A stretch of DNA of 62,942 nucleotides from Minisyncoccota bacterium. Its GTDB lineage: Bacteria; Patescibacteriota; Minisyncoccia; Phycocordibacterales; Phycocordibacteraceae. The notes beneath the pieces were generated by a model. It was not told the origin of the DNA. It ran no database searches and saw nothing but the letters and a program-made list of their open reading frames with translations. The translations under genes were made by a program, and so were the position numbers. Below, piece after piece: positions 1 through 62,942 of the stretch (its first letter is position 1; every line of letters starts with the position of its first letter). The stretch is from positions 1 to 62,942 of the forward strand of contig JBAZRE010000004.1 in assembly GCA_041663025.1 (NCBI GenBank), in the 5' to 3' direction.

Positions 1-1
1 T

Positions 2-1672
2 CTCGCACCTGATTATAAGAAGATGTATGTGCCTCTTGTTATCTTAGATCGAGGTACGGCACAAATTGGCGATAAAGTGCTCGCGCGTCTTGTCAGCTGG
101 GATGCAGATAAAGAATACCCACTCGGCACTATTGAAGAAGTTATCGGTAAAGCTGGAGTGCACGAGACCGAGATGCGCGCCCTCGCGCTCGGGCAAGGAT
201 TCTCGAGCGACTTCCCTCCCAGTGTTGTCGCCGATGCAAAATATCTTGAAGAACACGGTCGCGCGATGCTCATCGAAGAAGCTTCTAATCCGAAGCGACG
301 AGATATGCGTGACGCTCCCACCTGCACTATCGATCCATTTGATGCAAAAGACTTTGATGACGCCCTCTCGGTGAGGGCGATTGCGGATGGCAAGATAGAA
401 GTCGGTGTGCATATTGCCGACGTCTCCTTCTTCGTGAAGCCCGGTAGTGCGCTTGATAATGAGGCTGTTGAGCGCGCCACGAGCGTCTATCTGGTTGACC
501 GCACGATCCCCATGCTCCCTGAAATACTTTCGACTGATCTCTGCTCGCTGAAGCCTGATGAAGATCGTCTCGCGGTCTCTGCTATCTTCACGCTCGATGC
601 AGAGGCAAATGTTGAGGATGTCTGGTTCGGCGAGACGATTATCCATTCTGACAAGCGATTCACTTATGAAGAGGCACAAGGAGTGCTCGACACCGGCAAA
701 GGCATCTTGCATACAGAACTTTCGCTGCTCTTTGACCTATCAAAAAAGATTCGCACGCGACGTGTCGCGCGCGGTGCTGTTGAGTTTGATACTGCTGAGG
801 TAAAGGTTGAATTGGATGCTGAAGGACGACCAATCGCTATCCGTTTGAAGCAACAGCAGGCGACAAATCGCCTCATTGAAGACTTCATGCTCCTCGCCAA
901 CGAGGCCGTAGCGAAGCATCTCTCGAAGCTCACCAAGAATGGTGGACCTCACTTTGCTTCACTATATCGTATTCACGATGTGCCCGATGCAGATCGTATC
1001 GAGAATCTCATGAACCTATTGCGCGTCATGGGCTACCATCTAAAAACATCTGGGGACGGCAAAGTAACTGGTGCGGAATTAAACAAACTCATGGACGAGG
1101 TAAAGGGTAAGCCCGAGGAATATCTGGTGAAGATGGCAACACTACGCTCGATGAGCAAAGCAATCTACACTACAAAAAACATCGGCCACTTCGGTCTCGC
1201 CTTCGACTTCTACACTCATTTCACTTCTCCAATCCGCCGCTATCCTGACCTCGTGATTCATCGACTCGTGAAGGCGCACGCGGGTGGCGATCCCATCACT
1301 CCGGCAGAGATGCAAGAGTTTGATACACTCGCGATCCACGCTTCTGAGAGAGAAGTTGCTGCTTCAACTGCCGAACGCGATTCGATCAAGATGAAGCAGG
1401 TGGAGTTCCTCGCGGGCAGAATTGGTGAAGAATTTGACGCGGTTATCTCCGGCGTCACCGAGCGCGGTCTCTACGTCGAAGAAAAGGGGACCCATGCCGA
1501 CGGTATGATTCGCGTCAAAGATGTCGGTAATGACTATTTTGAATACGACGAGAAGCACTATCGCCTCATCGGCAAGCGCACTGGCAAATCGTACCAACTC
1601 GGCGACCCCATACGCGTCAAGCTCGCCGCTGCTCGCCTCGCTGAAAAAGAACTGGATTTTATCCCCGTTTAG
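2..1672 (+). CDS. rnr: Exoribonuclease R / RNase II family (RNB domain + C-terminal S1), 5'-partial
   Basis: ORF 23..1672, with the frame open back to the window edge (LAPDYKK precedes the first ATG). RNB-type motifs DPFDAKDFDDALSV and HFGLAFDFYTHFTSPIRRYPDLVIHR; S1-like C-terminus. Confidence 0.85.
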   Translation, partial: LAPDYKKMYVPLVILDRGTAQIGDKVLARLVSWDADKEYPLGTIEEVIGKAGVHETEMRALALGQGFSSDFPPSVVADAKYLEEHGRAMLIEEASNPKRRDMRDAPTCTIDPFDAKDFDDALSVRAIADGKIEVGVHIADVSFFVKPGSALDNEAVERATSVYLVDRTIPMLPEILSTDLCSLKPDEDRLAVSAIFTLDAEANVEDVWFGETIIHSDKRFTYEEAQGVLDTGKGILHTELSLLFDLSKKIRTRRVARGAVEFDTAEVKVELDAEGRPIAIRLKQQQATNRLIEDFMLLANEAVAKHLSKLTKNGGPHFASLYRIHDVPDADRIENLMNLLRVMGYHLKTSGDGKVTGAELNKLMDEVKGKPEEYLVKMATLRSMSKAIYTTKNIGHFGLAFDFYTHFTSPIRRYPDLVIHRLVKAHAGGDPITPAEMQEFDTLAIHASEREVAASTAERDSIKMKQVEFLAGRIGEEFDAVISGVTERGLYVEEKGTHADGMIRVKDVGNDYFEYDEKHYRLIGKRTGKSYQLGDPIRVKLAAARLAEKELDFIPV

Positions 1673-1680
1673 TTTCCTTT

Positions 1681-1710
1681 GTGAATTATGGACATCGTAA
1701 GTCCATAGAT
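1681..1710. repeat. REP-like hairpin family A, copy 1 (30-nt unit GTGAATTATGGACATCGTAAGTCCATAGAT; stem TATGGAC/GTCCATA at 1687..1707)
   Basis: Identical 30-nt unit recurs at 2398..2427. Perfect 7-bp stem with a 7-nt loop. Lies 8 nt after the rnr stop codon. Confidence 0.85.
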
Positions 1711-1726
1711 GCGCTATGCTGTGGAT

Positions 1727-2401
1727 ATGGAACTTTGGCATGCGCTTAATCGCGGAGTAGACGGACGAGATTTATTCATGGACGATCGTGATCGTCTCCG
1801 CTTCATTCATGATCTTTACGAATTTGACGACACAGAACCTGCCAATCCAAACGTCGGCTATCACTTCAAATCTATGGACATCGTAAGTCCATATATCAAT
1901 AAACGGTCACGGACTCGTCTCGTTGAAATCCACGGTTGGTGTCTGATGAAAAATCATTATCATCTTCTTATGTCTGAGCTTATGGAGGGCGGTCTTTCAC
2001 TTTTTTTGCGAAAATTGAACGTTGGGTATGCAAAATCGTTCAACGAAAAATATGGACGGGTCGGGACTCTGTTCCAAAGCCGTACGAAAAAGATACTTAT
2101 CGAGAATGACGCACACTTTAATTACATTCTCCATTATATTCATCTCAATCCACTCGATTATCTTGCCGGAGCAGAGGCATGGAGAGAACGCAGTCATGCT
2201 GGAATTGCGAATGCCAAAGATGCTTTGAATTATCTTGAGCAATATCGCTGGAGTAGTTATCTGGATTATGCAGGACAAAAGAATTTCCCTTCAATACTCA
2301 CAACGTCGATTTTCAAAGACGCGCTTGGAAATTACTCGCAATCTCTTGAGGAATATCTAGTCGGAGTGACGGAAGATCAAGAATTATTGCGCTTTGAGTG
2401 A
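1727..2401 (+). CDS. RAYT-like HUH/Y1 transposase (COG1943 / IS200-like family), paralog A
   Basis: ORF 1709..2401; the likely start is the MELWHALNRG ATG at 1727, which aligns with paralog C. HUH motif NHYHLL, Tyr motif HYIHLNPL, N-terminal WHxxNRG...LF.DDxDRxRF. The TGA stop lies inside hairpin unit 2398..2427. Confidence 0.8.
   Translation: MELWHALNRGVDGRDLFMDDRDRLRFIHDLYEFDDTEPANPNVGYHFKSMDIVSPYINKRSRTRLVEIHGWCLMKNHYHLLMSELMEGGLSLFLRKLNVGYAKSFNEKYGRVGTLFQSRTKKILIENDAHFNYILHYIHLNPLDYLAGAEAWRERSHAGIANAKDALNYLEQYRWSSYLDYAGQKNFPSILTTSIFKDALGNYSQSLEEYLVGVTEDQELLRFE
1873..1893. repeat. Family A hairpin, internal copy inside the RAYT-A ORF (encodes MDIVSPY)
   Basis: TATGGACATCGTAAGTCCATA is identical to the flanking hairpins and is read in-frame. 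Confidence 0.85.
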
Positions 2402-2427
2402 ATTATGGACATCGTAAGTCCATAGAT
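2398..2427. repeat. REP-like hairpin family A, copy 3 (same 30-nt unit as 1681..1710)
   Basis: 30/30 identity to 1681..1710. Overlaps the RAYT-A stop codon. Confidence 0.85.
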
Positions 2428-2430
2428 ACC

Positions 2431-2463
2431 AAAAAAGAATTGGATTTTGTGCCTACCGTATAG
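2431..2463 (+). other. Relic or second copy of the rnr 3' end (KKELDFVPTV*)
   Basis: aaaaaagaattggattttgtgcctaccgtatag compared with the rnr end gaaaaagaactggattttatccccgtttag (EKELDFIPV*). The two sit on either side of the RAYT-A cassette. Confidence 0.6.
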
Positions 2464-2474
2464 AAACCAATCTT

Positions 2475-2756
2475 CTATCTAATAATCCAAAAAGCAATTA
2501 GTCCAGCTATCACAAGTAGCGAAATAATTATTAAAGCTTCTCTACTTTTTGTCTTATTTTCTATTGAGATTGGTGGTTTGGGATTTGAACGGGCTTCAAC
2601 AATTTCAGAAATACCCGCCGTGATCAAAAAGAAGACTAGTGCTACAAATATCGCCACTGGACCGAAGTTAAACCCAACTGGTCCTCCAGGATTTACGATA
2701 GTGAGAATGATTGAGGCTAGAAGAAGTACAAAGGCGACACTTTTGATTATGAGCAT
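2475..2756 (-). CDS. Small integral membrane protein (hypothetical)
   Basis: 93-aa ORF with three hydrophobic helices. Confidence 0.55.
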   Translation of the reverse strand: MLIIKSVAFVLLLASIILTIVNPGGPVGFNFGPVAIFVALVFFLITAGISEIVEARSNPKPPISIENKTKSREALIIISLLVIAGLIAFWIIR

Positions 2757-2799
2757 GATATCTTGAGTTATCTAGATTCTAGTGAATAAATTCTAACAT

Positions 2800-5010
2800 T
2801 CATTTCGCCACGGCGACGGCTTCGTCAAATTTGACGGAGAGGAGCTTGGAGACGCCGTCGCCACCCATCGTGACGCCATAGAGGATACTGGTGCGACTCA
2901 TGGTCTCACGGTTGTGAGTGATAACGATAAGCTGAGAGCGCTTCGCGAGATTCTCAATCATGTCTCCATAACGGCGGCTGTTTGCCTCGTCGAGCGCGGC
3001 GTCGGTCTCATCGAGAATAAGGAATGGCGGCGGGTTCACTTGGCTCATCGCGAATATGAGCGCGATAGAGGTGAGCGCACGCTCGCCGCCTGAGAGCTGC
3101 ATCAAAGAGCGTACTTTTTTCTTTGGCAGATTGACCGCTATCTCTATACCTGCGCGTTCTTTCTCTTTTGGCTCATCGCCAAAACTTTCTTCCCTCCCCT
3201 CGTCGTCTGACTCATCTAGATCTTCGCTCTCTTCGAGAGTTAGGCGTGCACTCCCGCCATCAAACATAAGCGCGAAGTATTCGCTAAACGAGGCATTCAC
3301 TCTGGAGAGTCCTTCTGAGAAGTGCTTTGCAAGTTCAGTATCCAAATCGTGAATGAGCGCGCCCAATCCTGCCGCCGACTTTGCCAGATCCTCCAACTCA
3401 ACAGAGAGGAACGTCTCACGTTCGGAAACTTCTTTGTGTTCTTGTCGAATATCCTCGCCCATTCCTCCCGCCTCTTCCAAACGAATCTTCATGCGCTCAA
3501 GTGCGCGCTTACGATCTTCTTGGGTCTTCCTTTCTTCTTCTGGCATCTGCGCAAGCGGTTCATAAGAAATCGCACTTGTCCCAGCGAGAGCAAGCACTTC
3601 ACCCTTATCACGCTCGAGCTCCTCGGCAAGCAAAGAGAGTTCATATTCACGCGCAATGCTTCTCGCCATTTCCCCTTCTTCGTGCGCTTTCGCTTGTGCA
3701 GAATCAAGAATATGACGCCTAATCTCGCGACCAGTTTCTTCCAAAGCGAGCATGGCTTCGCGCGCCCTAGATCGCGCGAGCTCTGCTGCCTCCAACTTAG
3801 CCGAAAGTTCTGTGAACTTTTCAGCGAGGGCGGCGCTCTTCTCCTCGAGCGGATAAACTGCGCGTTCCTCTTCATCGAGCAGATTGTCATTCGGCGAGAC
3901 AAAGCGCGAGACGAAGTTCGCTACAGCTATCTTCACCGCTTCGAGTGCAGCTGCTGCCTTTTCGATGGTATGCGCTGAGTCGACTTGTTTTCCAACTTCA
4001 TCAGCGAGTGAGGTGAGATCAGCACGCGGCACCTTCGCGTATGGTTCGCGCGCGATAGTTGTTGCGCGCCGCTTCACTTCTGCAAGTGCTCCCTCGACAC
4101 GGCCAATATCTCGTGACAGCGCAGCACGTTCAGCAGATATTTCTGATACTTCATGTTCCGCCTTCTTCAACGCTTCAGTACGCTTGACTGTTTCTTGATC
4201 TGCAGAGTTCGGATCCGCGATTCGGTCAAGTTCAGCACTTGCGATCGCAAGACGCTCATTCGCATTACGTTTCTCTTCTGCGACCTTTACCTTCTCGTGC
4301 GCCAAGTATGCGTCCTCGATTGCGAAATAGGTTTGCGCTGAGCCAACAAGCTCATTTCGCAATGCATCAGCGCGCTCGAGCTTCTTTACCTGACCTTCAA
4401 GAAAGCGGAGATGCGGCGCGAGTTCTCGCCGGAGCGAATTTATTTGTGCAATATTCTCTTCGGTCTTCTCGAGTTTCTTCTGTGCCTCTTGCTTCTTAAA
4501 TTCGTACACCTTTAGCCCGAGTGCATCCTCAAGCATCGCACGTCGATCACGATTTGACGCGAGCAGTATCCGATCTGCCTCGCCTTGAGAAATAATATGG
4601 TGACCCGTCTCGCCGATATTGGCTCCAGCGAGCAACTCTTCAATATCACGTAAACGCACCCGTGAACCATTGATGGAATATTCACTCGTGCCATCACGAA
4701 AGGCGGCACGCTCAATTGCTACTTCATCAAAGTCGATCTTGAATTGTCGGCGAGCATTATCAAAGACGATAGAGACCGCCGCGCGATTCGCACGCGGCAT
4801 TGAATGTGAACCGTTAAAAATGAGATCCTCCGCGCGCTTGCCGCGCATACTCTTCATTGACTGCTCGCCGAGCGCGAAGCGGAACGCTTCGGCGACATTA
4901 CTCTTACCCGAGCCGTTTGGGCCGACAATTGCCGTCGTCGCATTCGAAAAGTCCAAGACCGTCTTCTTGGCGAACGACTTAAACCCGACTATTTCAAGCC
5001 GCTTCAGCAT
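2800..5010 (-). CDS. smc: SMC-family chromosome segregation ATPase, unusually short (736 aa, no recognisable hinge)
   Basis: N-terminal LEIVGFKSF...GPNGSGKSN Walker A; RRAMLEDALGLKVYEFKKQEA; C-terminal LSGGERALTSIALIFA...LILDETDAALD signature and Walker B. Confidence 0.8.
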   Translation of the reverse strand: MLKRLEIVGFKSFAKKTVLDFSNATTAIVGPNGSGKSNVAEAFRFALGEQSMKSMRGKRAEDLIFNGSHSMPRANRAAVSIVFDNARRQFKIDFDEVAIERAAFRDGTSEYSINGSRVRLRDIEELLAGANIGETGHHIISQGEADRILLASNRDRRAMLEDALGLKVYEFKKQEAQKKLEKTEENIAQINSLRRELAPHLRFLEGQVKKLERADALRNELVGSAQTYFAIEDAYLAHEKVKVAEEKRNANERLAIASAELDRIADPNSADQETVKRTEALKKAEHEVSEISAERAALSRDIGRVEGALAEVKRRATTIAREPYAKVPRADLTSLADEVGKQVDSAHTIEKAAAALEAVKIAVANFVSRFVSPNDNLLDEEERAVYPLEEKSAALAEKFTELSAKLEAAELARSRAREAMLALEETGREIRRHILDSAQAKAHEEGEMARSIAREYELSLLAEELERDKGEVLALAGTSAISYEPLAQMPEEERKTQEDRKRALERMKIRLEEAGGMGEDIRQEHKEVSERETFLSVELEDLAKSAAGLGALIHDLDTELAKHFSEGLSRVNASFSEYFALMFDGGSARLTLEESEDLDESDDEGREESFGDEPKEKERAGIEIAVNLPKKKVRSLMQLSGGERALTSIALIFAMSQVNPPPFLILDETDAALDEANSRRYGDMIENLAKRSQLIVITHNRETMSRTSILYGVTMGGDGVSKLLSVKFDEAVAVAK

Positions 5011-5024
5011 TACCCACTATTGTA

Positions 5025-5726
5025 TCACCAGTTCATCTTATCGAGACCTGATTGCGCAGCTGCTTGTTCTGCCTCCTGCTTACTCTGCCCTTCTCCACGA
5101 GCTATTTCTTCTTTGCCGATGAAGATGCCGACAGTGAAGAGCTTTGCGTGATCGGGGCCTTCTTCAGAGAGTGTCTCGTAGCGCGGCGTTGTACTTTTCT
5201 TTTCTTGTGCGGATTCTTGGAAACGACTCTTGGCGTCTTGGTATGAGCGTTTGGAAATAACACTGTCGATCTTACTATAGAGATTCTTTGCAATAAACGC
5301 CTCAGCGGCGGCATAGCCAGAATCAAGGTAGAGCGCCCCGATAAGAGCCTCAAAGGCATCGGCAAGTATCACGTCGCGCGCGCGACCAGTATCCTTGGCT
5401 TCACCCTTCGAGAGCAATAAATACTCATTGATGCCGATTGATTGTGCACTCTCGGCGAGCGAGACGGTGTTCACCAGAGCTGCGCGATACGCAGTGAGGT
5501 CACCCTCTGGCTTAGCGGGGAATTTTTTGAAGAGAAAGTCGGTCGTCGCGAGCTCGAGTACCGCGTCACCGAGAAATTCTAACCTCTCATTATGCGAACC
5601 AGCATAGTCTCTGTGCTCGTTTAAATAGGAGCGGTGCGTCAACGCCTCGATAAGTAGATCGAGGTTATTAAACGAAACACCGAGCTGTTGTGCAAACGAT
5701 GCGAAATCAGGCATGAATGAAAGCAT
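5025..5726 (-). CDS. rnc: Ribonuclease III
   Basis: ALTHRSY...NERLEFLGDAVLEL signature followed by a C-terminal dsRBD-like region. Confidence 0.9.
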   Translation of the reverse strand: MLSFMPDFASFAQQLGVSFNNLDLLIEALTHRSYLNEHRDYAGSHNERLEFLGDAVLELATTDFLFKKFPAKPEGDLTAYRAALVNTVSLAESAQSIGINEYLLLSKGEAKDTGRARDVILADAFEALIGALYLDSGYAAAEAFIAKNLYSKIDSVISKRSYQDAKSRFQESAQEKKSTTPRYETLSEEGPDHAKLFTVGIFIGKEEIARGEGQSKQEAEQAAAQSGLDKMNW

Positions 5727-5817
5727 AGCATTGTAAAGTGTGTGGTCAATAAATGATTCAGGCCCCGCGTACTGCGAGGCCTGTGGTTCTATTTTTCAGC
5801 AAAAATTATTTTCGTCT

Positions 5818-6264
5818 TCAGATCCCATGGGTCTTCCGGCCGACAGGATAAGAAGTGAGCCACGCAACTCCGTTTGAGAACAAGCAAAATATAAACTTGT
5901 CGATCGGATTCATAAGCGTATAGTAGCGGCGATGTTCGTCTCCATGGAATTTAATCACAGCACGTGGTGCTCCCTCTGCGGGGCAGAGATTGCCAATTCT
6001 TCCGGCCTTTTCCCATAGGCGCTCATCTGATGGTTGGCGAGAGAAAAGGTCACCGACCTCGCAACACAAGAGATTGAGCTTCTTGGGCTCCGGCGAAATT
6101 GATGCGTTGAATTCGTCTGATCGGATTATCTTTTCTGCATTTGGTGTCACTCTGATGTCCATCATGCCGGAAAGTATCTGATCACCTGATCTACTTAACC
6201 CGATTTCAATTGGTATTACCTGTTGTTTAACCGTGTTCACAATCTTCCTCGCTTCTCGTGCCAT
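5818..6264 (-). CDS. Hypothetical protein
   Basis: 148-aa ORF filling the gap between nusB and rnc on the same strand. No motif recognised. Confidence 0.5.
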   Translation of the reverse strand: MAREARKIVNTVKQQVIPIEIGLSRSGDQILSGMMDIRVTPNAEKIIRSDEFNASISPEPKKLNLLCCEVGDLFSRQPSDERLWEKAGRIGNLCPAEGAPRAVIKFHGDEHRRYYTLMNPIDKFIFCLFSNGVAWLTSYPVGRKTHGI

Positions 6265-6386
6265 CTCTTCCCTCCATTTTCTTTTATTTTTCTGCCGCCA
6301 AACGGCGTTTGAAGCTTCGTCAACGTGACGCAGCTACAGTACATCCGAAAAGGATGATACGCCAAGCCTATTTTTTGTCAAATCGA

Positions 6387-7286
6387 CTACGCCCGCGCGC
6401 CTGATTGATCGAGAAGCTTCTGCACAGCCGCAGTCACGATCGGCAACATGTCATCATAGAAATTGAGGTCGATAATGTCCTTCAAGCGAAACCATTTTGC
6501 ATCATCGAGTCCACCACTCTTCTTGAGCGCGAGTGGCTCAAAGTCGCATGAGGCGAGATAGAAGCAAACATGCTTACGCACCTTCCCCTTCTCTGGATGC
6601 GAAGCAATATATTCATTCTCACCAATTCGGTGCTCCACTCTTGCATCAAGACCAAGCTCTTCTTTGATGATGCCTGCGACGCCAATCTCTGGCGTAGCGC
6701 CATCTGCAATGTGACCCTTTGAGAGCGTCCATCGGCCGAATACGTCATGCACGAGTGCGAGATAATATTGCCCGTCATGTTTGGCATACACAATGGCGCC
6801 GCCCATGTTCTCTATCGGTAATTCCTCGCGCCGTGTCTTTTTTTCTCCATGCTCATCTTTGCCTGGCTCGCCGAGTTCTTTATAAACTGCACCAAGAACA
6901 CCGTTCACAAAGCGGCCAGACGAGTCACCGCCGAATGTCTTGGCGAGTTCTATTGCCTCATTGATTGCCACCTTTGCCGGCACCTGGGTGCGATCGGCGA
7001 AGAGGAGCTCATAGAGCCCGAGACGTAGGATATTGCGATCGATCGGAGCAATACGCTCAAGTGACCATTCGGGTGCAGCCTTCTCGATGATCAAATCAAT
7101 ATCATTTTTCTTCGCGAGTGTGCCGAGGAGGAGACGTTCCATAAAAGGATGATCGACGTCGTCACCACCAAATTCGGCAACGTTGCGCGCGAGGATAGTG
7201 ACGGCATCTTTATCCAACGCGTGAGTGGTGTCCCACTCGAAGAGCGTCTGGAGAACGACTGAGCGCGCTAAGTGTCTATTCGCCAT
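6387..7286 (-). CDS. nusB: NusB antitermination factor fused to a C-terminal Nudix-fold domain
   Basis: N-terminal half is NusB-like (LRLGLYELLF...AINEAIELAK.FG...FVNGVLG). C-terminal half is Nudix-like (GGAIVY...WTLSKGH...IIKEELGL). Confidence 0.75.
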   Translation of the reverse strand: MANRHLARSVVLQTLFEWDTTHALDKDAVTILARNVAEFGGDDVDHPFMERLLLGTLAKKNDIDLIIEKAAPEWSLERIAPIDRNILRLGLYELLFADRTQVPAKVAINEAIELAKTFGGDSSGRFVNGVLGAVYKELGEPGKDEHGEKKTRREELPIENMGGAIVYAKHDGQYYLALVHDVFGRWTLSKGHIADGATPEIGVAGIIKEELGLDARVEHRIGENEYIASHPEKGKVRKHVCFYLASCDFEPLALKKSGGLDDAKWFRLKDIIDLNFYDDMLPIVTAAVQKLLDQSGARA

Positions 7287-7358
7287 GGAAAGATCTATAT
7301 CACTAGAGTAGCAAGAGGTTGCAGTTGTGCAACTCGCATATGTGCAAAAGCACGAGAG

Positions 7359-7423
7359 AGTCGCTTGTTGCAGCGACTGGCTGACTCATTCTGATGAGGC
7401 CCGAAGGAGCAAAAGAAGCGACT
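7359..7423 (-). repeat. Conserved 40-nt core (7373..7412) enclosed by a long imperfect stem, copy 1; possible structured RNA or complex terminator 3' of rpmF
   Basis: Core is 40/40 identical to 23050..23089. The flanking arms (extending to about 7345..7438) are mutually complementary but unrelated to the arms of copy 2. Confidence 0.6.
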
Positions 7424-7432
7424 TCCTCGTGC

Positions 7433-7786
7433 TTATACCCCGCCTCCGAATCCGCTACGCGCCTTGGGACGAGTTGCCGTTGCGACTTTACCAGAAATGC
7501 CTTTTGAACTTTTTGCGTCAGCATTCGCATGCTCTTCATGTGCGTGCTCATGCGCATTCTTCGCGGCCGGCTCAGTGTCTGGGCCCTTAACCTTTGGCCC
7601 CTTCGCAACCTTCACCTTCGGAGTGAAGATTTGCTTACCACGATACATGCCCGTCGCCTCATCGAGATGGTGCGGGAGGCGGAGATTGCCGCTTTCGGCA
7701 TCCTTAACAATATTGGTGTTTTTGAGCGCGTGGTGAGACCGACGATTGCGGGTGTGACCACTCGTATGGCGCATGCGAATTGACAT
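7433..7786 (-). CDS. rpmF: 50S ribosomal protein L32 with a long K/A/H-rich C-terminal extension
   Basis: [16 protein letters not shown]...[22 protein letters not shown] resembles bL32. 117 aa, against about 57 aa for a typical L32. Confidence 0.75.
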
Positions 7787-7807
7787 GCAGCTACCCTACC
7801 ACATGAT

Positions 7808-7844
7808 GTAAAAAAACAAAAGCGCCCTTAACAAAAGGCGCTTT
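7808..7844 (-). terminator. Rho-independent terminator (minus strand)
   Basis: Hairpin AAAGCGCC-loop-GGCGCTTT at 7818..7844, followed on the minus strand by TTTTGTTTTTTT. Confidence 0.6.
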
Positions 7845-7863
7845 CTGTCCAAAAACTTAAGGG

Positions 7864-8064
7864 TCAAGACTTGATGTCTAGGGTTCTAGTGTCAACTTTA
7901 AAACGATATTCACCGCAAGGGCAGGCTCTTTGTTCCAATGTGCGCAAACACAATGGATCGCACGAGTGACACGGCGGAAACAACTTACTTCTCTTCGTTA
8001 ATATTGCAGTTGCCATCATTCCAATTTTTTCCGAACTCAGATCGTGTGACGCTGCCTCAAGCAT
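7864..8064 (-). CDS. Small Cys-rich protein (hypothetical, possible zinc-binding)
   Basis: 66-aa ORF preceded by AAGGGGAGG 7 nt upstream of the ATG. Contains CHSCDPLC...CPCGEY. Followed by the terminator at 7808..7844. Confidence 0.45.
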   Translation of the reverse strand: MLEAASHDLSSEKIGMMATAILTKRSKLFPPCHSCDPLCLRTLEQRACPCGEYRFKVDTRTLDIKS

Positions 8065-8137
8065 ACTAAGACCTCCCCTTAAGAAAGAACCGGTTTTTGT
8101 CCAAACCCCCTGTTCGGACCCAGAGTGTTATATAACT

Positions 8138-8740
8138 CTAATTCGCCGGCAAGTCAATATGTATGAAAGATTTCCTGTGGATAGCACACAGACCATATTT
8201 CTTTAGCGCCTCATAATGTGCCTTCGTACCGTATCCTTTGTGCTTCTCAAAGCTATATTCTGGATATGTTTTAGCGAGCTCGAGCATGAGTCGATCTCGT
8301 GAGACTTTTGCGGCAATAGAAGCAAGCGAGATAATCGGGATAAGCTCATCGCCATTGATGACAGTTTCTTGAGAATATTCAGGTGGTGCATATAAAGACC
8401 CGTCAAGCAGAATGTGGAAGTTTGTGGAAGTCGGACTTCCACAGGTTATGCCGTTTATTCCGCGTGCGACTGCTCGGCGAATGACGACTGCAATACCTTC
8501 TCTATCAATACTTTCAGCACTTTCAAACTCAACAACAAAACGCACCTCACCTCCTTCGGCACGCTTCTCGAGCATCTCAAATATTGCTTCGCGTTTCTTC
8601 TCTGAAAGCTTCTTAGAATCTGCGACGTCAGGGAACTCTTTCGCCACGTCAAGTCCCTCTGACACGGCCACTACACCTACTGATACCGGCCCCGCCAAGG
8701 GCCCCCGCCCTGCTTCGTCTACCCCAATCACGAATCTCAT
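8138..8740 (-). CDS. rnhB: Ribonuclease HII
   Basis: VIGVDEAGRGPLAGPV motif; 200 aa. Confidence 0.9.
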   Translation of the reverse strand: MRFVIGVDEAGRGPLAGPVSVGVVAVSEGLDVAKEFPDVADSKKLSEKKREAIFEMLEKRAEGGEVRFVVEFESAESIDREGIAVVIRRAVARGINGITCGSPTSTNFHILLDGSLYAPPEYSQETVINGDELIPIISLASIAAKVSRDRLMLELAKTYPEYSFEKHKGYGTKAHYEALKKYGLCAIHRKSFIHIDLPAN

Positions 8741-8746
8741 GCAGAG

Positions 8747-8756
8747 AGTATATACT
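8747..8756. promoter_or_regulatory. Palindromic AGTATATACT forming overlapping divergent -10 boxes for rnhB and dnaE
   Basis: TATACT lies 7 nt upstream of the dnaE ATG (8764). Its reverse complement TATACT lies 6 nt upstream of the rnhB ATG (8740). Confidence 0.45.
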
Positions 8757-8763
8757 GAGGTCT

Positions 8764-11700
8764 ATGGCAAGCCGATTTATCCACCTCCACACCCACTCTC
8801 ACTATAGCTTCTTGCAGGCACTACCGAAGGTTGAGGACTTGGTGGAGAAGGCAAAGAAAGAAGGCATGGACGCGATTGCGCTCACCGACACCGGCAACAT
8901 GCACGGCGCGATCGAATTTTATAAAGCCGCCACGGCTGCAGGCGTGAAGCCGATTCTCGGCGTTGATGCCTATCTCGCACCACACTCTCGCCACGGGCGT
9001 GACAAAAATGTTGACGCAAAGCGATCACACATTGTCTTGCTGGCAGAAAATAACGTAGGCTACAAAAATCTCCTCGCACTCGTGACGAAGTCATGGGTTG
9101 AAGGGTTCTATGAGCGGCCACGCATGGACAAAGAATTATTGCGTGAGCATCACGAAGGGATCATCGCGCTCATCCCATCATTTGCCGGTGATGTCGCACA
9201 ACTCCTGCGTGCTGGAGACAGAGATGGAGCCGCGGCGGCGCTTGAAGAATTCAAACAGATATTCGGTGCAGAAAATGTCTTTCTTGAGATCACTCACCAT
9301 CCCAAAGTCGCCGGACACGAAGCTTTGCAGCAACATATAATCACCCTTGCTCATGCAAGCGATACGCCGCTTGTAGCGCAGCACGACGTGTATTACTTAG
9401 AGCCAGACGATCGTGCACCGACCGAGATTATGCGACGCATCCAATTGGGCAACGCGCAACACGCCAATGAAGACGAGGATTTTTCTTTCATCAGTGAGGA
9501 GACTGCAGAAAAGCTTTTTGCCGACACGTCAGAAGCGGTGATGAATTCACGCCATATTGCCGATCGCTGCAACCTTTCCTTTGAACTCGGGAAGTGGACA
9601 TTCCCTTTCGTCCCAGTATCACAGGGATTCAAAAGCCATGATGATGAACTCCGCGCAAAAGCGTATGCCGGCATTCCTTCGCGAGGTCTCGAAGAAACAA
9701 AAGAAGTTATCACGCGCATTGAGTATGAACTAAACATTATCATCGGCAAAGGATTCGCGGTCTATTATCTCATCGTCGCCGACCTACTGCGTTTCGCCAA
9801 GAACACCGGCATCCTCACCACGACCCGTGGCTCAGCGGCAGGATCTCTTGTTGCCTATCTTGTCGGTATTACCAACGTAAATCCGCTTTTCTATAAACTT
9901 CCCTTCGAGCGATTCTTGAATCCTGAGCGACCCAAAGCACCAGATATCGACATGGATATGGCTGACAATCGCCGCGACGATATGATCGCGTATGCCAAGC
10001 AGAAATATGGTGAAGACCGTGTTGCTCAGATCGGCACTTTCGGCACCATGATGGCGAGAGCGGCGGTGCGCGACGTTGCACGCGCGCTTGGCCACTCCTA
10101 CACCACCGGCGATCGCATCGCGAAGCTTATCCCGATCGGCTCGCAAGGATTCCCAATGACGATTGATCATGCGCTTGAGCTTGAACCAGATTTGAAGGCG
10201 CTCTATGACGAGGATGACGAGTCACGCGAAGTAATCGATCTGGCAAAACGCATTGAGGGCTGCGTGCGGCACGTCGGTGTCCACGCGGCGGGCATTGTCG
10301 TCGCACCAACGCCGCTTATCGAATGGACACCGATACAGCCCGACCCCAAGGGCACCGGCAAGCTCATCACGCAATATGATATGTACTCTATTACTGATGA
10401 GTATGGCGGCGTGGGGCTCCTCAAGTTTGACTTCCTTGGTATCAAAAATCTCGCGATTCTTGCAGACGCTGTTACTCGTGTGAAAGAAACGAGAGAAATT
10501 ATTGTTGATATTGAGAATGTCCCCATTGATGATGCGAAAACATATGAGATGCTGGCGCGTGGCGAGACCGAGGGCGTCTTCCAATTAAACGGCTCCGGTA
10601 TGACTCGCTGGCTCAAAGAATTGCGGCCAACTTCTATCCATGATATCAACGCCATGGTCGCACTCTATCGCCCAGGGCCGATGGAAACTATTCCAAATTA
10701 TATTGAGCGTAAGCATAATCCAAAACTCATTCATTATCTGGATCCACGGATGAAAGAATATTTGGATTTCTCGTATGGCATTCTGGTGTATCAAGACGAC
10801 GTGCTCTTGACTTCTATCAAGCTCGCCGGCTATTCGTGGCTCGAGGCAGACTCTCTGCGTAAGGCGATGGGTAAAAAGATTCCTGCAGTCATGCAGAAGG
10901 AAAAAGAAAAATTGTTGAAGGGTTTTATGGAATACGGCAAACTCTCCAAGCAGTTGTCCGAGAAATTGTGGGAGCTGATTGAGCCCTTTGCTGCTTACGG
11001 ATTCAACAAGGCGCACGCCGCAAGCTATGGCAAAGTCGCCTATCAGACTGCCTATATGAAGGCGAACTATCCGGTTGAATACCTCGCGGCGCTCCTCACC
11101 GCCGACTCAGGCGACACCGAGCAAATCGCGATCTTTGTCGCCGAAGCTCTGCGCATGGGCATCAAGGTATTGCCGCCGGATGTGAATGAAAGCGGCACAG
11201 CGTTTACCGTAGTACACGCAGAATTAGCTCGCGCAGATGGATTCATCGAGGGGGCTCCGCAGCGTGACGACGCGAGGACTGAGCAATTTCTTAGTAAAGA
11301 AATTGCGTACCCCGAGAGGAATTCGTCAAGTGAGCTTAACGCCATTCGTTTCGGGTTGTCATCAATCAAAAACTTCGGAGACGGGATTTCAGAAGCGATT
11401 ATTTCTGAGAGAAAAGCGAACGGCTCCTTCAAGACACTCTCTGAATTCTTATCAAGAGTCGGATCAAAGAATCTCAATCGCAAATCACTTGAATCACTCA
11501 TCAAATGCGGTGCGCTCGATTCACTTAACCCCTCGCGCGGGACACTACTTGAGAACATCGAGACGCTTCTCTCCTATCACCGAGAAGCAACGGCCGTTGC
11601 GCCACAAGATTCTCTCTTCGGCGCAGTTATGACCCTACCGGAGCTCGTCTTACCAGCAGGCAAATCAATTTCACTTCTCGACAAACTCGTGTGGGAAAAA

Positions 11701-12051
11701 GAGCTGCTTGGCATCTACATCTCTGGACATCCGCTCGACGCGCACAATGGCATGGTGGAGAAGGCGAAACTCTCTATCACAGAGATCAAAGCAGATCCTC
11801 AACAAGGCAGACTTCTTATTCTGCCGGTACTCGTAGTCTCCGTGCGCGCCTTCCTCACCAAGAGCGGCGAAAAGATGGCGTTCATTAAACTGGAGGACAA
11901 GACAGATTCTATTGAAGCAGTTGTCTTCCCAAAACTTTTTAAAGAACACTCGGCCATCCTCACCCCGGGCGCCTGCCTACTCGTGAAGGGCAAAGTTTCT
12001 ATTAGGAATGGCGAAACCACTCTCGCGATTGAAGAACTCAAACTACTTTAA
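8764..12051 (+). CDS. dnaE: DNA polymerase III alpha subunit
   Basis: PHP domain HLHTHSHYSFL; 1095 aa with typical DnaE layout; OB fold at the C-terminus. Confidence 0.92.
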   Translation: MASRFIHLHTHSHYSFLQALPKVEDLVEKAKKEGMDAIALTDTGNMHGAIEFYKAATAAGVKPILGVDAYLAPHSRHGRDKNVDAKRSHIVLLAENNVGYKNLLALVTKSWVEGFYERPRMDKELLREHHEGIIALIPSFAGDVAQLLRAGDRDGAAAALEEFKQIFGAENVFLEITHHPKVAGHEALQQHIITLAHASDTPLVAQHDVYYLEPDDRAPTEIMRRIQLGNAQHANEDEDFSFISEETAEKLFADTSEAVMNSRHIADRCNLSFELGKWTFPFVPVSQGFKSHDDELRAKAYAGIPSRGLEETKEVITRIEYELNIIIGKGFAVYYLIVADLLRFAKNTGILTTTRGSAAGSLVAYLVGITNVNPLFYKLPFERFLNPERPKAPDIDMDMADNRRDDMIAYAKQKYGEDRVAQIGTFGTMMARAAVRDVARALGHSYTTGDRIAKLIPIGSQGFPMTIDHALELEPDLKALYDEDDESREVIDLAKRIEGCVRHVGVHAAGIVVAPTPLIEWTPIQPDPKGTGKLITQYDMYSITDEYGGVGLLKFDFLGIKNLAILADAVTRVKETREIIVDIENVPIDDAKTYEMLARGETEGVFQLNGSGMTRWLKELRPTSIHDINAMVALYRPGPMETIPNYIERKHNPKLIHYLDPRMKEYLDFSYGILVYQDDVLLTSIKLAGYSWLEADSLRKAMGKKIPAVMQKEKEKLLKGFMEYGKLSKQLSEKLWELIEPFAAYGFNKAHAASYGKVAYQTAYMKANYPVEYLAALLTADSGDTEQIAIFVAEALRMGIKVLPPDVNESGTAFTVVHAELARADGFIEGAPQRDDARTEQFLSKEIAYPERNSSSELNAIRFGLSSIKNFGDGISEAIISERKANGSFKTLSEFLSRVGSKNLNRKSLESLIKCGALDSLNPSRGTLLENIETLLSYHREATAVAPQDSLFGAVMTLPELVLPAGKSISLLDKLVWEKELLGIYISGHPLDAHNGMVEKAKLSITEIKADPQQGRLLILPVLVVSVRAFLTKSGEKMAFIKLEDKTDSIEAVVFPKLFKEHSAILTPGACLLVKGKVSIRNGETTLAIEELKLL

Positions 12052-12053
12052 AT

Positions 12054-13316
12054 ATGCTATATTCTGGGGATATGGATACACCAGAAGGTAAAGATAATGA
12101 CCACAAGAAGCTCGGCAAGGAGCTTGATTTATTTGCTTTTTCAGACGCCGTCGGTAAAGGACTCCCACTTTTCACCCCAAAAGGCGCAACAATCCGCCGA
12201 GAGTTAGAGCGTTTTATTATTGATGAAGAATTGAAACGCGGTTATCTGCACGTCTACACACCTGATATCGCCAAGCTTGATTTGTATATAAAAAGTGGCC
12301 ACTATCCGCACTACAAAGACTCAATGTACGCACCGATTGAAATAGACAACGAGCAATTCATGCTCCGCCCGATGACCTGCCCACACCATTTTGAATTGTA
12401 TTTGCGCAAGCCAGTGAGCTATCGCGAACTCCCCATGCGCATCGCCGAGCTCGCAAAATTGTATCGGTATGAACAGTCAGGTGAGCTGATGGGCTTGCAA
12501 CGCGTCCGCACCTTCTGCCTTGCCGATTCGCACATCATCTGCGCTTCTGAGGAGCAAACGGTGAGTGAAATCGGTGGTGCGCTCGACCTCATTGAATACG
12601 TCACTTCAGTCTTCGGTCTTACTCTTGATATTGATTATCGCTATCGCCTCTCGCTGGGAGACAGGTCAAACAAAACAGACAAATATCATAAAGATGACGC
12701 TGGGTGGGAAAAGGCCGAAGGACTGTTGCGCGAACTCATGCAAAACCGCGGATCAAAGTTTGAAGAAGCCAAGGATGAGGCGGCATTCTATGGACCGAAG
12801 ATAGATGTCCAGATGAAGAACGTAAACGGAAAGGAAGACACGGCATTTACTGTCCAGTACGATCTCTGCATGCCGGAACGTTTTGATCTTGTGTACATCG
12901 GCGAAGACGGCGAGAAACATCGCACGTTTGTTGTCCATCGCTCTTCTATCGGAGCTATTGAGCGCATTATGGCGTTCTTGATTGAGAAATATGCTGGCGC
13001 ATTCCCGCTCTGGCTCGCACCGGTACAGGCCAAGGTGTTGAGTGTGTCAGAAAAGCATGCAGATTATGCGGCAGAAGTTGTAGCGATGCTCAAAGCCGCG
13101 AATATCCGCGTTGAAGTTGATAACTCAAACGAGTCGCTCGGCAAGAAGATCCGTGCCGCGAAGATGGAAAAAATTCCCTACCTCCTCGTCGTCGGCGATG
13201 CCGAAGTCGCTGCCTCAACAGTCACCGCCGAAAGCCGCGATGCGGGCAAACTCGATGCTATGCCTCTCGTCGACTTCATCGCTCGCGCAACTGAAGAAAT
13301 CGAAAATCGAAAATAA
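12054..13316 (+). CDS. thrS: Threonyl-tRNA synthetase, short form lacking the N-terminal TGS and editing domains
   Basis: RPMTCPHH and HRSSIGAIERIMAFLIE...FPLWLAP motifs plus a C-terminal anticodon-binding domain. Only 420 aa. Confidence 0.85.
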   Translation: MLYSGDMDTPEGKDNDHKKLGKELDLFAFSDAVGKGLPLFTPKGATIRRELERFIIDEELKRGYLHVYTPDIAKLDLYIKSGHYPHYKDSMYAPIEIDNEQFMLRPMTCPHHFELYLRKPVSYRELPMRIAELAKLYRYEQSGELMGLQRVRTFCLADSHIICASEEQTVSEIGGALDLIEYVTSVFGLTLDIDYRYRLSLGDRSNKTDKYHKDDAGWEKAEGLLRELMQNRGSKFEEAKDEAAFYGPKIDVQMKNVNGKEDTAFTVQYDLCMPERFDLVYIGEDGEKHRTFVVHRSSIGAIERIMAFLIEKYAGAFPLWLAPVQAKVLSVSEKHADYAAEVVAMLKAANIRVEVDNSNESLGKKIRAAKMEKIPYLLVVGDAEVAASTVTAESRDAGKLDAMPLVDFIARATEEIENRK

Positions 13317-13320
13317 CAAA

Positions 13321-14367
13321 CTAAAAATTGATTTCCTTTGTAGAACCATCTTCGAAGATGCTGATCTCTTGAAGTTTTTTATCTGATGTTAATGTACTGC
13401 TGGCGATAATCCCGCTGTATATCACTTCGATTTTTTGTAATGTACTGGTGGCTGAAATATAAATGTGTCCTTGATCAAACACCAGCGTAGTACTGTCTTT
13501 TATGTTTTTAATTGTTTCTAACGAAGAAACATCATTCGGGCAGGCACTATACGTGGTGATCAAATTTTTGTGAAGTTCATAAACTGTCGTTAATCTTTCT
13601 CCTCGAGCATTAAACAAGTATTTGTTTTCCTGCAAATCGTTCCCGTAACAAAAACGACTATTCGCCGTAGGCAACACAGTTTTGTCATCAGAACAATGTA
13701 CACTGAAATTTTGTGTCGGAGTTGTGCTACTTATAGCGTTACTAGGAAATAATTTGTTGTAAAGTTTTTTTGTTACCAGAGAATCTGCTATCCCTAGGAA
13801 ACGAGCGTTGGAAATGTTTTCATCCGCAAAAGAATATTTGCTATCGTACCAACCGTTCTGATCGTTAGCGGTTTCAGGATGAAATATGTACGTTGAATTC
13901 TTGATGCTATCCGACAATTCAATTTTGCATGTAACTTCTAAATTTCTACAAGAAGCTGGCGTGTCATATTGACAAGAGGGTCCCGCATTATTACCACCAG
14001 GCGTTATTTGGTCTTCGTATGCTTGTGTAGTGGTCGCTACAGTCGGTGTCGTTGTGGTAGTGAGTGACGGCAATGTAATGAGACCATATGAATACGCCGC
14101 ATAGGCGCCTCCGGCGCCGAGGAGAAGCAGGATGAGGATAATCACCGTCGCCCACATGCCTTTATGGCTGCGAGAAGCAGCAGGTGGAGTGGCTGCTTGT
14201 GCGGTATGTTCACTTTCAATCGCAAAAAACGCGTCGTCTAAATCCTGCACGTTCCATCCTTTGGCAGAAAGGTTCTGTTTAATAACATCCTTAGCAATCC
14301 CCGCCCCTAATTGTTGGCGTATATAGGTCTGAAGTTCAGGTGTGATCATACCCATATTAAAACACAC
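13321..14367 (-). CDS. Membrane-anchored extracytoplasmic protein (hypothetical)
   Basis: 348-aa ORF: short N-terminal cytoplasmic segment, one TM helix (WATVIILILLLLGAGGAYAAY), Thr-rich linker, Cys-containing ectodomain. Confidence 0.65.
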   Translation of the reverse strand: MCFNMGMITPELQTYIRQQLGAGIAKDVIKQNLSAKGWNVQDLDDAFFAIESEHTAQAATPPAASRSHKGMWATVIILILLLLGAGGAYAAYSYGLITLPSLTTTTTPTVATTTQAYEDQITPGGNNAGPSCQYDTPASCRNLEVTCKIELSDSIKNSTYIFHPETANDQNGWYDSKYSFADENISNARFLGIADSLVTKKLYNKLFPSNAISSTTPTQNFSVHCSDDKTVLPTANSRFCYGNDLQENKYLFNARGERLTTVYELHKNLITTYSACPNDVSSLETIKNIKDSTTLVFDQGHIYISATSTLQKIEVIYSGIIASSTLTSDKKLQEISIFEDGSTKEINF

Positions 14368-14408
14368 CTTTGCCTATCAATTTCTAAAAATCCACCATCG
14401 CGAGCCTT

Positions 14409-14429
14409 TATCAAGGTGAGACCTTGATA
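14409..14429. repeat. REP-like hairpin family B, copy 1 (TATCAAGG-TGAGA-CCTTGATA)
   Basis: Perfect 8-bp stem with a 5-nt loop. Identical copies at 14458..14478 and 15173..15193. Confidence 0.85.
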
Positions 14430-14457
14430 TTCACCACTACAGTAATTACCGAGGCAT

Positions 14458-14478
14458 TATCAAGGTGAGACCTTGATA
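14458..14478. repeat. REP-like hairpin family B, copy 2
   Basis: Identical 21-mer, 10 nt upstream of the RAYT-B start. Confidence 0.85.
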
Positions 14479-14488
14479 TAATTACACT

Positions 14489-15172
14489 ATGCCAAACCGA
14501 GATCCTTTTGGAGTTGATGAATGGTATCACTGTTATAATCGCGGCGTTGATAAGAGGACAATTTTTGAAGATGCGGGAGACTATAACCGATTTATGTTGT
14601 TATTGTTCCTAGGGAACAGTCCTGAGCCTATTCACATAGCAAACCTGAAAGATCCAAATTTGCATATAGTGCTCAAGGATCCGTCGATAGAATACGGGGA
14701 GCCATTGGTAGAAATAGGTGCGTATGTTCTTATTCAAAACCACTTTCATCTCCTCTTAAAAGAGGTTAAAGAGGGCGGTATTGCGACATTCACACAGCGA
14801 ATTTTTACCGCATATACCATGTATTTCAACAAGAAAAATGAAAGAACTGGAGCACTCTTCGGTGGAGCCTTTAACTCTCGACATCTTGATGATGATCTCT
14901 ATCTCAAACAAGTTGTCTCCTACATTCACCTGAACACTGCAGAACTTTTTGATCCAAAATGGAAAAATGGTCTGGGAGATCTCAAAAAGATTGAAGAGGG
15001 AGTGTCTAAGTATCCTTATTCGAGTCTCCCTGACTTTTTAGGTCAGAAGCGTCCTGAACGAAAGATACTTGGCGACTCTATTTTTGAGTTGTTTGAAACA
15101 ATCCCGACATTACAAGAAATGATTAGGGACGCCAATGCATATTACGCAGAGCACCCAAAGAGTGACATGTAA
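14489..15172 (+). CDS. RAYT-like HUH/Y1 transposase (COG1943 / IS200-like), paralog B
   Basis: WYHCYNRGVDKRTIFEDAGDYNRF, HUH motif NHFHLLL, Tyr motif SYIHLNTA; 227 aa. Confidence 0.8.
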   Translation: MPNRDPFGVDEWYHCYNRGVDKRTIFEDAGDYNRFMLLLFLGNSPEPIHIANLKDPNLHIVLKDPSIEYGEPLVEIGAYVLIQNHFHLLLKEVKEGGIATFTQRIFTAYTMYFNKKNERTGALFGGAFNSRHLDDDLYLKQVVSYIHLNTAELFDPKWKNGLGDLKKIEEGVSKYPYSSLPDFLGQKRPERKILGDSIFELFETIPTLQEMIRDANAYYAEHPKSDM

Positions 15173-15193
15173 TATCAAGGTGAGACCTTGATA
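15173..15193. repeat. REP-like hairpin family B, copy 3
   Basis: Identical 21-mer that abuts the RAYT-B TAA stop. Confidence 0.85.
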
Positions 15194-15197
15194 TTTT

Positions 15198-15227
15198 TTA
15201 AAGGTCGACTGTCGCAAGTTTGGCGTT
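15198..15227 (-). other. Second, synonymously recoded copy of the last nine gyrB codons plus stop (NAKLATVDL*)
   Basis: Minus-sense aacgccaaacttgcgacagtcgacctttaa compared with the gyrB end aatgcaaagcttgctacggttgatctttag. Same peptide; 7 of 9 sense codons differ only at the third position. Confidence 0.7.
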
Positions 15228-15229
15228 TG

Positions 15230-15245
15230 TCCGCCAGCTGGCGGA
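15230..15245. repeat. Perfect 16-nt palindrome TCCGCCAGCTGGCGGA between the gyrB stop and the recoded copy
   Basis: Read directly from the sequence; it occupies most of the 28-nt spacer. Confidence 0.8.
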
Positions 15246-15255
15246 GGATGAAGGA

Positions 15256-17322
15256 CTAAAGATCAACCGTAGCAAGCTTTGCATTACTTTGAATGAAACT
15301 TTTACGTGCGGCGACGTCGGTACCCATGAGGATATCGAAGATACGATCGGCTGCCTCAGCATCTTCAACGTTGACGCGCTTTAGGACGCGGCGTTCTGGG
15401 TTCATCGTGGTCTCCCAGAGCTCGCTCGGATTCATTTCGCCGAGACCTTTGTAGCGCTGAATATTTACTTTTGTTGCTTTTTTTGCAGCTACTACTTCCT
15501 CTGCCGCTTCGTCTGAAGATTCGGCCTCATCACCCTCGCTAATCAACACCACCTCATTTGCTGCGGCACCAAACTCCTTCAAAACTGCTTCTTTTTCTTT
15601 ATCAGAATAGGCATACGCGCTCGCCTTCCCCTTCGTTATTTTATAGAGCGGCGGTTGGGCGATATATACAAACCCACCATCTATAATTGGCTTAAAATGT
15701 CTATACAAAAGAGTTAGGAGAAGCGTGCGGATGTGCGCGCCATCGACGTCAGCATCAGTCGCGATGATGATCTTGTGATAGCGCAGCTTCGAGAGGTCAA
15801 AGACGTCGCCGATGGCGGTACCCATGGCGACAATGAGCGCACGGATCTCGACCGACGCGAGCATGCGATCAAGGCGAGCGCGCTCGACGTTGAGGATCTT
15901 ACCGCGCAAAGGCAAGATTGCTTGTGTGCGGCGATCTCTGCCCTGCTTGCTCGATCCGCCGGCCGAGTCTCCCTCCACAATGAAGAGTTCACCCTCTTCG
16001 GCGCTCTTGGTCTGGCAGTCTGCTAGCTTACCTGGCAAAGTCATGCCCTCAAGTGCGCCCTTACGCAGCACAGAGTCCTTTGCTGCCTTTGCTGCCTTGC
16101 GCGCCTTCAATGCGAGCGAAACTTTATTGATAATAGCGCGTGCATCATCTGGATTCTCCTCAAGAAATGCCGCGAGCGCCTCACCGAAGACGGTTGCAAC
16201 CGCGCCCTGTGCTTCAACAGAACCAAGCTTCGCTTTGGTCTGTCCTTCAAACTGAATCTCAGCAAGTTTTACCGACACGACAGCAGTGATGCCCTCAAGC
16301 ACATCATCACCAGTGAAGTTTTCGTCCTTTTCTTTCAAAATATTCGAATTCCTGCCATAGGTGTTGAGCGATCGTGTGAGCGCTGTCTTGAAGCCAGTGA
16401 TATGCGTACCGCCCTCAGCGTTGTAAGTATTGTTTGCGAAGGCAGTGATGCGTGAGACGATATCGTCGACATATTGGAAGGCGACTTCGACTGAAACCTT
16501 ATCGATCTCGCGATCGATATAGAAAATGTTTTTGTGCACCGGCGTCTGATGCTTGTTGTGGAATGCGACGAGCGACTTGAGGCCGCCTTCAAAATAAAAG
16601 GTTGTCGATGGGACGCCGAGATTTTGTTCACGCAAGAAAACGGTCTCGGTCTCAAAGGCGTCTTTGTTATTATGCGCATCAACTATCGAGATGCGCACAC
16701 CCTTCACCAAGTACGCCTGCTGGCGCAGATGCGCGACTATCTTTTCCAAATTCCATTCAATACCCTCCTTAAAAATAGTCGCGTCTGGTTTGAAGAGAAC
16801 AATCGTGCCATGTTCTTTGCTGGTGCCAATTTTCTTTACCTTGTGAATTGGTTTACCAATTTTATATTCCTGCACGTGCATGCCGCCGTCTTGATGCACC
16901 ACAACCTTGGTGTGCTCCGAGAGTGCGTTCACCACAGATGCGCCAACGCCGTGCAAGCCTCCAGAGACCTTATATGCCTCATTATCAAACTTACCGCCTG
17001 CATGAAGCGTCGTCATGATCGTTTCCAACGCAGAAACTTTTGTTTTGGGATGAATACCAACCGGAATACCATTGCCATTATCGGCAACGCGCACATAGCC
17101 ATCAGGCAGGAGCGCTACCTCAATGTCGTCACAGCGTCCGACCATCGCCTCGTCGCGTGCGTTGTCGAAGATCTCCCAGACCAAGTGATGCAGGCCATCG
17201 GGCCCAGTCGTGCCGATGTACATCCCCGGGCGCTTGCGCACCGGCTCGAGCCCCTCGAGGACGGTAATAGACGAGGCATCGTACGCCTTCTTTTTAGGTT
17301 CTTTTTCAGGGGTTTTAGGCAT
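15256..17322 (-). CDS. gyrB: DNA gyrase subunit B
   Basis: SSITVLEGLEPVRKRPGMYIG and Toprim EGDSAGG motifs; 688 aa. Confidence 0.93.
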   Translation of the reverse strand: MPKTPEKEPKKKAYDASSITVLEGLEPVRKRPGMYIGTTGPDGLHHLVWEIFDNARDEAMVGRCDDIEVALLPDGYVRVADNGNGIPVGIHPKTKVSALETIMTTLHAGGKFDNEAYKVSGGLHGVGASVVNALSEHTKVVVHQDGGMHVQEYKIGKPIHKVKKIGTSKEHGTIVLFKPDATIFKEGIEWNLEKIVAHLRQQAYLVKGVRISIVDAHNNKDAFETETVFLREQNLGVPSTTFYFEGGLKSLVAFHNKHQTPVHKNIFYIDREIDKVSVEVAFQYVDDIVSRITAFANNTYNAEGGTHITGFKTALTRSLNTYGRNSNILKEKDENFTGDDVLEGITAVVSVKLAEIQFEGQTKAKLGSVEAQGAVATVFGEALAAFLEENPDDARAIINKVSLALKARKAAKAAKDSVLRKGALEGMTLPGKLADCQTKSAEEGELFIVEGDSAGGSSKQGRDRRTQAILPLRGKILNVERARLDRMLASVEIRALIVAMGTAIGDVFDLSKLRYHKIIIATDADVDGAHIRTLLLTLLYRHFKPIIDGGFVYIAQPPLYKITKGKASAYAYSDKEKEAVLKEFGAAANEVVLISEGDEAESSDEAAEEVVAAKKATKVNIQRYKGLGEMNPSELWETTMNPERRVLKRVNVEDAEAADRIFDILMGTDVAARKSFIQSNAKLATVDL

Positions 17323-17349
17323 AAAAATAGCCGCTTTTCGGTTACCTCT

Positions 17350-17358
17350 AGTATAGCA
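17350..17358 (-). promoter_or_regulatory. Extended -10 promoter element TGcTATACT upstream of gyrB
   Basis: Minus-strand TGCTATACT about 27 nt upstream of the gyrB ATG. Confidence 0.4.
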
Positions 17359-17386
17359 TATTTTGAGGTGTTTTGCCCCTTAAAAA

Positions 17387-19183
17387 CTACCGAACTTCAT
17401 AACCTTTTTCTGCCAGCGCAGCAGTGACTTTTTGCATAATTTCGTTCACTTCTTCATCGGTCAGCGTGCGGTCGAATGATTGGAACACGAGCCGGAAGGC
17501 GAGTGATAACTTCCCTTCTTTTTCAAAGCGATCAAACTGGTCGAGACGTACCAAAATCGCTCCCGCATTATCTTGAATGATGAATTTCGTAAACCCATCA
17601 TCAGTGCCGACCGACGACCAGAAGGCGATGTCGCGCGTGATAAATGGATAGATTGAAAATGGCTGATACATGCCGAGCTGATACTTCTGCGGCTCGTAGT
17701 TCGCGTCATCTTGTATCGCGGGCAGATCTGACACCGGTTCTGAAGTTTTGATTTCGAGTTTCTCTTCATCTTTTGTAAACACAGTTCCTATTTCAAAAAG
17801 CTTCGGTTTCTCTCCCGGCGCGAGCACCAGCGGCGCGACATACTTCGCGCGCTCCATCGCCTCTTTCATATTTTCATCCAAGCTGGTGCGCAGTGCTGGT
17901 TTTGCTTTATCGAGCGGATTCGCCAATATGATGTCGCCCTTCGCGGCAAATGACTGGGTGGAGATCTCGGTGAAGCCGCGATCAATAAGAAAGTCTTTCA
18001 CTTTTTCTATTCCCTTATATCGAGCTTGATCCGGCATGTAGGACGTCGTACGTCCTACATTAGAAATCGGAAGTTCTGCTGCAGGGAGGCGATCATAGCC
18101 GAGGATGCGCCCAACCTCTTCGACGATGTCCTCGGGTATCGTGAGGTCGGTGCGTTCGAATGGTGGAGTGATCTCGAATGTTTCGTTTTTTTCTGAGTAG
18201 GGAAGTCCGAGGCGGCTAAAAACTCCCTCCATCTCTGCTTTTGTAAAATCTGAACCGAGGATGTTGTTTATCTTCTTGAGAGAGACACTCACCTTCTGCT
18301 CCTGCACAGAGCGAGCTGGATACTCATCAACAATCCCTATGACTTCCCCACCGGCGATTTCAGAAATAAGTGCGAGGACATCGCGCATGCCGTAGGCCGC
18401 GAGCTCGGGCGATGGCCGGTTTTGAAACCGAAGTGACGCATCAGTCACCAGTTTGAGCGACTGCGCTGCGCGACGAATAGTAGTGCCATCAAAATTTGCC
18501 GATTCAATAATAATGTCAGTGGTAGTCTCGTTAATTTCTGCCGCCTTACCTCCCTTCACACCCGCAATGCCGATTGCACTGTCTGCATTGGCATCAGTGA
18601 TGAGCAACACATTCTTCGGCAACACATATTCTTCACCCGATAGAATCGTCATGGTCTCACCATCTCTCGCATCGCGAACCTTGATTGCATACGCATCATT
18701 TTCTTTTTTCAGTTTTGCCGCATCAAAAGCGTGCAGCGGCTGGCCAATGTTGAGCATCACATAGTTTGTCGCATCGACGACATTGTTTATCGAACGCTGC
18801 CCCACTGCCTCGAGCGCTTCGCGCAGCCAATCAGGCGATGGTCCAACCTTTACATCCTTCATGAGTGCTCCCATATACCGTAAGCACTTTTTTTCATCTT
18901 CAATCTCTACCTTCAAATAAGGGTTTACGAGACCCTTATTTTCAACTGGCGTGCGGAGGGGATCGCTCTTCATTGGTATATTCAAAATCGCAGAGAGTTC
19001 TTTAGCGATGCCGCGATGACAGAGACAATCTGCTGCGCGATTTGGCAATACGTTCAGATCAAGCAAATCCCCTTTTCTTTCTTCTATTTCAAATGCATGA
19101 AAAGTGAATGCATCGTCTGTCTGCTCTGCCGGAGGCAATGGTTGATCAAAATATGTCTGAAGCCATTTTAGTGAGACTTTCAT
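17387..19183 (-). CDS. pheT: Phenylalanyl-tRNA synthetase beta subunit (short form, 598 aa)
   Basis: MKVSLKWLQTYF start, B3/4 and B5 regions, C-terminal FDX-ACB-like domain. 4-nt overlap with pheS. Confidence 0.85.
   Translation of the reverse strand: MKVSLKWLQTYFDQPLPPAEQTDDAFTFHAFEIEERKGDLLDLNVLPNRAADCLCHRGIAKELSAILNIPMKSDPLRTPVENKGLVNPYLKVEIEDEKKCLRYMGALMKDVKVGPSPDWLREALEAVGQRSINNVVDATNYVMLNIGQPLHAFDAAKLKKENDAYAIKVRDARDGETMTILSGEEYVLPKNVLLITDANADSAIGIAGVKGGKAAEINETTTDIIIESANFDGTTIRRAAQSLKLVTDASLRFQNRPSPELAAYGMRDVLALISEIAGGEVIGIVDEYPARSVQEQKVSVSLKKINNILGSDFTKAEMEGVFSRLGLPYSEKNETFEITPPFERTDLTIPEDIVEEVGRILGYDRLPAAELPISNVGRTTSYMPDQARYKGIEKVKDFLIDRGFTEISTQSFAAKGDIILANPLDKAKPALRTSLDENMKEAMERAKYVAPLVLAPGEKPKLFEIGTVFTKDEEKLEIKTSEPVSDLPAIQDDANYEPQKYQLGMYQPFSIYPFITRDIAFWSSVGTDDGFTKFIIQDNAGAILVRLDQFDRFEKEGKLSLAFRLVFQSFDRTLTDEEVNEIMQKVTAALAEKGYEVR
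18036..18060. repeat. Family C palindrome inside pheT (ATGTAGGACG-TCGTA-CGTCCTACAT), read in-frame as VGRTTSYM
   Basis: 10-bp arms identical to those of the copies around RAYT-C. Confidence 0.85.
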
Positions 19184-19917
19184 AACGGCTTCTCATTAAA
19201 TGCATGATTAAAACGAATATCGCCCGAATAAAATGGCCGTATATCAGGGACGCCATATTTGACCATGATGAAACGTTCCAAGCCAGGACCAAAAGCAAAT
19301 CCTTGAATCTTTTCTGGATCAAGTCCTGCGTTGCGTAACACGTTTGGATGCAACATTCCCGCGCCGCCTGTCTCGAGCCATTTCCCTTCTTTCCCAGGAG
19401 GTTGGAACCAAACATCAATCTCGATACCTGGTTCAACAAAGGGGAAGAAGCTTGGACGAAAACGGGCTTGAGTATTTGGTCCGAGAAATTCCTTATAGAA
19501 ACGCGTCAAAGTCCCCTTGAGATGGGCGAGCGTCACCACGCCGGTTGGACCAACTGCAAACCCGTCAAATTGATAAAACTGCGCCTCGTGCGTCGCATCA
19601 GTCGCTTCATTACGAAAGACTTTTCCGGGACTTAACATTCGTTTCGTGGTCTCGCCATTCTTCGCCATCTTCTCGAGTTCGCGAATAGTGACGGAAGTAT
19701 CGTGCGTCCTAAGAACCTTACCTGGATGATCCTTGATCCAAAAAGTATCTTGCATATCGCGCGCTGGATGGTCGGCAGGGACATTGAGCGCACTGAAGTT
19801 GTACCATTCTGTCTCGAGTTCTGGGCCAGAAGCGATATCAAATCCCATCTGGCCAAAGATGTCAGCAATGTCGCGAATGGCAATCGTGATCGGGTGAAGT
19901 CTACCTTGTTGGCTCAT
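19180..19917 (-). CDS. pheS: Phenylalanyl-tRNA synthetase alpha subunit (short form, 245 aa)
   Basis: Class II core motifs FRPSFFPFVEPGIEIDV and GAGMLHPNVL. The usual N-terminal coiled coil is absent. Confidence 0.88.
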   Translation of the reverse strand: MSQQGRLHPITIAIRDIADIFGQMGFDIASGPELETEWYNFSALNVPADHPARDMQDTFWIKDHPGKVLRTHDTSVTIRELEKMAKNGETTKRMLSPGKVFRNEATDATHEAQFYQFDGFAVGPTGVVTLAHLKGTLTRFYKEFLGPNTQARFRPSFFPFVEPGIEIDVWFQPPGKEGKWLETGGAGMLHPNVLRNAGLDPEKIQGFAFGPGLERFIMVKYGVPDIRPFYSGDIRFNHAFNEKPL

Positions 19918-19945
19918 TCTTAAAATATAGCAGCAAAAAGGTAAA

Positions 19946-21202
19946 ATGTGCTATAGTTGTGCCAATATGAGCCCTGAGATGTTGGCATACCCTTTCCTCC
20001 TTATCGCGATATTCTTCGAATCGTTTATTCTCGTGACGCTGATCTCGAAGCCTGCTATGACAGCGAGAAAGCGTGTTCCAGGTGATAAGACCCTCTCGGT
20101 TGCTGTCATTGTGCCTTGCTATAACGAGGCAACCACAGTTGCGAAAACATGCGAATCGCTCTTGGCGCTTGAATATCCAAAAGAACTCCTCGAAATTATT
20201 CTCGTTGATGATGGTTCCACTGACGCGACGCCAACTGCCATGACACACTTCGCCTCGCATCCGCAGGTGCGCATTATTCGCAAAGAAAACGGTGGAAAAC
20301 ATACCGCGCTTAACGCTGGCATTGCTGCTACTCATGCCGAAATTGTCGGATGTCTCGATGCTGATTCGTTTGTTGAGTCGGATGCCCTTCGCGAAATTAT
20401 CCCTTGCTTTGCAGACGCGCAAATTGCTGCGGTGACTGCGGCGATGTCGGTGCATCATCCAAAAACTTTCATCCAGCATATGCAGAATGCCGAATACATC
20501 TTCGGTATTACACTCCGACACGCTCTTGCTTCGATCAATGGACTCTACGTTACGCCTGGACCTTTTTCCTTCTATCGACACAGCATTATTGATGAGCTTG
20601 GCGGATTCAGACATGGTCATCAGACCGAAGATATGGAAATGGCACTCCGCATTCAACAAGCGGGATATGGGATTGAGAACGCACCGCGCGCTCGCGTCTA
20701 CACCAAGGCACCAAGCACGCTCGGAAAGTTATTGAAACAGCGTACCAGATGGACTACCGGTTTTCTCCGCAATATTTTGGGTGAATATCGCGGACTTGTA
20801 GGCAACCGTTGGAATGACGCACTTGGTGTACTCGTCCTACCGACTGCACTCATTGCCGTAGGGAGTAGCATTCTCCTATTCTCAACTACAGTCTTTACCT
20901 TTACACGCAACGCTATAACTGCGTTAGAGATTCGAGCTGGAATCCCAATCTCGTATGTATTCTCGGCGCACCGGTCGTTTGATTGGTTTTATTTCCCTAC
21001 AAGTGTCTATCTGCTTCTTGGGGCCGCAACGCTGATGATCTCGCTTTTCCTCATCACAATCGGTAAGCACATCTCAAAAACCCCCGGGAACCTTACGCTC
21101 GGTTTTATTTCGTATACATTGCTCTATGGCCTTGTCGTACCTCTCTGGCTCCTGCGCGCCACGGTCGACGTTACTATTGGCAAACATCGTCAATGGCGTT
21201 GA
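19946..21202 (+). CDS. Membrane-embedded family 2 glycosyltransferase (processive synthase type)
   Basis: VIVPCYNE, VDDGSTD, LDADS and QRTRW motifs, flanked by TM helices. Confidence 0.8.
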   Translation: MCYSCANMSPEMLAYPFLLIAIFFESFILVTLISKPAMTARKRVPGDKTLSVAVIVPCYNEATTVAKTCESLLALEYPKELLEIILVDDGSTDATPTAMTHFASHPQVRIIRKENGGKHTALNAGIAATHAEIVGCLDADSFVESDALREIIPCFADAQIAAVTAAMSVHHPKTFIQHMQNAEYIFGITLRHALASINGLYVTPGPFSFYRHSIIDELGGFRHGHQTEDMEMALRIQQAGYGIENAPRARVYTKAPSTLGKLLKQRTRWTTGFLRNILGEYRGLVGNRWNDALGVLVLPTALIAVGSSILLFSTTVFTFTRNAITALEIRAGIPISYVFSAHRSFDWFYFPTSVYLLLGAATLMISLFLITIGKHISKTPGNLTLGFISYTLLYGLVVPLWLLRATVDVTIGKHRQWR

Positions 21203-21212
21203 AATATTTTGT

Positions 21213-21878
21213 ATGCCACTCGTCACTAGAAATGCACTGATAGCCCTCGGCATTACGCTTGCGCTCGCTGGCACAGTTGCGTACGCCATTAATTATTTGA
21301 ATGATGCGCGTATTGCCGAGCTTGGGGCAATAGAAGATCAGCTCTCCATCGATACCCTCTCCCTTGATACGCAATTTTCCCTTCTTGAGGCGGCTCCCTG
21401 TGAGAGTGCTACATCCTCGACCGTGTTAACCAGTGAACTATCGGATCTTGGTGATCGCCTTTCCTATACTGAAAACCTGCTCGGCAAGGACAACGCGCAA
21501 GTAATACGCCTCAAGAAACAATACTCATTGCTTGAAATCCGTGATTACCTAATTACCAAAGAGCTCGCTGCCGCATGCGGCACGAAGCCAGTGACTGTTC
21601 TCTATTTCTACAGCAATGCTGGCGACTGTGCAGATTGCGCCAAAGCTGGTTATGCACTTTCCTATTTACACACCACCTATCCGGCATTGCGCGTCTATTC
21701 GTTCGACTATACGCTCGACCTCGGCGCCCTGAAGACCCTCATCGCCGTCACCAAGGTGAGCGGACCATTGCCCGCCTTCGTCATTAATGGGAAGCACTCA
21801 TACGGCTTCACCTCCCTCGCTGACCTTGAGAAGCAATTCCCGAAGGGCGCACTTTCTACGACTACCCCAAGCAGATAA
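21213..21878 (+). CDS. Membrane-anchored protein with a possible thioredoxin-like CxxC motif (hypothetical)
   Basis: ORF 21126..21878. The ATG at 21213 avoids overlap with the GT2 gene and opens a TM helix. CADC motif in ...VLYFYSNAGDCADCAKAG. Confidence 0.55.
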   Translation: MPLVTRNALIALGITLALAGTVAYAINYLNDARIAELGAIEDQLSIDTLSLDTQFSLLEAAPCESATSSTVLTSELSDLGDRLSYTENLLGKDNAQVIRLKKQYSLLEIRDYLITKELAAACGTKPVTVLYFYSNAGDCADCAKAGYALSYLHTTYPALRVYSFDYTLDLGALKTLIAVTKVSGPLPAFVINGKHSYGFTSLADLEKQFPKGALSTTTPSR

Positions 21879-21926
21879 TCACGACATTTAAACGTTTCAA
21901 TATTTAACTATTTAAATTTCAATCAG

Positions 21927-21999
21927 AGCCGCCTCCCCGATTCGGACGGGGGACCTTCGCTTTACAAAAGCGTTGCTCTACCAACTGAGCTAAGGCGGC
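21927..21999 (-). tRNA. tRNA-Thr (anticodon UGU), no encoded CCA
   Basis: Hand-folded cloverleaf GCCGCCT/TA/GCTC-AGTTGGTA-GAGC/A/ACGCT-TTTGTAA-AGCGA/AGGTC/CCCCG-TCCGAAT-CGGGG/AGGCGGC/T. One A:A mismatch in the anticodon stem; T-loop reads TCC rather than TTC. Confidence 0.8.
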
Positions 22000-22004
22000 A
22001 ATCT

Positions 22005-22412
22005 TTAATATATATCAGGTACTTCGGGCGGTGTCGCTTTGAGCTGCTCCTTAAAATCAGACAGGGTCTGCACAAACTCTCGCGAGCTCTCGCGTGGCGG
22101 AGCGCTCACCGAGTGCTCCGCGCGCAGGTGTCGGACAGCACGCGTTAAGAGGCGTTCTACAGCGCGCACTGCCAGAAGCGAGATATGCACACTATCATGC
22201 GCAACACGCTCCGCGAAGTGGCGAGTGAGTTCAGACAAGAACGCGACGAAGTCAACGTGCGTTATGACGAATTCAACACGCTCGACACCCTCATCTAGAC
22301 GCACCCGCTGCGTAGCAAAGAGGCGCATTCCGCGTCGTGCCTCATAACCGGTAAGTGCGAAGAATCCGACGAGAAGTGCGAGTGGAATGAAGATTAGTAT
22401 GAGATATGTCAT
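22005..22412 (-). CDS. Membrane-anchored hypothetical protein
   Basis: 135-aa ORF with an N-terminal TM helix, immediately downstream of tsf. Confidence 0.55.
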   Translation of the reverse strand: MTYLILIFIPLALLVGFFALTGYEARRGMRLFATQRVRLDEGVERVEFVITHVDFVAFLSELTRHFAERVAHDSVHISLLAVRAVERLLTRAVRHLRAEHSVSAPPRESSREFVQTLSDFKEQLKATPPEVPDIY

Positions 22413-22417
22413 TGTGA

Positions 22418-22999
22418 TTAGCGAGCAGAGATGCGGACAAACGAGGTCATCTCGATACGCTCTCCGAACTTCTGCGTAGCTTCGTTCAAAAGATCGTGCA
22501 CGGTCTTTGTTTCATCCTTGATGAAAAATTGGTCAAGAAGTACCTGGTCGCGGAAGTAGCTCGCAATCTTCCCCTCCATAATCTTCGCCTGCATATCGGC
22601 TGGCTTGCCCTCTACTTCTTTCTGAAATACCGCTGTCGCTGCATCTCTCGCTTCGCTCGGGATCTCCGCATCCGTCCCATATTTGGGATCGGTCGCAGCG
22701 ACTTGCATCGCGAGCTCGCGCGCAAGCGCGACGAATTCTGGATTCTTCGCAACGAAGTCGGATTCGCATGAGAGGAGCACCATCGCGCCAATGCTCCCTT
22801 CATGCACATAGTTCCCTATGATGCCAGCCTTGAGTGTGCGCTCTGCTTTCTTCTCAGCAGCTTCGGCTGAACGCTTTTTGAGAATAACCTCGGCCTGGGC
22901 TAGATCTCCGCCGGCCTCTTCAAGCGCCTTTTTGCACTGCATGACAGACACACCTGTCGCCTCGCGTAATTGTTTAATGCTTTCAGTCGTGATTTCCAT
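22418..22999 (-). CDS. tsf: Elongation factor Ts (short form)
   Basis: MEITTESIKQLREATGVSVMQCKKALEEAGGDL (UBA-like N-terminus). Start taken at the internal ATG 22999 of ORF 22418..23023. Confidence 0.88.
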   Translation of the reverse strand: MEITTESIKQLREATGVSVMQCKKALEEAGGDLAQAEVILKKRSAEAAEKKAERTLKAGIIGNYVHEGSIGAMVLLSCESDFVAKNPEFVALARELAMQVAATDPKYGTDAEIPSEARDAATAVFQKEVEGKPADMQAKIMEGKIASYFRDQVLLDQFFIKDETKTVHDLLNEATQKFGERIEMTSFVRISAR

Positions 23000-23032
23000 A
23001 GTGGTGTAAAAATAATAGCACACAAAACGACG

Positions 23033-23103
23033 GGAATTCAGTTTTCTCTGCGACTGGCTGACTCATTCTGATGAGGCCCGAAGGAGCAAGAAAATTGAAT
23101 TCC
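23033..23103 (-). repeat. Conserved 40-nt core (23050..23089) enclosed by a 15-bp stem, copy 2; 3' of rpsB and 5' of tsf
   Basis: Core is identical to 7373..7412. Arms GGAATTCAGTTTTCT and AGAAAATTGAATTCC pair with one mismatch. Confidence 0.6.
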
Positions 23104-23109
23104 AGCCGT

Positions 23110-23808
23110 TTACGCAACCTGCCCTTTCTTAAATGCCCCAGTGAGCTCCGCGAGAATAAGCCGCACCGTCTCGCGAGATGCATCATTTGCAACAATCGGA
23201 TACGCCGCATCGGTCAGATCACAATCTGAGCTCATGATAGCGATAATTGGGATACCAGCGTCATTTGCCTCCTTGACCGCATGCTTCTCATGCTTCGTAT
23301 CAACGACAACGAGTGCATCCGGGCGCTTTGTGAGTGTGGTGAGGCCGTCGAGTCGTATCGTGAGCTTATCCTTCTCTCGCTCAAGCTTCACTACTTCTAG
23401 CTTCGTGTGCTGCTTCGCAAGCGTTCCTGCGGCCGACTTCTCAGTGAGCTCGGCAAGTCGATCAACGCGCTTCTTGATCTCGCTCCAGTTAGAGATGGTG
23501 CCACCGAGCCAGCGCGCTGCGACAAATGGTGCAGAAATCTCCTCTGCCGCCTTCTTCACCAACGCGGCAATCTCGACTTTCCCACCGACGAAAAGAATCG
23601 TCTTACCATCTTTCGCGAGTGTCTCAAGGGCAGCCTTTGCTGCCTCGAGCTGTCCGGTTGTCTGCACCAAATCAATAATCTCCTGTCGCCCTTTTGTCCC
23701 CACGAGAAAAGGCTTCATCGACGGGTGCCGGCGACTTTTCACCTGCGCGAAATGCGCCCCTGTGTCAAAGAGGCGCCTCAACTCTGCCGTGTCATTCACT
23801 GCTGCCAT
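23110..23808 (-). CDS. rpsB: 30S ribosomal protein S2
   Basis: LFDTGAHFAQ...RRHPSMKPF; 232 aa; canonical rpsB-tsf order. Confidence 0.9.
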   Translation of the reverse strand: MAAVNDTAELRRLFDTGAHFAQVKSRRHPSMKPFLVGTKGRQEIIDLVQTTGQLEAAKAALETLAKDGKTILFVGGKVEIAALVKKAAEEISAPFVAARWLGGTISNWSEIKKRVDRLAELTEKSAAGTLAKQHTKLEVVKLEREKDKLTIRLDGLTTLTKRPDALVVVDTKHEKHAVKEANDAGIPIIAIMSSDCDLTDAAYPIVANDASRETVRLILAELTGAFKKGQVA

Positions 23809-23951
23809 TATTTGGCTACTCTACCCTAAACTCCGCTTGGATGCAAGCGTCGTAAATCCGAAATCTCAAGCACGAAATACGAAATGAATTTAAATTTTTA
23901 AACTTTTGAATTTTGGTGCTTGTTTGTTATTTCGTGCTTCGAGCTTAGTGC

Positions 23952-24707
23952 TTATGCCGAGGCGTTGCGAAGAGCCTCAATGAGGTCATCGATACCGCCC
24001 AGCATTATCTTGGGTAGGTTGTGCCACGATTCTTGTAGGCGATGGTCGGTGACGCGATCTTGCAGATAGTTATAGGTGCGGATTTTTTCCGAACGATCAC
24101 CGGTGCCTATCTGCGCCTTGCGCTCGGCCGCATGCTCCTTCGCTTCCTTCTCTTCGTGCAATTGTTCAAGCTTCGCGGAGAGAATCTGCATCGCCTTCTC
24201 GCGGTTCGCCAGCTGACTGCGCTCGCTTGAAGAGCGCACGTCAATGCCCGTTGGCTTGTGGACAAGCCGCACCGCCGTCTCAACCTTGTTCACATTCTGC
24301 CCACCAGCGCCACCAGAGCGGGTGAATTGCATCTCAATATCTGCAGGATTTATTTCTATCTTTGATTTATCGCGAATCGGCAAAACTGCAATCGATGCGG
24401 TGGAGGTGTGGATGCGGCCCGTTTTCTCGGTCAAGGGCACACGTTGTACCCGATGCACACCGGTCTCATATTGGAGCGCATCATACGCATCAGAACCCGC
24501 GATCTCGAGTGTGAGTTCATCGATGGTGCGTGTCTTCCATCCACGGTGCTCAGCATACTTTTGATACATCTCCTTCAGGTCATGAGCGAAGATATTTGCT
24601 TCATCACCGCCCGCGCCAGCACGCAGCTCCATCACCACAGCGATCGGTGATGCGCTCGTGTTTTCTTTTTTTTCTTTTTGGCTTTTTAAATACTCTGCGT
24701 AGTCCAT
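23952..24707 (-). CDS. prfA: Peptide chain release factor 1, short form lacking most of domain 1
   Basis: [17 protein letters not shown] (PxT-type tripeptide) and [17 protein letters not shown] (GGQ). 251 aa. Confidence 0.8.
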
Positions 24708-24719
24708 AAGCCAATGTTA

Positions 24720-24759
24720 GGACATCTGATGTCCAAATGCACGGGGACATCGGATGTCC
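24720..24759. repeat. Tandem pair of 15-nt palindromes GGACATCNGATGTCC, each followed by AAAT
   Basis: Copies at 24720..24734 and 24745..24759, between the rpmE stop and the prfA start. Confidence 0.8.
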
Positions 24760-24767
24760 AAATCCAG

Positions 24768-25016
24768 TTATTTCTTCTTTGCCGCGCGCTGCTTAAAGCG
24801 CTCAACCCGACCAGTCTTATCAAGCATGCGATCCTCGCCGGTGTAGAAAGGGTGCGACTTGCTGGAAATTTCTACCGTCATCTTCGGATATTCCTTACCC
24901 TCAAACTTCGTTGTTTCGGTCGTCCGGATGGTTGAGCCAATAAGAAACTGCGCGCCAGAGGCGAGATCTTCAAATACGACAGGGCGATACCCTTCCGGAT
25001 GGATGTCCTTTTTCAT
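24768..25016 (-). CDS. rpmE: 50S ribosomal protein L31 (type B, no CxxC)
   Basis: [15 protein letters not shown]...SKSHPFYTG. Confidence 0.88.
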
Positions 25017-25070
25017 GTCCGAAGAATACCATGCGCCCTGTAGATACGCCAGTATGAGCTTCGCCTGAGC

Positions 25071-26402
25071 TCAAATACTTATTCTAGACAGACCCGAGAG
25101 ATTGCCCGCCTCAATGCTGTTGAGGAACGAATTAAATTCGCCTGACGACCCGAGCGGAACGAAATATTCTCTTACGGTTGTATTGTTGATACACTCGGAA
25201 CCGAATCTAGTAATTGAGTATTTGCCAGAGCCGACCTTCGGCTGTACAGGATTATCAGGTGTCGGCACTTCGTTACGTAGCGTACTGCCACTACAAGGAC
25301 AGCTCGCGTCTGATGGCGTGATAGCGTTGCAAATACCGCCCACGATTGTGCCAGTACTCGTCTGCCCGCATACATTAGCGTCTGAAGTGCATGGAACTGG
25401 AACATCCACCGTGACAGTCACCGACTGCATGGCCGAAGTACCGCCGGCGCCGGTGCATTGGAATTCGAATGTGGTATCAGAGGTAAGATGGTCAGTTAAG
25501 CCGCTCCCATTTAAACTGTCGCCTGTTGGAGATGTGAGATTAGACCACGGACCGTATGCTGTGCAGCTCGTAGCATTCGTGGAGCTCCAGGTGAGGGTGG
25601 AACGGCCGTTATATGCGACTGGATTAGGAGAGACAGTGATCGAGGCGGTTGGGACAGGCGGTGGAGAAGAAGTGCCGGCGATGCAACGAACTGAAAAACC
25701 GGAATTAAAATTATAGCTATTACTCGTGAGCGAAGCACTGCTGGAGATATAATACACAAAGGCAATTATTGTACCAACGGTAGGCGGGCCAAATATTGTG
25801 CTTGACCAGTATAAACCGATACTGTATGCGGGATTGGCTATCTGTGCACCCCCTTGATTCCTGCCACCAGCTGATGGCAATTTTAAAACTGAACTATAAG
25901 CTTTATCTGCACTATTAATGCCCTCACCTATTCTAACCGCCGCCCACTCATCTTGTGTTGGTACGCGGAAACCGTTTGGACATGGGTTATTTATATTAGT
26001 TGCTGGTTGCCATAGATCAAAATACATAGGGTTAAGCCACGTTCCAATTCCAGAAATTATAAATTTATTGTGTCCTGGAACATAACTTGAACTCACTGTG
26101 TTGATTGTGGAACTCGTGACAACCTGGTGGCCATCTGTTAACCTTCCCCATTGATATCTATAACCATAAGATAGAGGATCATTCTTATTATTAGCAACTT
26201 GCGATGCTCCAAGATTACGGTCAAGCCAACATTTACCATCACCGGCCATGACTAAACCGTAGGTATTTGTATCCGGAGCTTTGCCCTGCACCGTGCCCGA
26301 ACAGGCAGCCAAGGCGTCTGGCGCCACAGAGAAAAAAGCTATGACTGAAAATAAAATCAACCAGTGGCTTTTAGTTTTGGTTTTGTTTGTTTCGGTGAAC
26401 AT
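25071..26402 (-). CDS. Secreted protein: FISUMP-like (Fibrobacter succinogenes major paralogous) domain + Ig-like module + shared C-terminal module
   Basis: Signal-peptide-like N-terminus; CWLDRNLGA...YGYRYQWGR; TLTWSSTNATSC; C-terminal CSGSTLRNEVPT...GKYSITRFG module shared with 30094..31677. Confidence 0.7.
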   Translation of the reverse strand: MFTETNKTKTKSHWLILFSVIAFFSVAPDALAACSGTVQGKAPDTNTYGLVMAGDGKCWLDRNLGASQVANNKNDPLSYGYRYQWGRLTDGHQVVTSSTINTVSSSYVPGHNKFIISGIGTWLNPMYFDLWQPATNINNPCPNGFRVPTQDEWAAVRIGEGINSADKAYSSVLKLPSAGGRNQGGAQIANPAYSIGLYWSSTIFGPPTVGTIIAFVYYISSSASLTSNSYNFNSGFSVRCIAGTSSPPPVPTASITVSPNPVAYNGRSTLTWSSTNATSCTAYGPWSNLTSPTGDSLNGSGLTDHLTSDTTFEFQCTGAGGTSAMQSVTVTVDVPVPCTSDANVCGQTSTGTIVGGICNAITPSDASCPCSGSTLRNEVPTPDNPVQPKVGSGKYSITRFGSECINNTTVREYFVPLGSSGEFNSFLNSIEAGNLSGLSRISI

Positions 26403-26416
26403 TTTACCATATGAGG

Positions 26417-27610
26417 TTAAAACTCCTGGAAGCTTGAAGGGAGATTCACCGTAACTGATTTGCTAACCGGAGAGCCATTGGTCTGACACGTGATGGTGAA
26501 CACAGTCCGTCCAGTGATTGGGTCAGATACAATATCCGTGCCGCTGAGACCATTTTTCCATGCAGTGCCATTTTGCGTCACTGCACAACTCAGTACCTCA
26601 AGCGATGTCCACGTTATTTTTGAGGTTGAGCCGGATGGTACTCGCATCGGGTTTGCGCTGATAGAAACATTCGGCTGCGTCACAGTTACGGTCACATTAG
26701 AAGGAGATGATGGCGTGTCGTCAGAACTATAACAAGTGATCGAATAGGCCGATGTGGCAGATGGACTTACCGATACACCCGTACTGTTAGCGGCCGCAAC
26801 ATGTGTCATTGGATCGTTTGCAAATATGCAGTACGTCGCATTCGTAGAACTCCACGTCAATGTTGCCGATTGACCGTTGTCGATGGTCGCCGCGCCCGCG
26901 CCATTGACGAGGAGTGAGGCGGTTGGAAGGAACACGTCGCATGCTGGTGGGTTGGTTGCGCCATTGCTACACGCTCCACTCGTACATCCCTCGAAACAGG
27001 TGACGCAACTACTCTCATTCCAGAATAATGGATCGGCACAGGTGTTGCAGGTTGGATAATTGTTTGCACCGTTTACACACGCCATCGCTTCTGCCACGAC
27101 GCCATATCCCGACCCACTCCAAGAAATCCATCCAACTACGTCAGAGCCCCAAGAATATCCTGCGGCGGCATTTGCGGTGAAAGTGACGCTTGGTGACCAA
27201 GGACCGGATAATTTTATCCACCCGTCCCAGCCGCTTCCGTTCGCAGAAAGTGCCTTTGCCCAGCCGGTTACCGCTCCGGTGCTGGTGTTGAGATTCGGCT
27301 GTGTCGTGCACCCAGATTCCGGACATCCTGAAGTCTCGTTAAAAGAGATCCAGCCGATATTATCGCTCCACGCGTAGCCAGAAAAATTACCTGTGCTCGC
27401 GTTGATGTTCACGCCATAATCCACCGCACTGCCGTCAGAAATATTGTTAAAAGAGATCCAGCCGACAGTATCGCTCCACGCATAGCCGGAAACATTTTGA
27501 CCTGCACCCGCATGAGCAGTAGGGATTTGCAACCACTCTTCTTGACGAATACCCACTACAAAAACGAGTGTGGCGAGCAGCACAAGAGTAAGGGCGAGAC
27601 GTTTATTCAT
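26417..27610 (-). CDS. Secreted repeat protein (GYAWSDxxGWISF repeats + Ig-like modules)
   Basis: Signal-peptide-like N-terminus; three SGYAWSD..GWISFN-type repeats; ATLTWSSTNATYC module. Confidence 0.65.
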   Translation of the reverse strand: MNKRLALTLVLLATLVFVVGIRQEEWLQIPTAHAGAGQNVSGYAWSDTVGWISFNNISDGSAVDYGVNINASTGNFSGYAWSDNIGWISFNETSGCPESGCTTQPNLNTSTGAVTGWAKALSANGSGWDGWIKLSGPWSPSVTFTANAAAGYSWGSDVVGWISWSGSGYGVVAEAMACVNGANNYPTCNTCADPLFWNESSCVTCFEGCTSGACSNGATNPPACDVFLPTASLLVNGAGAATIDNGQSATLTWSSTNATYCIFANDPMTHVAAANSTGVSVSPSATSAYSITCYSSDDTPSSPSNVTVTVTQPNVSISANPMRVPSGSTSKITWTSLEVLSCAVTQNGTAWKNGLSGTDIVSDPITGRTVFTITCQTNGSPVSKSVTVNLPSSFQEF

Positions 27611-27981
27611 GGCGCTTTTTGTTGCATGGCATCAAGCAGTTTCTGCTTTTCGTCTGGAGAGACGACTGGGGCGGGGGCGGCAGCTGCCGCGCCCTTCTTC
27701 ACCGCCGCGGTGGTAGAAGCCGGTTGAGACATCTGATCAAATAACTTCTTTTTTTCTGCATCAGACGTAACAGTCGTTGTGGCTTGCCTCGACATTTCGT
27801 CAAAGAGTTGTTGCCGCATCTCCGCGGGAGTCTTGGCCGCACTTCCCTGATACCACTTCCAAGCGAAAACAGCGGCGGCAATCGCGAGAACGATCAAGAG
27901 AATCACCGCAAAGAGTTTCAATAGATGCTTGCTACGCATCCCCACTTCCGGCTGTTGCATGTATCCGTCAGGAACATTCAT
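27607..27981 (-). CDS. Membrane-anchored hypothetical protein
   Basis: 124-aa ORF with one TM helix. 4-nt overlap with the downstream gene. Confidence 0.55.
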   Translation of the reverse strand: MNVPDGYMQQPEVGMRSKHLLKLFAVILLIVLAIAAAVFAWKWYQGSAAKTPAEMRQQLFDEMSRQATTTVTSDAEKKKLFDQMSQPASTTAAVKKGAAAAAPAPVVSPDEKQKLLDAMQQKAP

Positions 27982-27984
27982 TGT

Positions 27985-30051
27985 TTATTTTTGCTCGAGC
28001 GCCTTTATTCTCGCTTTTAGATCTTCAATTTCCTTCTGCTGCGCCTTCACCGCCTCAATCAATGGACCGACGAGATTCCCGTATTGCACGGACTTGAGCC
28101 CAGTTGATGGATTAGTACTCACCAGGTCTGGATATACTTGCTCTACTTCTTGGGCGATAACGCCGACACTTGGTGTGCCGTCCTTCAACCAGTTAAACTC
28201 TACACCGCGAAGTTTGAGCACATTATCCAACGCATTTGGGAGTGTTTGAATATTCGTCTTGAGCGATGCGTCAGATGGATAAAGGAAGGATGTGGCCTGT
28301 ATATCGCCGTTTACTTGAAGCTTATATGCCGGATTATTCGTCCCGATGCCAACGAAGCCGCCGGATGCAATTCTCATCACTTCTGTATTATTGGGACTAA
28401 ACGTCATATCAACTCCAGCAACGCTGGAAAGTTCCAAGGTATTTTGTCTCCCGCCTGCGAATGCTGTTCCTATATAACTTACATAGCCTCTGCTGGCACC
28501 GCCTTCCGCGAAGATGATTTGGTTGTAAGATGATGTCGTTGGATGGTCTAATTTTATTGCTTTAGCATTGCCATAAACGTCAAGCGATTCGCTCGGACTC
28601 GCCGTCCCGATGCCAACGTTACCAGTTAGGAGTGAATTGCCTGTGACGAAGAAATTGCCATTGGCAGTTGAGCTGCTGCCATCGCTCGTGATAGTAGAAT
28701 TCCCAAGAGTAGTTCCGTTCGGCGTGTAGCGGGGGACGTAACCAACCGTGCCAGAACCTCCTATAGTCCCTCCGCCCGATGTAATGCAAGTGCCGTTCAC
28801 CTTGAAGCAGCCAGTCACATTGACATCGCCAGCGACATCAAGCTTATATGCCGGACTCGCTATCCCGATGCCGACTTTGCCGTCTGCCACCCTCATCACT
28901 TCACCATTATTCACGAAAAATGTTAATACGTTGGCGTTTCTTGTCCATATTCTATCAGTTCCATCGCCCATCGGCCCAATAACAAGATTCCCACCGTCAG
29001 CGTTAAACGACTGCGCATTGACTCCCCCATTCACGTTTAGTTCGCCACCGAGGGACACGCTTTTATCGGTGTTGAAGATGGCGCTGTAGGTGGCACAGTT
29101 GACAGACGCACAAATCTTCACTGGCCCTGAGACGCGGTAATTTATTTCAAGAGGATCGCCTGTTACGCCTGTATTTAGTGTGTCTATGTATAGATCAACG
29201 TTTTTTACTCCGTACGTTGTGTCTCCTCCGAAACCAATAACCGAGCTGGCATTCATCGTCCCGCCGGCGAGAGAGAGTGTGGAGCCCGATGCGGCAATAC
29301 AGGTGCCATTCACCTTGAAACAGCCCGTCACATTGACATCGCCTGCGACATCAAGCTTATACGCCGGGCTCATCGTCCCGATGCCGACTTTGCCGTCTGT
29401 TATCGTCATCACTTCAGCATTATTCACCAAAAACGATAGAGGAGTTGTATCTCTTGTCCAAACTCTATAGGTTCCGCTGACTGGGCCAACAACAAAATTC
29501 CCGTTTGCGATGCTGAATGATGCCGCGTTAACGGTACCGTTCACATCCAGTTTGTTTGTCGGGCTCGCTATCCCGATGCCGACGTTGCCGCTTGCCTTTA
29601 ATACGGTCAGGACATCTGAATTTGTTCCAAAACTATATAAGTTAAAGTTACTGTTCCCTATACCTCTCGTGCCAGCCAACCAATCCATCGTTGATCCAGT
29701 AGTGTATTTGATGGTAGCGCCTTCAGAAGCCGTAGGTCTGATCAACGATATCTGTGGGTCGACTCCACTCAAAGAACTTATAGTGAGCATGCTTCCCGGA
29801 ACCGCCGTACCGATGCCGACGTTGCCGAATGGCACCGAGAATCCAGTCGCAAACGTTCCGGCGGCATTCACCATCAGGTTGCCGTCTTTGCTCTGGAAGG
29901 TGTTGCTCACGTTGATTGGCGCATCGACATTCCCACTCGGCGGAGCAGAGGTTGGGCCAGTCCACGCATAGATCGTGCCGGCGAAGGCGAAGAGTCCGAT
30001 GGCGACGACGGTTATCTGGGCGACTTTGATGTATGAGTTTGTGTGGTTCAT
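27985..30051 (-). CDS. Tail-fibre-like surface protein with a C-terminal S74 / endosialidase intramolecular-chaperone-like domain
   Basis: N-terminal anchor then AWTGPTSAPPSGNV; repeated GNVGIGT modules; C-terminal DASLKTNI...LRGVEFNWL...GVIAQEVEQVYPDLV...LVGPLIEAVKAQQKEIEDLKARI. Confidence 0.75.
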   Translation of the reverse strand: MNHTNSYIKVAQITVVAIGLFAFAGTIYAWTGPTSAPPSGNVDAPINVSNTFQSKDGNLMVNAAGTFATGFSVPFGNVGIGTAVPGSMLTISSLSGVDPQISLIRPTASEGATIKYTTGSTMDWLAGTRGIGNSNFNLYSFGTNSDVLTVLKASGNVGIGIASPTNKLDVNGTVNAASFSIANGNFVVGPVSGTYRVWTRDTTPLSFLVNNAEVMTITDGKVGIGTMSPAYKLDVAGDVNVTGCFKVNGTCIAASGSTLSLAGGTMNASSVIGFGGDTTYGVKNVDLYIDTLNTGVTGDPLEINYRVSGPVKICASVNCATYSAIFNTDKSVSLGGELNVNGGVNAQSFNADGGNLVIGPMGDGTDRIWTRNANVLTFFVNNGEVMRVADGKVGIGIASPAYKLDVAGDVNVTGCFKVNGTCITSGGGTIGGSGTVGYVPRYTPNGTTLGNSTITSDGSSSTANGNFFVTGNSLLTGNVGIGTASPSESLDVYGNAKAIKLDHPTTSSYNQIIFAEGGASRGYVSYIGTAFAGGRQNTLELSSVAGVDMTFSPNNTEVMRIASGGFVGIGTNNPAYKLQVNGDIQATSFLYPSDASLKTNIQTLPNALDNVLKLRGVEFNWLKDGTPSVGVIAQEVEQVYPDLVSTNPSTGLKSVQYGNLVGPLIEAVKAQQKEIEDLKARIKALEQK

Positions 30052-30093
30052 AAGTGATATTTATTTTTTAAGTATAGTATAAAAGAAACTGTT

Positions 30094-31677
30094 TTAATTA
30101 CTTATTAGATTCAGCGCCGGAAACCTATTACCAGTTCCGAAGTTGTTTTTGAATAAATCAAATTCATCTGGCGACCCGAGCGGGGCAAAATATTCCAGAT
30201 CACCTGAATTGTCGAAGCAATAAGAAGTGCCAAATCTAGTAACCGAATATTTACCTCTTGGGCTCACCTTTGGCTGCACATCACTCGGACTTGTTGGCAC
30301 TTCGTTACGTAGTGTGCTGCCGCTACATGGTTGTGTGGGTTGCCCGGCAAGAAGAGCGTAACAATCATCCTTTGCACCTGGTGCGGGAGTAACGTCTACA
30401 CAGTCATATGTATGATAAGCCCCACAGGAGTCGCCGTGGTCACTACCAATGCAGGTGCTCTCTCCTTCTTGTATCTGCCCATTGCAGGTATAGGGAGCTC
30501 CGCACGCAAATACAGTTCCAGCAGTATTGTTATACGATGGACATTGATATGACCTCACTGTTGGAGCATTCCCAACACAAGACCAATTCCATGGGCCAGA
30601 ACCAGTGACAGTGGTAGGCGTGCCTTTGTCGGGTTCGCAAAGACCCATAGTCGGTGCAGAAGTCAAAGATGCTCCATTTATTGCCGAGCCGCAAACACCG
30701 TCAACTCTACAATAAGGCGTGGCGGTCTTAAGCGGTCCAACGATAGCATTACCAATAGTATGATAATCAATGGAAGGGAAAATTACATCTACTGCGTTGT
30801 CTTTATTTAAAAATTTATTTGCGCCCGGGACACTACAACTAGGGCAATCAGGCCCAAGGTAAGACCCTCCTCCTTCTGAGGTGTCGTATAGAATTGAACA
30901 ACCTGCAATTCCATCTAATGCAGGAGTGGAGCCAGTGTAGTAATCCCCTAAGATTTTTGCCACATAGGCGACATACGAATTACCAGGGATTGTCTGGTCG
31001 ACGAATGTGCAGGTATTGCCTATGCAGAATGTTGAGGCTTTGGCGGTAATTATTATTTTACTCGTGTTATCTGGACCGTAGTGATAAATACTTCCCATAT
31101 AAGTTCTCTCCGAATTAAGAGTATCGTACAGTGTGAAACCATTACCGGCTTCATTTTTGATTTGGTTTATAAACCAGTCATTGAGAGTCGCTTGATCGCT
31201 GCTTGCTGGGATGGTAAAACGATAAATCGCGATGCTTCGGTCAGCCTCGTTAAAACTGGTGTCTGGAATGCAGCTGTTGTTAACATTCAGTTGTGGAATA
31301 TAAAAATGAATCGACTGACCATATCTGCAACTATTCGTTGCAGAAGACACAATTGCCACTGATACACCTCCGGATGAACCGACTCCGCAAATAAACCCTG
31401 CATAACAGGCAACGGCAGATAAGAGAGGATCCCCACCGGTGAATGTTGACGCCACAATTATAGTGCCGAGATTGCCGGTAAGATTGCTGAATGAGCCACC
31501 GATTATAAGCACTGGCGATATGATTGCTAGGGTGACTGACACCAGACCCACGGTAAAAACGTCTGCAATAAACCCAAGCACTCCGCCAGCATGAGCCGTA
31601 GGTGGTGCCCACACTGAAGAAACAGTTATCGCTACAAGCAGAAATAAAACAAAAAACTTTTTTTTAAATAAATCCAT
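30094..31677 (-). CDS. Secreted Cys-rich protein with the shared C-terminal module
   Basis: Signal-peptide-like N-terminus. C-terminal CSGSTLRNEVPT...GKYSVTRFG...EYFAPLGSPDEF module is homologous to the end of 25071..26402. Confidence 0.65.
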   Translation of the reverse strand: MDLFKKKFFVLFLLVAITVSSVWAPPTAHAGGVLGFIADVFTVGLVSVTLAIISPVLIIGGSFSNLTGNLGTIIVASTFTGGDPLLSAVACYAGFICGVGSSGGVSVAIVSSATNSCRYGQSIHFYIPQLNVNNSCIPDTSFNEADRSIAIYRFTIPASSDQATLNDWFINQIKNEAGNGFTLYDTLNSERTYMGSIYHYGPDNTSKIIITAKASTFCIGNTCTFVDQTIPGNSYVAYVAKILGDYYTGSTPALDGIAGCSILYDTSEGGGSYLGPDCPSCSVPGANKFLNKDNAVDVIFPSIDYHTIGNAIVGPLKTATPYCRVDGVCGSAINGASLTSAPTMGLCEPDKGTPTTVTGSGPWNWSCVGNAPTVRSYQCPSYNNTAGTVFACGAPYTCNGQIQEGESTCIGSDHGDSCGAYHTYDCVDVTPAPGAKDDCYALLAGQPTQPCSGSTLRNEVPTSPSDVQPKVSPRGKYSVTRFGTSYCFDNSGDLEYFAPLGSPDEFDLFKNNFGTGNRFPALNLISN

Positions 31678-31711
31678 AGAATCTATCTAGCTGCTCTATA
31701 TATTGTAGATA

Positions 31712-31966
31712 TCATGTAATTATGTAGTGAGGTAAAATTCCTTTACCTTGGAGCCATGGACCTATCCACAGAGTGGCTGCAATAAACCAGGCAACTGCAA
31801 AAATAGCGATAAGAATGCCCTCTTTCCTACGATCCTTCTCTAACGCTAAAGCAATACCATAAATTAAACCGACCGCCACATTAGAAATCGCTGCCACAAT
31901 CCCAATCCAGAACCACTTGCGCCACAGACCGAATTGACTATTTGTTGAAAAGTTTGGATCATCCAT
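31712..31966 (-). CDS. Small membrane protein (hypothetical)
   Basis: 84-aa ORF with two or three TM helices; first gene of the minus-strand surface operon. Confidence 0.55.
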   Translation of the reverse strand: MDDPNFSTNSQFGLWRKWFWIGIVAAISNVAVGLIYGIALALEKDRRKEGILIAIFAVAWFIAATLWIGPWLQGKGILPHYIIT

Positions 31967-32027
31967 ACTGACAGTATATCACTCACCTACTCAATCGCTT
32001 TGGGCGAGTTATCAACAGTGCACAAAC

Positions 32028-32070
32028 CTATAAAACAAGAAGCCCCCCTTCAATCGCTTGAAGAGGGGCT
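32028..32070 (-). terminator. Rho-independent terminator after the metalloprotease gene
   Basis: Hairpin AGCCCC(C)CTTCAA-TCGC-TTGAAG(A)GGGGCT followed on the minus strand by TTCTTGTTTT. Confidence 0.65.
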
Positions 32071-32104
32071 AAAGAGCTGGTGATTCCATCGTAACCTCTG
32101 TTTC

Positions 32105-33349
32105 CTATTGTAATTTGAGTTCGAGAACGTACGTATATTTATTTGCCTCATCGTTCTGGAAGTAAGCCATTTCCAGATCGACAGAAGTATATACGGCCCC
32201 TGCTAACTTCTCGCCCCGATATGCCTTCACTCCTTTGGCATCCCATGGGTCATTGTTTATTATTTTTGCCATTCCGTTTACGTCGGTGGAGAGCGTTTGC
32301 AACACGGTCTCCATGTTCTTGGCAATGACGACGTCAGAATAACCGGTGTTGTCGTACCATATTCCGCCATAGACTATGACCGTAGCGTTTGGGACCGGCG
32401 CGCCAGAAGTGTCAACAACCTTGACCCAAGGTTGTACCAAGTTATGTGCGGCAAACATAACCCCGACAACACTCAATTGGTGATTAGCATTATGGCTAAT
32501 AAACCAACTGTTGAACGGCGAGAACTTGTACTCCTGGATGTTGTACTTCCACACGTCTGAACTGCTCATGGGGTCTTGAGAGAACTGCGCCTTGAAGTTC
32601 AGATCTAATGTTGGCAGTGTACCGCTCTTGTCAGAGCATACCAAGCCGTACCATTCTGGCGCTCCCAACCCAAGTGTGTGACCAAGTTCATGCAACAACG
32701 TAGAGAGCTTTACGTAGTAGGAGCTCAATCCGTTGACTGCTTTTGGTAGGTTATCAATGCCGAGCAGAATGGTGTTTGTCGTTACTTCAGCGATGAGAAT
32801 AAACCCGTATGTCTTCCCATTGATGTAGTTCGTGCCGGCGAGGCCAGTGGATCCCTGGAAAAATTTCGGTAGATTCCCTCCATCTGGTTGAGTCCAATAC
32901 ACCACTGTTGTTCCGCCAACATATGGATTCCCGATGAACTTATTGTCGTAGAAGTAGTCGGGCGTGGTTCTGATGGTGTCGAGTGCCGCCGCGTTTGCAT
33001 AGGTAATAACCTTGCCTAACGCATAACGCTTCTTGCACTCCGGATCCTTCGCCAACACGGCATTAATGTCCGCGACTATCTGTCGAACATTGGTCTCCAA
33101 TTCTGGATGAATATCGGCAAAATCCTTGTTCACCAAGAAGTTGATAGTCTCGGTCAGATCGCTGGCCGGGACTGGGGAAAGAAAAATGTTTGTTTTCGTT
33201 CCAGGAACTGTTGTAGATACCGTTGGAGTAGTAATCGGAGTAACCGTTAGTGTGGATTTACCTCCATCACTTCCGCCGCCCCCGCAACCAGACAACAAAA
33301 ACAACATAATCACAACACACACAATTCTTTTCATCGCACGTACTTTCAT
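32105..33349 (-). CDS. Lipoprotein with a zinc-metalloprotease HExxH motif
   Basis: Lipobox LLSGC; HELGHTLGL motif; 414 aa. Confidence 0.65.
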   Translation of the reverse strand: MKVRAMKRIVCVVIMLFLLSGCGGGGSDGGKSTLTVTPITTPTVSTTVPGTKTNIFLSPVPASDLTETINFLVNKDFADIHPELETNVRQIVADINAVLAKDPECKKRYALGKVITYANAAALDTIRTTPDYFYDNKFIGNPYVGGTTVVYWTQPDGGNLPKFFQGSTGLAGTNYINGKTYGFILIAEVTTNTILLGIDNLPKAVNGLSSYYVKLSTLLHELGHTLGLGAPEWYGLVCSDKSGTLPTLDLNFKAQFSQDPMSSSDVWKYNIQEYKFSPFNSWFISHNANHQLSVVGVMFAAHNLVQPWVKVVDTSGAPVPNATVIVYGGIWYDNTGYSDVVIAKNMETVLQTLSTDVNGMAKIINNDPWDAKGVKAYRGEKLAGAVYTSVDLEMAYFQNDEANKYTYVLELKLQ

Positions 33350-33481
33350 TGCACTTCCCTCCTTCCTTTCAATGTTTTAGGGTTATATCTCTATTTTTTG
33401 TCTCTGTCAGCGAACGACAATCTATTGATTAGTATACGTTATAAGTAGAAACATAGCAAGACCCAGAGGTGCACTGCTACA

Positions 33482-34960
33482 ATGAGGAATATGTGGCTGC
33501 CGGTCGTGTCTGCCCTCGCGGGCATTGTCGTCTTCTTGCCGATGAATTTTTATCCGGCGGCTTTCGTCTTTCTCATTCCACTTTTTATCTTCTTCTTGCG
33601 AGAAGAGAAGCTGTGGCGACTGGTTGTTGGGGCTCTTTTATTCCGCTTGATCTTCTCCATGGGTACAGTTTATTTTACTCTTGAGCCAATCCTCTGGATT
33701 TCTTCTCTTCTCATTTTTTGCGGCCTGCCTCTCTCAATCTTCTTCTTCAAAAGACTCATCTTCAAATTTGCGGACACGGAGTGTCCGCAAATTCCTACCT
33801 CCTGCTCCTGCCTCCTGCTCGTTTCCTTGCCTTTCTTATGGACCTTCTTTGACCTCGCGCAAGCGCAGTATTCTCTTGCACCGATTTATATCGCCAGCGC
33901 CGGCAACGCACTCGGCTCTTCGCCATTTCTTGGGCTGGCAGCTCTCGGCGGGTTCGTCGTGCTCACTTTCTTCGTCGTGCTCATCAACTCACTTCTCGCA
34001 ATTCTTGTTCTGATCTGGCGGCGAAACCCCCAAGTTGCTTGGGGGTTTCGCCGCCAAGTGATTTATGTTCTGATTGCAATTATTGTTCTCCTTTTTGCTG
34101 GCTGGCAAATTGCAAGCTTCGAGCTGCGCCAGAATGCCATTGCTTATGCCGCCCTGCCGAACTCAATCAACATTGCCGCCATTTCTACCAATGGAACACT
34201 TGCTGTCGACCAGCTTGCACAACTCACACAAGAATTGGCCGGCCAGCAACTTGATCTCATCATCTTCCCCGAAGATATCCTCAACCAGCATGTAGGACGT
34301 CCGACGTCCTACATGCTGGGAAACAGCTCGACTGCTGTGTTTCAAGATCTTGCGAAAGAACTTAGCACAAATGTCCTCGCGAGCTACGACACGCTTCAAG
34401 GTACTACCAGCACATTAAAATATGGCTCGACAATCTTGTTTGACCAACAAGGAAGCATTGCCGGCATCCACAACAAAAACCGCCTCACATTCGCAGGCGA
34501 ATACTGGCCTTTCGGCAATTGGCACCCGTCTTTTTACGACTGGCTGAAGACACGGAATCCGAGCATTGGAACCTATGCAATCTTTGACCAGAAGAATGCA
34601 GACACTCCGGGCGAGCAGAATCTGCTCTCATTGGCGCTCGGAGAAAACACCGTGTCTTTTGCCGCACCCATCTGCTTGGAGATTCACTATCCGACTGATT
34701 TGGCAGCATACCGAACGCAAGGCGCGCGCTTCATAATCAACCCTTCAAGTAATCGCTGGATCGGCGGTGGTCTCTCGCATTTCTTATATCTCACAACCAA
34801 TGTAAAAAAAATAGAAAGTGTTGCTCTCCAACTGCCGATTATTTCAAGTGGCGTTGATGACTTCGCCGGCATTATTCTTCCGAATGGACAATCACAGATG
34901 CTTCCCTACCAAACAACTGGCAAAACCTACAACGTATTTTTCGGCACTGTCAGATATTAG
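33482..34960 (+). CDS. lnt: Apolipoprotein N-acyltransferase-like protein (polytopic N-terminus + CN-hydrolase domain)
   Basis: Multiple TM helices followed by IIFPEDIL (Glu), HNKNRLTFAGEYWPFG (Lys) and APICLEIHY (Cys), which resemble the Lnt E-K-C triad contexts. Confidence 0.65.
   Translation: MRNMWLPVVSALAGIVVFLPMNFYPAAFVFLIPLFIFFLREEKLWRLVVGALLFRLIFSMGTVYFTLEPILWISSLLIFCGLPLSIFFFKRLIFKFADTECPQIPTSCSCLLLVSLPFLWTFFDLAQAQYSLAPIYIASAGNALGSSPFLGLAALGGFVVLTFFVVLINSLLAILVLIWRRNPQVAWGFRRQVIYVLIAIIVLLFAGWQIASFELRQNAIAYAALPNSINIAAISTNGTLAVDQLAQLTQELAGQQLDLIIFPEDILNQHVGRPTSYMLGNSSTAVFQDLAKELSTNVLASYDTLQGTTSTLKYGSTILFDQQGSIAGIHNKNRLTFAGEYWPFGNWHPSFYDWLKTRNPSIGTYAIFDQKNADTPGEQNLLSLALGENTVSFAAPICLEIHYPTDLAAYRTQGARFIINPSSNRWIGGGLSHFLYLTTNVKKIESVALQLPIISSGVDDFAGIILPNGQSQMLPYQTTGKTYNVFFGTVRY
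34286..34318. repeat. Family C palindrome, 33-nt perfect copy inside the lnt-like gene (encodes HVGRPTSYM)
   Basis: CAGCATGTAGGACGTC-C-GACGTCCTACATGCTG, read in-frame. Confidence 0.88.
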
Positions 34961-36306
34961 AATCCACTTAGGATGTCGATCTCCTGCTGGAAGTCCTTGG
35001 CGAATCGCATCACATTGTCACCATACGGAGCAAAAGCAGGAGTCTTATAATAACTACCGGCAAAATATTTTAGAGCTGCTGTGCGTTCTGCAGTAGGCGT
35101 TTGTGTGGCAGCACCGAGGTCCGTCATATAAAGCGCGATGGCGGTAAACGCGTCTAGATTGTTCCATGGGTTCGCTGGAGAACCCACATGTCCGGCGAGC
35201 TTCGCGATGCGATATTGGTAAGACGTCCAGGTGGAGGGGATAAATTGCGCCGGACCCATCGCACCGCCGTAGCCAGTGGATTGCGGACACGAAACAGGCA
35301 TGGAGAATGGATCAAGTCCTAGTGCTGCGGTGATCGCCATGAATGGATCCACGTCGCGAGTTGGCTTCATTACGCCTCTGAAAATGGTGCCTGTATTCTT
35401 GCCCTTGCCGTCTCCCTTGTTGGGAGAATTCGTGAGGAGGCATTGACCAACGTTTGCACCAAGATTGGTCTCCTGCTTGAGGATGCCAAGAATGAATGCT
35501 GGACGAATACCAGTGGCAGCTCCCGCCTGCTTCGCGAGCGTGACAGCCGTCGGGAACGGTATCTGCCCACCACCGCCAGCGAGGGCGAAAAGCTCGGTGC
35601 GAATCTGTGCGGCAGTCTTCTGGCTGGTGGCGATAAGCTTCTGGTAGTTCGCCTCAAGACCCTTGGTCTGTGTGAGGAGATGTTGTTTCTGTGCCTCCTG
35701 AGTTTGTACCGCCTGTTTGGCGACTTGTGCAACCTGACGCAATTGTTGCTGCTCTGCCACGCGCGCCTGCAATGCCTCCTTCTCCGCCTCGGTCGAAACA
35801 CTCGTTTGTTGGATCTGATTGAAAGAATCTGCAAGTGAACTCTTTATAGATACAAAGGCATCGAGATCGCTGAAGAAACCCGAGACATCCTGTGAGCCAA
35901 GCGCAACACTAACAACCGAATAATCATCAAGCATCTGCGTTTGACGAAGTATCTGCGCGAGCGACTCTTTCTCTGCGGCAAGCTGTTTCGAGAGCGAGGA
36001 GAGCGTATTATTCCGCACCCCAATATCGCCGTTTAGCTTCGTGATGGTCAGTGTGATTGCTTGGATCTGAAGTTGTGTTTTCTTGATCTCGGCATTGAAG
36101 GCATTGATCTGTGTCTGAAGTGTTTGGTGTTGGTTTTGTGCAACATCAAGGAGCTTTTGCTGGTCTGCAATTTGACTCTCGAGCTGATTGAGCTGGTTCT
36201 GAAGGTCTTGTTGACGTTGTGAGACCGCTTGCGCAGCATCCTGAGCGTGCGCCCAGACGGGAACGCAAATGAGAACGCAGAAAGTAAGAAGAATAAACCG
36301 ACGCAT
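34957..36306 (-). CDS. Secreted coiled-coil protein with a C-terminal lytic-transglycosylase-like domain
   Basis: Signal-peptide-like N-terminus, about 220 aa of Q-rich coiled coil, then ILKQETNLG...GAMGPAQFIPSTW (MltB/SLT-like). Confidence 0.6.
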   Translation of the reverse strand: MRRFILLTFCVLICVPVWAHAQDAAQAVSQRQQDLQNQLNQLESQIADQQKLLDVAQNQHQTLQTQINAFNAEIKKTQLQIQAITLTITKLNGDIGVRNNTLSSLSKQLAAEKESLAQILRQTQMLDDYSVVSVALGSQDVSGFFSDLDAFVSIKSSLADSFNQIQQTSVSTEAEKEALQARVAEQQQLRQVAQVAKQAVQTQEAQKQHLLTQTKGLEANYQKLIATSQKTAAQIRTELFALAGGGGQIPFPTAVTLAKQAGAATGIRPAFILGILKQETNLGANVGQCLLTNSPNKGDGKGKNTGTIFRGVMKPTRDVDPFMAITAALGLDPFSMPVSCPQSTGYGGAMGPAQFIPSTWTSYQYRIAKLAGHVGSPANPWNNLDAFTAIALYMTDLGAATQTPTAERTAALKYFAGSYYKTPAFAPYGDNVMRFAKDFQQEIDILSGF

Positions 36307-36321
36307 TGCCGGTTTATTTTA

Positions 36322-36960
36322 TCATGCCGCTGGTGTTTCTTCGGCTTCCTCCTTACCCTTCTTCTCAACCTCAATCGAGGCGATATCCGCTGGTGCAACA
36401 ACTTCTTCCTTCTCTTCAACAACCTCTTGCACGAGCGCGACAACTTCTTCTGGCTCAGTGACGAGCGCGACACCTGAAGGGAGCACCAAATCTCTAGCGT
36501 GGATCTGGTCGTCGACTGCCACAAGTACTGAAATATCAACCTCGATATTGTGTGGGAGCGACATCGGATCTGCCTCCACCTCAATTTCATGGAGTACCTT
36601 CACGAGGTTTGCTCCAGCCTCAACTGCTGGTGACTCACCAACGAATACGAGTGGAATAGCGACTTCAACCTTCTCGCCCTTCGTAATTGCATAGAAATCG
36701 ACGTGGCGCGGGTGGTTCGTCAGCGGATCATAATCAACATCGTGAATGAGCGTAGGGAGCGCTGCGCCAATACCAGCGAGTGAGATAACCGTCGCTTCGC
36801 CAGCTTCCTTCAGAACCTTTTCAAAAGCAATTGCTGGTATCGTAATCGGCGTCGCCTTGTGGTGTGCACCATAAACAACTCCAGGGATAGAGCCCGCGCG
36901 GCGGATTACCGCCGCGCTCGCGCCGTCTTCGGTTCGCTTCTCAACTTGCAGAGTCAACAT
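36322..36960 (-). CDS. rplY: 50S ribosomal protein L25 / general stress protein Ctc form
   Basis: LTLQVEKRTE...RRAGSIPGVVYG followed by an acidic C-terminal tail. ATG at 36960 preferred over the TTG at 36969. Confidence 0.8.
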   Translation of the reverse strand: MLTLQVEKRTEDGASAAVIRRAGSIPGVVYGAHHKATPITIPAIAFEKVLKEAGEATVISLAGIGAALPTLIHDVDYDPLTNHPRHVDFYAITKGEKVEVAIPLVFVGESPAVEAGANLVKVLHEIEVEADPMSLPHNIEVDISVLVAVDDQIHARDLVLPSGVALVTEPEEVVALVQEVVEEKEEVVAPADIASIEVEKKGKEEAEETPAA

Positions 36961-37015
36961 GTCGCCCAAGTATGCCGCATCTCACCATTTTCCGCAACCT
37001 GCCGTAACTTTCCCA

Positions 37016-37040
37016 ATGTAGGACGTCCGACGTCCTACAT
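37016..37040. repeat. REP-like palindrome family C, copy upstream of RAYT-C (ATGTAGGACGTC-C-GACGTCCTACAT)
   Basis: Perfect 25-nt palindrome, 18 nt upstream of the RAYT-C start. Confidence 0.88.
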
Positions 37041-37058
37041 GAATGGTATGATTGAAGT

Positions 37059-37736
37059 GTGGAACTTTACCATGTGATAAACAGAGGGGTTGAGGGGCGT
37101 AATATTTTTCTTGATACGCAAGATTATTCGCGTTTCGTTCATGATCTTTATGAGTTCAATGACACTGCTCCAGCACTTGAATTCAATCATGCAATCTCTC
37201 GCGGTTCAAATGTAGGACGTCCGACGTCCTACATTCGTAAACGACTCGTAGACATTCATGGTTGGGAATTGATGAAAAACCATTTCCACCTTTTGCTTTC
37301 GGAGTGTATCGAAAATGGAATAACACTCTTCTTAAGTAAGATGAGTGGTTATGCGAGATACTTCAACGAACGACACGAGCGACATGGACATCTCTATCAA
37401 GGAAAAACAAAGAAAATACTTATCGCGCAGCAAGAGCATTTTCTTTATGCGCTTCATTATCTTCATTTAAATTCTCTTGATTATCTTCCTGGCGCAAAGA
37501 AGTGGCGTGAACGTGATAAAGGCATGATATCGGATATACCGAAAGCACTGGACTACCTCCAAAATTATCGTTGGAGCAGTTATCCAGACTATTGCGGCAA
37601 AAAGAATTTTCCATCAATCCTCACTACATCGCTTTTTGCTAATGCCTTTGGCACTGATTATGCATCTGCTCTGAAAGAATATCTGACGGATCGAATTACC
37701 AATGAAGATTTAGAATACATAGAATTTGAGCCGTAG
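37059..37736 (+). CDS. RAYT-like HUH/Y1 transposase (COG1943 / IS200-like), paralog C (GTG start)
   Basis: (M)ELYHVINRGVEGRNIFLDTQDYSRF, HUH motif NHFHLLL, Tyr motif HYLHLNSL. Closest to paralog A. Confidence 0.8.
   Translation: MELYHVINRGVEGRNIFLDTQDYSRFVHDLYEFNDTAPALEFNHAISRGSNVGRPTSYIRKRLVDIHGWELMKNHFHLLLSECIENGITLFLSKMSGYARYFNERHERHGHLYQGKTKKILIAQQEHFLYALHYLHLNSLDYLPGAKKWRERDKGMISDIPKALDYLQNYRWSSYPDYCGKKNFPSILTTSLFANAFGTDYASALKEYLTDRITNEDLEYIEFEP
37209..37233. repeat. Family C palindrome inside the RAYT-C ORF (encodes NVGRPTSY)
   Basis: Identical 25-mer, in-frame, at the position homologous to the family A hairpin inside RAYT-A. Confidence 0.88.
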
Positions 37737-37740
37737 AATC

Positions 37741-37765
37741 ATGTAGGACGTCGGACGTCCTACAT
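37741..37765. repeat. Family C palindrome downstream of RAYT-C, overlapping the fba stop codon
   Basis: ATGTAGGACGTC-G-GACGTCCTACAT. The last fba codon (ATG) and TAG stop (37760..37765) lie inside it. Confidence 0.88.
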
Positions 37766-38752
37766 TAGAACTGAGGAGAGTTTGGAGAGACGAGAGAGGA
37801 AAGCGGCGCGAGCAGCAGGAATGTTTTCTTCTTTCCCTCTCCAGAGTGCAAGTGCCTCTTCTTGAATGGCACGTGAGTAAGAAAAGGTCATTGGCCACGG
37901 GGCGTTAACTTCTTTCGCTCGACGGATTATCGCAGACAAGTTGTCTGTTGCCTGATCAGGCGTCTGCCCTCCAGAGAGAAAGACGATACCAGCCACTTGT
38001 GACGGGATACTCGCGACGAGTGCCGCAACAGTATCTTCGGCAACTTCTTCTGGTGTATCTTTCTTCTTGTTTTCATTGCCCGAAAGCGCCATAGAGGTCT
38101 TCACGATCACGCTGGCGCGGTCAACTGAATGTTCGGCAAGTACTGAAAAGAGTGTCTGCATCGTCTTTTCAATGGCTGCACGTGCACGCATGCGACTATG
38201 CTTCCCTTCAAGCAGTACTTCTGGCTCGAGAATAGGCACGAGACCACCCGCCTGTGCCTCCTTTGCATAATTCGCGAGCCGTTTCGCGTTCTCGTGGATC
38301 GCCATATCACTGGGCAGATGATCGCCGTCAATGCGAATAATCGCGCGCCACTTGGTAAAGATCGCACCTTGTTTCTTATATAGTGCGAGTCGTTCAGGAA
38401 GATCAAGAAGACCTTGGGTGATGAGCTCTTGCGGACTATCTTGGAGCGGCTCGGTGCCGAGATCAACCTTCACCCCCGGCAAGATGCCACGAGTCGCAAG
38501 CGATTTTGAAAATAATTTCTTATCATTTCCCTTCTGAAGAAGCGTTTCCGAAAAAAGTATGACCCCTGAGAGATATTTTTCGATTCCCTCGGTGCCAATG
38601 AAGAGATCGCGATCTTGCCGACGCATCTCTGCACTCGCGGGAATGCCATATGAAGCGAGGCGCGTTGTCGCGGAGTGCACACTCTCATCTGCAGCAAGAA
38701 TCCCTTTGCCGGATTGGAATAGTGAACGCGCCGTTGCGACAAGATCAGTCAT
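37760..38752 (-). CDS. fba: Fructose-bisphosphate aldolase, class I
   Basis: GKGILAADES motif; 330 aa. Confidence 0.75.
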   Translation of the reverse strand: MTDLVATARSLFQSGKGILAADESVHSATTRLASYGIPASAEMRRQDRDLFIGTEGIEKYLSGVILFSETLLQKGNDKKLFSKSLATRGILPGVKVDLGTEPLQDSPQELITQGLLDLPERLALYKKQGAIFTKWRAIIRIDGDHLPSDMAIHENAKRLANYAKEAQAGGLVPILEPEVLLEGKHSRMRARAAIEKTMQTLFSVLAEHSVDRASVIVKTSMALSGNENKKKDTPEEVAEDTVAALVASIPSQVAGIVFLSGGQTPDQATDNLSAIIRRAKEVNAPWPMTFSYSRAIQEEALALWRGKEENIPAARAAFLSRLSKLSSVLM

Positions 38753-38806
38753 GTATCAAAGTATAACCCTTTATACTTCATACTTTATACTTTATACTCT
38801 ATTCAT
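38753..38806. promoter_or_regulatory. Divergent fba / PfkB-kinase control region with a tandem TATAC(T) array
   Basis: CCCTTTATACTTCATACTTTATACTTTATACT at 38768..38798. TATACT lies 8 nt before the kinase ATG and, on the reverse strand, 7 nt before the fba ATG. Confidence 0.5.
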
Positions 38807-39796
38807 ATGGACTTCATCGCAATAGGAGATACGGTTGTTGACGAATTTATCAGACTTAAAGAAAAGGAGGCAGAGGTGCAGTGCGATACCAATAACGAGA
38901 ATTGCACCATCTCAATGAAGTGGGGCGATAAGATCCCCTACGACTTTACCGTCATGGTGCCGGCCGTCGGGAATGCAGCAAACGCGGCGGTCGCCGCCGC
39001 GCGCCTCGGTCTCTCTGCTGGATTCATTTCAAATGTGGGCAAGGATCATTATGGCGAAGAAATTCTCGCGACATTCTCACACGAAGGTGTTGACACGCGC
39101 TACATTGCCGTCAACGACGGCATCCCGACAAATCACCATTACGTGCTTTGGTACGGCGCCGAACGCACAATCCTCATCCGCCACGAAGCATATCCTCACG
39201 TCATCCCAGAAGGGTTTGTGGCGCCAAAGTGGCTGTATCTCTCCTCGCTTGGCGAACATTCTGAAGCATTTCATACCGAACTCGCGCAGTGGTTACACGA
39301 GCATCCAGAGACCAAGCTCGCTCTACAACCTGGCACGTTTCAGATAAAAATGGGTAGGGAGAAACTCTCTGAACTCTATGCCGCGACTGAGGTAATCGCA
39401 TGCAATAAAGAAGAGGCTGAACGCATTCTTGAGTGTGGCGAAACAGATGTGAAAGAACTTCTAGAAAAAATGCATGCCCTCGGCCCTAAGATAGCCATCA
39501 TTACCGACGGCCCAAATGGCGCGTACGTTTCAGATGGCAACGAAATGCTCAAAGTGCCGATGTATCCTGACTCGAAGCCGCCCGTGGATCGCACAGGTGC
39601 TGGCGACGCAATGACATCAACGTTTGTCATCGCACTCGCGCTCGGCAAGTCGCTCCGCGAGGCGCTCCTCTGGGGACCGGTAAACTCAATGTCGGTTGTG
39701 CAGGAGATTGGTGCACAAAAGGGGCTTCTAACGCGCCAAGCACTTGAAGCATTTCTCGCTGAAGCCCCTTCGACATACACTGTTACCGCACTATAG
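38807..39796 (+). CDS. PfkB-family carbohydrate kinase
   Basis: DRTGAGDAMTSTF (GAGD) motif; ribokinase-like length. Confidence 0.78.
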   Translation: MDFIAIGDTVVDEFIRLKEKEAEVQCDTNNENCTISMKWGDKIPYDFTVMVPAVGNAANAAVAAARLGLSAGFISNVGKDHYGEEILATFSHEGVDTRYIAVNDGIPTNHHYVLWYGAERTILIRHEAYPHVIPEGFVAPKWLYLSSLGEHSEAFHTELAQWLHEHPETKLALQPGTFQIKMGREKLSELYAATEVIACNKEEAERILECGETDVKELLEKMHALGPKIAIITDGPNGAYVSDGNEMLKVPMYPDSKPPVDRTGAGDAMTSTFVIALALGKSLREALLWGPVNSMSVVQEIGAQKGLLTRQALEAFLAEAPSTYTVTAL

Positions 39797-39911
39797 CGAA
39801 GTTGATTATAAAAGTATTTGAGTACGCAACGTTGACGATAATCATGCTCGCTACCGCCCCAATGATAGTGATAAGCAGTACGGCAAAATACGAGTTTATT
39901 TGGTGGTTCAT
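39783..39911 (-). CDS. Possible 42-aa hydrophobic peptide, translationally coupled to tkt (ATGA overlap)
   Basis: Hand-translated MNHQINSYFAVLLITIIGAVASMIIVNVAYSNTFIINFAIVR. Its ATG overlaps the TGA of 39908..40897. Below the ORF-track size cutoff. Confidence 0.3.
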   Translation of the reverse strand: MNHQINSYFAVLLITIIGAVASMIIVNVAYSNTFIINFAIVR

Positions 39912-40897
39912 GCGCGGGTAATAAATGCACGTATCGCATCGACAATAGAAGACTCATCGAGCCCATAATGTTCCAAAAGCTCCTGTGGAGAACCCGACTG
40001 GCCAAACTGATCGTCAATGCCGAGCCGCTTCAGCGGCACCGGATGATGCTCTGCAAGAAATTCTGCAACTGCACTCCCGAAGCCGCCTGCGATCTGATGT
40101 TCCTCAATGGTAATGACGCGGCTCGCGCGCTTCGCCGCCGCGAGGAGCGCTTCAGTATCGAGCGGTTTGATAGTAGGCATATGCATCACGATGGATTCGA
40201 CACCGCCCTCGGCGAGCGCGCGAGCCGCGAGGAGCGCCGTATGGCTCAGTAAGCCGGTTGATAGAATCGCAACCTGTGGCGCGTCCGAATCCCAGAGCGT
40301 GAGCGCCTTCCCTATTTCAAATGGCGTTTCTGATGTGGTGAAAGTCGGCGTCGCCGCGCGACCGAAGCGGATGTAGACAGGACCATCGGTCTTCGCCGCA
40401 GCAACAACCGCCTTACGCGCCTCCTCTGCATCCCCGGGAGCGAGCACGATCATATTCGGCAGCATGCGCATCATGCCGATATCCTCGAGCATCTGATGTG
40501 TTGCGCCATCGGGACCAACCGACACTCCTGCGTGCATGCCGCACACCTTAACCGGCACCTTGTTAAGCGCGATGGTCGTACGAATATGTTCATAATTGCG
40601 ACCCGGGTTGAACGCGGCATAACTCGCGATAAAAGGAATTTTCCCGACTGCCGCCATGCCACTCGCAACTGCTGCCATGTTTTGTTCTGCAACGCCCATT
40701 TCAATAAAACGTTCTGGAAATTCTTTCTGGAACCAGTCGGCGCGAGTACTCTCTGCGAGATCGGCACAGAGCACTACTACGCGCGCATCAGCTCTCCCGG
40801 CTTCAACTGTTCCCGTCCCAAACCCATCGCGCGTCGGCGCTTGCTCGATATCATCCGCGAATACTTTTGCGGAGAGTTTTGCATCTTGGTTAAGCAT
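39908..40897 (-). CDS. tkt: Transketolase, C-terminal (pyrimidine-binding) subunit
   Basis: Split-tkt organisation; FIEMGVAEQNM motif. Confidence 0.88.
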   Translation of the reverse strand: MLNQDAKLSAKVFADDIEQAPTRDGFGTGTVEAGRADARVVVLCADLAESTRADWFQKEFPERFIEMGVAEQNMAAVASGMAAVGKIPFIASYAAFNPGRNYEHIRTTIALNKVPVKVCGMHAGVSVGPDGATHQMLEDIGMMRMLPNMIVLAPGDAEEARKAVVAAAKTDGPVYIRFGRAATPTFTTSETPFEIGKALTLWDSDAPQVAILSTGLLSHTALLAARALAEGGVESIVMHMPTIKPLDTEALLAAAKRASRVITIEEHQIAGGFGSAVAEFLAEHHPVPLKRLGIDDQFGQSGSPQELLEHYGLDESSIVDAIRAFITRA

Positions 40898-41735
40898 GGC
40901 GGATTTCTTTTAGAAAACGCTCTCCTTCTTCAGCTGTCGGCGGCTTGCCGTGCCAATGATAATCACCTTCTATTTCTGGCACTCCCTTGCCGGAGATGGT
41001 GTGCGCGATAATCAATGTCGGCTTCTCGCTAATCGCCTTCGCCTCGTCGATTGCTGCAATAAAAGCCGCGATGTTGTGCCCATCAACTTCAAGCACGTGC
41101 CAATTGAATGCACGGTACTTATCCGCAAGCGGCTCAAGCGGCATGACGTCTTCTGTTGTCCCATCAATCTGGATATTGTTGCGATCCATGATCGCCGTCA
41201 GATTTGAGAGTTTATTTTTCCCGATGAACATCGCTGCCTCCCACACACTTCCTTCTTCTTGTTCGCCATCGCTCATGAGGCAATAGATGCGAGGTTGAAA
41301 ATTGGGGATTGAAAATTGAAAATTCTTAAAAGCATACGCCATGCCAGCTGCTTGCGAGAGACCTTCGCCAAGAGGCCCTGAAGTCGTCTCGATCCCTGGT
41401 AGTAGGAGACGGTCTGGGTGCCCTTGCAAGCGGCTGCCGAACTTCCGCAGGGTGATACATTCGGAAACGGAGAAATAGCCCGCGTGCGCCATCGCGGCAT
41501 AGAGCACAGGGCAAATGTGGCCGTTAGAGAGTATGAGTCGATCACGTTCTTCCCACTCTGGATTCTTAGGATCGTGATTGAGAATATGAAAATAAAATGC
41601 CGCAAAAATATCCGCCATGCCGAGAGGGCCAGCAGTGTGCCCACTACCTGCCGCGACAAGCATTTTGATTATCGTCTCACGGATGGATGTTGCGTGTTTT
41701 TCGAGCGTGCGTGTTTGTTCATCGGTCAGAGCCAT
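40890..41735 (-). CDS. tkt: Transketolase, N-terminal (TPP-binding) subunit
   Basis: GSGHTAGPLGMADI...SNGH...GDGEQEEG motifs. 8-nt overlap with the C-terminal subunit gene. Confidence 0.88.
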   Translation of the reverse strand: MALTDEQTRTLEKHATSIRETIIKMLVAAGSGHTAGPLGMADIFAAFYFHILNHDPKNPEWEERDRLILSNGHICPVLYAAMAHAGYFSVSECITLRKFGSRLQGHPDRLLLPGIETTSGPLGEGLSQAAGMAYAFKNFQFSIPNFQPRIYCLMSDGEQEEGSVWEAAMFIGKNKLSNLTAIMDRNNIQIDGTTEDVMPLEPLADKYRAFNWHVLEVDGHNIAAFIAAIDEAKAISEKPTLIIAHTISGKGVPEIEGDYHWHGKPPTAEEGERFLKEIRHA

Positions 41736-41737
41736 TT

Positions 41738-41771
41738 CCCCATTATACCTTATACTTTTCCCCTTTATACT
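41738..41771. repeat. TATAC-type repeat block (CCCCATTATACCTTATACTTTTCCCCTTTATACT)
   Basis: Homologous to 43855..43886. Contains the reverse-strand TATAAT 6 nt before the tkt-N ATG. Confidence 0.7.
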
Positions 41772-41773
41772 TT

Positions 41774-42490
41774 TTAAACGCCGTACGGGCTTTGTAACTC
41801 CTCAAACGCCTCGACAATGGCCACAGGATCTTTTGCACGCGCCAGAGCGGAGCCGATGATGAGATTCGTCACGCCAAGCGCGATGAGTTCTCTCGCATTT
41901 TCAAGCGAGATACCACCATCGACTTGCAAAGGAATCTCCGGATGACGACTGTGGAATACACGCACCTTTTCCAAAACACGCCGATCGAAGGGCTGTCCTT
42001 GCCGACCTATTTGCGCGATGCCCATAAACTGCACATATGAAATTTGTTCGAGACACGGCTCGATGATGGCGAGGTCACTCGTAATGTTAAGTGCGAGACC
42101 GAATGAGACGACAGACCCATACTGCCTCTCTGCGTACGAGAAAAGCCGTGGTAAATCGGTTGTACTCTCGGCATGGAAGGTGAGTCGTGTCGCACCAAGT
42201 GCGAGCCACGCGGCGGCGGCATGCTCTGCATCGAGACACATGAGGTCAATCTCATACGCCAGGTCGTGGAGTCGCGGAAGCATCTCCCCTTTTTGCGCCA
42301 TTACGTCAAGCTCTGAGGACTTGCCCTTCGTAGCCTCGGCGAAGAAGGGCCACGATGCTGGTGTTGCGAAGCGACCGTCAACTACATCGATCTGTACTCG
42401 GTTGATTGAAGGAATCCGGGAAAACAATGAGAGTTTCTCCTCGAGATCTTTCTGAGAAGAAGGGAGCACTGCCGGAACGACGAGGCTCAT
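41774..42490 (-). CDS. rpe: Ribulose-phosphate 3-epimerase family protein
   Basis: IDVVDGRFA...VDGGISLENA...IIGSAL barrel motifs. ATG at 42490 chosen to avoid overlap with the pilin gene. Confidence 0.6.
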   Translation of the reverse strand: MSLVVPAVLPSSQKDLEEKLSLFSRIPSINRVQIDVVDGRFATPASWPFFAEATKGKSSELDVMAQKGEMLPRLHDLAYEIDLMCLDAEHAAAAWLALGATRLTFHAESTTDLPRLFSYAERQYGSVVSFGLALNITSDLAIIEPCLEQISYVQFMGIAQIGRQGQPFDRRVLEKVRVFHSRHPEIPLQVDGGISLENARELIALGVTNLIIGSALARAKDPVAIVEAFEELQSPYGV

Positions 42491-42521
42491 GCCGGTAGTA
42501 TAGAACAGAAAAAAGGTTACG

Positions 42522-43013
42522 TTACCAACCTGATGCGCCGGGCGTATAGACTGCACATGAATTAGCGCGAAAGGGATCAGGGATCTTCGTCGTCCCAATC
42601 GGGCCTGTGCAATCGACTGAGCCAGCAGTACAGCTGTAAAACATAAACTTGTAGTTTATGGCAGTTCCTGCATAGGTGTAGCAACAGGTGCTGTTACTGA
42701 AATTCATTTGCGAGTCGGTGGGCAAAACAGCAATGTAGGTCGGGGCGAGACCGGGGATATATTCCCCAGCGGTCCAGAAGTTACTGCATTTATTTCTGAA
42801 AGTACCAGAACCCCCCGTTACAGGATAACTTCCATTCGTCGAATAATACATCTCGAGCGCTTGTTGTACACTGATTAAATTAGAGAGTCGTTGTGCGTCA
42901 TATGCCTTGGTGCGTGCGGAATTAAGCGAGGCCAACACAATAGAAGAAAGAAGCCCTATGATGGCAATGACCACCAAGAGTTCTATGAGCGTAAATCCCC
43001 TTCTTGGATTCAT
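42522..43013 (-). CDS. Type IV pilin / pseudopilin-like protein
   Basis: Prepilin cleavage/methylation motif RRGFTLIELLVVIAIIGLL. Confidence 0.85.
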   Translation of the reverse strand: MNPRRGFTLIELLVVIAIIGLLSSIVLASLNSARTKAYDAQRLSNLISVQQALEMYYSTNGSYPVTGGSGTFRNKCSNFWTAGEYIPGLAPTYIAVLPTDSQMNFSNSTCCYTYAGTAINYKFMFYSCTAGSVDCTGPIGTTKIPDPFRANSCAVYTPGASGW

Positions 43014-43204
43014 TTTATGAAGACGGGCGCGACAAACGCGAGGATTGTCGCGAGTACCGCTATTCCCAACAAAACATACTGCGCTCCCTTATCGGTTGAA
43101 GCAAGACCGGTGGCGAACACAAGTCGTGTGAGAAACGACTTTTGCTCTGTTTGGTAGACGGGCTGCGGTTGGGATTCTTCGTTAAATTCAATATTTCCTG
43201 CCAT
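43010..43204 (-). CDS. Small membrane protein (hypothetical)
   Basis: 64-aa ORF with one TM helix. 4-nt overlap with the pilin gene. TATAAT 8 nt upstream of the ATG. Confidence 0.5.
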   Translation of the reverse strand: MAGNIEFNEESQPQPVYQTEQKSFLTRLVFATGLASTDKGAQYVLLGIAVLATILAFVAPVFIK

Positions 43205-43264
43205 GGTAGTTAATTATACAATGTTCAATTTACAGTTTACAATCAATTCACAATGTTTCAAAAA

Positions 43265-43320
43265 CTGAAAATTATGTACTTGAAAATTCATTGTAAATTG
43301 AAAATTGATGTTTGAAAATT
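43265..43320. repeat. Array of four (C/T)TGAAAATT 9-mers spaced 14-18 nt
   Basis: Copies at 43265, 43280, 43298 and 43312. The last copy overlaps the rpiB stop codon. Confidence 0.75.
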
Positions 43321-43801
43321 AGAATTTAGCTAGGCGGCGCGCATGGCGTGGCGAGTCTGAAAAAGGTGTCTCGAGGAATATGCGAACGGCTTCGTCGGCA
43401 TCCTCTCCTGATACGAAGCGCGCGCCGATGGTGAGCACATTCGCATTATTGTGTCGTCGCGGGAGACGCACCGCGTCAAGACCGTCTTCGGAGCGGCCGC
43501 CTTCGATATCGAGCGCCGCTGTTACCTGGCGTGGACCATAGAAGACCGCGGCGCGGACGCCGCGAACTCGATTCGCCGCCATCGCCTCACCTTGCCCGCT
43601 ACCGCCGATGATGACGCCGCGCACGTCTGGCTCGGCAGCTACGCGCTCTGCGAGTGGTGTCACATAATCTGGATAATCATCGTCAGGATCTTGTGCGAAC
43701 GATCCCAAATCCTCCACGTCATATCCGAGGGTGCTGATATGTTCAACAAGCGCGTTCTTGAGCGCGAATCCGGCGTGATCAGCTGCGAAGAATACCTTCA
43801 T
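43319..43801 (-). CDS. rpiB: Ribose-5-phosphate isomerase B
   Basis: MKVFFAADHAGFALKN...; RpiB/LacAB length. Confidence 0.88.
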   Translation of the reverse strand: MKVFFAADHAGFALKNALVEHISTLGYDVEDLGSFAQDPDDDYPDYVTPLAERVAAEPDVRGVIIGGSGQGEAMAANRVRGVRAAVFYGPRQVTAALDIEGGRSEDGLDAVRLPRRHNNANVLTIGARFVSGEDADEAVRIFLETPFSDSPRHARRLAKF

Positions 43802-43808
43802 TGCTGGA

Positions 43809-43886
43809 AGTATAAGGTATAAAGTATGAAGTATAAAGGGCTGAATTCTGGATTCCCCTTATACCTTATACTATTCCCTTTATACT
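43809..43886. repeat. Inverted pair of TATAC-type repeat blocks between gap and rpiB
   Basis: Reverse strand of 43809..43840 reads CCCTTTATACTTCATACTTTATACCTTATACT, almost identical to 38768..38798. 43855..43886 matches 41738..41771. Confidence 0.75.
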
Positions 43887-44941
43887 ATCGCCGCAGTGGC
43901 GATGACGTGACGCACGAGCGATTCTGCATATCCCATCTCATTATCATACCAGGCGAGCACCTTCACGAGATTTCCATCGACCACGCGCGTCATGCCGAGA
44001 TCGGCGATAGAGGCATAAGGCTCGCCGACGATATCGCTCGATACGAGATCATCATCGGTCGTTTTGAAGATGCCCGCCCAGCGCGGGTCGGCCTCGGCAC
44101 GACGAAGCGCGTCATTGACCTCTTCGCGCGTAGTCGGCCGCTTCGCGATAAAGGTGATATCCGCGATAGACCCTGCCGCCACCGGCACGCGTAATGAGAT
44201 CCCGTCAAACTTCCCCGCGAGCGATTCATATGCCTGCGTCACTGCGGTCGCAGCACCGGTCGATGTCGGCACGATATTCATCGCTGCCGCTCTGCCCTCC
44301 TTCATATCCTTCTTTGCTGGACCATCGACGATAGACTGGCTCGCGGTGTAGGCATGTGTGGTGGAGAGTATCGCCTTCTCGATCCCGATGGCTTCATCAA
44401 GAATCGCGATGACTGGGCTCGCGGCGTTGGTGGTGCAGGAGGCGTTGCTGGTTATCTGACACGTCGCGAGTTTTTCCTCATTCACCCCCATTAATACAGT
44501 TTCTCCCCCGTCACCATGCGCGGGTGCAGAAATAACCACGCGCTTAGCGCCCGCATCAATATGCGCATGCGCCTTCTCATAGTCAGTAAAAAATCCTGTG
44601 GACTCCACCACGACATCAATCGCGAGATCCTTCCACGGCAGGTTCGCGGGCTCTTTCTCCGAAAAGAACTTCACCTCCTTCCCATCAATCAGCAAGGTGA
44701 CTCCTCGCATCGAGGTGTCTCCTTGCGCATTTTGTGGATGTCTGACATCCACAGAGAAGGGTGCCCGCCCATACACCGTGTCATATTTGAGCAAATACGC
44801 GAGATTCTCGAGCGAGCCGAGATCGTTCACCGCGACAATCTCAATATCGCTTGCCTCGCCGACAGGCGGGCGCCCATGCGCAAGCCGCGCAAACGCTCTG
44901 CCTATCCTCCCGAACCCGTTAATAGCAACGCGAATAGCCAT
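43880..44941 (-). CDS. gap: Glyceraldehyde-3-phosphate dehydrogenase
   Basis: INGFGRIGR and SNASCTTN motifs. Confidence 0.92.
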   Translation of the reverse strand: MAIRVAINGFGRIGRAFARLAHGRPPVGEASDIEIVAVNDLGSLENLAYLLKYDTVYGRAPFSVDVRHPQNAQGDTSMRGVTLLIDGKEVKFFSEKEPANLPWKDLAIDVVVESTGFFTDYEKAHAHIDAGAKRVVISAPAHGDGGETVLMGVNEEKLATCQITSNASCTTNAASPVIAILDEAIGIEKAILSTTHAYTASQSIVDGPAKKDMKEGRAAAMNIVPTSTGAATAVTQAYESLAGKFDGISLRVPVAAGSIADITFIAKRPTTREEVNDALRRAEADPRWAGIFKTTDDDLVSSDIVGEPYASIADLGMTRVVDGNLVKVLAWYDNEMGYAESLVRHVIATAAIV

Positions 44942-44997
44942 AGAAGCAGAATTTAGAATAGAGAATAAAGAATATAGGTCACGCCCTCTAGTATACC

Positions 44998-45366
44998 CTA
45001 AGAGAAACGTCTACTGCTAGAAATCAAGGCACTCAGTATCTTATTCACTTGGAGCAACATATCCTCGATCTCTGAATAGTCGCCGGACGCTATGTAGTGT
45101 AGATCTCGTGCAATGAGACACTGACTCTCTAATTCGGTTAGCGAACCCCTCGCGATTGAGTAAAACTGCACCTTCTCCTTATAAGAATTTCGGCTGAAGC
45201 CCTCAGCAATATTTGACGGGATAGAGACAGCTGCTCGGCGCATTTGATTCACTATCCCGAACAATTCTTCTTTAGGAAAATTCTTTGTCAAAAGATATGT
45301 TTTGATTACCAGCTCATGAGATTTCTTCCATGCGTTTAAATCCTTAAATGTTCGTATTTTCTCCAT
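44998..45366 (-). CDS. Four-helix-bundle protein (23S rRNA IVS protein / Avd-like family, PF05635-type)
   Basis: FKDLNAWKKSHELV...RAAVSIPSNIAEGF.R....KVQFYSIARGSLTELESQ. Confidence 0.8.
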   Translation of the reverse strand: MEKIRTFKDLNAWKKSHELVIKTYLLTKNFPKEELFGIVNQMRRAAVSIPSNIAEGFSRNSYKEKVQFYSIARGSLTELESQCLIARDLHYIASGDYSEIEDMLLQVNKILSALISSSRRFS

Positions 45367-45436
45367 GTTTGGTTCAGAATTTAGAAGTTAGAATTTTGAA
45401 TTTAGCTTCATTCTATATTCTTTATTCTGCGTTGCA

Positions 45437-47857
45437 TTAGCGGGATTTGGTGGAGCCAAGCTTGTAGAGCTGGGTGATCTCTGTTGCGGAGAGAGCGCGG
45501 TTATAAACACGGACATCGTCGATTTTGCCTACTGGCAGATTACCACTAAAAAGTGGCGATATATAAAACGGATTGTCATCAGCAACCATGTTGGCAGTTT
45601 CTGCTGGTGCCGTAAGTGTTCGGTCTACACCATTTACATAAACACGGATGGTGTCATTATTGCTGTCAAAAACACCGACTACGTGATACCAGGCATTTGG
45701 CGGGAAACTTGCTACTGAATAGTGATTCTTCCATCCCCCGGAACTAATCACAGCTACGAAAGCGCTGCTCTGATACCAGAGGCCGTAGTTAGCTGCGCTG
45801 GTGCCTTTGCCTGCGATTATTCTCCAGCTACTATTATTCACTGTCGGATAAAACCAGAGTGAAAGTGTTTCAGCTCCTACCCCATCTAAAGAATTATTCG
45901 TGTCGTTAATAGTTATTTGATCATCCACGCCATCAAGCTTGAGGGCTTGGCCGATTTTGCCGACGGTGGGAGAAGTGGTGGTGGACATTGAGATAAGCTG
46001 TCCGTTATTCCCCCCTATAACATCATTTGTCTTCCCAGTAGCCCAATTAGTATTCGGCCCGTCAAAGGTCCAGTTTGCGACGAGGCCAGAGGTGAGAGAT
46101 TTGGTCGGCGAAACAGCGACCTTCGCGGCACCGAGCTTGTAGAGCTGGGTGATCTCGCTTGCCGATAGCGCGCGATTGTAGATGCGGACTTCGTCGATGA
46201 GGCCGTTAAAACGATAATTATTGGCTGTGCTGGGGATTAGGCGACCAATCCAAAGTAAATTATTTCCTGCTGCGCTGCCACCAGAAGTTTCTGTGCCAAG
46301 AGAAACCGAAATTCCATCAATATACAATTGGGCCGTACTTCCGTCATAAGTACCGATTACATGATGCCATTTATTGTCGTCTAAATCGCTTCCCGATGAA
46401 GTCTTATATTTTTGACTTCCATAAACAACTATCGGTTTTCCAGTAGCATTAAGCCCTATCTCTCTTCTATTACCAGAACTGTCTGTATATGCCACTATTC
46501 CTGCCCAAGTTGATACTGTGCCTGATACCTTGATCCATGCGCTCATAGTATATGTGCTATTTTCATATCCTGTCCCCGTAATATAATCATTCACTCCATC
46601 GAACTTTAATCCCTGACCAATTTTGCCAACGACAGGAGAGGTAGAGGTGGACATTGAGATAAGCTGCCCGGTGTTTGTTCCTGCTGAATCAGTAGTCTTG
46701 CCAGTCGCCCAATTAGTATTTTTGCCATCGAAGGTCCAGTAGCCGACGAGGCCTAAGGTGAGAGATTTGGTGGGCGAGACGGCGATCTTGGTGCTGACGC
46801 TACTCACGACCGGTGCAGGTTCTTCGCTCCCCCACGTGCTATTGGCCGGCTCGGTGGCAACAATTTTACGAATCAGCGCGAAATCCCATTCATTAGAAAC
46901 TGCTTCGAGATAACCACCGGTATTTAAAGCCATATAGCCAGCACGCCCACCGCGCGTCCACGAATACCAAGTACCATCGTCAAAGCGACCAACTACATCA
47001 GTACCGTTATAGTAAATTTCTTCTGTATACCAAGTGTTAGCTAGAAATGTTCCGCCATTGTCTGTGCCCCAAGCCAGTGCGTCGTCCAAAAATTGATGTT
47101 TATTCTTACTTGCAAAATCATGCAGAAGATAATTTAAACCTTGTCCGTCTGCGACGGTAGTTTTTATGCTTAAGCCAATTCGCTGATCAGCTCCGCTGCC
47201 TCCGGTTATCCGATAACGTGCTCGCATGGCGACATTGTCTCCGGTCTGGCCCGTGCCGTTAACATCGGCAATAATTTTATTAGGATCTTTGTTTGTCGTG
47301 GCGGCTGTTAAAATTCCACCGGATTGAGAGGTGCTATCAACGTTATACGTTGTCCACTTATCAAGATCTAGGCTGGCGCCAGAAAAATCATCAAAAAACA
47401 AAAAAGTGTTGGCGCCGTTTGAGCCGCTGGTGGATTGGCCGGCATTGCCGTAATAAATATAAATATTTTGGTTAACAGTACTTAAATCAGCCGCGACTTC
47501 AACCCAAAAGACCGCATTGTCGCTGTCGGTTTTTGATTCTATCCAATAGTCTAGGGGGGTTGTCTCATCACTCGCCGTAAACATGACATCCGCAAAATCC
47601 GTCCGGCTGTGACTATCAAGATACACATCCCCAACGCTATCCGAGCCAGAACCATAATGCGCAGTTATCTTCATCTGATAATTGGTACCTGCCCCTGTGG
47701 CTGCATTGATAGTGTGCGATTTGCGATACGCCCACGAAGAGTTGTACCAGGCAGCCTCGGCCTGCGCTGGCAGAATGAAAAAGAGTAGTATGGGTATTAA
47801 AAAATATGCGATCCGCTTCTTAGAGCGATATACATGGTTATTTGCAGATTTTTTCAT
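45437..47857 (-). CDS. Secreted DUF2341 + LamG (concanavalin-like) repeat protein
   Basis: AWYNSSWAYRKSHTI (DUF2341-type start). Two LamG-type modules ending in IDEVRIYNRALSASEITQLY and IDDVRVYNRALSATEITQLY. Confidence 0.75.
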   Translation of the reverse strand: MKKSANNHVYRSKKRIAYFLIPILLFFILPAQAEAAWYNSSWAYRKSHTINAATGAGTNYQMKITAHYGSGSDSVGDVYLDSHSRTDFADVMFTASDETTPLDYWIESKTDSDNAVFWVEVAADLSTVNQNIYIYYGNAGQSTSGSNGANTFLFFDDFSGASLDLDKWTTYNVDSTSQSGGILTAATTNKDPNKIIADVNGTGQTGDNVAMRARYRITGGSGADQRIGLSIKTTVADGQGLNYLLHDFASKNKHQFLDDALAWGTDNGGTFLANTWYTEEIYYNGTDVVGRFDDGTWYSWTRGGRAGYMALNTGGYLEAVSNEWDFALIRKIVATEPANSTWGSEEPAPVVSSVSTKIAVSPTKSLTLGLVGYWTFDGKNTNWATGKTTDSAGTNTGQLISMSTSTSPVVGKIGQGLKFDGVNDYITGTGYENSTYTMSAWIKVSGTVSTWAGIVAYTDSSGNRREIGLNATGKPIVVYGSQKYKTSSGSDLDDNKWHHVIGTYDGSTAQLYIDGISVSLGTETSGGSAAGNNLLWIGRLIPSTANNYRFNGLIDEVRIYNRALSASEITQLYKLGAAKVAVSPTKSLTSGLVANWTFDGPNTNWATGKTNDVIGGNNGQLISMSTTTSPTVGKIGQALKLDGVDDQITINDTNNSLDGVGAETLSLWFYPTVNNSSWRIIAGKGTSAANYGLWYQSSAFVAVISSGGWKNHYSVASFPPNAWYHVVGVFDSNNDTIRVYVNGVDRTLTAPAETANMVADDNPFYISPLFSGNLPVGKIDDVRVYNRALSATEITQLYKLGSTKSR

Positions 47858-47868
47858 GGTGCTGCAGA

Positions 47869-48600
47869 TTACTTATTCTTATCCACAGATGCCTTCGAGG
47901 TACTTGACTCCTCAATCGCCTTTGCTACAATTAACCCTGTTAACGTCGCCCCGGCCGAAAGGTCGGGGTTTGTCGTTACTCCATATTCTACCCACTCTCT
48001 AATTAATTCGAAAAAGATGTGGTTTTTAAGACGAAGCTCCCACGCCATATTTTTTTTGTAACCCATAAATATGATGTGTTTCCCACGCGCGGCCACATAT
48101 TTTTCAAGTGCGAGATAATCGCTGTCACCACTCACAATAATCGTAGCATCTACAGCCTCAATATTCTCCACAACGTCCACCGCAAGATCGACATCAATAT
48201 CTCCTTTTTTTATTTCTCTTTTCTCCTCATCACTCCAGATATATTTCATCGGTTTTTGACACACGGTAAATGCCATGGAAGCTTTTTGTATGTGTGTCAG
48301 TGTTTTTGCATAATTCGAGTCATCCTCACGTGGGACAACAATGTGGTAATTGATGAATGAGAGATTACAAGCGTGGGACAGCAAATTTTTCAATTTGCCG
48401 AAATCAATGCGCCACCCAATTCGCGCGGATGTATGGTATAGATTCCCTGCGTCAATAAACACGCCGATACACGGTTTTGTGTTTTTAGGCACAGAGACCT
48501 TGCTTTTGATGAGTTTGTTGATCATACTGTATGTAGAGATCGCCCGATGGGGGTGAGGGAGAGCACTTCCCAAGATTCTCGTTGCTGTGACGAAGTGCAT
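47869..48600 (-). CDS. NYN-domain (LabA-like) protein
   Basis: IGVFIDAGNLYH...GDIDVDLAVD...IVSGDSDY motifs. The true start may be the internal ATG at 48525. Confidence 0.7.
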   Translation of the reverse strand: MHFVTATRILGSALPHPHRAISTYSMINKLIKSKVSVPKNTKPCIGVFIDAGNLYHTSARIGWRIDFGKLKNLLSHACNLSFINYHIVVPREDDSNYAKTLTHIQKASMAFTVCQKPMKYIWSDEEKREIKKGDIDVDLAVDVVENIEAVDATIIVSGDSDYLALEKYVAARGKHIIFMGYKKNMAWELRLKNHIFFELIREWVEYGVTTNPDLSAGATLTGLIVAKAIEESSTSKASVDKNK

Positions 48601-48670
48601 ACATCAGCATAAAACGAGCATCCCCACCGGTTGACCTCACTATTCCATCGATCAAAATCTTTTTCCATAC

Positions 48671-50764
48671 TTACTTGAAAATCACGTTGCGTTTGAAGAT
48701 GAGGTTCTTGAGGAAGATAATGGGTGAGACATTGGGTAGGACCGGAGCCACCGGACACGCCCCACTCACCCATCCATTCCCAACAAAGTTGTAATCATTT
48801 GTTGAGTTTGTGACATACCACGTGGTATCAGGAGTCGCCTTGACTCTTGAAATATCAAGATAATCACCGCAAATTGTCCCTCCCCCCGCCTTAGCTAGAG
48901 TAGAAGTTGCCGCAGTTATTGTCCCAATAGTGATATGACTTCCACTCGTCCCTAGTAGCGTAGCTGTTGTTGTTGTGGAAATGGTATTAGCCGTGAACAG
49001 TATCGTCCTCCCTGCATCCACCTTAAAGTCATTAAAAGTATTTGAGCCTGAAAATAGGACAGCATAAGCTCCTGTCGTATTGTTCCAAAAGTTATTATAC
49101 GTTTTACTTCCGCCAGTAAAAGGTCTAGCGGCAGTGAGAGTGCTAATTAATTTGATAGTGGATTGCTCTGCATAAAAATTTAGATTTGTAACTGTAGCTA
49201 GATACCATAAATTGTCAGCACTTCCAGCAATAGTCCACGTTCCGCTTCCCATATATATACTGCGAGGATAGGTGCCACTTCCATCAAAATACCCAATAGT
49301 AACATTCTGGTCATTTGCATCAAAAATTCCAGAACCTATGGTAAGTTTTCTATTATTACCTAAGCTAAGAGCATCCATTAGCGTATATCCACCGTCTGAG
49401 GCATAAATTCTCAAACTCATTCCACTAGGAAAAGTTTTTCCATTACTTGTGAACTGGTGTTGCCCTCTTCCTTTCATATCAAGAGTGAAACCACTGCTAC
49501 CCGTTAAAGCTGTAGAGCTTGAAAAAGTGAAATTGCCAAATGCAGTTGTGGAAAGTGAACCCATAGCCCAAGTTTGACCTATTACCTCACTCCAATCAAT
49601 GTTTGCTCCAAGGCGTTGAACTGTACTTGTAATTGTCTTTCCTGACCCAGTGAAAGAAGCATTATCAAAAACTACATTGTCGTGACATAAAGGCACTCGT
49701 CCCAGCCCTCCTGCTCCACCAGAACCTAGATACCAGTGACCAGAATCACCCCAATTACCCGTATCAGCATACCAATAGAGCGTCGTGGAGGCGGTAAAGG
49801 CGGCATCTCCTAATGATTTAAAAGAGTTTCCACCGCAATTACCCGAACCACCAGTAGCTGCTGATAAATCCCAGCTCGCGGCTCCCGCTCCGGTGATGTC
49901 CATAAAATCAGCATTGGTAGCCGAAACGTTTGCGGCAGTAATAGTGGCTGGTGAGCCGCCACCAGCAGAGATATTTGAATAAACGAACGCTCTTGTAGTA
50001 GAAGAAAACCCATTTATGACGAAATTATTGTCAACCGTTAAACCAGAGATTGAAAACTGTCCCAGTATACCTTGATTGTTTCCAGCGGTTGAACCAGTAA
50101 CGGTTAAATCATAAAAAGCATTAGACCCTGTAAATGAAGTGCTGCCAGATATAGTAGTTCCCAATCCCGCCAACTCTACTTCTTGATTATTAGCATCAAA
50201 GCTTCCGACAGATCTTGCGAGAGTTAAAGCAGTTGTAGAAACAAGGTTCTTAAAAGTAAGTTTATCTGCTAGTTGGAGAGTCCCTGCTCCGTTAATAGTA
50301 AAGTTCCTAACGGTTAGCTCTACTCCATTAGACGTGAGTGTTTTAGTTGTTCCTGTTGGAGGACGAAAGGTAAGAGTTGAAGAGGCAGTCCATATGGCGC
50401 CTGAAGCTAAAGACATTGATCCATACACATCTACCGCTGTGGAGACGGTAACTCCCGTTGAAGCCAAAGTAACCACCCCAGAAGCTGGATTCCCTAATGT
50501 AAAGTCTGAAGAGGTAGCAACGGTATTTAGCGTTACTGTATAAGAGTTTGCACTGGAGTTGGTATCAAAAATAACATTTGTTGTGGTGGTAGGCATTGGT
50601 GCTGCAGCGGCTGGTGAGTTGCCAGAATTGTATGACCAGTGATTTGTCGCATCAGACCAGTTCCCTGAACCTCCATACCAATAGTTCGTAGCGTGCGCTG
50701 GTGAGGCGAAGAAGAAGATAAACACTATGAGAAGTAATTTATTGAATTTGTTCATTGATTCCAT
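48671..50764 (-). CDS. Secreted T/S/G-rich repeat protein, probably beta-helical (hypothetical surface protein)
   Basis: Signal-peptide-like N-terminus; 697 aa of low-complexity T/S/G/N repeats. Confidence 0.6.
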   Translation of the reverse strand: MESMNKFNKLLLIVFIFFFASPAHATNYWYGGSGNWSDATNHWSYNSGNSPAAAAPMPTTTTNVIFDTNSSANSYTVTLNTVATSSDFTLGNPASGVVTLASTGVTVSTAVDVYGSMSLASGAIWTASSTLTFRPPTGTTKTLTSNGVELTVRNFTINGAGTLQLADKLTFKNLVSTTALTLARSVGSFDANNQEVELAGLGTTISGSTSFTGSNAFYDLTVTGSTAGNNQGILGQFSISGLTVDNNFVINGFSSTTRAFVYSNISAGGGSPATITAANVSATNADFMDITGAGAASWDLSAATGGSGNCGGNSFKSLGDAAFTASTTLYWYADTGNWGDSGHWYLGSGGAGGLGRVPLCHDNVVFDNASFTGSGKTITSTVQRLGANIDWSEVIGQTWAMGSLSTTAFGNFTFSSSTALTGSSGFTLDMKGRGQHQFTSNGKTFPSGMSLRIYASDGGYTLMDALSLGNNRKLTIGSGIFDANDQNVTIGYFDGSGTYPRSIYMGSGTWTIAGSADNLWYLATVTNLNFYAEQSTIKLISTLTAARPFTGGSKTYNNFWNNTTGAYAVLFSGSNTFNDFKVDAGRTILFTANTISTTTTATLLGTSGSHITIGTITAATSTLAKAGGGTICGDYLDISRVKATPDTTWYVTNSTNDYNFVGNGWVSGACPVAPVLPNVSPIIFLKNLIFKRNVIFK

Positions 50765-51140
50765 CTAATTGCGCCTGCAATTCATCAGCTTGTCTTTGCA
50801 ACTCTTCTTTCGTCGGAACATAGGGCGGAGCTGCTTTTGCTGCCTTAATAGTCTTGAGCCAGTTATCAACTCTCGCTTTCTTATCAGCTGCAATGTCAGC
50901 AGGAGTCTTTGCCGCCCACTGCTCGGGTGTGTAGTAGATAGAGTCATTAAATTGTCCCTCTGGTGTATTTTCACTAATCTTGACTTGAATAGAAGCCTGA
51001 TTATCAGGGCCTTTGTTAAAATTCTCTTGTAGAAAGGCGGAAGTTTTTTGCTCCTCCACCTTCAGTTTTGAATTAAATTGAATCACCTCGCCTATGATGA
51101 TGGCAATTAATACTCCGACGATGATTGCGAATCCTTTCAT
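50739..51140 (-). CDS. Membrane-anchored hypothetical protein
   Basis: 133-aa ORF with an N-terminal TM helix. Confidence 0.5.
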   Translation of the reverse strand: MKGFAIIVGVLIAIIIGEVIQFNSKLKVEEQKTSAFLQENFNKGPDNQASIQVKISENTPEGQFNDSIYYTPEQWAAKTPADIAADKKARVDNWLKTIKAAKAAPPYVPTKEELQRQADELQAQLDGINEQIQ

Positions 51141-51213
51141 GGCGTTGTAGTTATAGTAGACATAATATCAGAAGCGGTTATCCACACTGTGAAATATGAG
51201 TCGAAATCTTTTT

Positions 51214-52284
51214 TCATAGTGTTGTTTTTTTACCCTTCCTCTTCTCGGCTATCTTCTTCACTTCTCGGTCAAAATCAGAAATGTAGTTTTTATCTTGTTT
51301 AATGCGATATTTTTCATATTCGCCCTCTGCCAAAGCAACTGCTACTTCGTGCGAGATATTTCCATTGTCCCTCAAGATGTCCCATTCATTGAACTGCAAG
51401 AAGGCATCTAGCTTCTCCACCCAATCCTTCATCTGCATCGCAATACCTTTTTGCGCTTGCATCTCGGCATAATCCAAATACATCGTTACGATTCTGTTGA
51501 GCCCATTTAATTCTTTTTCATCCAGATAATTTTTAGCAATCGCCACATCAGTTATCCTGATCGCTCCTTGGGGAGAATTTTTCCACGTGGTAAGTCCCAT
51601 GTTCGGTTTCGCACTTCCGACTCTTTTATAAACAATCTCTGCCGCAGTTTGACCGGATATAGCGAAGTGCATTTTATTCTGCACCGTGGCGAAGAATTGC
51701 TTTGTGATTTCTTCATTCGGATCATAATCAATGCTGCACTCTGCATAAATGTCAGTAACTTTTTGGTAAAATCTCCGTTCGCTGGAACGGATATTTCTAA
51801 CCCGTGCCAGTTGTTCTTCAAAATAATCCTTGCCAAAGATATTGTGCGGGTCTTTCAGTTTTTCGTCATTCATCGTAAAACCCTTGATGATATATTCTCT
51901 CAATCTCTCGGTCGCCCAGATGCGGAATTGTGTGGCTTTCTTGCTGTTCACTCGATAGCCGACAGAAAGAATCGCGTCGAGATTGTAGAATTCTATGTCC
52001 CTTTCAACCTGTCTTTGACCTTCTTTTTGAACTTGTGCAATTTTTGCACTAGTTGATTTCTTATCCAATTCTCTCTCTTCAAAGATATTTTGCAGATGCT
52101 TCGTTACGACGCTTCTCTCAATTCCAAAAAGTTCGGCGATTTTGGCCTGCGTTAGCCAGATATTTTCGTTATGGAGAAATATCTCAACCTTAACCTTTCC
52201 GTTCGGTGTGGTATAGAGCAAAAATTCTGTAAAACTATTTTGTTTTACTAATTCCCTTTTTGTCATTTTTTTGTTTTTAATCAT
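51214..52284 (-). CDS. RhuM-family protein (virulence-associated or DNA-binding; often on mobile elements)
   Basis: IWLTQ..IAELFG...V.KHL.NIF...EL...ST.AK...VQ.EG.R.V.R.I..YNLD.ILSVGYRVNS..ATQFR.WAT is typical of RhuM. Confidence 0.75.
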   Translation of the reverse strand: MIKNKKMTKRELVKQNSFTEFLLYTTPNGKVKVEIFLHNENIWLTQAKIAELFGIERSVVTKHLQNIFEERELDKKSTSAKIAQVQKEGQRQVERDIEFYNLDAILSVGYRVNSKKATQFRIWATERLREYIIKGFTMNDEKLKDPHNIFGKDYFEEQLARVRNIRSSERRFYQKVTDIYAECSIDYDPNEEITKQFFATVQNKMHFAISGQTAAEIVYKRVGSAKPNMGLTTWKNSPQGAIRITDVAIAKNYLDEKELNGLNRIVTMYLDYAEMQAQKGIAMQMKDWVEKLDAFLQFNEWDILRDNGNISHEVAVALAEGEYEKYRIKQDKNYISDFDREVKKIAEKRKGKKTTL

Positions 52285-52308
52285 GAAATTTTAAGTTATT
52301 CGGCTTTT

Positions 52309-55300
52309 TCATGTTGTAGCTGACGTGTCAGCAGGCACGACATCAGCTCCGACGCTTTCGGTCGGAGTCCCGACTTCTGACGTCGGGACAGGAGGCGGAG
52401 CCGCGGGAGCAGTGGGTTCGACAGTCTCACCGTGAATGACGGTGATGAGGCGCGAGGCGGTGCCGATATTCCCTGCCGCATCGGTCGCGGTGTAGGTGAG
52501 GGTGTAGAGTCCGGCGGTTGAAGTATCGACTGTGCCCGTCACGATCGGCATTATTGATCCATCTGTGTCATCAGCTGCAGTCGCGCCAGGATCGGTGAAG
52601 ACATCGCCAACGGTAATCTGCATCGCTGCATCTCCATTGAGCGTTACCACGGGCGATACCGTATCCGGATTTAAGGTTTGATCCAGCTGTAGCGGGATCG
52701 AACCTTGGTTATCGGAATCAGTCTGACTTCCACCCGCGCCCGAATCCGAAGCGCCAACAATGACCGAGCGCATCGCAGTCGAGCTATTCCCTGCCGCATC
52801 CTTCGCTTCATAGGTGATGAGATAGGTCGTCGGGCTAGCAGTGTCTATCGTCGCTGTAGAAACCTCTTGTTGCACACCATTTATATAGGTAGTGACCGAA
52901 GGATTATTGTCGATATCATCGACAACTGTCACACCTGGATCGGTGAACGTATCACCGACCGAGAGGCGCACCGGATTGTCACCGAGCAGAGTAATCACTG
53001 GCGGCGTCGTATCTCTTTCATTGGAAATTGAAAATTGTGAATTGGAAATTTCTGGCGGCGTGCTCGTCGCCACCTGACCCTCGGTCTGGACGAGGAAGTA
53101 GTCGAAGGAGACGTCGCTCTCTTGTGGCGCAGAGAGCACGAGCTTGAAAGATCCCTCCTTCTTGTCGCTGATGAACCACGAGCCCGTGGTTGAGGCGGTC
53201 AACGTCACGAATATCTTGGTTGTCGGCTTCACGTAGGCGTTCTCAACCTGCGCGACGGTGTTGCCGGCGAGAATGTTGACTGTACCAGCAGAGCTGCTGC
53301 CCTCAGAATTGGTCGCGGCGACGAATCGGTCGGCAATCAGCGTGCCAAACTGCGCGATGCCATTGCTTATGAACACTCCGAATGCGTTAAACGCGCTTGC
53401 GAGTGTTGAAGTGGAGAAGGTAACTGGTGAGTCGCTCGCTGTTGAGACTTCACCATTCTCGAGCGCGGAGACGCGCGCCTCAAGCGAGGTGAGGCGCATC
53501 TCGTGTGCATCAACCTTCGCCGCGAGATCATACACACCAGAGAGCGTGTAGGTCGCGAGCTTGTAGATATCAACGCCATTGCCGTCGGCCGTCAGAACAT
53601 CTGGAGATGTAGTGGAAGCAAAACCTCCAAGTAGACTTGAGATGTCACCTCTGACTGGCACAATAAATTCGTTTGCACTAACCGCACCGCTCACGTTGAA
53701 AGCATCCAGACTTAATTTATCAATCGATTGTTTGACCATCGCCTGCACTTGATCTTCAATCTTCATATTGGCGACGCGGTCTGCGACCATGCTCTCAACC
53801 TGTTCAACCACCAAGCTCTTGTTGCGACGAGAAATCAACACATTAATTTTGCCTTCGCCCTCTGCCAATGGCTCGAGCGCGACGCCCACAGTCGGATCGC
53901 CCGGATCAGCGCGCATCACGTATCCCGGCGTTGAAGATGCCGCGGTGAGCGAGTCGCCGGATATGATTGGCCCATTCTCCGCGCTCACGAACGCCGGAAT
54001 CTGACCGAGCATAGCGATGAGCTTGTAGTTCGGATTATTTTTATATTCCTCCTTCGCGTTCCCGATGAAGCCCGGCTTTGTGGAGACGATGCCCATCAGA
54101 TTATTATCCGCAGCACGATCGCAACGCTTCACCGCATTCTTCTGGCTCGTGTCAACACAGACTGCCTCGCCAGATTTCAAATCGATGTCGTCAGTGTAGA
54201 AATATTCGGCGTAGTCAGCGCTGCCGGACTGCAAGGCGACCGGGCTGTAGATACTGCCGTCAGCGCGCACATCGCCGTAGCCGGTAACACGGAAGATGGC
54301 GCCGGACGTCGTGGTGGAAATAACGAATGCATCAGAATTATCGGTTACGCTACTCACCACCGACAATCTGGCATATGGGCTGGTGGTGCCGATGCCCACA
54401 TTACCCAAAGAATCAATGACCATCGCCTGATCGCCGCCGCCGATAGTGGTGGTGGCGTTCGTTACCGATGGCGCGATGGTCAACCCGCCCAAGCTGTTAA
54501 CGGTAAAGTTCGCATAATTGGTGGTGTCATATGCCAACGTCAGCTGGGCGCCGACGCTTGAGGCGATAGAGAGTCGCGACATCGGCGAGCTCGTGCCGAC
54601 GCCGACATAGCCGCTGCTTAAAATCGTAATGTCTTCGCCCGATGTTCCATTCCCCATGCTAAATCTGCCGCTATGTTCCCATATTCTAAAGTCCGCATCT
54701 TCACCGCTTGCATCGTTAAAGTCTATAAGTCCGCCAGAACTGCCATAGAGCTGCATGCCCGCATAACTTGAGATTATCCCCAAGAAAGCTCCTTGAGCAG
54801 TCGGCATATTGCCAGTCCCAAGATCTCCAACTACATGGAGAGGTGAGAGTGGATCTGCCGTCCCGATGCCGACGTTCCCGCTTGTTTGTTGAACCACAAA
54901 TTTATTCGTTCCGATGGTCAAACCATTAGCAAAGGTTGATGTCGCCGTACCAGAACTCAAGCCGAGAGATCCGTCGGTAGAAGAGATTCCTGTGCCCGTG
55001 AGATACAGCGAGCCAGTACCGACCTTCAAAGTACCCATGACGTGCAGATTGTTCTCAATGGTTGAGGTCCCTGTCCCGCCCACATAGAGTCTGCCCGATG
55101 TGGAGAGAGATTCGGCAGGCGAGGTGGTGCCAATTCCGACGTTTCCATTCGCCAACACGGTCATAAAGGTTGAAGTGGCCGTACCGTTGGTGGTTGAGGC
55201 AATCGTGAAGAGCGGCGTGTTGGCGGCGGTGGTTCTGGAGTTTGAAATGGAGAGAAGAGAACCAGGGGTCGTAGAGCCCAAACCAATTCGGCCGGTGGCG

Positions 55301-58300
55301 AAGTCACCGTAGATGAGTGGAGTGGTGGAGGAGTTGGCAAGATAGAACTTGTTAGAGCCGGTCTCGAAGTAGCCAGCCTCATTGCCAATGAAGACGTTGC
55401 CAGAACCAAGAGCGCTAAAACCGGCCGACATGCCCAAGGCAACATTATAGCTACCGGTCTGGTTATTAAATAAACTACCCGCGCCAAAAGCGGTATTTAC
55501 TTGACCGGTAGTGTTATTCGGCAAAGCGAGAAATCCAAAAGCAGAATTATTTTCCCCGGTGGTATTTAAGTTAAGTGCATTACCGCCGAAAGCGCTGTTG
55601 TAGGAGCCGATTGTATTGGACAGAAGGGCATCACTTCCAAACGCATTGTTATAACTACCTGTTGTGTTTGATCCGAGAGCACCAGCTGTATCACCTGTAC
55701 CAAAAGCGTTGTTATAGCTACCCGTGCTATTAGAGCCTAGACTGGAGCCACCAAAAGCGCTGTTGTAGGAGCCGACGGTATTAACTCCCAAAGACATCAT
55801 ACCAAAGGCGCTATTGGCATTACCATTGGAATATTCCAAAGCCATTCCGCCGAAAGCACTATTTGAAGAGCCAGTTGTATTCGATTCAAATGCGCCTGCA
55901 CCAACCGCGGTATTGAACAGACCAGCAACTGTACCTCCATCCGGCATATTGCTCATGCCGGCGTTAGCACCGATAAATATATTGGTGTTCCAACCCAACG
56001 TGTCAGCGCCCGAGCTCCTCATTTCAAAACCAGTAGTGCCATCAGAATTTAAGAGAGTGAAGACAGGACTGGTTTGGGTAAGTTTCTTAACTGAAATAGC
56101 GTCAATGTATCCGTCGAAGTCTGTACTTGGGGTAAATATAAGATTGTCGGTGGTTTGGGCGGTAACAACCTCATACACATATCCTCCATCGACAATAGAA
56201 TAAGAATTCTGGCAATCAGTTCCGCCAAGAGAGCAGGTAACTGTACCCGTGCCGTTGAGTGTCTCTATGTAGAATGTAATCACATACGTCTCTCCGGCGA
56301 CTGCAGAAACATCCTGTTCTAGAGTCGCGATATTGCCCGGCGTATGCACCTCCCAATCATTGACTCCATCATATGACCAGCCGGCGCCAACGGTCCAGCC
56401 GGTATCGTTGGTGTTAAAACTGCCGTTAGTAACTTTTTCTGTGCCAAGTGTGGCTTCGGTGTTGGTGCCTTGGATAGATAGCTTAGCGGCTGGTGCAGAT
56501 GTGCCAATCCCTATATTCCCATTCGCCAAGACGGTCATGAAGGTTGAGGTTGCCGTTCCGTCGGTTGTAGAAGCAATGGTAAAGAGCGGCGTGTTGGCGG
56601 CAGTGGTTCGTGAGTTAGAAATGGAGAGAAGTGAGTACGGAGACGTTGTGCCAATTCCGACGAGACCGAGATTCACCATGTTGAGACCACCAGCATCGTT
56701 GCCCGCGCCGAGAGTTGAGGCGAGAGTATCGATGACATTTCCGCCAGCGCCTCCACCAACGCACGTTCCATTGATTGAGAAGCAACCACCATTCATGAGA
56801 TCAATACCCTTCGCATAGGAGGTGGTGGTGGCGTTGTCGAAGAAGTTCCAGCCGGTGCCGGTGCCGCCGATAGAGAGAAGTGAGCCTGGAGAGGTGGTGC
56901 CGATACCTACATTCCCGCCGTTCGTAACGATGAAGTTCGTTGCAGTTGATGACCCGACCACAAATTGCGGCGTGCCAGCGCCAAGGGCGTTCCCATTGAT
57001 TGAGAGCAAACCCCAAGGCGAGGTGGTGCCGAATCCGGCAAGGCCGTTATCTTGAAGCTTGAACAATGTCGTTGACGCGCTGTTCGCGAATTCAACCGTG
57101 GTGCTACTTGTCGAGCTCCGACCGAAGACGTTGAACATTGCGGTTGGCGGCGTTGAAGATCCGATGGTGACACCGTTTGAATAGGTGGAGCTCGCTCCGT
57201 CAGACAATCCATAGACCATTATCATGGGGTTGCCGCCGAGGTATGCGGTGTAGGATTGCGGGACACCCGCCACGACTGTATCGATAGGTACATCAGTCCA
57301 CTGAACCATACCTGCATTCGTGTCAAATGATTGCGTGCCGGAGATCAGGCTGCTGATTGATGTCTCGCCAGTCGAGAAGTCGCTGACGAATGCACCGCCG
57401 TTCACACTCAAGCCGCCTGCGAAAGTCGAGGTAGCGGTGGCGTTATCAGCATTGAAGTTCGCTCCGGCGATGAGGCCGCTGACTGAGAGGAGCGCATACG
57501 GCGAGGTGGTGCTGACACCGAGATAGCCGTTTGGATCAATCGTGAGCGCCGACATTGAGGAGGTGGCGAAAGTTAGCGGGCTGGAAGTAGCTATATAAAG
57601 GTATCCTCCGGCATTGCGGAATGTCCATTTGTTTGACGAGAGCGATGAATCGCCGAGCGCGAATTGCGGAGCCGTTGAGGTTGAAAGTTGGAATAGCCAT
57701 TGTGGAGTGGTTGTGCCGATGCCAAGATACGTGCCCGTGTCGTAGATCAGAGAATTATTGAAGGTACTGCCTCCCCATTTTGGCAGATAATTGGTAGTGA
57801 GAGATGAAACCGTGGTGGAGCCGAGAAGACCGAGAGATGAAGTGGCGGTGAGTGTGTATCCGCTGGAAGCGTTGCCGAGGAGGAGTTGACCGTAGGATGG
57901 CAGAGATGTTAATCCAGTGCCGCCATACATCACGCCGATGGAGGTGGTGGCTTGCCAAGTTCCGTTGGCAACGCTGATTGGGCCGTTCAAAGCAGATGAG
58001 TTAAGACCCGTGCCTCCATAGACATTGCTGATGGCAGTGCCATTCCAGATTCCCTCTTTCACCGTGCCAGTTGTGTCAATGCGGAATGCGTTGCCGGCAG
58101 TGCCGACTGAGAAGAGTGAGAATGGTGATGTGGTGCCGACACCGAGATTACCATTGATAGCCAAGCCGCCCTGATACAGATTGTTTGGCGGAGTGATATT
58201 CGAATCTGCTTTGCCAGAGGTCATTACCGCTGAAGCGGTATTAGCGACGGCGACAAATGTGCCATTGCCGTAGGCGACTCCCTGCCATGTATCGGCAGGA

Positions 58301-61300
58301 GAGGTTCGGAGTTTCCAAGTTGCGCCATCGGGAGAAGTCATGACGAAGTTATCAGAACTGACCGCGACATATAAACCGTTACCGTAGGTAACTGAATTCC
58401 AGACATTGCTCGTAGCACCTGCGTGACCCGTCCACGCTGTGCCATTGGGCGAGGTCATGACAACATTTGCCCCGCCGTCAGTCGAGACTGCGACGAAGAG
58501 GCCGTTGCCGTAGGTGACAGACTTCCACCAACCAGACGCGCCGAGACCAGCTTGTGGTGTCCATGTCACTCCGTCAGGTGAAGTCATAACTCTGTTATCA
58601 CCAGAGAGAGCGACGGCGACGAAGAGGCCGTTGCCGTAGGTGATGCCCTGCCAGCTGTTGTCCTCGGCACTTGCTTGGAGTGCCCATGTGATGCCGTCGG
58701 GAGAAGTCATCACATGATTGGCTCCGCCGTCACTCGAGACCGCGACGAATGTTCCGTTGCCATATGTGACAGACTTCCAATTGTTCGCGGCGGCTGCAGT
58801 TCTGCTGGTCCAGGTGGCGCCGTTTGGCGAAGTCATGACGAAGCCGTCAGTAGAGACTGCGACGAAGAGACCGTTACCGTAGGTGACTGAGCCCCATATC
58901 TTATCTGCGGCGCTTGTTCTCGTGGTCCAATTGATGCCGTCGGGCGAAGTCATGACTCCTGTGCTAACGCCAGACGTAGATGAGGCAACAGCGACGAAGA
59001 GGCCGTTGCCGTATGTGATGCCCAACCACTTGTTGCTCACCGAAGCAGTTCGCGCCGTCCACGATGTTCCCTTTGAAATGATGTTGCCAACGACCTCTAA
59101 CTTCTCTCCCGGGGTCGCCGTGCCGATGCCGACCGTGCCATCATTTTTCACGATGAATTGCGTTGTCGTTGCAAATGATGCAACGCTCGAGAGCTGGAAG
59201 AGCGGCGCACTGCCATCATTCACACCAGCGACATCGAGAATCGCCAGAGGAGAAGTTGTGCCGATGCCGAGATTCGTGCCGACGTTGTTGTAGAGATTTG
59301 AGCCAGAAGAAGTCCAATAGTTCGTACCTTCAATCCCGGTGAGTGTCGAGCCATCAAATGACAATCCAGTACCGACGACGAGTGACTTGATGAACGATGA
59401 GCCGTTACCGACGAGGATGCCGCCGAGTGGTGTGCTTGATGCAGTACCACCCGAGCTGATGCCAAGCGCAGAAGCTAATGTGACAGCACCGTTGGAGCTA
59501 ATGGCGAGTGCTGGGATGGTGCTGGTGGCATAGGCATCAGAGCTCGTACCTATATATAGGTTCCCGCCCATCGAGGAGAAGAGCCAGTGCTTGAGGTTGG
59601 CTCCTGCACCCGAGTCGGACAAAGCAATTTGAGCCTTACCTCTTGAGGCGACTTGGAGATTCCATGCTGGGGTGGTGGTGCCTATACCGACATTACCGCC
59701 TCTTTGGAGATACATGACATTACCACCGTTAGCTGACAACCCAAGATTACTGCCCGTGCCATCATCATATCTATATAGACCAGTATTGTTTCCACTATGA
59801 AATGATATCCCAGGTGCTGACGCAGTTCCGTCTCCAAAATATGCGACTCCACCATTTACATCCAACTTCGCCCCGGGATTCGCCGTCCCAATCCCCACAT
59901 ACCCATTCGCGAGGACGGTCATGAAGGTTGAGGTCGCAGTGCCATCGGTTGTTGAAGCGATAGTGAAGAGCGGCGTGTTGGCGGCGGTTGTTCTGGAGTT
60001 GGAGATGGAGAGGAGTGAGTATGGTGAAGTAGTGCCGATGCCGACGTTGCTCGCGCTTGAGATAAAGAGCGTTGAAGTGCCGATGGCGGTGTTCGCGCTG
60101 CTGAAATATGCAATCTGGCCAAGGGAGCCAGAGAGAGTGGCGGATCCGCCTCCGCCAAAAGTTGAAGTTGCCACATAGTCATAACCAGTGCCGGCGGCGT
60201 TGCCTACCAGCACTTGCCCGTACGCCGGCAGAGCGGAAACGCCGGTACCACCTGAGCTGATGCCAAGCGCAGAAGCCAGAGTGAGTGCACCATTGCTGTT
60301 GATGGAAAGTGCCGGGATGGTTGAAGTGGCATATGAATCAGAAGATGTGCTGATGTAGAAGTTGCCGCCCATGGATGAGAAGAGCCAGTGCTTGAGGTTT
60401 GCTCCGGCGGACATATCCGAGAGGGCGAACTGCGTTTTGGTACTTGAGGCGATTTGGAGATTCCATTGCGGCGTCGTGGTGCCGATGCCTATGACGCCGG
60501 AGGGATTGGAAACAAGCGCGGTTGAAGTCGCCGGAAGCGTACCGAAGATGATACCGCCAATGTTTAACTGGTTGTTACCAGTGGCGTTTGGGAAGAAAGT
60601 GTTGTAGCCAATTCCAATATTATTGCCTCCACTGGTGAGGTTGCTTACAGTGTCTACATTTGCTCCCAAGAGAATGTTGCCAAATCCTGTACTTACCTCA
60701 CGACCTGCTTGGTAACCTATTAACGTATTGTAGTCAGAGCTGTTTCCGGACTTTAGACCTGCGCCGAGACCGATATATACACCTCCTTGAGTCGTAATGG
60801 GACCGCTCCACGCTCCTCCAGCAGTATTCCCGATTGCCACCCCGTTAGTCATATTGTTGTAGTTGGCAGCTGTAGCACCGATCGCTACACTGTTTGAACC
60901 TGTAGTATTTGTTAACAATGCAGAAGAACCAATCGCCGTATTTGAAGTGCCAGAAGTATTCGCTGTAAGGGCATTCGCTCCAATTGCTGTATTACCGATA
61001 CCAGTATTCGCTGTAAGCGCCTTATACCCAATAGCGGTTAAAGACAAATTCGGACCTGGGCTTGTAGTAGCGGTATTCCCGGCAGAAAAACCAAAAATGG
61101 TGGAGGAATTTGTTGTCGACGCATAGCCAAGCAAAAGGCCGTCTTGGCGGTAACCAGAGTATTGATTAACGTTGATGAACCCTGCTACGTCGAGTTTATA
61201 ATCGGGCGCCGACGTCCCAATCCCGAGATTTCCAGTTGATGAGATGAAGATTGTTGAGGTTGCTTGCGCGACACCAGCATCATTGCCGACCAAGAAGTTC

Positions 61301-62942
61301 CCTTTTGCGAGTTGGTTGGTTTGAGGCGTATAGCCGAAGAGTGAAGATGATGCGATTGCATAGGTTGTGCCATTGTTGGCGGCAACGAGACCGGTGAAGG
61401 AGGCGAGGACTGGAGCGGTGGTGAAGGTCTGTGTTTGTGACCAGGTGTTTGGTGTTGTGGTGCCGAAGGCGAGGGAGACCGCGTGAGATGCGCCAGCTGA
61501 TACTATGACCGGATATGTGCCACTAATGGTGACAATACCAGTGTTAGTGACTGTGAAATTCGGATATGTGCCGGTCACGTTGATGCCGGCGCCATTTGCA
61601 AGAGCGACAGTTTGATCAGGCGCGGTGTTGGTGATGGTGAGACCAGAACCAACCACAGCACCGGTGCCACTGATAGAAATGCCGGTGCCATTTGAGACGG
61701 TTGACGTGCCAACATTGGCAAACGTATTCGCACCAGAGAAGTATGGGATGTTGCCGATGACTGCATCGGTTGATGTGGAGAGGCCGTTGAATCCAACAGT
61801 TGCACCTGAGAGTGTGATGGGCCAAGCGGTTGAAATGGTGGCTTGTTTTGCATTCCACGTTGCTGCTGATGCGATGCGATCATCTGCGAGTGTTCCGATC
61901 CAGTATGGTGTGAAGAGATGTTCGGTGCCATTTGAGACGATGGTCATGCCGAGGTTGGTGTCGGCAGTTGATGTTGCGAGTGTTTGAGTGGAGCCGGTGA
62001 GGCCGGTGTGGAAGTTGTCTCCGAGGGTTTGGATGGCGGCGGAGAGTGGTGTATAGCCGAAGAGTGAAGATGATGCGATTGCATAGGTTGTGCCATTGTT
62101 GGCAGCAACGAGACCGGTGAAGGAGGCGAGGACTGGTGCGGTGGTGAAGGTCTGTGTTTGTGACCAGGTGTTTGGTGTGGTGGTGCCGAATGCGAGGGAG
62201 AAGGTTGTCGCAGGACCGATGAGAGAACCGGCACCGGAGATCTGAAGAGGATAAGTGCTGATGGGAGCAGAGGTTGCAACATTGGCGAAGGTATTAGCAC
62301 CAGAGAAGTATGGGATGTTGCCGATGACGGCATCTGTTGATGTTGAGAGACCGCCGAATGATAAAGATGATCCGGAAATGGAAAGGGGGAATGATGTGGT
62401 GAGGTTTTGGATCGAAGAAGAAGCGACCCATGCTGGCACCCCATCACTCATAGCGAGAATGTATCCATTCGTTCCTGCATTGATGGAACCGAGTGTGTTA
62501 GTGCCGCTGAAATATGGGAGTGCGTTTGCTGCACCTGTATACAGAGAAGAAGTGGCGATTGAGAGTGTAGGAGATGAACCGAGTGTGGACCAGATGCCGC
62601 CCGTTGAAAGGCCAAGACCAAAGGTTGGCGTGGAGGTCGCGACGCCATAGACACCTGAGGTGCCATTTGATACGAGAAGATTGCTTGAAGAAGGTTGGCT
62701 AGTGGTGGCAAGACCGGTCCATGTGAGAGAACCGCCGGTGCCGATATAGGTGAAGGAACCGGAGAACGGTGCTGATAATGAGAGTGAAGATGTGGCAACA
62801 TTGGCGAAGGTATTAGCACCAGAGAAGTATGGGATGTTGCCGATGACTGCATCGGTTGATGTGGAGAGGCCGTTGAATCCAACAGTTGCACCTGAGAGTG
62901 TGATGGGCCAAGCGGTTGAAATGGTGGCTTGTTTTGCATTCC
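52309..62942 (-). CDS. Giant modular surface protein (>3,540 aa), 5'-partial
   Basis: ORF 52309..62451; by hand translation the same frame has no stop from 62452 to the window end. Modules: GN(V/I)GIGT tail-fibre-like repeats; YadA-head-like NSAFG repeats (about 55400..55930 and 60600..61060); WxxVTYGNGxFVAV repeats (about 58200..59060); CBM-like module (about 56080..56450); ADYAEYF segment (about 54200); two Ig-like C-terminal domains (about 52440..53010). Confidence 0.85.
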   Translation of the reverse strand, partial: NAKQATISTAWPITLSGATVGFNGLSTSTDAVIGNIPYFSGANTFANVATSSLSLSAPFSGSFTYIGTGGSLTWTGLATTSQPSSSNLLVSNGTSGVYGVATSTPTFGLGLSTGGIWSTLGSSPTLSIATSSLYTGAANALPYFSGTNTLGSINAGTNGYILAMSDGVPAWVASSSIQNLTTSFPLSISGSSLSFGGLSTSTDAVIGNIPYFSGANTFANVATSAPISTYPLQISGAGSLIGPATTFSLAFGTTTPNTWSQTQTFTTAPVLASFTGLVAANNGTTYAIASSSLFGYTPLSAAIQTLGDNFHTGLTGSTQTLATSTADTNLGMTIVSNGTEHLFTPYWIGTLADDRIASAATWNAKQATISTAWPITLSGATVGFNGLSTSTDAVIGNIPYFSGANTFANVGTSTVSNGTGISISGTGAVVGSGLTITNTAPDQTVALANGAGINVTGTYPNFTVTNTGIVTISGTYPVIVSAGASHAVSLAFGTTTPNTWSQTQTFTTAPVLASFTGLVAANNGTTYAIASSSLFGYTPQTNQLAKGNFLVGNDAGVAQATSTIFISSTGNLGIGTSAPDYKLDVAGFINVNQYSGYRQDGLLLGYASTTNSSTIFGFSAGNTATTSPGPNLSLTAIGYKALTANTGIGNTAIGANALTANTSGTSNTAIGSSALLTNTTGSNSVAIGATAANYNNMTNGVAIGNTAGGAWSGPITTQGGVYIGLGAGLKSGNSSDYNTLIGYQAGREVSTGFGNILLGANVDTVSNLTSGGNNIGIGYNTFFPNATGNNQLNIGGIIFGTLPATSTALVSNPSGVIGIGTTTPQWNLQIASSTKTQFALSDMSAGANLKHWLFSSMGGNFYISTSSDSYATSTIPALSINSNGALTLASALGISSGGTGVSALPAYGQVLVGNAAGTGYDYVATSTFGGGGSATLSGSLGQIAYFSSANTAIGTSTLFISSASNVGIGTTSPYSLLSISNSRTTAANTPLFTIASTTDGTATSTFMTVLANGYVGIGTANPGAKLDVNGGVAYFGDGTASAPGISFHSGNNTGLYRYDDGTGSNLGLSANGGNVMYLQRGGNVGIGTTTPAWNLQVASRGKAQIALSDSGAGANLKHWLFSSMGGNLYIGTSSDAYATSTIPALAISSNGAVTLASALGISSGGTASSTPLGGILVGNGSSFIKSLVVGTGLSFDGSTLTGIEGTNYWTSSGSNLYNNVGTNLGIGTTSPLAILDVAGVNDGSAPLFQLSSVASFATTTQFIVKNDGTVGIGTATPGEKLEVVGNIISKGTSWTARTASVSNKWLGITYGNGLFVAVASSTSGVSTGVMTSPDGINWTTRTSAADKIWGSVTYGNGLFVAVSTDGFVMTSPNGATWTSRTAAAANNWKSVTYGNGTFVAVSSDGGANHVMTSPDGITWALQASAEDNSWQGITYGNGLFVAVALSGDNRVMTSPDGVTWTPQAGLGASGWWKSVTYGNGLFVAVSTDGGANVVMTSPNGTAWTGHAGATSNVWNSVTYGNGLYVAVSSDNFVMTSPDGATWKLRTSPADTWQGVAYGNGTFVAVANTASAVMTSGKADSNITPPNNLYQGGLAINGNLGVGTTSPFSLFSVGTAGNAFRIDTTGTVKEGIWNGTAISNVYGGTGLNSSALNGPISVANGTWQATTSIGVMYGGTGLTSLPSYGQLLLGNASSGYTLTATSSLGLLGSTTVSSLTTNYLPKWGGSTFNNSLIYDTGTYLGIGTTTPQWLFQLSTSTAPQFALGDSSLSSNKWTFRNAGGYLYIATSSPLTFATSSMSALTIDPNGYLGVSTTSPYALLSVSGLIAGANFNADNATATSTFAGGLSVNGGAFVSDFSTGETSISSLISGTQSFDTNAGMVQWTDVPIDTVVAGVPQSYTAYLGGNPMIMVYGLSDGASSTYSNGVTIGSSTPPTAMFNVFGRSSTSSTTVEFANSASTTLFKLQDNGLAGFGTTSPWGLLSINGNALGAGTPQFVVGSSTATNFIVTNGGNVGIGTTSPGSLLSIGGTGTGWNFFDNATTTSYAKGIDLMNGGCFSINGTCVGGGAGGNVIDTLASTLGAGNDAGGLNMVNLGLVGIGTTSPYSLLSISNSRTTAANTPLFTIASTTDGTATSTFMTVLANGNIGIGTSAPAAKLSIQGTNTEATLGTEKVTNGSFNTNDTGWTVGAGWSYDGVNDWEVHTPGNIATLEQDVSAVAGETYVITFYIETLNGTGTVTCSLGGTDCQNSYSIVDGGYVYEVVTAQTTDNLIFTPSTDFDGYIDAISVKKLTQTSPVFTLLNSDGTTGFEMRSSGADTLGWNTNIFIGANAGMSNMPDGGTVAGLFNTAVGAGAFESNTTGSSNSAFGGMALEYSNGNANSAFGMMSLGVNTVGSYNSAFGGSSLGSNSTGSYNNAFGTGDTAGALGSNTTGSYNNAFGSDALLSNTIGSYNSAFGGNALNLNTTGENNSAFGFLALPNNTTGQVNTAFGAGSLFNNQTGSYNVALGMSAGFSALGSGNVFIGNEAGYFETGSNKFYLANSSTTPLIYGDFATGRIGLGSTTPGSLLSISNSRTTAANTPLFTIASTTNGTATSTFMTVLANGNVGIGTTSPAESLSTSGRLYVGGTGTSTIENNLHVMGTLKVGTGSLYLTGTGISSTDGSLGLSSGTATSTFANGLTIGTNKFVVQQTSGNVGIGTADPLSPLHVVGDLGTGNMPTAQGAFLGIISSYAGMQLYGSSGGLIDFNDASGEDADFRIWEHSGRFSMGNGTSGEDITILSSGYVGVGTSSPMSRLSIASSVGAQLTLAYDTTNYANFTVNSLGGLTIAPSVTNATTTIGGGDQAMVIDSLGNVGIGTTSPYARLSVVSSVTDNSDAFVISTTTSGAIFRVTGYGDVRADGSIYSPVALQSGSADYAEYFYTDDIDLKSGEAVCVDTSQKNAVKRCDRAADNNLMGIVSTKPGFIGNAKEEYKNNPNYKLIAMLGQIPAFVSAENGPIISGDSLTAASSTPGYVMRADPGDPTVGVALEPLAEGEGKINVLISRRNKSLVVEQVESMVADRVANMKIEDQVQAMVKQSIDKLSLDAFNVSGAVSANEFIVPVRGDISSLLGGFASTTSPDVLTADGNGVDIYKLATYTLSGVYDLAAKVDAHEMRLTSLEARVSALENGEVSTASDSPVTFSTSTLASAFNAFGVFISNGIAQFGTLIADRFVAATNSEGSSSAGTVNILAGNTVAQVENAYVKPTTKIFVTLTASTTGSWFISDKKEGSFKLVLSAPQESDVSFDYFLVQTEGQVATSTPPEISNSQFSISNERDTTPPVITLLGDNPVRLSVGDTFTDPGVTVVDDIDNNPSVTTYINGVQQEVSTATIDTASPTTYLITYEAKDAAGNSSTAMRSVIVGASDSGAGGSQTDSDNQGSIPLQLDQTLNPDTVSPVVTLNGDAAMQITVGDVFTDPGATAADDTDGSIMPIVTGTVDTSTAGLYTLTYTATDAAGNIGTASRLITVIHGETVEPTAPAAPPPVPTSEVGTPTESVGADVVPADTSATT
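55144..55275. repeat. Intragenic near-identical repeat (LLSISNSRTTAANTPLFTIASTT.GTATSTFMTVLANGN), copy 3 (approximate bounds)
   Basis: Same peptide and very similar DNA at about 56516..56650 and 59903..60035. Confidence 0.7.
56516..56650. repeat. Intragenic near-identical repeat, copy 2 (approximate bounds)
   Basis: See 55144..55275. Confidence 0.7.
59903..60035. repeat. Intragenic near-identical repeat, copy 1 (approximate bounds)
   Basis: See 55144..55275. Confidence 0.7.
61328..61478. repeat. Approx. 150-nt intragenic repeat (AFGTTTPNTWSQTQTFTTAPVLASFTGLVAANNGTTYAIASSSLFGYTP), paired with 62050..62200
   Basis: Only a handful of mismatches by eye. Confidence 0.75.
62797..62942. repeat. 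Approx. 145-nt intragenic repeat, paired with 61711..61856 (a related shorter copy at about 62270..62350)
   Basis: The last approx. 125 nt are identical by eye. Explains the duplicated off-frame ORFs 61575..61931 and 62448..62939. Confidence 0.75.

Follow-up and report, generated by a model that had tools for sequence, protein, structure and literature searches.

A RAYT-like cassette with cognate hairpins lies beside duplicated gene ends at the rnr-smc junction of Patescibacteria

In the 62,942-nt stretch of DNA that we analyzed (the window), a RAYT-type gene bounded by hairpins lies between rnr and the convergent smc gene and is followed by a second copy of the rnr 3' end. We consider it rather probable that the cassette sits in what was formerly a spacerless rnr/smc junction, that both gene ends were duplicated there, and that the second rnr tail is a scar of duplication or recombination. 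What carries this reading is the anatomy of the interval, the two-sided duplication and the 2-nt native junction in relatives, the recurrence of gene-end copies beside other cargo, a divergence dominated by synonymous changes, and a mosaic locus.

Results

Anatomy of the rnr-smc interval

The features of the interval are given in Table 1. All coordinates of an earlier sequence-only reading hold, from the rnr end and the 8-nt gap through the two 30-nt units, with the ORF between them and its stop codon in the second, to a second rnr-like terminus. The 30-nt unit GTGAATTATGGACATCGTAAGTCCATAGAT occurs exactly twice in 62.9 kb and not at all in shuffled sequence. An alternative ATG at 1709 would extend the ORF to 230 aa (1709..2401). 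Its stop codon TGA (2399-2401) falls within the downstream unit, and 3 nt (acc) separate this unit from the second terminus. Between the repeats (1681-2427) we found no ORF besides the Y1_Tnp-like protein and no tyrosine or serine recombinase.

Table 1. Features of the window discussed in the text
Feature	Position	Strand	Remarks
rnr (RNase R)	23..1672	+	5' end cut by window start; RNB, CSD2 and S1 domains; TIGR02063, 584 bits
rnr functional C terminus EKELDFIPV*	1643-1672	+	read from sequence
Spacer tttccttt	1673-1680	.	8 nt, rnr stop to upstream unit
Upstream (U) unit	1681-1710	+	30 nt, exact repeat; hairpin TATGGAC-ATCGTAA-GTCCATA at 1687-1707
RAYT-like HUH/Y1 ORF (cassette A)	1727..2401	+	224 aa from family-consensus start MELWH
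Internal (I) hairpin copy in cassette A ORF	1873..1893	+	in frame, S-MDIVSPY-I
HUH motif NHYHLL, cassette A ORF	1952-1969	+	
Tyr motif HYIHLNPL, cassette A ORF	2132-2155	+	
Downstream (D) unit	2398..2427	+	30 nt, identical to U unit; hairpin at 2404-2424
rnr 3'-end relic KKELDFVPTV*	2431-2463	+	last 33 nt, probably a trimmed remainder; relics of relatives 48-84 nt
Predicted membrane ORF	2475..2756	-	93 aa; variable cargo of rnr-smc interval
smc	2800..5010	-	convergent with rnr
Solo hairpin in pheT	18035-18065		in frame
Solo hairpin in Lnt-like ORF	34289-34319		in frame
Cassette B	37015..37770	+	RAYT-like ORF 37059..37736, 53% identical to cassette A ORF

The sequence AAAAAGAAYTGGATTTT, with up to two mismatches allowed, matches only the two rnr tails in the window. 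Since 0.02 matches are expected and the duplicated tail recurs in many independent assemblies, the similarity of the tails is not due to chance. The C-terminal consensus of rnr homologues reads ...AAR[IL][AP]EKELDFVPV[V]*, and the second tail of the window (hereafter, the relic) is closer to the clade-consensus rnr tail than is the window's own functional tail. Unlike in the relatives L002, L124, and L134, no smc-tail relic is left in the 8-nt spacer. The membrane ORF has a homologue in L005 only, and other genes occupy this place in other relatives.

Cassette A encodes a RAYT relative

The sequence-only reading had assigned the ORF to the RAYT/HUH type, and profile searches and structural alignment agree. 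The protein passes the PF01797 (Y1_Tnp) model marginally (23.5 bits, cut-off 23; E 6.5e-5), and many of its homologues have a precomputed PF01797 match. Against NF047646 (RAYT) it scores 41.4 bits (E 1.2e-10), below the equivalog cut-off of 80; the protein is a RAYT relative, not an equivalog. Its only PDB match is TnpA_REP (4ER8), with NHYHLL aligned to HMHCI and HYIHLNPL to DYIYINPV. In an alignment of 25 homologues (A1), H77, Y137, H139, and N141 are invariant and H79 is at least 90% conserved. The HUH metal-binding motif and the single Tyr downstream that mark HUH/Y1 proteins are thus present, and this Tyr is predicted to be catalytic. An AF2 model built from the 25-sequence alignment is too poor for a fold search (mean pLDDT 40), with an order of elements compatible with the HUH fold (beta-alpha-beta-beta-alpha-beta-alpha). 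In CPR bacteria, RAYT-like genes are no rarity: the Patescibacteria family of cassette A comprises at least 2810 protein clusters. Our literature search found no paper describing this family, which is apparently new to the literature.

Each cassette carries a third hairpin within its own gene

As single-stranded DNA, hairpin A forms a 7-bp stem with a 7-nt loop (-4.8 kcal/mol, z -3.2). Its core, ATGGACATCGTAAGTCCAT, is present in a third exact copy at 1874-1892, absent from the sequence-only reading, which lies in frame in the ORF and encodes SMDIVSPYI in a variable stretch just N-terminal to the segment aligned with 4ER8. In cassette B, the hairpin GTAGGACGTCSSACGTCCTAC likewise occurs at 37018 (U), 37212 (I, in frame, encoding NVGRPTSYI), and 37743 (D), and the copies are spaced by 194/531 nt, compared with 186/531 nt in cassette A. 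The site of cassette B, between the genes for L25 and an aldolase, is kept in 11 other genomes (12 in total) and has no gene-tail relics.

A palindrome at the internal ORF position is found family-wide, with a median best score of 10 versus 5 in other ORF windows. Among the 71 related loci, defined by a strong internal palindrome, a cognate hairpin lies within 100 nt upstream in 63 (about 20-36 nt before the ATG), at most 100 nt downstream in 53, and on both sides in 50. The U and D units are accordingly supported as putative cognate hairpins of the cassette A ORF. The three copies of a cassette agree within a genome and differ between genomes (61 distinct cores among 83 loci); they evolve in concert.

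Hairpin A has no copy outside cassette A in the window, and hairpin B has two solo copies there. Over 447 kb of sequence flanking related loci we counted 12 solo hairpins, or about 1 per 37 kb. Both pheT and an Lnt-like ORF hold a solo hairpin in frame (Table 1). Alignment of pheT with PDB homologues places the hairpin-coded NVGRTTSYM over FGEVTSGEL, a net gain of about 2 residues that does not by itself demonstrate a simple insertion.

Relatives carry copies of both gene ends

In relatives with a cassette-free native junction, the stop codons of rnr and smc are separated by 2 nt (L093, L095, and L101) or the genes overlap by 8 nt (L126). The fuller layout found in other relatives is rnr tail, smc-tail relic, cassette, rnr-tail relic, smc, with the smc-tail relic on one cassette flank and the rnr-tail relic on the other in L002/L128, L124, and L134. 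The smc-tail relic is 69 nt long and the rnr-tail relic up to 84 nt, its left end varying among loci from -30 to -84 nt. Relics in L002, L124, and L134 abut the hairpin units directly, with no spare DNA. L134 keeps the 2-nt native junction on its left side, L097 and L133 keep it on the right, and the smc relic has one and the same last nucleotide (...CCCAT) beside A-type (+) cassettes and beside an unrelated type C (-) cassette.

Because an smc 3'-end relic lies on the cassette's other side in relatives, it is the whole abutting rnr/smc junction that was duplicated. This arrangement (L002, L124, and L134) speaks against the earlier suggestion that the cassette carried its own replacement terminus, as islands do; island-like restoration of the terminus is further at odds with the lack of an integrase between the repeats and with the variable left end of the relic.

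In other loci, relics border another RAYT lineage, a pair of hicAB genes, a hairpin on its own, or nothing at all. A second rnr tail occurs without cassette A in L086 (hicAB), L113 (solo hairpin, with 79 nt between its two rnr tails), L102, L121, and L132, and L100 has an smc-tail duplication without a RAYT gene, so duplication at this junction needs no cassette. The sequence-only reading had taken a second tail in cassette-free relatives as the mark of a simple local duplication; such a tail is present in these five relatives, and a single native junction is found in L093, L095, L101, and L126. Some genomes lack the relic or have it truncated (L008 and L010), and that of L006 has no stop codon. 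A systematic scan of flanks found no tail relics outside the rnr/smc group. Varied cargo occupies the rnr-smc interval, a hotspot in which an HD-domain gene, hicAB, or unknown ORFs are found.

At least 10 genomes, with rnr genes 73-88% identical, have cassette A between rnr and smc, indicating that its arrival was not recent. Its presence varies even among close relatives: it is absent from L085 (rnr 86% identical) and present in L008 (88%) and L002 (81%). RAYT identity to the window ranks as rnr identity does in five syntenic loci, and the co-divergence of RAYT and rnr is weak (Spearman 0.38). Vertical residence and repeated transfer of the cassette are not cleanly separable.

Relics and functional tails differ mostly at synonymous sites

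Between smc relics and the functional tails of the same genomes there are 40 synonymous and 6 nonsynonymous codon differences (16-20 differences per 69 nt; binomial p about 1e-15). The rnr tails of 18 loci show 64 synonymous versus 22 nonsynonymous differences, an excess that stems partly from ascertainment because the peptide is demanded by search pattern and regular expression alike; in the subset ascertained via RAYT and not via the tail, the counts are 17 and 10 (p = 4e-4). L133 is a mosaic: its two tails share the first 37 nt without a mismatch and show 11 differences, all synonymous, over the last 34 nt. The predominance of synonymous differences, together with the L133 mosaic, suggests that the copies derive from diverged functional alleles via recombination. 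Recombination with a diverged allele was one of two options in the sequence-only reading and fits these data, as does its view of the second terminus as a genuine rnr end that formerly served as a C terminus.

Between these genomes, four-fold sites of the RAYT genes have reached saturation (identity 0.19-0.50), and identity among the relics still stands at about 77%, which argues that the relics have not come down undisturbed from one ancient event. The Leu codon of the relic is ttg in 7/7 cases, versus 3/11 functional tails (p = 0.004). This invariance is not expected if the relics are simply refreshed from functional alleles, and it counts against that idea. The joints adjoin hairpin units, and no microhomology can be assigned to them.

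Discussion

How both gene ends could have been doubled

In the reading we prefer, positions 1681-2427 would be a resident RAYT-type gene, encoding an HUH/Y1 single-stranded DNA transposase-like protein, with two cognate hairpins and a third in frame. The rnr/smc junction would originally have had no spacer, and since there was no free DNA, the only viable insertion products may have been those with both gene ends present twice. The full structure in relatives would then represent a tandem duplication of roughly 150 nt whose junction has the cassette in the middle; the window would have lost its smc relic and kept only the last 33 nt of the rnr relic. Insertion and duplication may have been one event, either an insertion-coupled duplication or a rescue by homology-facilitated illegitimate recombination. 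Target duplications are not known for Y1/IS200-type transposition such as that of IS608, so an extra step must be assumed for the duplication. The tail copies could have come from, or been partly overwritten by, different functional alleles, which would explain why the relic resembles a real C terminus. A relic beside an intact convergent gene mimics the native junction, so that a homologous-recombination tract from a relative could enter it, and allelic recombination may in this way have refreshed the relics.

The duplication may instead have come first: slippage or unequal exchange at rnr/smc would have created a neutral spacer, into which the cassette and other cargo moved later, the cassette being uninvolved. 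Cassette-free duplications (the smc tail of L100, the two rnr tails of L113) and the variety of cargo suit this order of events. We nevertheless think it quite unlikely, as the cassette of L002, L124, and L134 lies exactly at the novel junction, with relics abutting its hairpin units; a later insertion would need to hit one phosphodiester bond, or the relics to have been trimmed exactly to the cassette on both sides. Host recombination could also mobilize the cassette together with its relic arms, which would leave as a circle and re-integrate Campbell-style at the rnr/smc junction of related genomes; the relics would stay coding-like as only arms matching the conserved target spread. The permuted arm order (smc tail', cassette, rnr tail') is that expected from a single crossover with a circle bearing a contiguous junction, and L133, with its proximal part homogenized and its distal part diverged, looks like a crossover with heteroduplex repair. 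The patchiness of the cassette among close relatives (missing in L085, present in L008 and L002) and the two unrelated RAYT lineages held by the same arms are in keeping with this. Such a unit is unlikely, however, given arms that are short (30-84 nt) and diverged, and hence poor RecA substrates, one of which is missing in many genomes (the window, L008, and L010), and a RAYT rank order that follows rnr in the five syntenic loci, as under vertical descent.

A gene-end-restoring integrative element that uses the rnr 3' end as its attachment site, brings in a replacement terminus, and leaves the tails as attL and attR seems very unlikely to us. As in integrative islands at tRNA, tmRNA, or protein-gene att sites, inserted DNA is flanked by a partial direct repeat of a gene 3' end and the gene is intact; relatives have single-tail empty sites, and the one site has been occupied repeatedly. 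Here, however, the sole ORF is the HUH/Y1 protein and there is no integrase, the repeat varies in extent from 30 to 84 nt, and its copies differ at many synonymous sites with no identical core. An att site in one gene also does not predict that the end of the convergent neighbor is duplicated on the opposite flank, or that tails border hicAB or a bare hairpin. It is likewise highly improbable that the relic is functional and kept by selection, be it as the 3' untranslated or termination region of the converging gene or as a translated micro-ORF. A 3'-region role is conceivable because natively the 3' flank of each gene is the other gene's tail; relics are conserved islands in unalignable DNA, their Val and Pro codons vary in a wobble-type manner, their Leu codon is always ttg, and smc relics begin exactly at an ATG. 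Against this, terminator- and promoter-like signals at 1600-2850 do not exceed chance, there is no Rfam match, and on reading the sequence we saw nothing resembling a Shine-Dalgarno motif ahead of the relic ATG. Further, another gene sits between the window relic and smc, and the absent or truncated relics of L008 and L010 and the missing stop codon in L006 do not suit a selected element.

A broader proposal, speculative and in our estimate unlikely, concerns the whole Patescibacteria RAYT subfamily. An in-frame "master" hairpin, used by the enzyme or by hairpin-directed gene conversion, would keep the flanking and few dispersed copies identical, some of them placed in frame within essential genes (pheT, for example); where convergent genes abut, the cassette and the duplicated ends would form a unit excised and re-integrated by host homologous recombination. 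If true, this would be a route for a transposase-like gene to persist and move where intergenic DNA is almost nil.

Comparison with known systems

RAYT/REP pairs are the textbook domesticated transposases with non-autonomous hairpin partners, known mostly from proteobacteria with roomy intergenic regions. Our cassettes share with RAYT/TnpA_REP (E. coli YafM, 4ER8) the order and spacing of the HUH and Tyr motifs, a cognate hairpin on both sides of the gene and, for both A and B, a housekeeping-like chromosomal position conserved across genomes, a RAYT property summarized with others in PMC5581495. Hairpin B also begins with GTAG, given as the tag of many REPs in PMC3733652. The Patescibacteria family differs in its score on the NCBIfam equivalog (41 versus 80 bits), in a C-terminal extension of ~80 aa (YRWSSY...), and in having multiple paralogues in one genome, each of them paired with a different hairpin of its own. 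We found no description of an in-frame third hairpin inside the ORF for RAYTs. REPIN populations number tens to hundreds, whereas dispersed copies are few here (0 to 2 solo hairpins in the 63-kb window, ~1 per 37 kb in flanks).

IS200/IS605 transposition is not known to generate short target-site duplications, and a long flanking gene-end duplication is not an IS200/IS605 trait. Members such as IS608 and ISDra2 combine a Y1 HUH enzyme with subterminal hairpins at either end of the unit, as cassette A does (for classification context, see PMC6006769). The window differs in having no near-identical copies, its paralogues A and B being 53% identical with different hairpins; the end hairpins of cassette A are identical to each other, the cassette has no tnpB, and its position is syntenic over the long term.

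At rhs, CDI, and T6SS effector loci, C-terminal displacement leaves orphan 3' ends, attributed to homology-facilitated illegitimate recombination (PMC5361080, citing PMC2935791, PMC122324, and PMC122325). There, DNA arriving with a homologous anchor brings a new functional 3' end, and the old end, from another allele, is orphaned downstream; the window likewise has an orphan 3' fragment downstream of an intact rnr, the copies probably coming from different alleles. For a scar of this type, the symmetry of the two flanks is explained just as well by a tandem duplication. The ends displaced here differ from those systems in encoding the same conserved peptide and not polymorphic toxins; moreover, both convergent genes are hit, and a hairpin-bounded RAYT cassette is often at the joint.

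Rickettsia palindromic elements (RPEs) were reportedly found by Ogata and colleagues in 2000 to be inserted in frame into protein-coding genes. The hairpins described here resemble RPEs (mentioned in PMC1779305) in being short palindromes in frame in essential genes (pheT, and also the Lnt-like ORF and RAYT genes). They differ in being much shorter (about 27 nt, 9 codons) and tied to a cognate HUH gene.

Implications

A large protein family of streamlined CPR bacteria shows a RAYT/REP-like system fitted into genomes with almost no spacer DNA, with hairpins placed inside coding sequence, the enzyme's own gene included. Where a cassette lies between touching genes, both gene ends are found duplicated, a pattern that recurs in these tiny-genome bacteria. 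For annotation, this is a warning that short "second C termini" beside mobile cassettes may be recombination scars and not att sites. The synonymous-dominated divergence of the tails would compactly document how diverged alleles have recombined in uncultivated bacteria, and duplicated tails could mark gene flow among them.

Layout of cassette A and its protein family

Cassette A, the hairpin-bounded RAYT-like gene between the convergent rnr (plus strand) and smc (minus strand), is laid out as an earlier sequence-only reading described it: our reading of the window confirmed its rnr end, 30-nt units, ORF, and second rnr-like terminus. The 30-mer occurs exactly twice in the 62.9 kb and never in shuffles, and the rnr tail motif, allowing up to 2 mismatches, matches in the window at both tails alone (0.02 expected). 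For the unit as single-stranded DNA, the predicted fold is a 7-bp stem closing a 7-nt loop (-4.8 kcal/mol, z -3.2). The hairpin core has a third exact copy, overlooked in that reading, in frame within the ORF at 1874-1892 (SMDIVSPYI). A promoter and terminator scan of 1600-2850 gave no signal above chance, and the cassette hairpins are not classical terminators. The single Rfam match at gathering thresholds across the whole window is a tRNA gene (21927-21999, minus strand).

Cassettes, gene ends, and solo hairpins in the window, and type C cassettes at the rnr/smc site of related loci (U, upstream; D, downstream)
Feature	Position (nt)	Strand	Description
rnr	23..1672	+	RNB, CSD2, and S1 domains; TIGR02063, 584 bits; C terminus EKELDFIPV* (1643-1672)
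U unit of cassette A	1681-1710		GTGAATTATGGACATCGTAAGTCCATAGAT; begins 8 nt past rnr end
RAYT-like ORF of cassette A	start 1709 or 1727; stop 2399-2401		230 aa (1709) or 224 aa (1727, family-consensus start); TGA stop
D unit of cassette A	2398-2427		identical to U unit, GTGAATTATGGACATCGTAAGTCCATAGAT
rnr relic	2431-2463		KKELDFVPTV*; 3 nt beyond D unit
Cassette B	37015-37770		ORF 37059..37736, 53% identical to A; different hairpin, GTAGGACGTCSSACGTCCTAC
Solo hairpin B in pheT	18035-18065	-	in frame, NVGRTTSYM
Solo hairpin B in Lnt-like ORF	34289-34319		in frame, HVGRPTSYM
Type C cassette, L133	719-1557	opposite	flanking hairpins TAGGACATCGGATGTCCTA
Type C cassette, L134	116-1026	opposite	flanking hairpins TAGGACATCGGATGTCCTA
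Type C cassettes, L094, L097, L122		opposite	flanking hairpins TAGGACATCGGATGTCCTA

The earlier assignment of the ORF as RAYT-like proved right. The ORF just reaches the gathering score of Pfam Y1_Tnp (23.5 bits versus 23) and matches the NCBIfam RAYT model with an E value of 1.2e-10, but at 41 bits it falls under the equivalog cutoff of 80 bits. A PDB sequence search with the ORF returned E. coli TnpA_REP (4ER8, E = 0.12) as the sole match, with NHYHLL aligned opposite HMHCI and HYIHLNPL opposite DYIYINPV; the family profile, searched against PDB sequences, gave only spurious matches near E = 0.1 and lost 4ER8. Residues H77, Y137, H139, and N141 are invariant across 25 homologs, an alignment of which yielded a predicted structure too poor for use (pLDDT 40). 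We read the ORF as encoding a putative HUH/Y1 protein related to RAYTs and not an equivalog of the proteobacterial RAYT. Its homologs form at least 2,810 clusters at 90% identity, the named ones all from Patescibacteria (Paceibacterota, Kaiserbacteria, Minisyncoccia), and contigs from one genome per species contain 289 family loci, often several per genome. A literature search covering RAYTs, REPs, and IS200 elements in Patescibacteria, Parcubacteria, or CPR turned up no paper describing the family.

Three hairpins per cassette

The paralogous cassette B carries its own hairpin ahead of the start, in frame in the ORF (NVGRPTSYI), and past the stop, spaced by 194 and 531 nt versus 186 and 531 nt in cassette A. 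Of 83 nonredundant related loci, 71 carry a strong palindrome at the equivalent ORF position; a matching hairpin precedes the ATG by at most 100 nt in 63, follows the stop by at most 100 nt in 53, and is present on both sides in 50. The palindrome is confined to residues 37 to 72 (median best score of 10 versus 5 in five other ORF windows), and 61 distinct hairpin cores occur across the 83 loci. The cassette B site, the interval between L25 and an aldolase gene, is kept in 11 other genomes, and its hairpin triple matches inside each genome and differs from genome to genome, so the three copies evolve in concert. The cassette B flanks contain no relics (displaced extra gene ends) of the aldolase or L25 tail.

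Solo hairpins are scarce, with one in roughly every 37 kb of sequence flanking related loci, and both solo B hairpins in the window lie in frame within genes. Since hairpin B is palindromic, it encodes a nearly identical peptide in either orientation. Compared with solved PheT structures of PDB homologs, the hairpin-coded stretch of pheT shows a net gain of only ~2 residues, so that a simple hairpin insertion there is only a candidate reading. The stop codon (37760-37762) and last residues (..VLM*) of the class I aldolase-like gene on the minus strand (37760..38752) fall inside the right flank of the cassette B D unit, ACATTAGAA. This flank is also present at the solo copy at 18035, so the hairpin unit may supply the end of the aldolase-like gene. 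Elsewhere in the window, diverged direct repeats of 24 to 245 nt, many containing ...GTGCCGATGCCGAC..., form dense families at 28300-29850, 45400-46800, and 54300-62942; they presumably belong to very large genes as repetitive modules.

Duplicated gene ends at the rnr/smc junction

The gene order S16, rnr, RAYT, smc is common to the related loci L002 and L005 to L011, whose rnr is 73 to 88% identical to that of the window. In the window and in L002, L005, L006, L009, and L011, an rnr relic lies 3' of the D hairpin; this relic is short in L010 and absent in L008. On the other flank of the cassette in L002, an smc 3'-end relic of 69 nt abuts the U unit, and the same relic is found in L124, L128, and L134, the last with a type C cassette on the opposite strand. 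The rnr and smc stop codons of cassette-free relatives are 2 nt apart (L093, L095, and L101) or overlap by 8 nt (L126). The native 2-nt junction is retained beside the cassette: L134 has it on the left side, between rnr tail and smc relic, and L097 and L133 have it on the right, between rnr relic and smc. The smc relic on one flank, the rnr relic on the other, and these surviving junctions define the complete form as rnr tail, smc-tail relic, cassette, rnr-tail relic, and smc tail. In this form the native junction is duplicated in tandem over a stretch reaching from about -84 nt (rnr) to -69 nt (smc), and the cassette occupies the new joint. The window retains only the 33 nt at the 3' end of the rnr relic; the smc relic is wholly gone. 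Chance and assembly artifact are excluded because independent assemblies from NCBI, JGI, ENA, and Logan show the same pattern.

The third RAYT lineage, type C, is 43 to 50% identical to A and B and has two flanking hairpins only, without an internal copy. Its cassettes at the rnr/smc site lie between the same kinds of gene-tail relics as the A-type cassettes, and the smc relic ends at the same nucleotide. Orthology of these cassettes with cassette B is ruled out at 43 to 47% identity.

A metagenome scan for the tail-coding pattern, together with cassette-free relatives of rnr, revealed other contents. Two rnr tails enclose a minus-strand type C RAYT in L089/L122, L094, L097, L133, and L134; a hicA/hicB toxin-antitoxin pair in L086 (5448-5950; tails differing at 4 of 42 nt); only a 38-nt hairpin (CCCCGTTAGAAAT..ATTTCTAACGGGG) in L113 (5532-5640); and 220 to 1100 nt without a RAYT in L102, L121, and L132. 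In L100 (11187-11330), which has no cassette, an smc-tail relic lies 2 nt past the rnr stop, and the functional smc tail that follows uses very different synonymous codons. The sequence-only reading had held that a second tail in cassette-free relatives would point to simple local duplication; such tails do occur at loci lacking the cassette (L086, L113, L102, L121, and L132), in part as that alternative has it. In L086, a type C-like hairpin lies 3 nt beyond the second rnr-tail stop codon.

A nucleotide scan of 84 RAYT loci detected flank duplications in the rnr/smc group only, bar L039 (36-nt repeat) and L080 (14 nt), so long target duplication is not a general property of the RAYT family. 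Family members also occur in ordinary intergenic regions without relics, as seen for cassette B and in the flank scan. The L039 repeat, cataagccgcacgaggcggatggtttcaaacgagtg, is a perfect direct repeat (3900-3935 and 4742-4777) flanking another family member. That member's internal palindrome was not found in the L039 flanks, and the repeat may represent an end unit of another type.

Origin of the tail copies

Nearly all rnr homologs end in ...EKELDFVPV[V]*, and the window relic is closer to this consensus than the window's own tail (FIPV*). Relics are mutually ~77% identical, as similar as functional tails are (74%), and the 4-fold sites of the RAYT gene are saturated between cassette-bearing genomes (identity of 0.19 to 0.50). 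This saturation rules out neutral survival of the relics from one ancient event. Within the same genome, the smc relic and functional tail differ at 16 to 20 of 69 nt, with 40 synonymous to 6 nonsynonymous codons (p ~1e-15). The rnr tails of 18 loci give 64 synonymous to 22 nonsynonymous, a count biased by the search pattern; the subset found through the RAYT gives 17 to 10 (p = 4e-4). The L133 tail pair is a recombination mosaic, its first 37 nt identical and its last 34 nt carrying 11 differences, all synonymous. Gene conversion from the genome's own functional tail is ruled out as what keeps relics intact because a genome's own copies differ at saturated synonymous sites. Co-divergence of the RAYT and rnr, over 130 aa of rnr, showed only a weak correlation and is not decisive.

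The synonymous-dominated divergence, the similarity of relics despite RAYT saturation, and the L133 mosaic indicate that the tail copies took their form as coding sequence of different alleles and became nonfunctional only a short time ago. Two earlier proposals, that each terminus had served as a real C terminus and that a diverged allele was involved, are upheld by these codon counts and, for the latter, by the mosaic.

Discussion

The best explanation, toward which we lean modestly, is a resident RAYT-like cassette at an abutting convergent junction, with an end duplication that came with its arrival and relics that were later trimmed and refreshed by allelic recombination. Both gene ends would have been duplicated as the cassette arrived between rnr and smc, since no other product would be viable. 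The duplication could have arisen through a rescue joint like those made by homology-facilitated illegitimate recombination (PMC5361080) or through unequal exchange between sister chromosomes, and the relics would have been trimmed afterward, as in the window. A relic beside an intact convergent gene would mimic the native junction, so that recombination tracts from relatives could run in and overwrite it. Y1 transposition is not known to duplicate its targets.

Other accounts assign the cassette or the tails a different part. The cargo of the rnr-smc interval varies from genome to genome. A Campbell-type unit, mobilized by host recombination via the tail arms, is a doubtful but conceivable account. 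L113 and L100 are minimal versions of the duplication scar; that the duplication came first and the cassette afterward seems to us slightly less probable again. The proposal of the sequence-only reading that the cassette carries its own replacement rnr terminus is unsupported, since relatives have an smc-tail relic on the opposite flank and both gene ends are thus duplicated; an att-type island restoring the gene end is quite improbable. The relic Leu codon is ttg in 7 of 7 relics (window 2431-2463, L002, L005, L006, L009, L011, and L086) versus 3 of 11 functional tails drawn from these loci (Fisher p = 0.004). Neutral decay does not account for this bias, and neither does the refreshing of relics from functional alleles. 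That the relic is functional in its own right we consider just as improbable as the island.

The solo B hairpins in pheT and the Lnt-like ORF recall the palindromic elements of Rickettsia, which lie in frame. The cassette resembles a RAYT with flanking REP hairpins, whose stable chromosomal position (PMC5581495) it shares. It differs from RAYT/REP systems in that the cassette A protein misses the RAYT equivalog score, no large dispersed hairpin population accompanies it, and an internal in-frame hairpin is added. The displaced rnr and smc ends are similar to the orphan 3' ends of rhs and type VI secretion system loci (PMC5361080, citing PMC2935791); by contrast with those orphan ends (PMC5361080), they encode the same peptide. 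The main interest lies in the hairpin triple, a family-wide feature that evolves in concert and has one copy in frame, and in the recurrent coding-like gene-end relics at a spacerless junction.

Follow-up and report, generated by a model that had tools for sequence, protein, structure and literature searches.

Three copies of the gyrB 3' end beside a RAYT-like cassette, probably the traces of successive insertions

In a stretch of 62,942 nt from a Minisyncoccota bacterium (contig JBAZRE010000004.1; the whole stretch is called the window below), gyrB is followed by a further copy of its last nine codons, which spells the same peptide with other codons. The locus raises the question of how an essential gene acquired more than one 3' end, and which of these ends is the original one. 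The host is an uncultured, groundwater-type bacterium.

The gyrB end and its displaced copies

The features of the locus, in window coordinates, are as follows.

15256..17322, minus strand: gyrB, the target gene, 688 aa, from its open reading frame and translation
15256..15285, minus strand: c1, the current functional gyrB end, NAKLATVDL and TAG, the newest layer, in a third codon version
15228..15255, minus strand: spacer between c1 and c2, 28 nt, tccttcatcc + TCCGCCAGCTGGCGGA + ca
15198..15227, minus strand: c2, a displaced gyrB end, NAKLATVDL and TAA, out of frame with gyrB and linked to the cassette
15171..15195, plus strand: hairpin B on the 3' side of RAYT-B, overlapping the RAYT-B stop codon
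14489..15172, plus strand: RAYT-B, a Y1 (HUH) transposase-like gene, convergent with gyrB
14409-14431 and 14458-14479, plus strand: two further copies of hairpin B, on the 5' side of RAYT-B
14384..14407, minus strand: c3, the decayed relic of the native gyrB end, directly outside the outermost hairpin B
13321..14349, minus strand: gene X, 342 aa, membrane-anchored, with no family hit

The gyrB product has 8000 homologues and carries the Pfam domains HATPase_c, DNA_gyraseB, Toprim, and DNA_gyraseB_C. On the minus strand c1 reads aat gca aag ctt gct acg gtt gat ctt tag, and c2 reads aac gcc aaa ctt gcg aca gtc gac ctt taa. The two are identical at 22 of 30 nt and differ in seven of the nine sense codons and in the stop (TAG to TAA), which confirms the second copy described in the initial annotation. 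All 8 differences fall on third positions and are silent. Identity of at least 22/30 at any of 300 offsets has a probability of ~5e-5, while among the sequences that lie 8 substitutions from c1 only 1.3e-6 keep the peptide and a stop; the earlier expectation that neutral decay would not preserve the peptide is thus borne out. Judged from the sequences, a chance origin of the likeness between c1 and c2 is excluded. The frame of c2 is +1 relative to gyrB, and therefore it is not translated as part of that gene; a translated c2 was rejected on account of this frame and of the lack of a start signal. A DGR template/variable-repeat pair was also considered and rejected, the neighboring genes including no RT and the differences being of all base types and all silent.

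The perfect 16-nt palindrome noticed earlier in the spacer is exact and lies at 15230-15245; it occurs once in the window and is predicted to fold, as DNA, into a 6-bp stem with a 4-nt loop (−6.1 kcal/mol). A search of the window with up to 3 mismatches and of 173 fetched loci for exact matches returned it only from the window and the identical contigs L081 and L082. Terminator, promoter, Rfam, and tRNA searches of 14200-15500 gave no match. Together, c1 and the spacer make up a 58-nt inserted unit, and c1 differs at 7-11 of 30 nt from all other intact gyrB ends examined.

The number of copies given in the initial annotation has to be revised: the second copy stands, but a third, decayed one (c3, 14384-14407) lies beyond the RAYT-B cassette, on the far side from c1 and c2. 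It reads AGG CTC GCG ATG GTG GAT TTT TAG (RLAMVDF*), with a frameshift and three amino-acid changes. It aligns to the far copies of genomes L083 and L084, as well as to the native gyrB end, the following 33 nt, and the next gene of the cassette-free genomes L167 and L168. In these two, gyrB runs into ACA GTG GAT TTG TAA, then ~33 nt, then gene X, which directly follows gyrB in cassette-free relatives. By this comparison c3 is the original native end, which settles the question, posed with the first description, of the native codon version. The copies form a decay series, with c1 functional, c2 intact and out of frame, and c3 frameshifted and changed in amino acids, and they probably represent three generations of the gyrB end left by successive insertions of DNA.

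The RAYT-B cassette and the gyrB ends of relatives

According to motif and predicted fold, RAYT-B is a Y1 HUH enzyme. Alignments of 26 and 28 relatives show no variation at H85 and H87 of its HUH motif (NHFHLLL) or at Y145 and N149 (Y-x-H-x-N), and Y145 falls within a modeled helix (136-153). The AF2 model (pLDDT 87, pTM 0.86) has its best Foldseek match in 4ER8 (E = 2.4e-6), the Escherichia coli RAYT (TnpA-REP) bound to a REP hairpin, followed by structures of IS608, ISDra2, and IS200 TnpA. The similarities to RAYTs are the Y1 HUH fold, the invariant HUH and Tyr residues, and the own flanking hairpins. RAYT-B, however, scores only 26.6 bits against the curated model NF047646 (E = 4.6e-6), far under its cut-off of 80 bits, the hairpins are not inverted relative to each other, their loops all facing the same way, and no dispersed REP/REPIN population is visible in 63 kb. 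No Pfam match was obtained for RAYT-B at E <= 1e-3; RAYT-A barely reaches PF01797 (23.5 vs 23 bits), and precomputed PF01797 matches are present on many homologues. RAYT-B also has a C-terminal extension of ~80 aa.

The hairpin B copy at 15171..15195 has a folding energy of −8.6 kcal/mol (z = −7) and begins 2-5 nt past the c2 stop, depending on the stem start chosen, in agreement with the 4 nt reported before. Its copies on both sides of RAYT-B carry their loops in the same orientation, and within the 63-kb window it was seen only at the cassette. As with RAYTs, the RAYT-B gene appears to have passed down mostly together with its host, at a single locus; in L001, the RAYT tree and the gyrB tree disagree.

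Seven genomes (the window, L001, L083, L084, L085, L086, and L170) have a cassette located at gyrB, all with extra gyrB ends; in the window and the six others, the insert sits between direct repeats of the gyrB 3' end, with the gene itself restored. Two intact ATVDL* ends are present in 6 of the 7, the second (far) copy of L001 being decayed. Pooled, ~50 nucleotide differences change only 3 codons, compared with an expectation of ~60% non-silent changes under neutral decay (p ~6e-5 for L085 and L086 alone, by hand calculation). Most of the 80 RAYT-B relatives have no duplicated gene end. A nucleotide repeat search of 80 RAYT loci found the hairpins and missed the recoded ends; the duplicated ends were found by a stop-anchored scan together with a shuffled-control scan, a loose peptide scan being too noisy.

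As for c2, 4/30 silent changes separate it from the functional end next to the hairpin in L083 and 5/30 from the one in L084, and it is followed by the same TAA-AAAT-hairpin context. It belongs to the hairpin-adjacent codon version ACC GTC GAC CTC TAA AAAT-hairpin, found in L083, L084, and partly L001. Between L083 and L084 this end is 29/30 identical, with gyrB at 80% and RAYT at 73% identity. By its codons and context, c2 is the end that served gyrB until c1 came, and it is tied to the RAYT-B cassette, unlike c1. Its nearness to the functional ends of L083 and L084 supports the earlier view that c1 and c2 were coding ends of different lineages, joined later. In L084, a ~60-nt unit of gene end and solo hairpin stands ahead of an older end and is built like the 58-nt unit of the window.

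The junction lies at one Asn codon in c2 of the window, L083, and the far copy of L084, and roughly there in L001. It lies upstream of this codon by 1 codon in the middle copy of L084, by 2 in L170, and by 21-28 in L085 and L086; displaced ends measure 9 to 28 codons across lineages. A strictly fixed insertion site was rejected because of these varying junctions. The initial annotation had proposed events that target and regenerate the 3' ends of essential genes: both targeting and regeneration are supported; a strictly site-specific enzyme step is not demonstrated, since both junction position and duplicated-end length vary by lineage.

Neither an excision product nor an empty allele of the window organism was found. 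An exact look-up of the gyrB protein gave no match, and the protein collection held none at 93%-100% identity, so there is no strain-level relative to reveal the last step. AGY serine codons are shared with L167 and L169, which is suggestive and not decisive.

A probable insertion history and its rivals

The likely explanation, in our view, is that the gyrB 3' end is a hot spot at which DNA inserted repeatedly, each time regenerating the end of the gene. At the start, gyrB would have had its native end, followed by 33 nt and gene X. A hairpin-bounded Y1 (HUH) RAYT-like cassette would then have entered just upstream of the Asn codon, carrying its own last nine codons and stop (c2), and the native end, shifted to the far side of the cassette, would have decayed to c3. 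Later a 58-nt piece (c1 with its stop, 10 nt, the 16-nt palindrome, and 2 nt) would have inserted upstream of c2 at the same point, after which c1 supplied the working end. The incoming ends would be former functional gyrB ends of other lineages or element lines and would thus differ only silently from those they replaced. Only insertions that left gyrB intact would have survived, and the displaced ends would provide far-side homology that lets insertions spread between related lineages by recombination. We infer that the incoming DNA carried the gene end, that the events are catalysed or set off by the transposase with its hairpins, and that c1 and the palindrome arose as told here.

Two alternatives receive little weight. 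The junction could be an assembly artefact merging two strains, as related Paceibacteria co-occur in such samples and contigs end or switch within the conserved stretch of gyrB that encodes GLGEMNPSELWETTM (window 15427; L163 vs L164). However, the Logan assemblies of two independent single runs, SRR18595301 and SRR6484324, are 100% identical to the window over 12297-15427 and 14172-15427, respectively, and their contigs reproduce every c1/spacer/c2/hairpin/RAYT junction, which is the check on chimerism that had been called for. Furthermore, c1 and c2 have no identical run longer than 5 nt, and therefore a false join by a k-mer assembler is not possible; a like architecture also exists in six other genomes, from other studies. 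An assembly chimera at the gyrB end is unlikely, and we give the merging of strains hardly any credence. Local duplication of the gyrB end, as a long target-site duplication or by replication slippage, followed by divergence, would fit the direct-repeat geometry, and the 18-nt identity of the L169 repeat means that fresh duplications are possible at this site. It is at odds, however, with the improbably complete silence of the c1/c2 differences; an untranslated copy should gain mostly non-silent changes, like c3 and the far copy of L001. In addition, only 4-5 differences separate c2 from the ends in use in L083 and L084, against 8 from c1, and the spacer has no counterpart in relatives. This origin is thus very improbable.

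A more serious competitor, which we still hold to be unlikely, is ordinary recombination between diverged lineages, with no targeting encoded by an element. DNA taken up from related Paceibacteria would recombine in the 3' portion of gyrB, which is highly conserved, while its other end would be attached either illegitimately or within the short displaced end (homology-facilitated illegitimate recombination). Passengers would be the cassette, a GNAT gene, gene X, and the palindrome. In this view c1 and the spacer would come from a cassette-free allele, as its gyrB end and terminator hairpin; this allele would have taken the place of the 3' part of gyrB and been joined just ahead of c2. Such a mechanism is reported from naturally transformable bacteria, and it fits the variable junctions, the passenger genes, and the use of a displaced end as a second homology arm. 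Displaced end lengths and extra junction bases are variable. In L169, a non-RAYT gene is inserted after gyrB between identical 18-nt repeats, and L085 and L172 contain an extra, duplicated fragment of the convergent aaRS end, which points to messy recombination and not to clean transposition. The gap between gyrB and the terminator hairpin in cassette-free genomes (9-14 nt) matches the geometry of c1, 10 nt, and palindrome. P0002 and P0003 are identical for 5928 nt and then switch 154 nt ahead of the gyrB stop, but the contig of P0003 ends 136 nt after gyrB, so that its switch may be an assembly chimera. For gyrB itself, sliding identity showed no clear recombination breakpoint upstream of c1. 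On the other side, the foot of the hairpin lies 0-7 nt from the displaced end, on the far side, in L083, L084, and L001, and the L083 insertion is clean compared with the empty site, all target bases being kept. Three independent junctions fall at or within 1 codon of one Asn codon, and the pattern is repeated with RAYT-like cassettes at three other genes. Neither the clean hairpin-foot junctions nor the recurrence of one enzyme family at several genes is predicted by homology-facilitated illegitimate recombination alone.

Parallel cases, known systems and meaning

The window has a parallel case at rnr.

1643-1672, plus strand: rnr end EKELDFIPV*, followed by hairpin A
1688-1706 and 2405-2423, plus strand: copies of hairpin A, flanking RAYT-A
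1709-2401, plus strand: RAYT-A
2431-2463, plus strand: second rnr end KKELDFVPTV*, past the far hairpin A

The duplicated gene-end pattern is found at rnr of the window and at rnc (RNase III genes) as well, in line with the initial suggestion that gyrB and rnr point to the same kind of event. At FBA, next to RAYT-C, the FBA stop lies inside hairpin C, but the far side yielded no convincing displaced end of this gene. RAYT-A and RAYT-C are each flanked, on either side, by a hairpin of their own, and the three RAYT-like genes of the window share a mutual identity of only 30-33%. The rnc gene of the window was tried as an empty site for the rnc cases and rejected, having a different C-terminus.

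We know of no description of RAYTs inside duplicated ends of essential genes, and in the literature no description was found of gene-end regeneration by RAYT/IS200 elements or of such elements in Patescibacteria. IS200/IS605 elements are single-strand 'peel and paste' Y1 transposons that excise precisely; classical members insert 3' of a 4-5-nt target, with no duplication and no host gene end. The cassette resembles them (IS608, ISDra2) in enzyme class, in hairpins at both ends on one strand, and in its size of ~0.8 kb with a single gene. In contrast to them, it lies between diverged repeats of the gene end, 9-28 codons long and with varying junctions, and several identical copies were not seen. 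Elements and islands that integrate at the 3' ends of tRNA, tmRNA, and protein genes likewise substitute the end and displace the old one, as with c1, c2, and c3, and in tandem island accretion repeated integrations leave a direct-repeat array whose older copies decay. However, no tyrosine or serine integrase lies between the gyrB repeats, only RAYT-B or nothing; c1 and c2 lack the identical core of attL/attR (longest common run 5 nt); and the gyrB 'islands' of 28 nt and ~0.8 kb are tiny.

More tentatively, Y1 (HUH) hairpin elements of Paceibacteria might home to the last codons of essential and conserved genes (gyrB, rnc, and rnr), carrying recoded ends, a doubtful extension of the insertion history. 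The replacement end carried by the element would make its insertion harmless. With precise excision of the IS200/IS605 type a retained old end would be usable again, and the displaced copy would thus be under intermittent selection; such cycles would account for far copies that are still intact beside transposase genes that have diverged along with their hosts. The unit of 58 nt made of c1 and palindrome could then be a non-autonomous miniature of a second such family, which is not demonstrated, as the palindrome was seen only in the window and identical contigs.

On the proposed history, gene 3' ends would be hot spots of recombination, able to lead both assembly and typing by gyrB astray, and recoded gene-end repeats beside hairpins would offer annotators a simple signature. 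If true, the finding would join Y1/RAYT single-strand hairpin systems with the safe-harbour gene-end regeneration of integrative elements, known only separately. The decay of displaced ends would be a natural timer that could date insertions, and the locus would show how the very small genomes of uncultured candidate-phyla bacteria bear mobile DNA in essential genes.

Intact gyrB ends in the window

The window holds three copies of the gyrB 3′ end: the working one (c1), a displaced intact one (c2), and a decayed relic (c3) on the far side of the RAYT-B cassette, which comprises a RAYT-like Y1 (HUH) transposase gene and flanking hairpins.

15256-17322, minus strand, gyrB (688 aa)
15256-15285, minus strand, c1: aat gca aag ctt gct acg gtt gat ctt tag
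28 nt between c1 and c2, spacer: tccttcatcc, then TCCGCCAGCTGGCGGA (15230-15245, a perfect palindrome), then ca
15198-15227, minus strand, c2: aac gcc aaa ctt gcg aca gtc gac ctt taa
14489-15172, convergent with gyrB, RAYT-B, Y1 HUH by motifs and fold
14409-14431, 14458-14479, and 15171-15195, hairpin B copies flanking RAYT-B, loops in the same orientation
14384-14407, minus (gyrB) strand, c3: AGG CTC GCG ATG GTG GAT TTT TAG (RLAMVDF*)

Both c1 and c2 encode NAKLATVDL*. They are identical at 22/30 nt and 8/8 differences are silent, third-position ones, which confirms the recoded second end with an identical peptide described in the initial annotation. The duplicate is genuine, and chance does not account for it: across 300 downstream offsets, the probability of a match this close is ~5e-5, and only 1.3 per million sequences 8 substitutions away from c1 keep the peptide and stop. 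Since c2 is in frame +1 relative to gyrB, it lies outside the gyrB protein. As for an assembly chimera, which the same annotation had asked to be checked, the c1-c2 stretch is reproduced exactly in two single-run assemblies (different SRA runs), and the longest identical run between the copies is 5 nt, which makes a false join by the assembler implausible.

The independent Logan contigs L081 and L082, identical to the window, both end at the same base (15427) inside the most conserved coding stretch of gyrB, which suggests an assembly-graph branch common with co-occurring relatives. The spacer palindrome occurs once in the window and, among the fetched loci, otherwise in these two contigs only.

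The native end and cassette-bearing relatives

The decayed end c3 adjoins the outermost hairpin B on its outer side, and gene X, which directly follows gyrB in some cassette-free relatives, starts 33 nt after it. In cassette-free L167 and L168, which have the same C-terminus, the gyrB end (ACA GTG GAT TTG TAA) is likewise followed after ~33 nt by gene X. In cassette-free L165 and L166, with this C-terminus too, gyrB is followed after 9-14 nt by a terminator hairpin and then by convergent aaRS and dnaE, which is the window order minus the cassette. In alignment, c3 and the far copies of the related loci L083 and L084 fall on the native gyrB end and intergenic region; thus, the far copy is the end that was there before the cassette. 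As to which codon version is native, a question to be settled by comparing relatives, the native end is represented by the relic c3, and c1 and c2 are other versions. The last codons (GTG GAT TTG TA) are identical in native gyrB ends of L083 (far copy), L085, L086, L167, L168, and L169, gyrB third positions in these genomes being otherwise only ~50% identical, so that the native end is conserved even at the nucleotide level.

A RAYT-B relative convergent with gyrB defines 7 cassette-bearing genomes (the window, L001, L083, L084, L085, L086, and L170), and extra gyrB ends are present in 7/7. In L083 the working end is followed by TAA-AAAT-hairpin-RAYT-hairpin and another NAKLATVDL* that differs at ten positions, all silent, and L084 has three copies with a solo hairpin between the first and second. 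Far copies span 21-28 codons in L085 and L086 and 11 codons in L170; that of L001 is decayed. Pooled intact pairs have ~50 nt differences and 3 changed codons. Neutral drift of one copy, which predicts ~60% non-silent differences, is rejected at ~6e-5 for L085 and L086 alone (hand calculation from counts). Hairpin-adjacent ends form a distinct codon version (ACC GTC GAC CTC TAA AAAT), 29/30 identical between L083 and L084, the gyrB and RAYT genes of which are 80% and 73% identical, respectively. To this version belongs c2 (4 and 5 silent differences, respectively); c1 is a third version with 7-11 differences from every other intact end.

In L086 and L170/L171, the working gyrB stop is followed after 2-4 nt by a GNAT acetyltransferase gene, which sits cargo-like within the segment bracketed by two gyrB ends. 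In L085 (3210-3366) and L172 (right of RAYT), the stretch separating the gyrB stop from the RAYT hairpin contains a 3′-end fragment of the gene for the convergent class II aminoacyl-tRNA synthetase with the shared terminator hairpin; duplication around the cassette thus affects both convergent gene ends. An additional solo hairpin of a different family (GCGGAGGTTTAACCTCCGC) follows gyrB in L085.

RAYT-like enzymes and other target genes

RAYT-B is a Y1 HUH superfamily member closest to RAYTs. Its HUH and Tyr motifs are invariant among aligned relatives, and the confident structure model (pLDDT 87) has as its top match 4ER8, a complex of E. coli RAYT with REP (E = 2.4e-6), with IS608, ISDra2, and IS200 transposases next. 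Curated sequence models are reached weakly, with the curated RAYT cut-off missed. The window organism is a candidate-phyla-radiation bacterium (Paceibacterota / Kaiserbacteria-like), and RAYT-B has ~1800 homologues in similar bacteria, most of which lack a name or are annotated as transposase. Two further RAYT-like genes in the window, ~30-33% identical to RAYT-B, each have their own hairpin:

1643-2463, rnr and RAYT-A: rnr end EKELDFIPV*; beyond RAYT-A, a second end KKELDFVPTV*
37017-37766, RAYT-C cassette: hairpin ATGTAGGACGTCCGACGTCCTACAT on both sides

The second rnr end fits the suggested link between the gyrB and rnr cases; rnr is co-directional with RAYT-A, and its working copy lies 5′ of the cassette, opposite to gyrB. 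Among 80 RAYT-B relatives scanned, two gene ends flank the cassette at RNase III genes as well (AQKALATKGW* and AQKALAAKGW* in L110; weaker cases in L104 and L106), and most other RAYT cassettes lie 30-90 nt past a convergent stop codon with no second end detected. The stop of the convergent class I fructose-bisphosphate aldolase gene (37760-37762) falls inside the right RAYT-C hairpin, with no clear displaced aldolase end on the far side of that cassette.

Elsewhere in the window, a 14-residue peptide (VSLKEIQPILSLHA / ILLKEIQPTVSLHA) is repeated nearby at 27060-27480 in a plus-strand frame antisense to gene 26417-27610, and probably reflects repetition within that gene. The minus strand of 52309-62451 holds a very large ORF (3380 aa).

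Entry of the gene ends

The gyrB ends record a layered history, which supports and extends the original interpretation that they evolved apart and were brought together by insertion or recombination. We infer that a cassette supplying c2 displaced the native end, now c3, and that a 58-nt unit supplying c1 later displaced c2. As c2 has no non-silent change so far, its displacement is recent relative to the first step. In L084, a like-built unit of ~60 nt, made up of a gene end, a short spacer, a single hairpin, and a few further bases, precedes an older end.

Element-linked entry is supported by several observations: hairpin feet adjoin displaced ends, the L083 insertion is clean versus the empty site, a number of junctions coincide with one particular Asn codon or lie no more than a codon away from it, the end next to the hairpin shows nucleotide-level conservation, one enzyme family recurs with the pattern at four genes, and affinities of L001 disagree (RAYT nearer to L085/L086, gyrB to the window group). 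Alternatively, plain recombination between diverged lineages may have placed the ends, as suggested by variable repeat lengths and junction positions and by the duplicated aaRS ends of L085 and L172. Recombination would also fit L169 (4571-5340), in which a non-RAYT gene is inserted directly after gyrB between identical 18-nt direct repeats (GTGGATTTGTAAAAATAT) covering the last gyrB codons, stop, and 6 nt beyond; the gene (224 aa) is phosphoribosyltransferase-like by eye, RAYT and hairpins being absent. A further case for it comes from contigs L163 and L164 (gyrB at 4001-6082), obtained from different samples: they match without a difference over 5928 nt and part ways 154 nt ahead of the gyrB stop, so that one end reads ATVDL and the other ANLDV, and L163 breaks off after another 136 nt, at two AAGG…CCTT hairpins in a doublet. 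This switch in the GLGEMNPSELWETTM-coding region may be a true recombinant or else a chimera of assembly. Because the c1 unit is arranged like a native gyrB end followed by its terminator hairpin, as in cassette-free genomes, it may derive from a cassette-free allele rather than a miniature element. Element-linked entry and recombination could also be combined: a cassette would once capture a gene end and then spread by recombination, with gyrB as one arm and the displaced end as the other, which would keep refreshing the far copy.

Regarding known systems, the enzyme is closest to RAYTs, but no dispersed REP population, their defining feature, is visible across the 63 kb, and RAYT-B scores below the cut-off of the curated model. 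Classical IS200/IS605 elements, in contrast, neither duplicate nor carry target gene ends. Integrase-type islands (attL/attR, tandem accretion) have the same layout, whereas integrase and an identical core are absent here. A DGR was rejected for the gyrB-end case. In the literature searched, neither gene-end regeneration by RAYT or IS200 elements nor the occurrence of such elements in these bacteria is described. We would class the case as one of Y1/RAYT hairpin cassettes paired with regeneration of the target gene, the role of the enzyme being putative.

Follow-up and report, generated by a model that had tools for sequence, protein, structure and literature searches.

An in-frame REP-type palindrome in pheT of a Patescibacteria genome and its candidate cognate RAYT

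Described palindromic repeats and the element in pheT

REP/RAYT (TnpA-REP) systems, reportedly described by Nunvar in 2010 and by Bertels and Rainey in 2011, are the closest counterparts of the palindrome family analyzed here, which we call family C. The RPEs of Rickettsia also invite comparison, although they belong to another phylum, show no sequence similarity to family C, and fall into a different length class: RPE-1 is ~100 to 150 bp long, whereas a single family C element spans 25 to 27 nt and a dimer 54 nt. To our knowledge, RPEs have no associated transposase gene. As portrayed in the relevant passages of PMC3733652 (citing Ogata et al. 2000), RPEs are palindromic repeats lying in frame in essential genes of a reduced-genome bacterium, where they add surface peptide segments to proteins that retain their function. 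Family C resembles this picture, being likewise placed in frame in protein-coding genes, at positions that structural models predict to lie on the surface.

In-frame intragenic REPs are already known, both from the Rickettsia RPEs and from Di Nocera, De Gregorio and Rocco 2013 (PMC3733652). The passages of that paper on intragenic elements describe GTAG- and CGTC-tagged REPs, as singles and dimers, in frame in genes for known proteins, many of them, as here, replication and repair genes (uvr genes, polymerases), and they explain the insertions as tolerated in modular or peripheral regions, which is also our reading. In each of those families, unlike in family C, the smaller part of the copies is intragenic, and the same passages do not report a single reading frame, recurrent lineage variants at an orthologous site, or a copy inside the RAYT. 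What is unexpected here is that the same pheT position is filled by each lineage's own variant and that the palindrome inside the RAYT tracks the copies that flank it.

Among REP/RAYT "REPtrons", family C most resembles those of group 3 (Stenotrophomonas maltophilia REPSm; PMC8266576), with which it shares a short perfect palindrome, a 3-nt loop, and GTAG directly before. As in REPtrons, a Y1/HUH transposase homolog has its own palindromes on either side and is inherited vertically in synteny, a genome carries several palindrome families with a single RAYT each, inverted dimers occur (REPIN/BIME-like), and loop sequences are lineage specific. Family C differs in other respects: classical REPs are extragenic, whereas ~69% of family C copies lie within ORFs; the GTAG of family C is base paired with CTAC, which places GTAG plus hairpin on both strands; every homolog examined here has a copy inside the RAYT ORF; and the RAYT is ~225 aa long, with a long C-terminal extension, and borderline at Pfam and NCBIfam thresholds. 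REPs typically number >100 per genome; here, 5 copies, 3 of them at the RAYT, were counted in 63 kb of one genome, and the MAGs are fragmentary. We found no paper in the literature on REP/RAYT in Patescibacteria.

The element in pheT, ATGTAGGACGTCGTACGTCCTACAT, is a 25-nt palindrome with perfect 11-nt arms and a 3-nt loop (Table 1), built on the family layout AT-GTAG-GACGT-NNN-ACGTC-CTAC-AT; sister variants carry GTGG, GTTG or GTCGG in place of GTAG. An earlier note on this DNA had placed the palindrome in frame within pheT and read it as (N)VGRTTSYM. Both points are borne out, since the element lies inside the 598-aa minus-strand ORF and the predicted translation runs ...ELPIS-NVGRTTSYM-PDQ..., the peptide occupying aa 375-383 of PheT. 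The note was also right that one frame contains TAG (one frame per strand does so) and that all three coding copies in the window, by which we mean the whole 62,942-nt stretch analyzed, use one open frame, VGR(P/T)TSY, in pheT, the lnt-like ORF, and the RAYT-C ORF. Its claim that either orientation yields the same peptide holds except at the loop codon, which reads ACG (Thr) or CGT (Arg) in one case and CCG (Pro) or CGG (Arg) in the other.

By a search that left the 5 central bases free and allowed ≤3 mismatches, we found five family C copies in the window (starting at 18036, 34290, 37016, 37210, and 37741) and none in 100 dinucleotide-preserving shuffles. The pheT hairpin has a folding energy of -11 kcal/mol as single-stranded DNA (z = -5.4). 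We rejected an assembly artifact, as independent ENA, JGI, NCBI, and Logan assemblies contain the same structure. We also rejected as a family copy an isolated GTAGGACG at 20833-20840, a single 8-mer that lacks a partner arm, ~1 such match being expected by chance.

Table 1. Positions and readings of the palindromes and associated genes in the window
Feature	Position	Strand	Description
pheT	17387..19183	-	Phenylalanine-tRNA ligase beta subunit; 598 aa, full length, domain set complete
Family C REP palindrome in pheT	18036..18060		ATGTAGGACGT-CGT-ACGTCCTACAT; minus-strand reading N-VGRTTSY-M
Second pheT palindrome	18915..18941		AAATAAGGGT-(7 nt)-ACCCTTATTT; read NKGLVNPYL, aa ~82-90
pheS	19180..19917	-	Alpha subunit; directly upstream of pheT, same operon; Pfam tRNA-synt_2d E = 3e-84
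Family C REP copy in lnt-like gene (33482-34960, +)	34285..34319		17-nt arms; read HVGRPTSYM
Family C REP copy	37016..37040		18 nt upstream of RAYT-C start; loop CCG
RAYT-C, Y1/HUH transposase-like gene	37059..37736	+	225 aa; YHVINRG ... NHFHLLL ... HYLHLN
Family C REP copy inside RAYT-C ORF	37210..37234		Read NVGRPTSYI, aa 51-59
Family C REP copy	37741..37765		4 nt past RAYT-C stop; loop CGG

Filled and empty sites in PheT orthologs

The pheT ORF carries the Pfam domains B3_4, B5, tRNA_synthFbeta/CLM, and FDX-ACB and scores 408 bits against the NCBIfam pheT_bact cutoff of 402. Mapped onto the PheRS structure, as the earlier note had proposed, the family C site falls between domains B5 and B6, close to residues 476-486 of the T. 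thermophilus beta subunit. The AlphaFold model gives coil with a pLDDT of <50 at this site, and the palindrome-encoded segment is predicted to lie in a disordered inter-domain linker. The second palindrome in pheT resembles a family B REP, with a 7-bp stem, an xTCGTAA loop, and three compensatory pair changes; its hairpin energy is -7.7 kcal/mol (z = -4.3), and the AlphaFold pLDDT is <50 at residues 81-84 in this region.

PheT orthologs were aligned. A short 5-aa loop with no palindrome is present in ~105 of 120 close orthologs and in all of the ~70 readable pheT loci at a greater distance, and the empty sites were also confirmed at the DNA level. The comparison of these sequences therefore shows that the palindrome is derived rather than ancestral. 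The orthologs share the consensus loop ELP-PISGT-PDQ, over which the window PheT has a net gain of 6 residues. The insertion of 7 to 8 aa that the earlier note had envisaged is therefore upheld as a derived loop segment and not as a clean addition of 7 to 9 aa, since 9 codons are touched and the net gain is 6 residues; this gain also differs from the inferred 9-codon unit discussed below, which counts against our preferred explanation.

Similar peptides occur at this site in several orthologs (P0095, P0045, P0120, P0028, P0006, P0012, and P0002), and wherever the corresponding DNA could be obtained, a perfect or near-perfect palindrome encodes the peptide. This is the reverse of the case that the earlier note had named as refuting, in which orthologs devoid of family C elements would have the same peptide. 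The same position is filled in at least five scattered lineages, each with its own variant and with changes matched in both arms. Lineage L003 has the identical 25-mer (25/25) in a pheT ortholog of 66% protein identity, whereas L006 has GGACAT / ATGTCC arms, L001 has GTCGGGAC / GTCCCGAC arms, and L007 has TTGGACAT arms, the variant that flanks a Y1_Tnp gene on the same contig. The orientation of the element at this site flips between lineages. These observations bear on the possibility that NVGRTTSYM is ordinary PheT sequence, ancestral or selected as protein, and that its palindromic DNA is a coincidence or by-product. The similar peptides in several orthologs speak for it, but the palindrome is perfect with third codon positions included, the 25/25 DNA identity joins proteins only 66% identical, the same 25-mer recurs in unrelated genes and in noncoding DNA, and most orthologs lack it; we regard this possibility as negligible.

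The nearest available PheT ortholog is 76% identical, and no empty site is available in a close relative. A metagenome scan for pheT relatives listed mostly distant orthologs of 32 to 68% identity; empty sites were confirmed there, and no close pair of filled and empty sites was present among the matches listed. We considered a single ancestral insertion followed by losses and rejected it because the empty-loop consensus PPISGTPDQ is kept across the two major clades as well as in orthologs further away and because removal of 27 nt from the window pheT would not restore it. In addition, the nearest neighbors of palindrome carriers are noncarriers. For these reasons we favor several gains at the pheT site, although the neighbor-joining tree is poorly resolved. 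Spread of a pheT segment by recombination was also rejected, as the DNA around the identical 25-mers of the window and L003 is dissimilar.

RAYT-C and the wider family

RAYT-C lies 19 kb from the pheT copy. The earlier note had labeled it a RAYT, and that label fits well: residues H75, H77, and Y134, the HUH histidines and tyrosine, are invariant in 30 RAYT homologs and paralogs, and the sole Pfam match is Y1_Tnp, at 18.9 bits (below the cutoff of 23), compared with 23.5 for the paralog at 1709 in the window and 30.3 for the homolog in L007. A Foldseek search of the PDB with the AlphaFold model (pLDDT 64.8) returned Y1 transposases as all of the top 26 matches, including 2a6o and 2xqc (IS200/IS605: IS608, ISDra2) and the E. 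coli RAYT 4er8 (E = 3e-3, probability 1.0), so that the predicted fold resembles IS608 TnpA and the E. coli RAYT. The RAYT profile matched a single PDB sequence, that of ISDra2 TnpA, marginally (E = 0.8), which, like the Pfam score, counts against our preferred explanation. Together with the flanking palindromes, the sequence and the modeled fold indicate that RAYT-C is probably a Y1/HUH tyrosine transposase homolog cognate to the family C palindrome.

The copy downstream of RAYT-C is inverted relative to the upstream and internal ones and overlaps the 3' end of a fructose-bisphosphate aldolase ORF. We found 1621 RAYT-C homologs; the internal palindrome position is filled in 120 of the 120 examined, always at one codon position and with each homolog's own palindrome, which changes in step with the flanking copies. 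The AlphaFold pLDDT is <50 at RAYT-C residues 39-54. The flanking-palindrome layout recurs in at least 10 other genomes and at two further RAYT genes in the window, each with its own palindrome; the three window genes are paralogs with 32 to 55% identity. L141 has a RAYT ortholog in the same L25-RAYT-aldolase synteny as the window, and the palindromes before, inside, and after this gene are all of the GTCGGGAC variant. Thus, between syntenic orthologous loci the variant changes in concert at three RAYT-associated positions. Family C resembles IS200/IS605 elements (IS608, ISDra2) in the predicted transposase fold, in the hairpins that flank the gene, and presumably in chemistry on single-stranded DNA. 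It differs in that the gene with its hairpins is not multicopy, RAYT-C being single, syntenic, and at the same locus in the window and L141, and in that only the hairpin is dispersed.

Family C was found in 52 DNA stretches, nearly all labeled Patescibacteria. Across 25 Patescibacteria sources, 53 of 77 copies were internal to ORFs (of at least 120 aa), so that the family is mostly intragenic in this group, and all 53 were in the VGRxTSY frame and none in the CRT frame. A mechanism, and not selection, could lie behind this restriction to a single frame. The hosts are housekeeping genes, among them gltX, alaS, a class I aaRS gene, dnaX, holB, uvrC, trmD, tsaD, tgt, and a cysteine desulfurase-like gene; the copy in the lnt-like gene of the window is extra relative to its closest orthologs. 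Fragmentary MAGs contain up to 10 exact-arm copies each. In four MAGs, the loop triplet was genome specific (10/10 ACC/GGT, 8/8 ACT/AGT, 8/8 ACG/CGT, and 5/5 GCA/TGC) even though copies occupy orthologous gene positions. In the window, however, the loop is CGT/ACG in the pheT copy and CCG/CGG in the other four; the pheT copy is not homogenized with them, which counts against our preferred explanation.

Tandem dimers span 54 nt (18 codons) with inverted loops, loop flips are seen at fixed positions, and in ~40% of copies the palindrome is bordered by additional inverted flanks that vary in sequence. When the 77 copies were oriented by the middle base of the loop and 16 nt were tabulated on each side, we found no conserved insertion target in the flanks; only the A/T completing the 25-mer and, at position -2, an avoidance of T stood out. 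The flanks were unrelated or inverted, and we recognized no direct repeats or target-site duplication. The earlier description of the element as REP/MITE-like is therefore supported in its first part only: the element is of the REP type, but it is a single hairpin, and apart from its own arms we recognized no terminal inverted repeats.

Origin of the palindromes

We consider it probable that the pheT palindrome is one copy of a REP-type family that has RAYT-C as its cognate enzyme, and we infer that the family's mobility is RAYT driven. By homology with TnpA(REP) and IS200/IS605 transposases, the RAYT would bind the hairpin on single-stranded DNA, cut beside it, and rejoin the strands, whereby copies could be made, replaced, or flipped. 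The 54-nt dimers, the sole direct evidence of length, suggest a single unit of 27 nt (9 codons); as a multiple of three, such a unit would keep the downstream frame on insertion into a gene. Purifying selection would then leave only copies outside the TAG frame and in tolerant surface loops, where they would be read as the hydrophilic, glycine-containing x-V-G-R-x-T-S-Y-(M/I). In PheT, the outcome would be a 9-residue segment in the B5-B6 linker of an enzyme that presumably still works.

The hairpin might instead be a selected nucleic acid signal, kept because it is useful, with only an incidental link to the RAYT; candidates are an mRNA structure by which ribosomes are slowed at the B5/B6 boundary, a site of RNase action or processing, and a binding site for a DNA-binding protein. 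Such a role would agree with the filling of one position, at a domain boundary, in at least five separate PheT lineages, with the symmetric changes that keep the arms perfectly complementary, and with the stability of the RNA hairpin in context (-29.9 kcal/mol over 97 nt, z = -3.25). A useful signal would not be expected to be missing from ~105 of 120 close orthologs and all distant ones, to flip its orientation between lineages, or to recur unchanged in many genes that have nothing in common, without a preferred kind of position, as well as between genes beside the RAYT. No T-run follows the palindrome in pheT, so it is not an intrinsic terminator. We therefore think a selected signal very unlikely.

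Somewhat less improbable, yet still unlikely, is that these are real repeats that the RAYT does not move. They would stay at old positions, kept perfect by replication template switching in quasi-palindromes, in which one arm is copied onto the other, and homogenized by short-patch gene conversion; the RAYT would be a domesticated protein with a different role or just one more host gene with a copy. Intramolecular template switching yields symmetric arm changes and loop flips, as observed here at fixed positions; the variable extra inverted flanks of ~40% of copies are consistent with palindromes extended in place, and the divergent loop of the pheT copy and a RAYT that is syntenic and vertically inherited rather than hopping fit as well. 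However, template switching works within one copy and leaves unexplained both the loop triplet and arm variant shared genome-wide and the scattered gains in pheT at a site that is conserved in its empty form. With 25 nt of homology, gene conversion is inefficient, and the pairing of three RAYT paralogs each with a different palindrome is a signature of protein-DNA coevolution. We accordingly prefer a REP-type family with a cognate RAYT.

The pheT site looks long-lived. Its lineage-specific variants, together with the concerted change at the RAYT locus, suggest that the current master sequence of a genome either rewrites the copies at fixed positions or re-seeds them. That a vertically inherited RAYT keeps doing this at fixed positions in essential genes and in its own ORF is a tentative idea that we hold to be rather doubtful. 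The copy inside the RAYT could then act as feedback on the enzyme's own gene. If such rewriting or re-seeding does occur, short loops of PheT, AlaRS, GluRS, and clamp-loader subunits would coevolve with a domesticated transposase, and translated mobile DNA would undergo site-faithful concerted turnover, as opposed to occasional tolerated insertions.

If the REP-type reading is correct, the small, gene-dense genomes of Patescibacteria host REP/RAYT systems whose repeats lie mainly inside essential genes, and what is known of RPEs in Rickettsia would carry over to a bacterial group that is both very large and very different. The copies would show where core enzymes have loops that tolerate insertions in nature and would explain some low-confidence segments in CPR proteins and some lineage-specific indels in phylogenetic marker genes. 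How RAYTs disseminate and maintain REPs is still unresolved (Corneloup et al. 2021, PMC8266576), and lineage-specific variants at one and the same site would offer a tractable route to this question.

Context and ancestry of the pheT palindrome

The host ORF is identified as pheT by its Pfam domains (B3_4, B5, a catalytic-like module and FDX-ACB) and by a match to NCBIfam pheT_bact above cutoff, and pheS lies directly upstream. By the names of its best protein matches, the source is a Patescibacteria bacterium (Paceibacterota / Kaiserbacteria-like). Its translation bears out the earlier note's claim that a copy of family C, a 25-nt REP-type palindrome, lies in frame inside the gene and is coding, residues 375-383 of PheT being N-VGRTTSY-M. 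As also claimed, the palindrome has a TAG in one frame, once on each strand; the open frame other than this VGR frame would give CRTxxVLH (the CRT frame). As single-stranded DNA, the hairpin of this copy has an energy of -11 kcal/mol (z = -5.4). Searching the window with the five central bases free and at most three mismatches tolerated, we found five family C copies, starting at 18036, 34290, 37016, 37210 and 37741, and none in 100 dinucleotide-preserving shuffles of the window.

In an alignment of the best 120 PheT orthologs (61-76% identical), the position of this copy (site 1) is taken in ~105 by ELP-PISGT-PDQ or something close to it, with a five-residue loop, and palindromes of any kind were absent there from all of the ~70 more distant pheT loci readable at this position among the metagenome matches listed; we inspected the empty site in DNA as well as in protein. 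The palindrome in pheT is therefore a derived state. The proposal of a 7-8-aa loop insertion thus stands as to its derived nature, but not as a clean addition, the loop having 11 residues in the window versus 5 in the consensus, a net gain of six. Mapped onto PheRS structure, site 1 aligns after domain B5 of the Thermus thermophilus beta subunit (approximately residues 476-486 of 2iy5_B), and AlphaFold modelling of the window PheT (mean pLDDT 73.9) shows residues 366-385 as coil with pLDDT <50, lying between the final helix of B5 and the initial one of B6.

Features of the window and of site 1 in orthologous loci
Feature	Position	Strand	Description
pheT	17387-19183	minus	598 aa; host ORF of the family C copy
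Family C in pheT (site 1)	18036-18060		ATGTAGGACGT-CGT-ACGTCCTACAT; 11-nt perfect arms, 3-nt loop
Second pheT palindrome	18915-18941		AAATAAGGGT-7 nt-ACCCTTATTT; in frame, NKGLVNPYL, aa about 82-90
RAYT-C	37059-37736	plus	225 aa
RAYT paralog (Y1/HUH, RAYT-like)	1709-2401		TATGGACATCGTAAGTCCATA at 1687, 1873 (internal) and 2404; unit 1687-2424
RAYT paralog (Y1/HUH, RAYT-like)	14489-15172		TATCAAGGTGAGACCTTGATA at 14409, 14458 and 15173; unit 14409-15195
lnt-like gene	33482-34960
Palindromes in lnt-like ORF	33765-33793; 34016-34056		13-nt arms; 19-nt arms
Long ORF	52309-62451	minus	3380 aa, single ORF
Site 1, L003			identical 25-mer; protein 66% identical to window PheT
Site 1, L004 and L005			arms as in window, loop AGT
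Site 1, L006			ATGTAGGACAT-CCG-ATGTCCTACAT; one arm G to A, other arm C to T
Site 1, L001			ATGTCGGGACGT-CGT-ACGTCCCGACAT; closest ortholog (76%); different frame, CRDVVRPDM
Site 1, L007			TTGGACAT-CCG-ATGTCCAA plus inverted partner
Site 1, L008			palindrome with 21-nt arms

Recurrent palindromes at fixed pheT positions

Palindrome-like peptides occur at exactly site 1 in 8 of the 120 orthologs. For seven of these carriers we retrieved the DNA, and all seven loci have palindromes there, which is the opposite of an ancestral peptide free of such elements. In all eight cases (seven loci and the window), a single base separates the right end of the palindrome from the conserved CCN-GAY-CAR (PDQ) codons. 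The variant in L007 pheT recurs on the same contig as AACTTGGACATC-N-GATGTCCAAGTT flanking a Y1_Tnp-type gene. A neighbour-joining tree does not group the carriers together, and the sequences nearest to them lack the palindrome (for P0028, the five closest sequences, 79-80% identical, are all empty, and the closest carrier is 72% identical). On these sequence relationships, one nucleotide position of pheT would have gained or lost a palindrome on at least five or six separate occasions. A non-palindromic insert, TTCGACTCCGCTCAGGGTAAA (FDSAQGK), is also found at exactly site 1, for example at 7123-7145 of L061; inserts of this type are present in seven scattered orthologs (P0005, P0013, P0029, P0030, P0043, P0114 and P0117), related peptides (FDKLTAG and LDSARDK) occur elsewhere in pheT orthologs, and they look like another family of short in-frame elements.

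The second pheT palindrome resembles the family of the RAYT gene at 1709: its stem has 7 bp, its loop is xTCGTAA, and three pairs show compensatory changes. Some orthologs have palindrome-encoded peptides of many other kinds there (PMWDVVRPTSL, PMWDLGGPTSL, NRDIVSPYL, GTYDVPTSL and QGSTL...KVEPC) and others have plain PEFPKTDAL. Since the region is about as long as in palindrome-free orthologs (+1 aa), this palindrome seems to have replaced sequence here, not to have been added to it. The DNA behind PMWDVVRPT is ATGTGGGACGT-CGT-ACGTCCCACAT, which is a sister of family C with GTGG; its reading frame is the one in which family C has its TAG stop. The pLDDT at PheT residues 81-84 is also <50. In L039 pheT, site 1 is empty and a family C copy occupies a third site.

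Family C and the RAYT genes

RAYT-C, the cognate gene of family C, has the motifs YHVINRG...NHFHLLL...HYLHLN, and its H75, H77 and Y134 are invariant in 30 homologs and paralogs. Its sole Pfam match, Y1_Tnp (PF01797), falls short, at 18.9 bits, of the cutoff of 23 that one window paralog and the L007 homolog pass, and NCBIfam REP_Tyr_transpos matches weakly. Secondary structure in the AlphaFold model (pLDDT 64.8) runs beta-alpha-beta-beta-alpha-beta-alpha, as in Y1 transposases. When the model was compared with the PDB by Foldseek, the best 26 matches were without exception Y1 transposases, among them IS608 TnpA, ISDra2, IS200 and 4er8, the Escherichia coli RAYT bound to a REP hairpin (E = 3e-3, probability 1.0). 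On all of these grounds, RAYT-C is a Y1/HUH transposase homolog.

Family C copies lie 18 nt upstream of the RAYT-C start, inside the gene (NVGRPTSYI) and 4 nt past its stop. Among 1621 database relatives, most without a name, the best 120 all have a palindrome-encoded peptide at one internal position, with co-varying arm residues (NVGRTTSYI, HVGRTTSNM, NVGRTTSHI, NVGLPKSYI, NVGHPMSYI, NVGPPRSYI and MSGRTTSRH). Both window paralogs likewise pair each with its own palindrome: the copies around the 1709-2401 gene are spaced 186 and 531 nt apart, as in family C, and the 14489-15172 gene, with two copies upstream and one downstream, is syntenic together with its palindrome beside gyrB in L001 and L007. 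The RAYT ortholog in L141 shares the order ribosomal protein L25-RAYT-aldolase with the window and has ATGTCGGGACGT-NNN-ACGTCCCGACAT, the variant of L001 pheT, at all three RAYT-associated positions; because these are fixed by synteny and codons, the palindromes there have changed in concert. About 7 kb from this RAYT, at 17243-18484 of L141, four clustered copies of another palindrome, AAATGTGGACTT-NNN-AAGTCCACATTT, surround small ORFs.

An exact search for TGTAGGACGTNNNACGTCCTACA in one genome per species gave 52 DNA stretches, nearly all labelled Patescibacteria MAGs. One Omnitrophota (L010) and one Chloroflexota (L032) label occurred, both on contigs carrying family C, which could reflect mis-binning or horizontal transfer; L032 has a full RAYT unit 74% identical to that of the window. 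We tallied 77 copies, window and pheT loci included. The single open frame proposed for coding copies held for all internal ones: 53 lie inside ORFs of ≥120 aa in the xVGRxTSYx frame and none in the CRT frame. Eight CRT-frame copies at ORF edges are most likely just outside the real coding sequence, three edge copies are in the VGR frame and 13 have no long ORF. Host genes include tRNA-related ones (GluRS, AlaRS, class I aaRS, TrmD, TsaD and queuine tRNA-ribosyltransferase) and those for DNA polymerase III gamma/tau and delta', UvrC, a class V aminotransferase, methyltransferases and a surface protein, and several sites are orthologous between MAGs (e.g., alaS, holB, gltX and tgt). The surface protein (L021; Ig-like and Peptidase_S74 domains) matches the C-terminal part of the long window ORF with 38% identity.

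The copy in the lnt-like gene is extra relative to the closest orthologs; in one ortholog, P0245, the corresponding residues are HVGRGTSN. Two more perfect in-frame palindromes, of other sequence, lie in this ORF. The 41-nt one (WRRNPQVAWGFRRQ) gives ~7-8 residues more than orthologs in a cytoplasmic loop; its outer arms encode WRRN...RRQ, which resembles the loop of the orthologs and could mean that one palindrome is nested within another, older palindrome.

The loop triplet is genome specific in four MAGs (10/10 ACC/GGT, 8/8 ACT/AGT, 8/8 ACG/CGT and 5/5 GCA/TGC), and its orientation at a given position varies between genomes. Some copies form tandem dimers of 54 nt in which the loops are inverted (L011 5554, L015 6140, L025 3840, L029 1083, L046 4668, L052 7535, L056 3966, L058 3281 and others); their translation, in holB, gltX, tgt, tsaD and methyltransferase genes, is CRDVVRPTSDVGRTTSYM. 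The first unit of these dimers is a hybrid of left arm ATGTCGGGACGT and right arm ACGTCCTACAT, in which one base is bulged; after a spacer of 3 nt comes a perfect family C unit whose loop is inverted. Approximately 40% of the 77 copies (L003-L060 and the window) have 3-12 extra complementary bases outside the 25-mer, site specific in sequence and far more frequent than chance, which could arise if copies inserted at the tips of small palindromes already present, or if palindromes grew in place.

Proposed spread and maintenance of intragenic copies

The palindrome in pheT is of the REP type, RAYT-C being its cognate gene. Homology, and the close match between each RAYT lineage and a single palindrome variant, suggest that the RAYT would act on the palindrome. 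Selection would have filtered many insertions, which fits the dimer length (a multiple of three, as is the 27 nt inferred from it for a single unit), the disordered loops and the use of one frame exclusively, although the last may instead be a mechanistic bias. Two results point to site-faithful replacement or re-seeding: lineage-specific variants recur at site 1, and the RAYT-associated positions change in concert. Template switching within a copy could keep arms symmetric and flip loops, but it cannot make all of a genome's copies agree. Cutting the other way, the window pheT copy (loop CGT/ACG) has not been brought into line with the four other window copies (CCG/CGG), which counts against replacement or re-seeding.

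In-frame intragenic REPs are on record for families tagged GTAG or CGTC, where genes of replication and repair are over-represented as hosts, and the Rickettsia RPEs are the classic case (PMC3733652); translation of a REP within an essential gene is therefore of a kind already known. Family C has the form of group 3 REPs, in which GTAG stands directly before a short, perfect palindrome whose 3-nt loop is decisive for RAYT recognition (PMC8266576). A full-text literature search for REP, RAYT or REPIN in Patescibacteria, Parcubacteria or CPR found nothing relevant. What appears to be new is that the majority of family C copies are intragenic, that internal copies use one reading frame, that all RAYT homologs examined harbour an internal copy in their ORFs, that copies at fixed positions change in concert and that the hosts are Patescibacteria.
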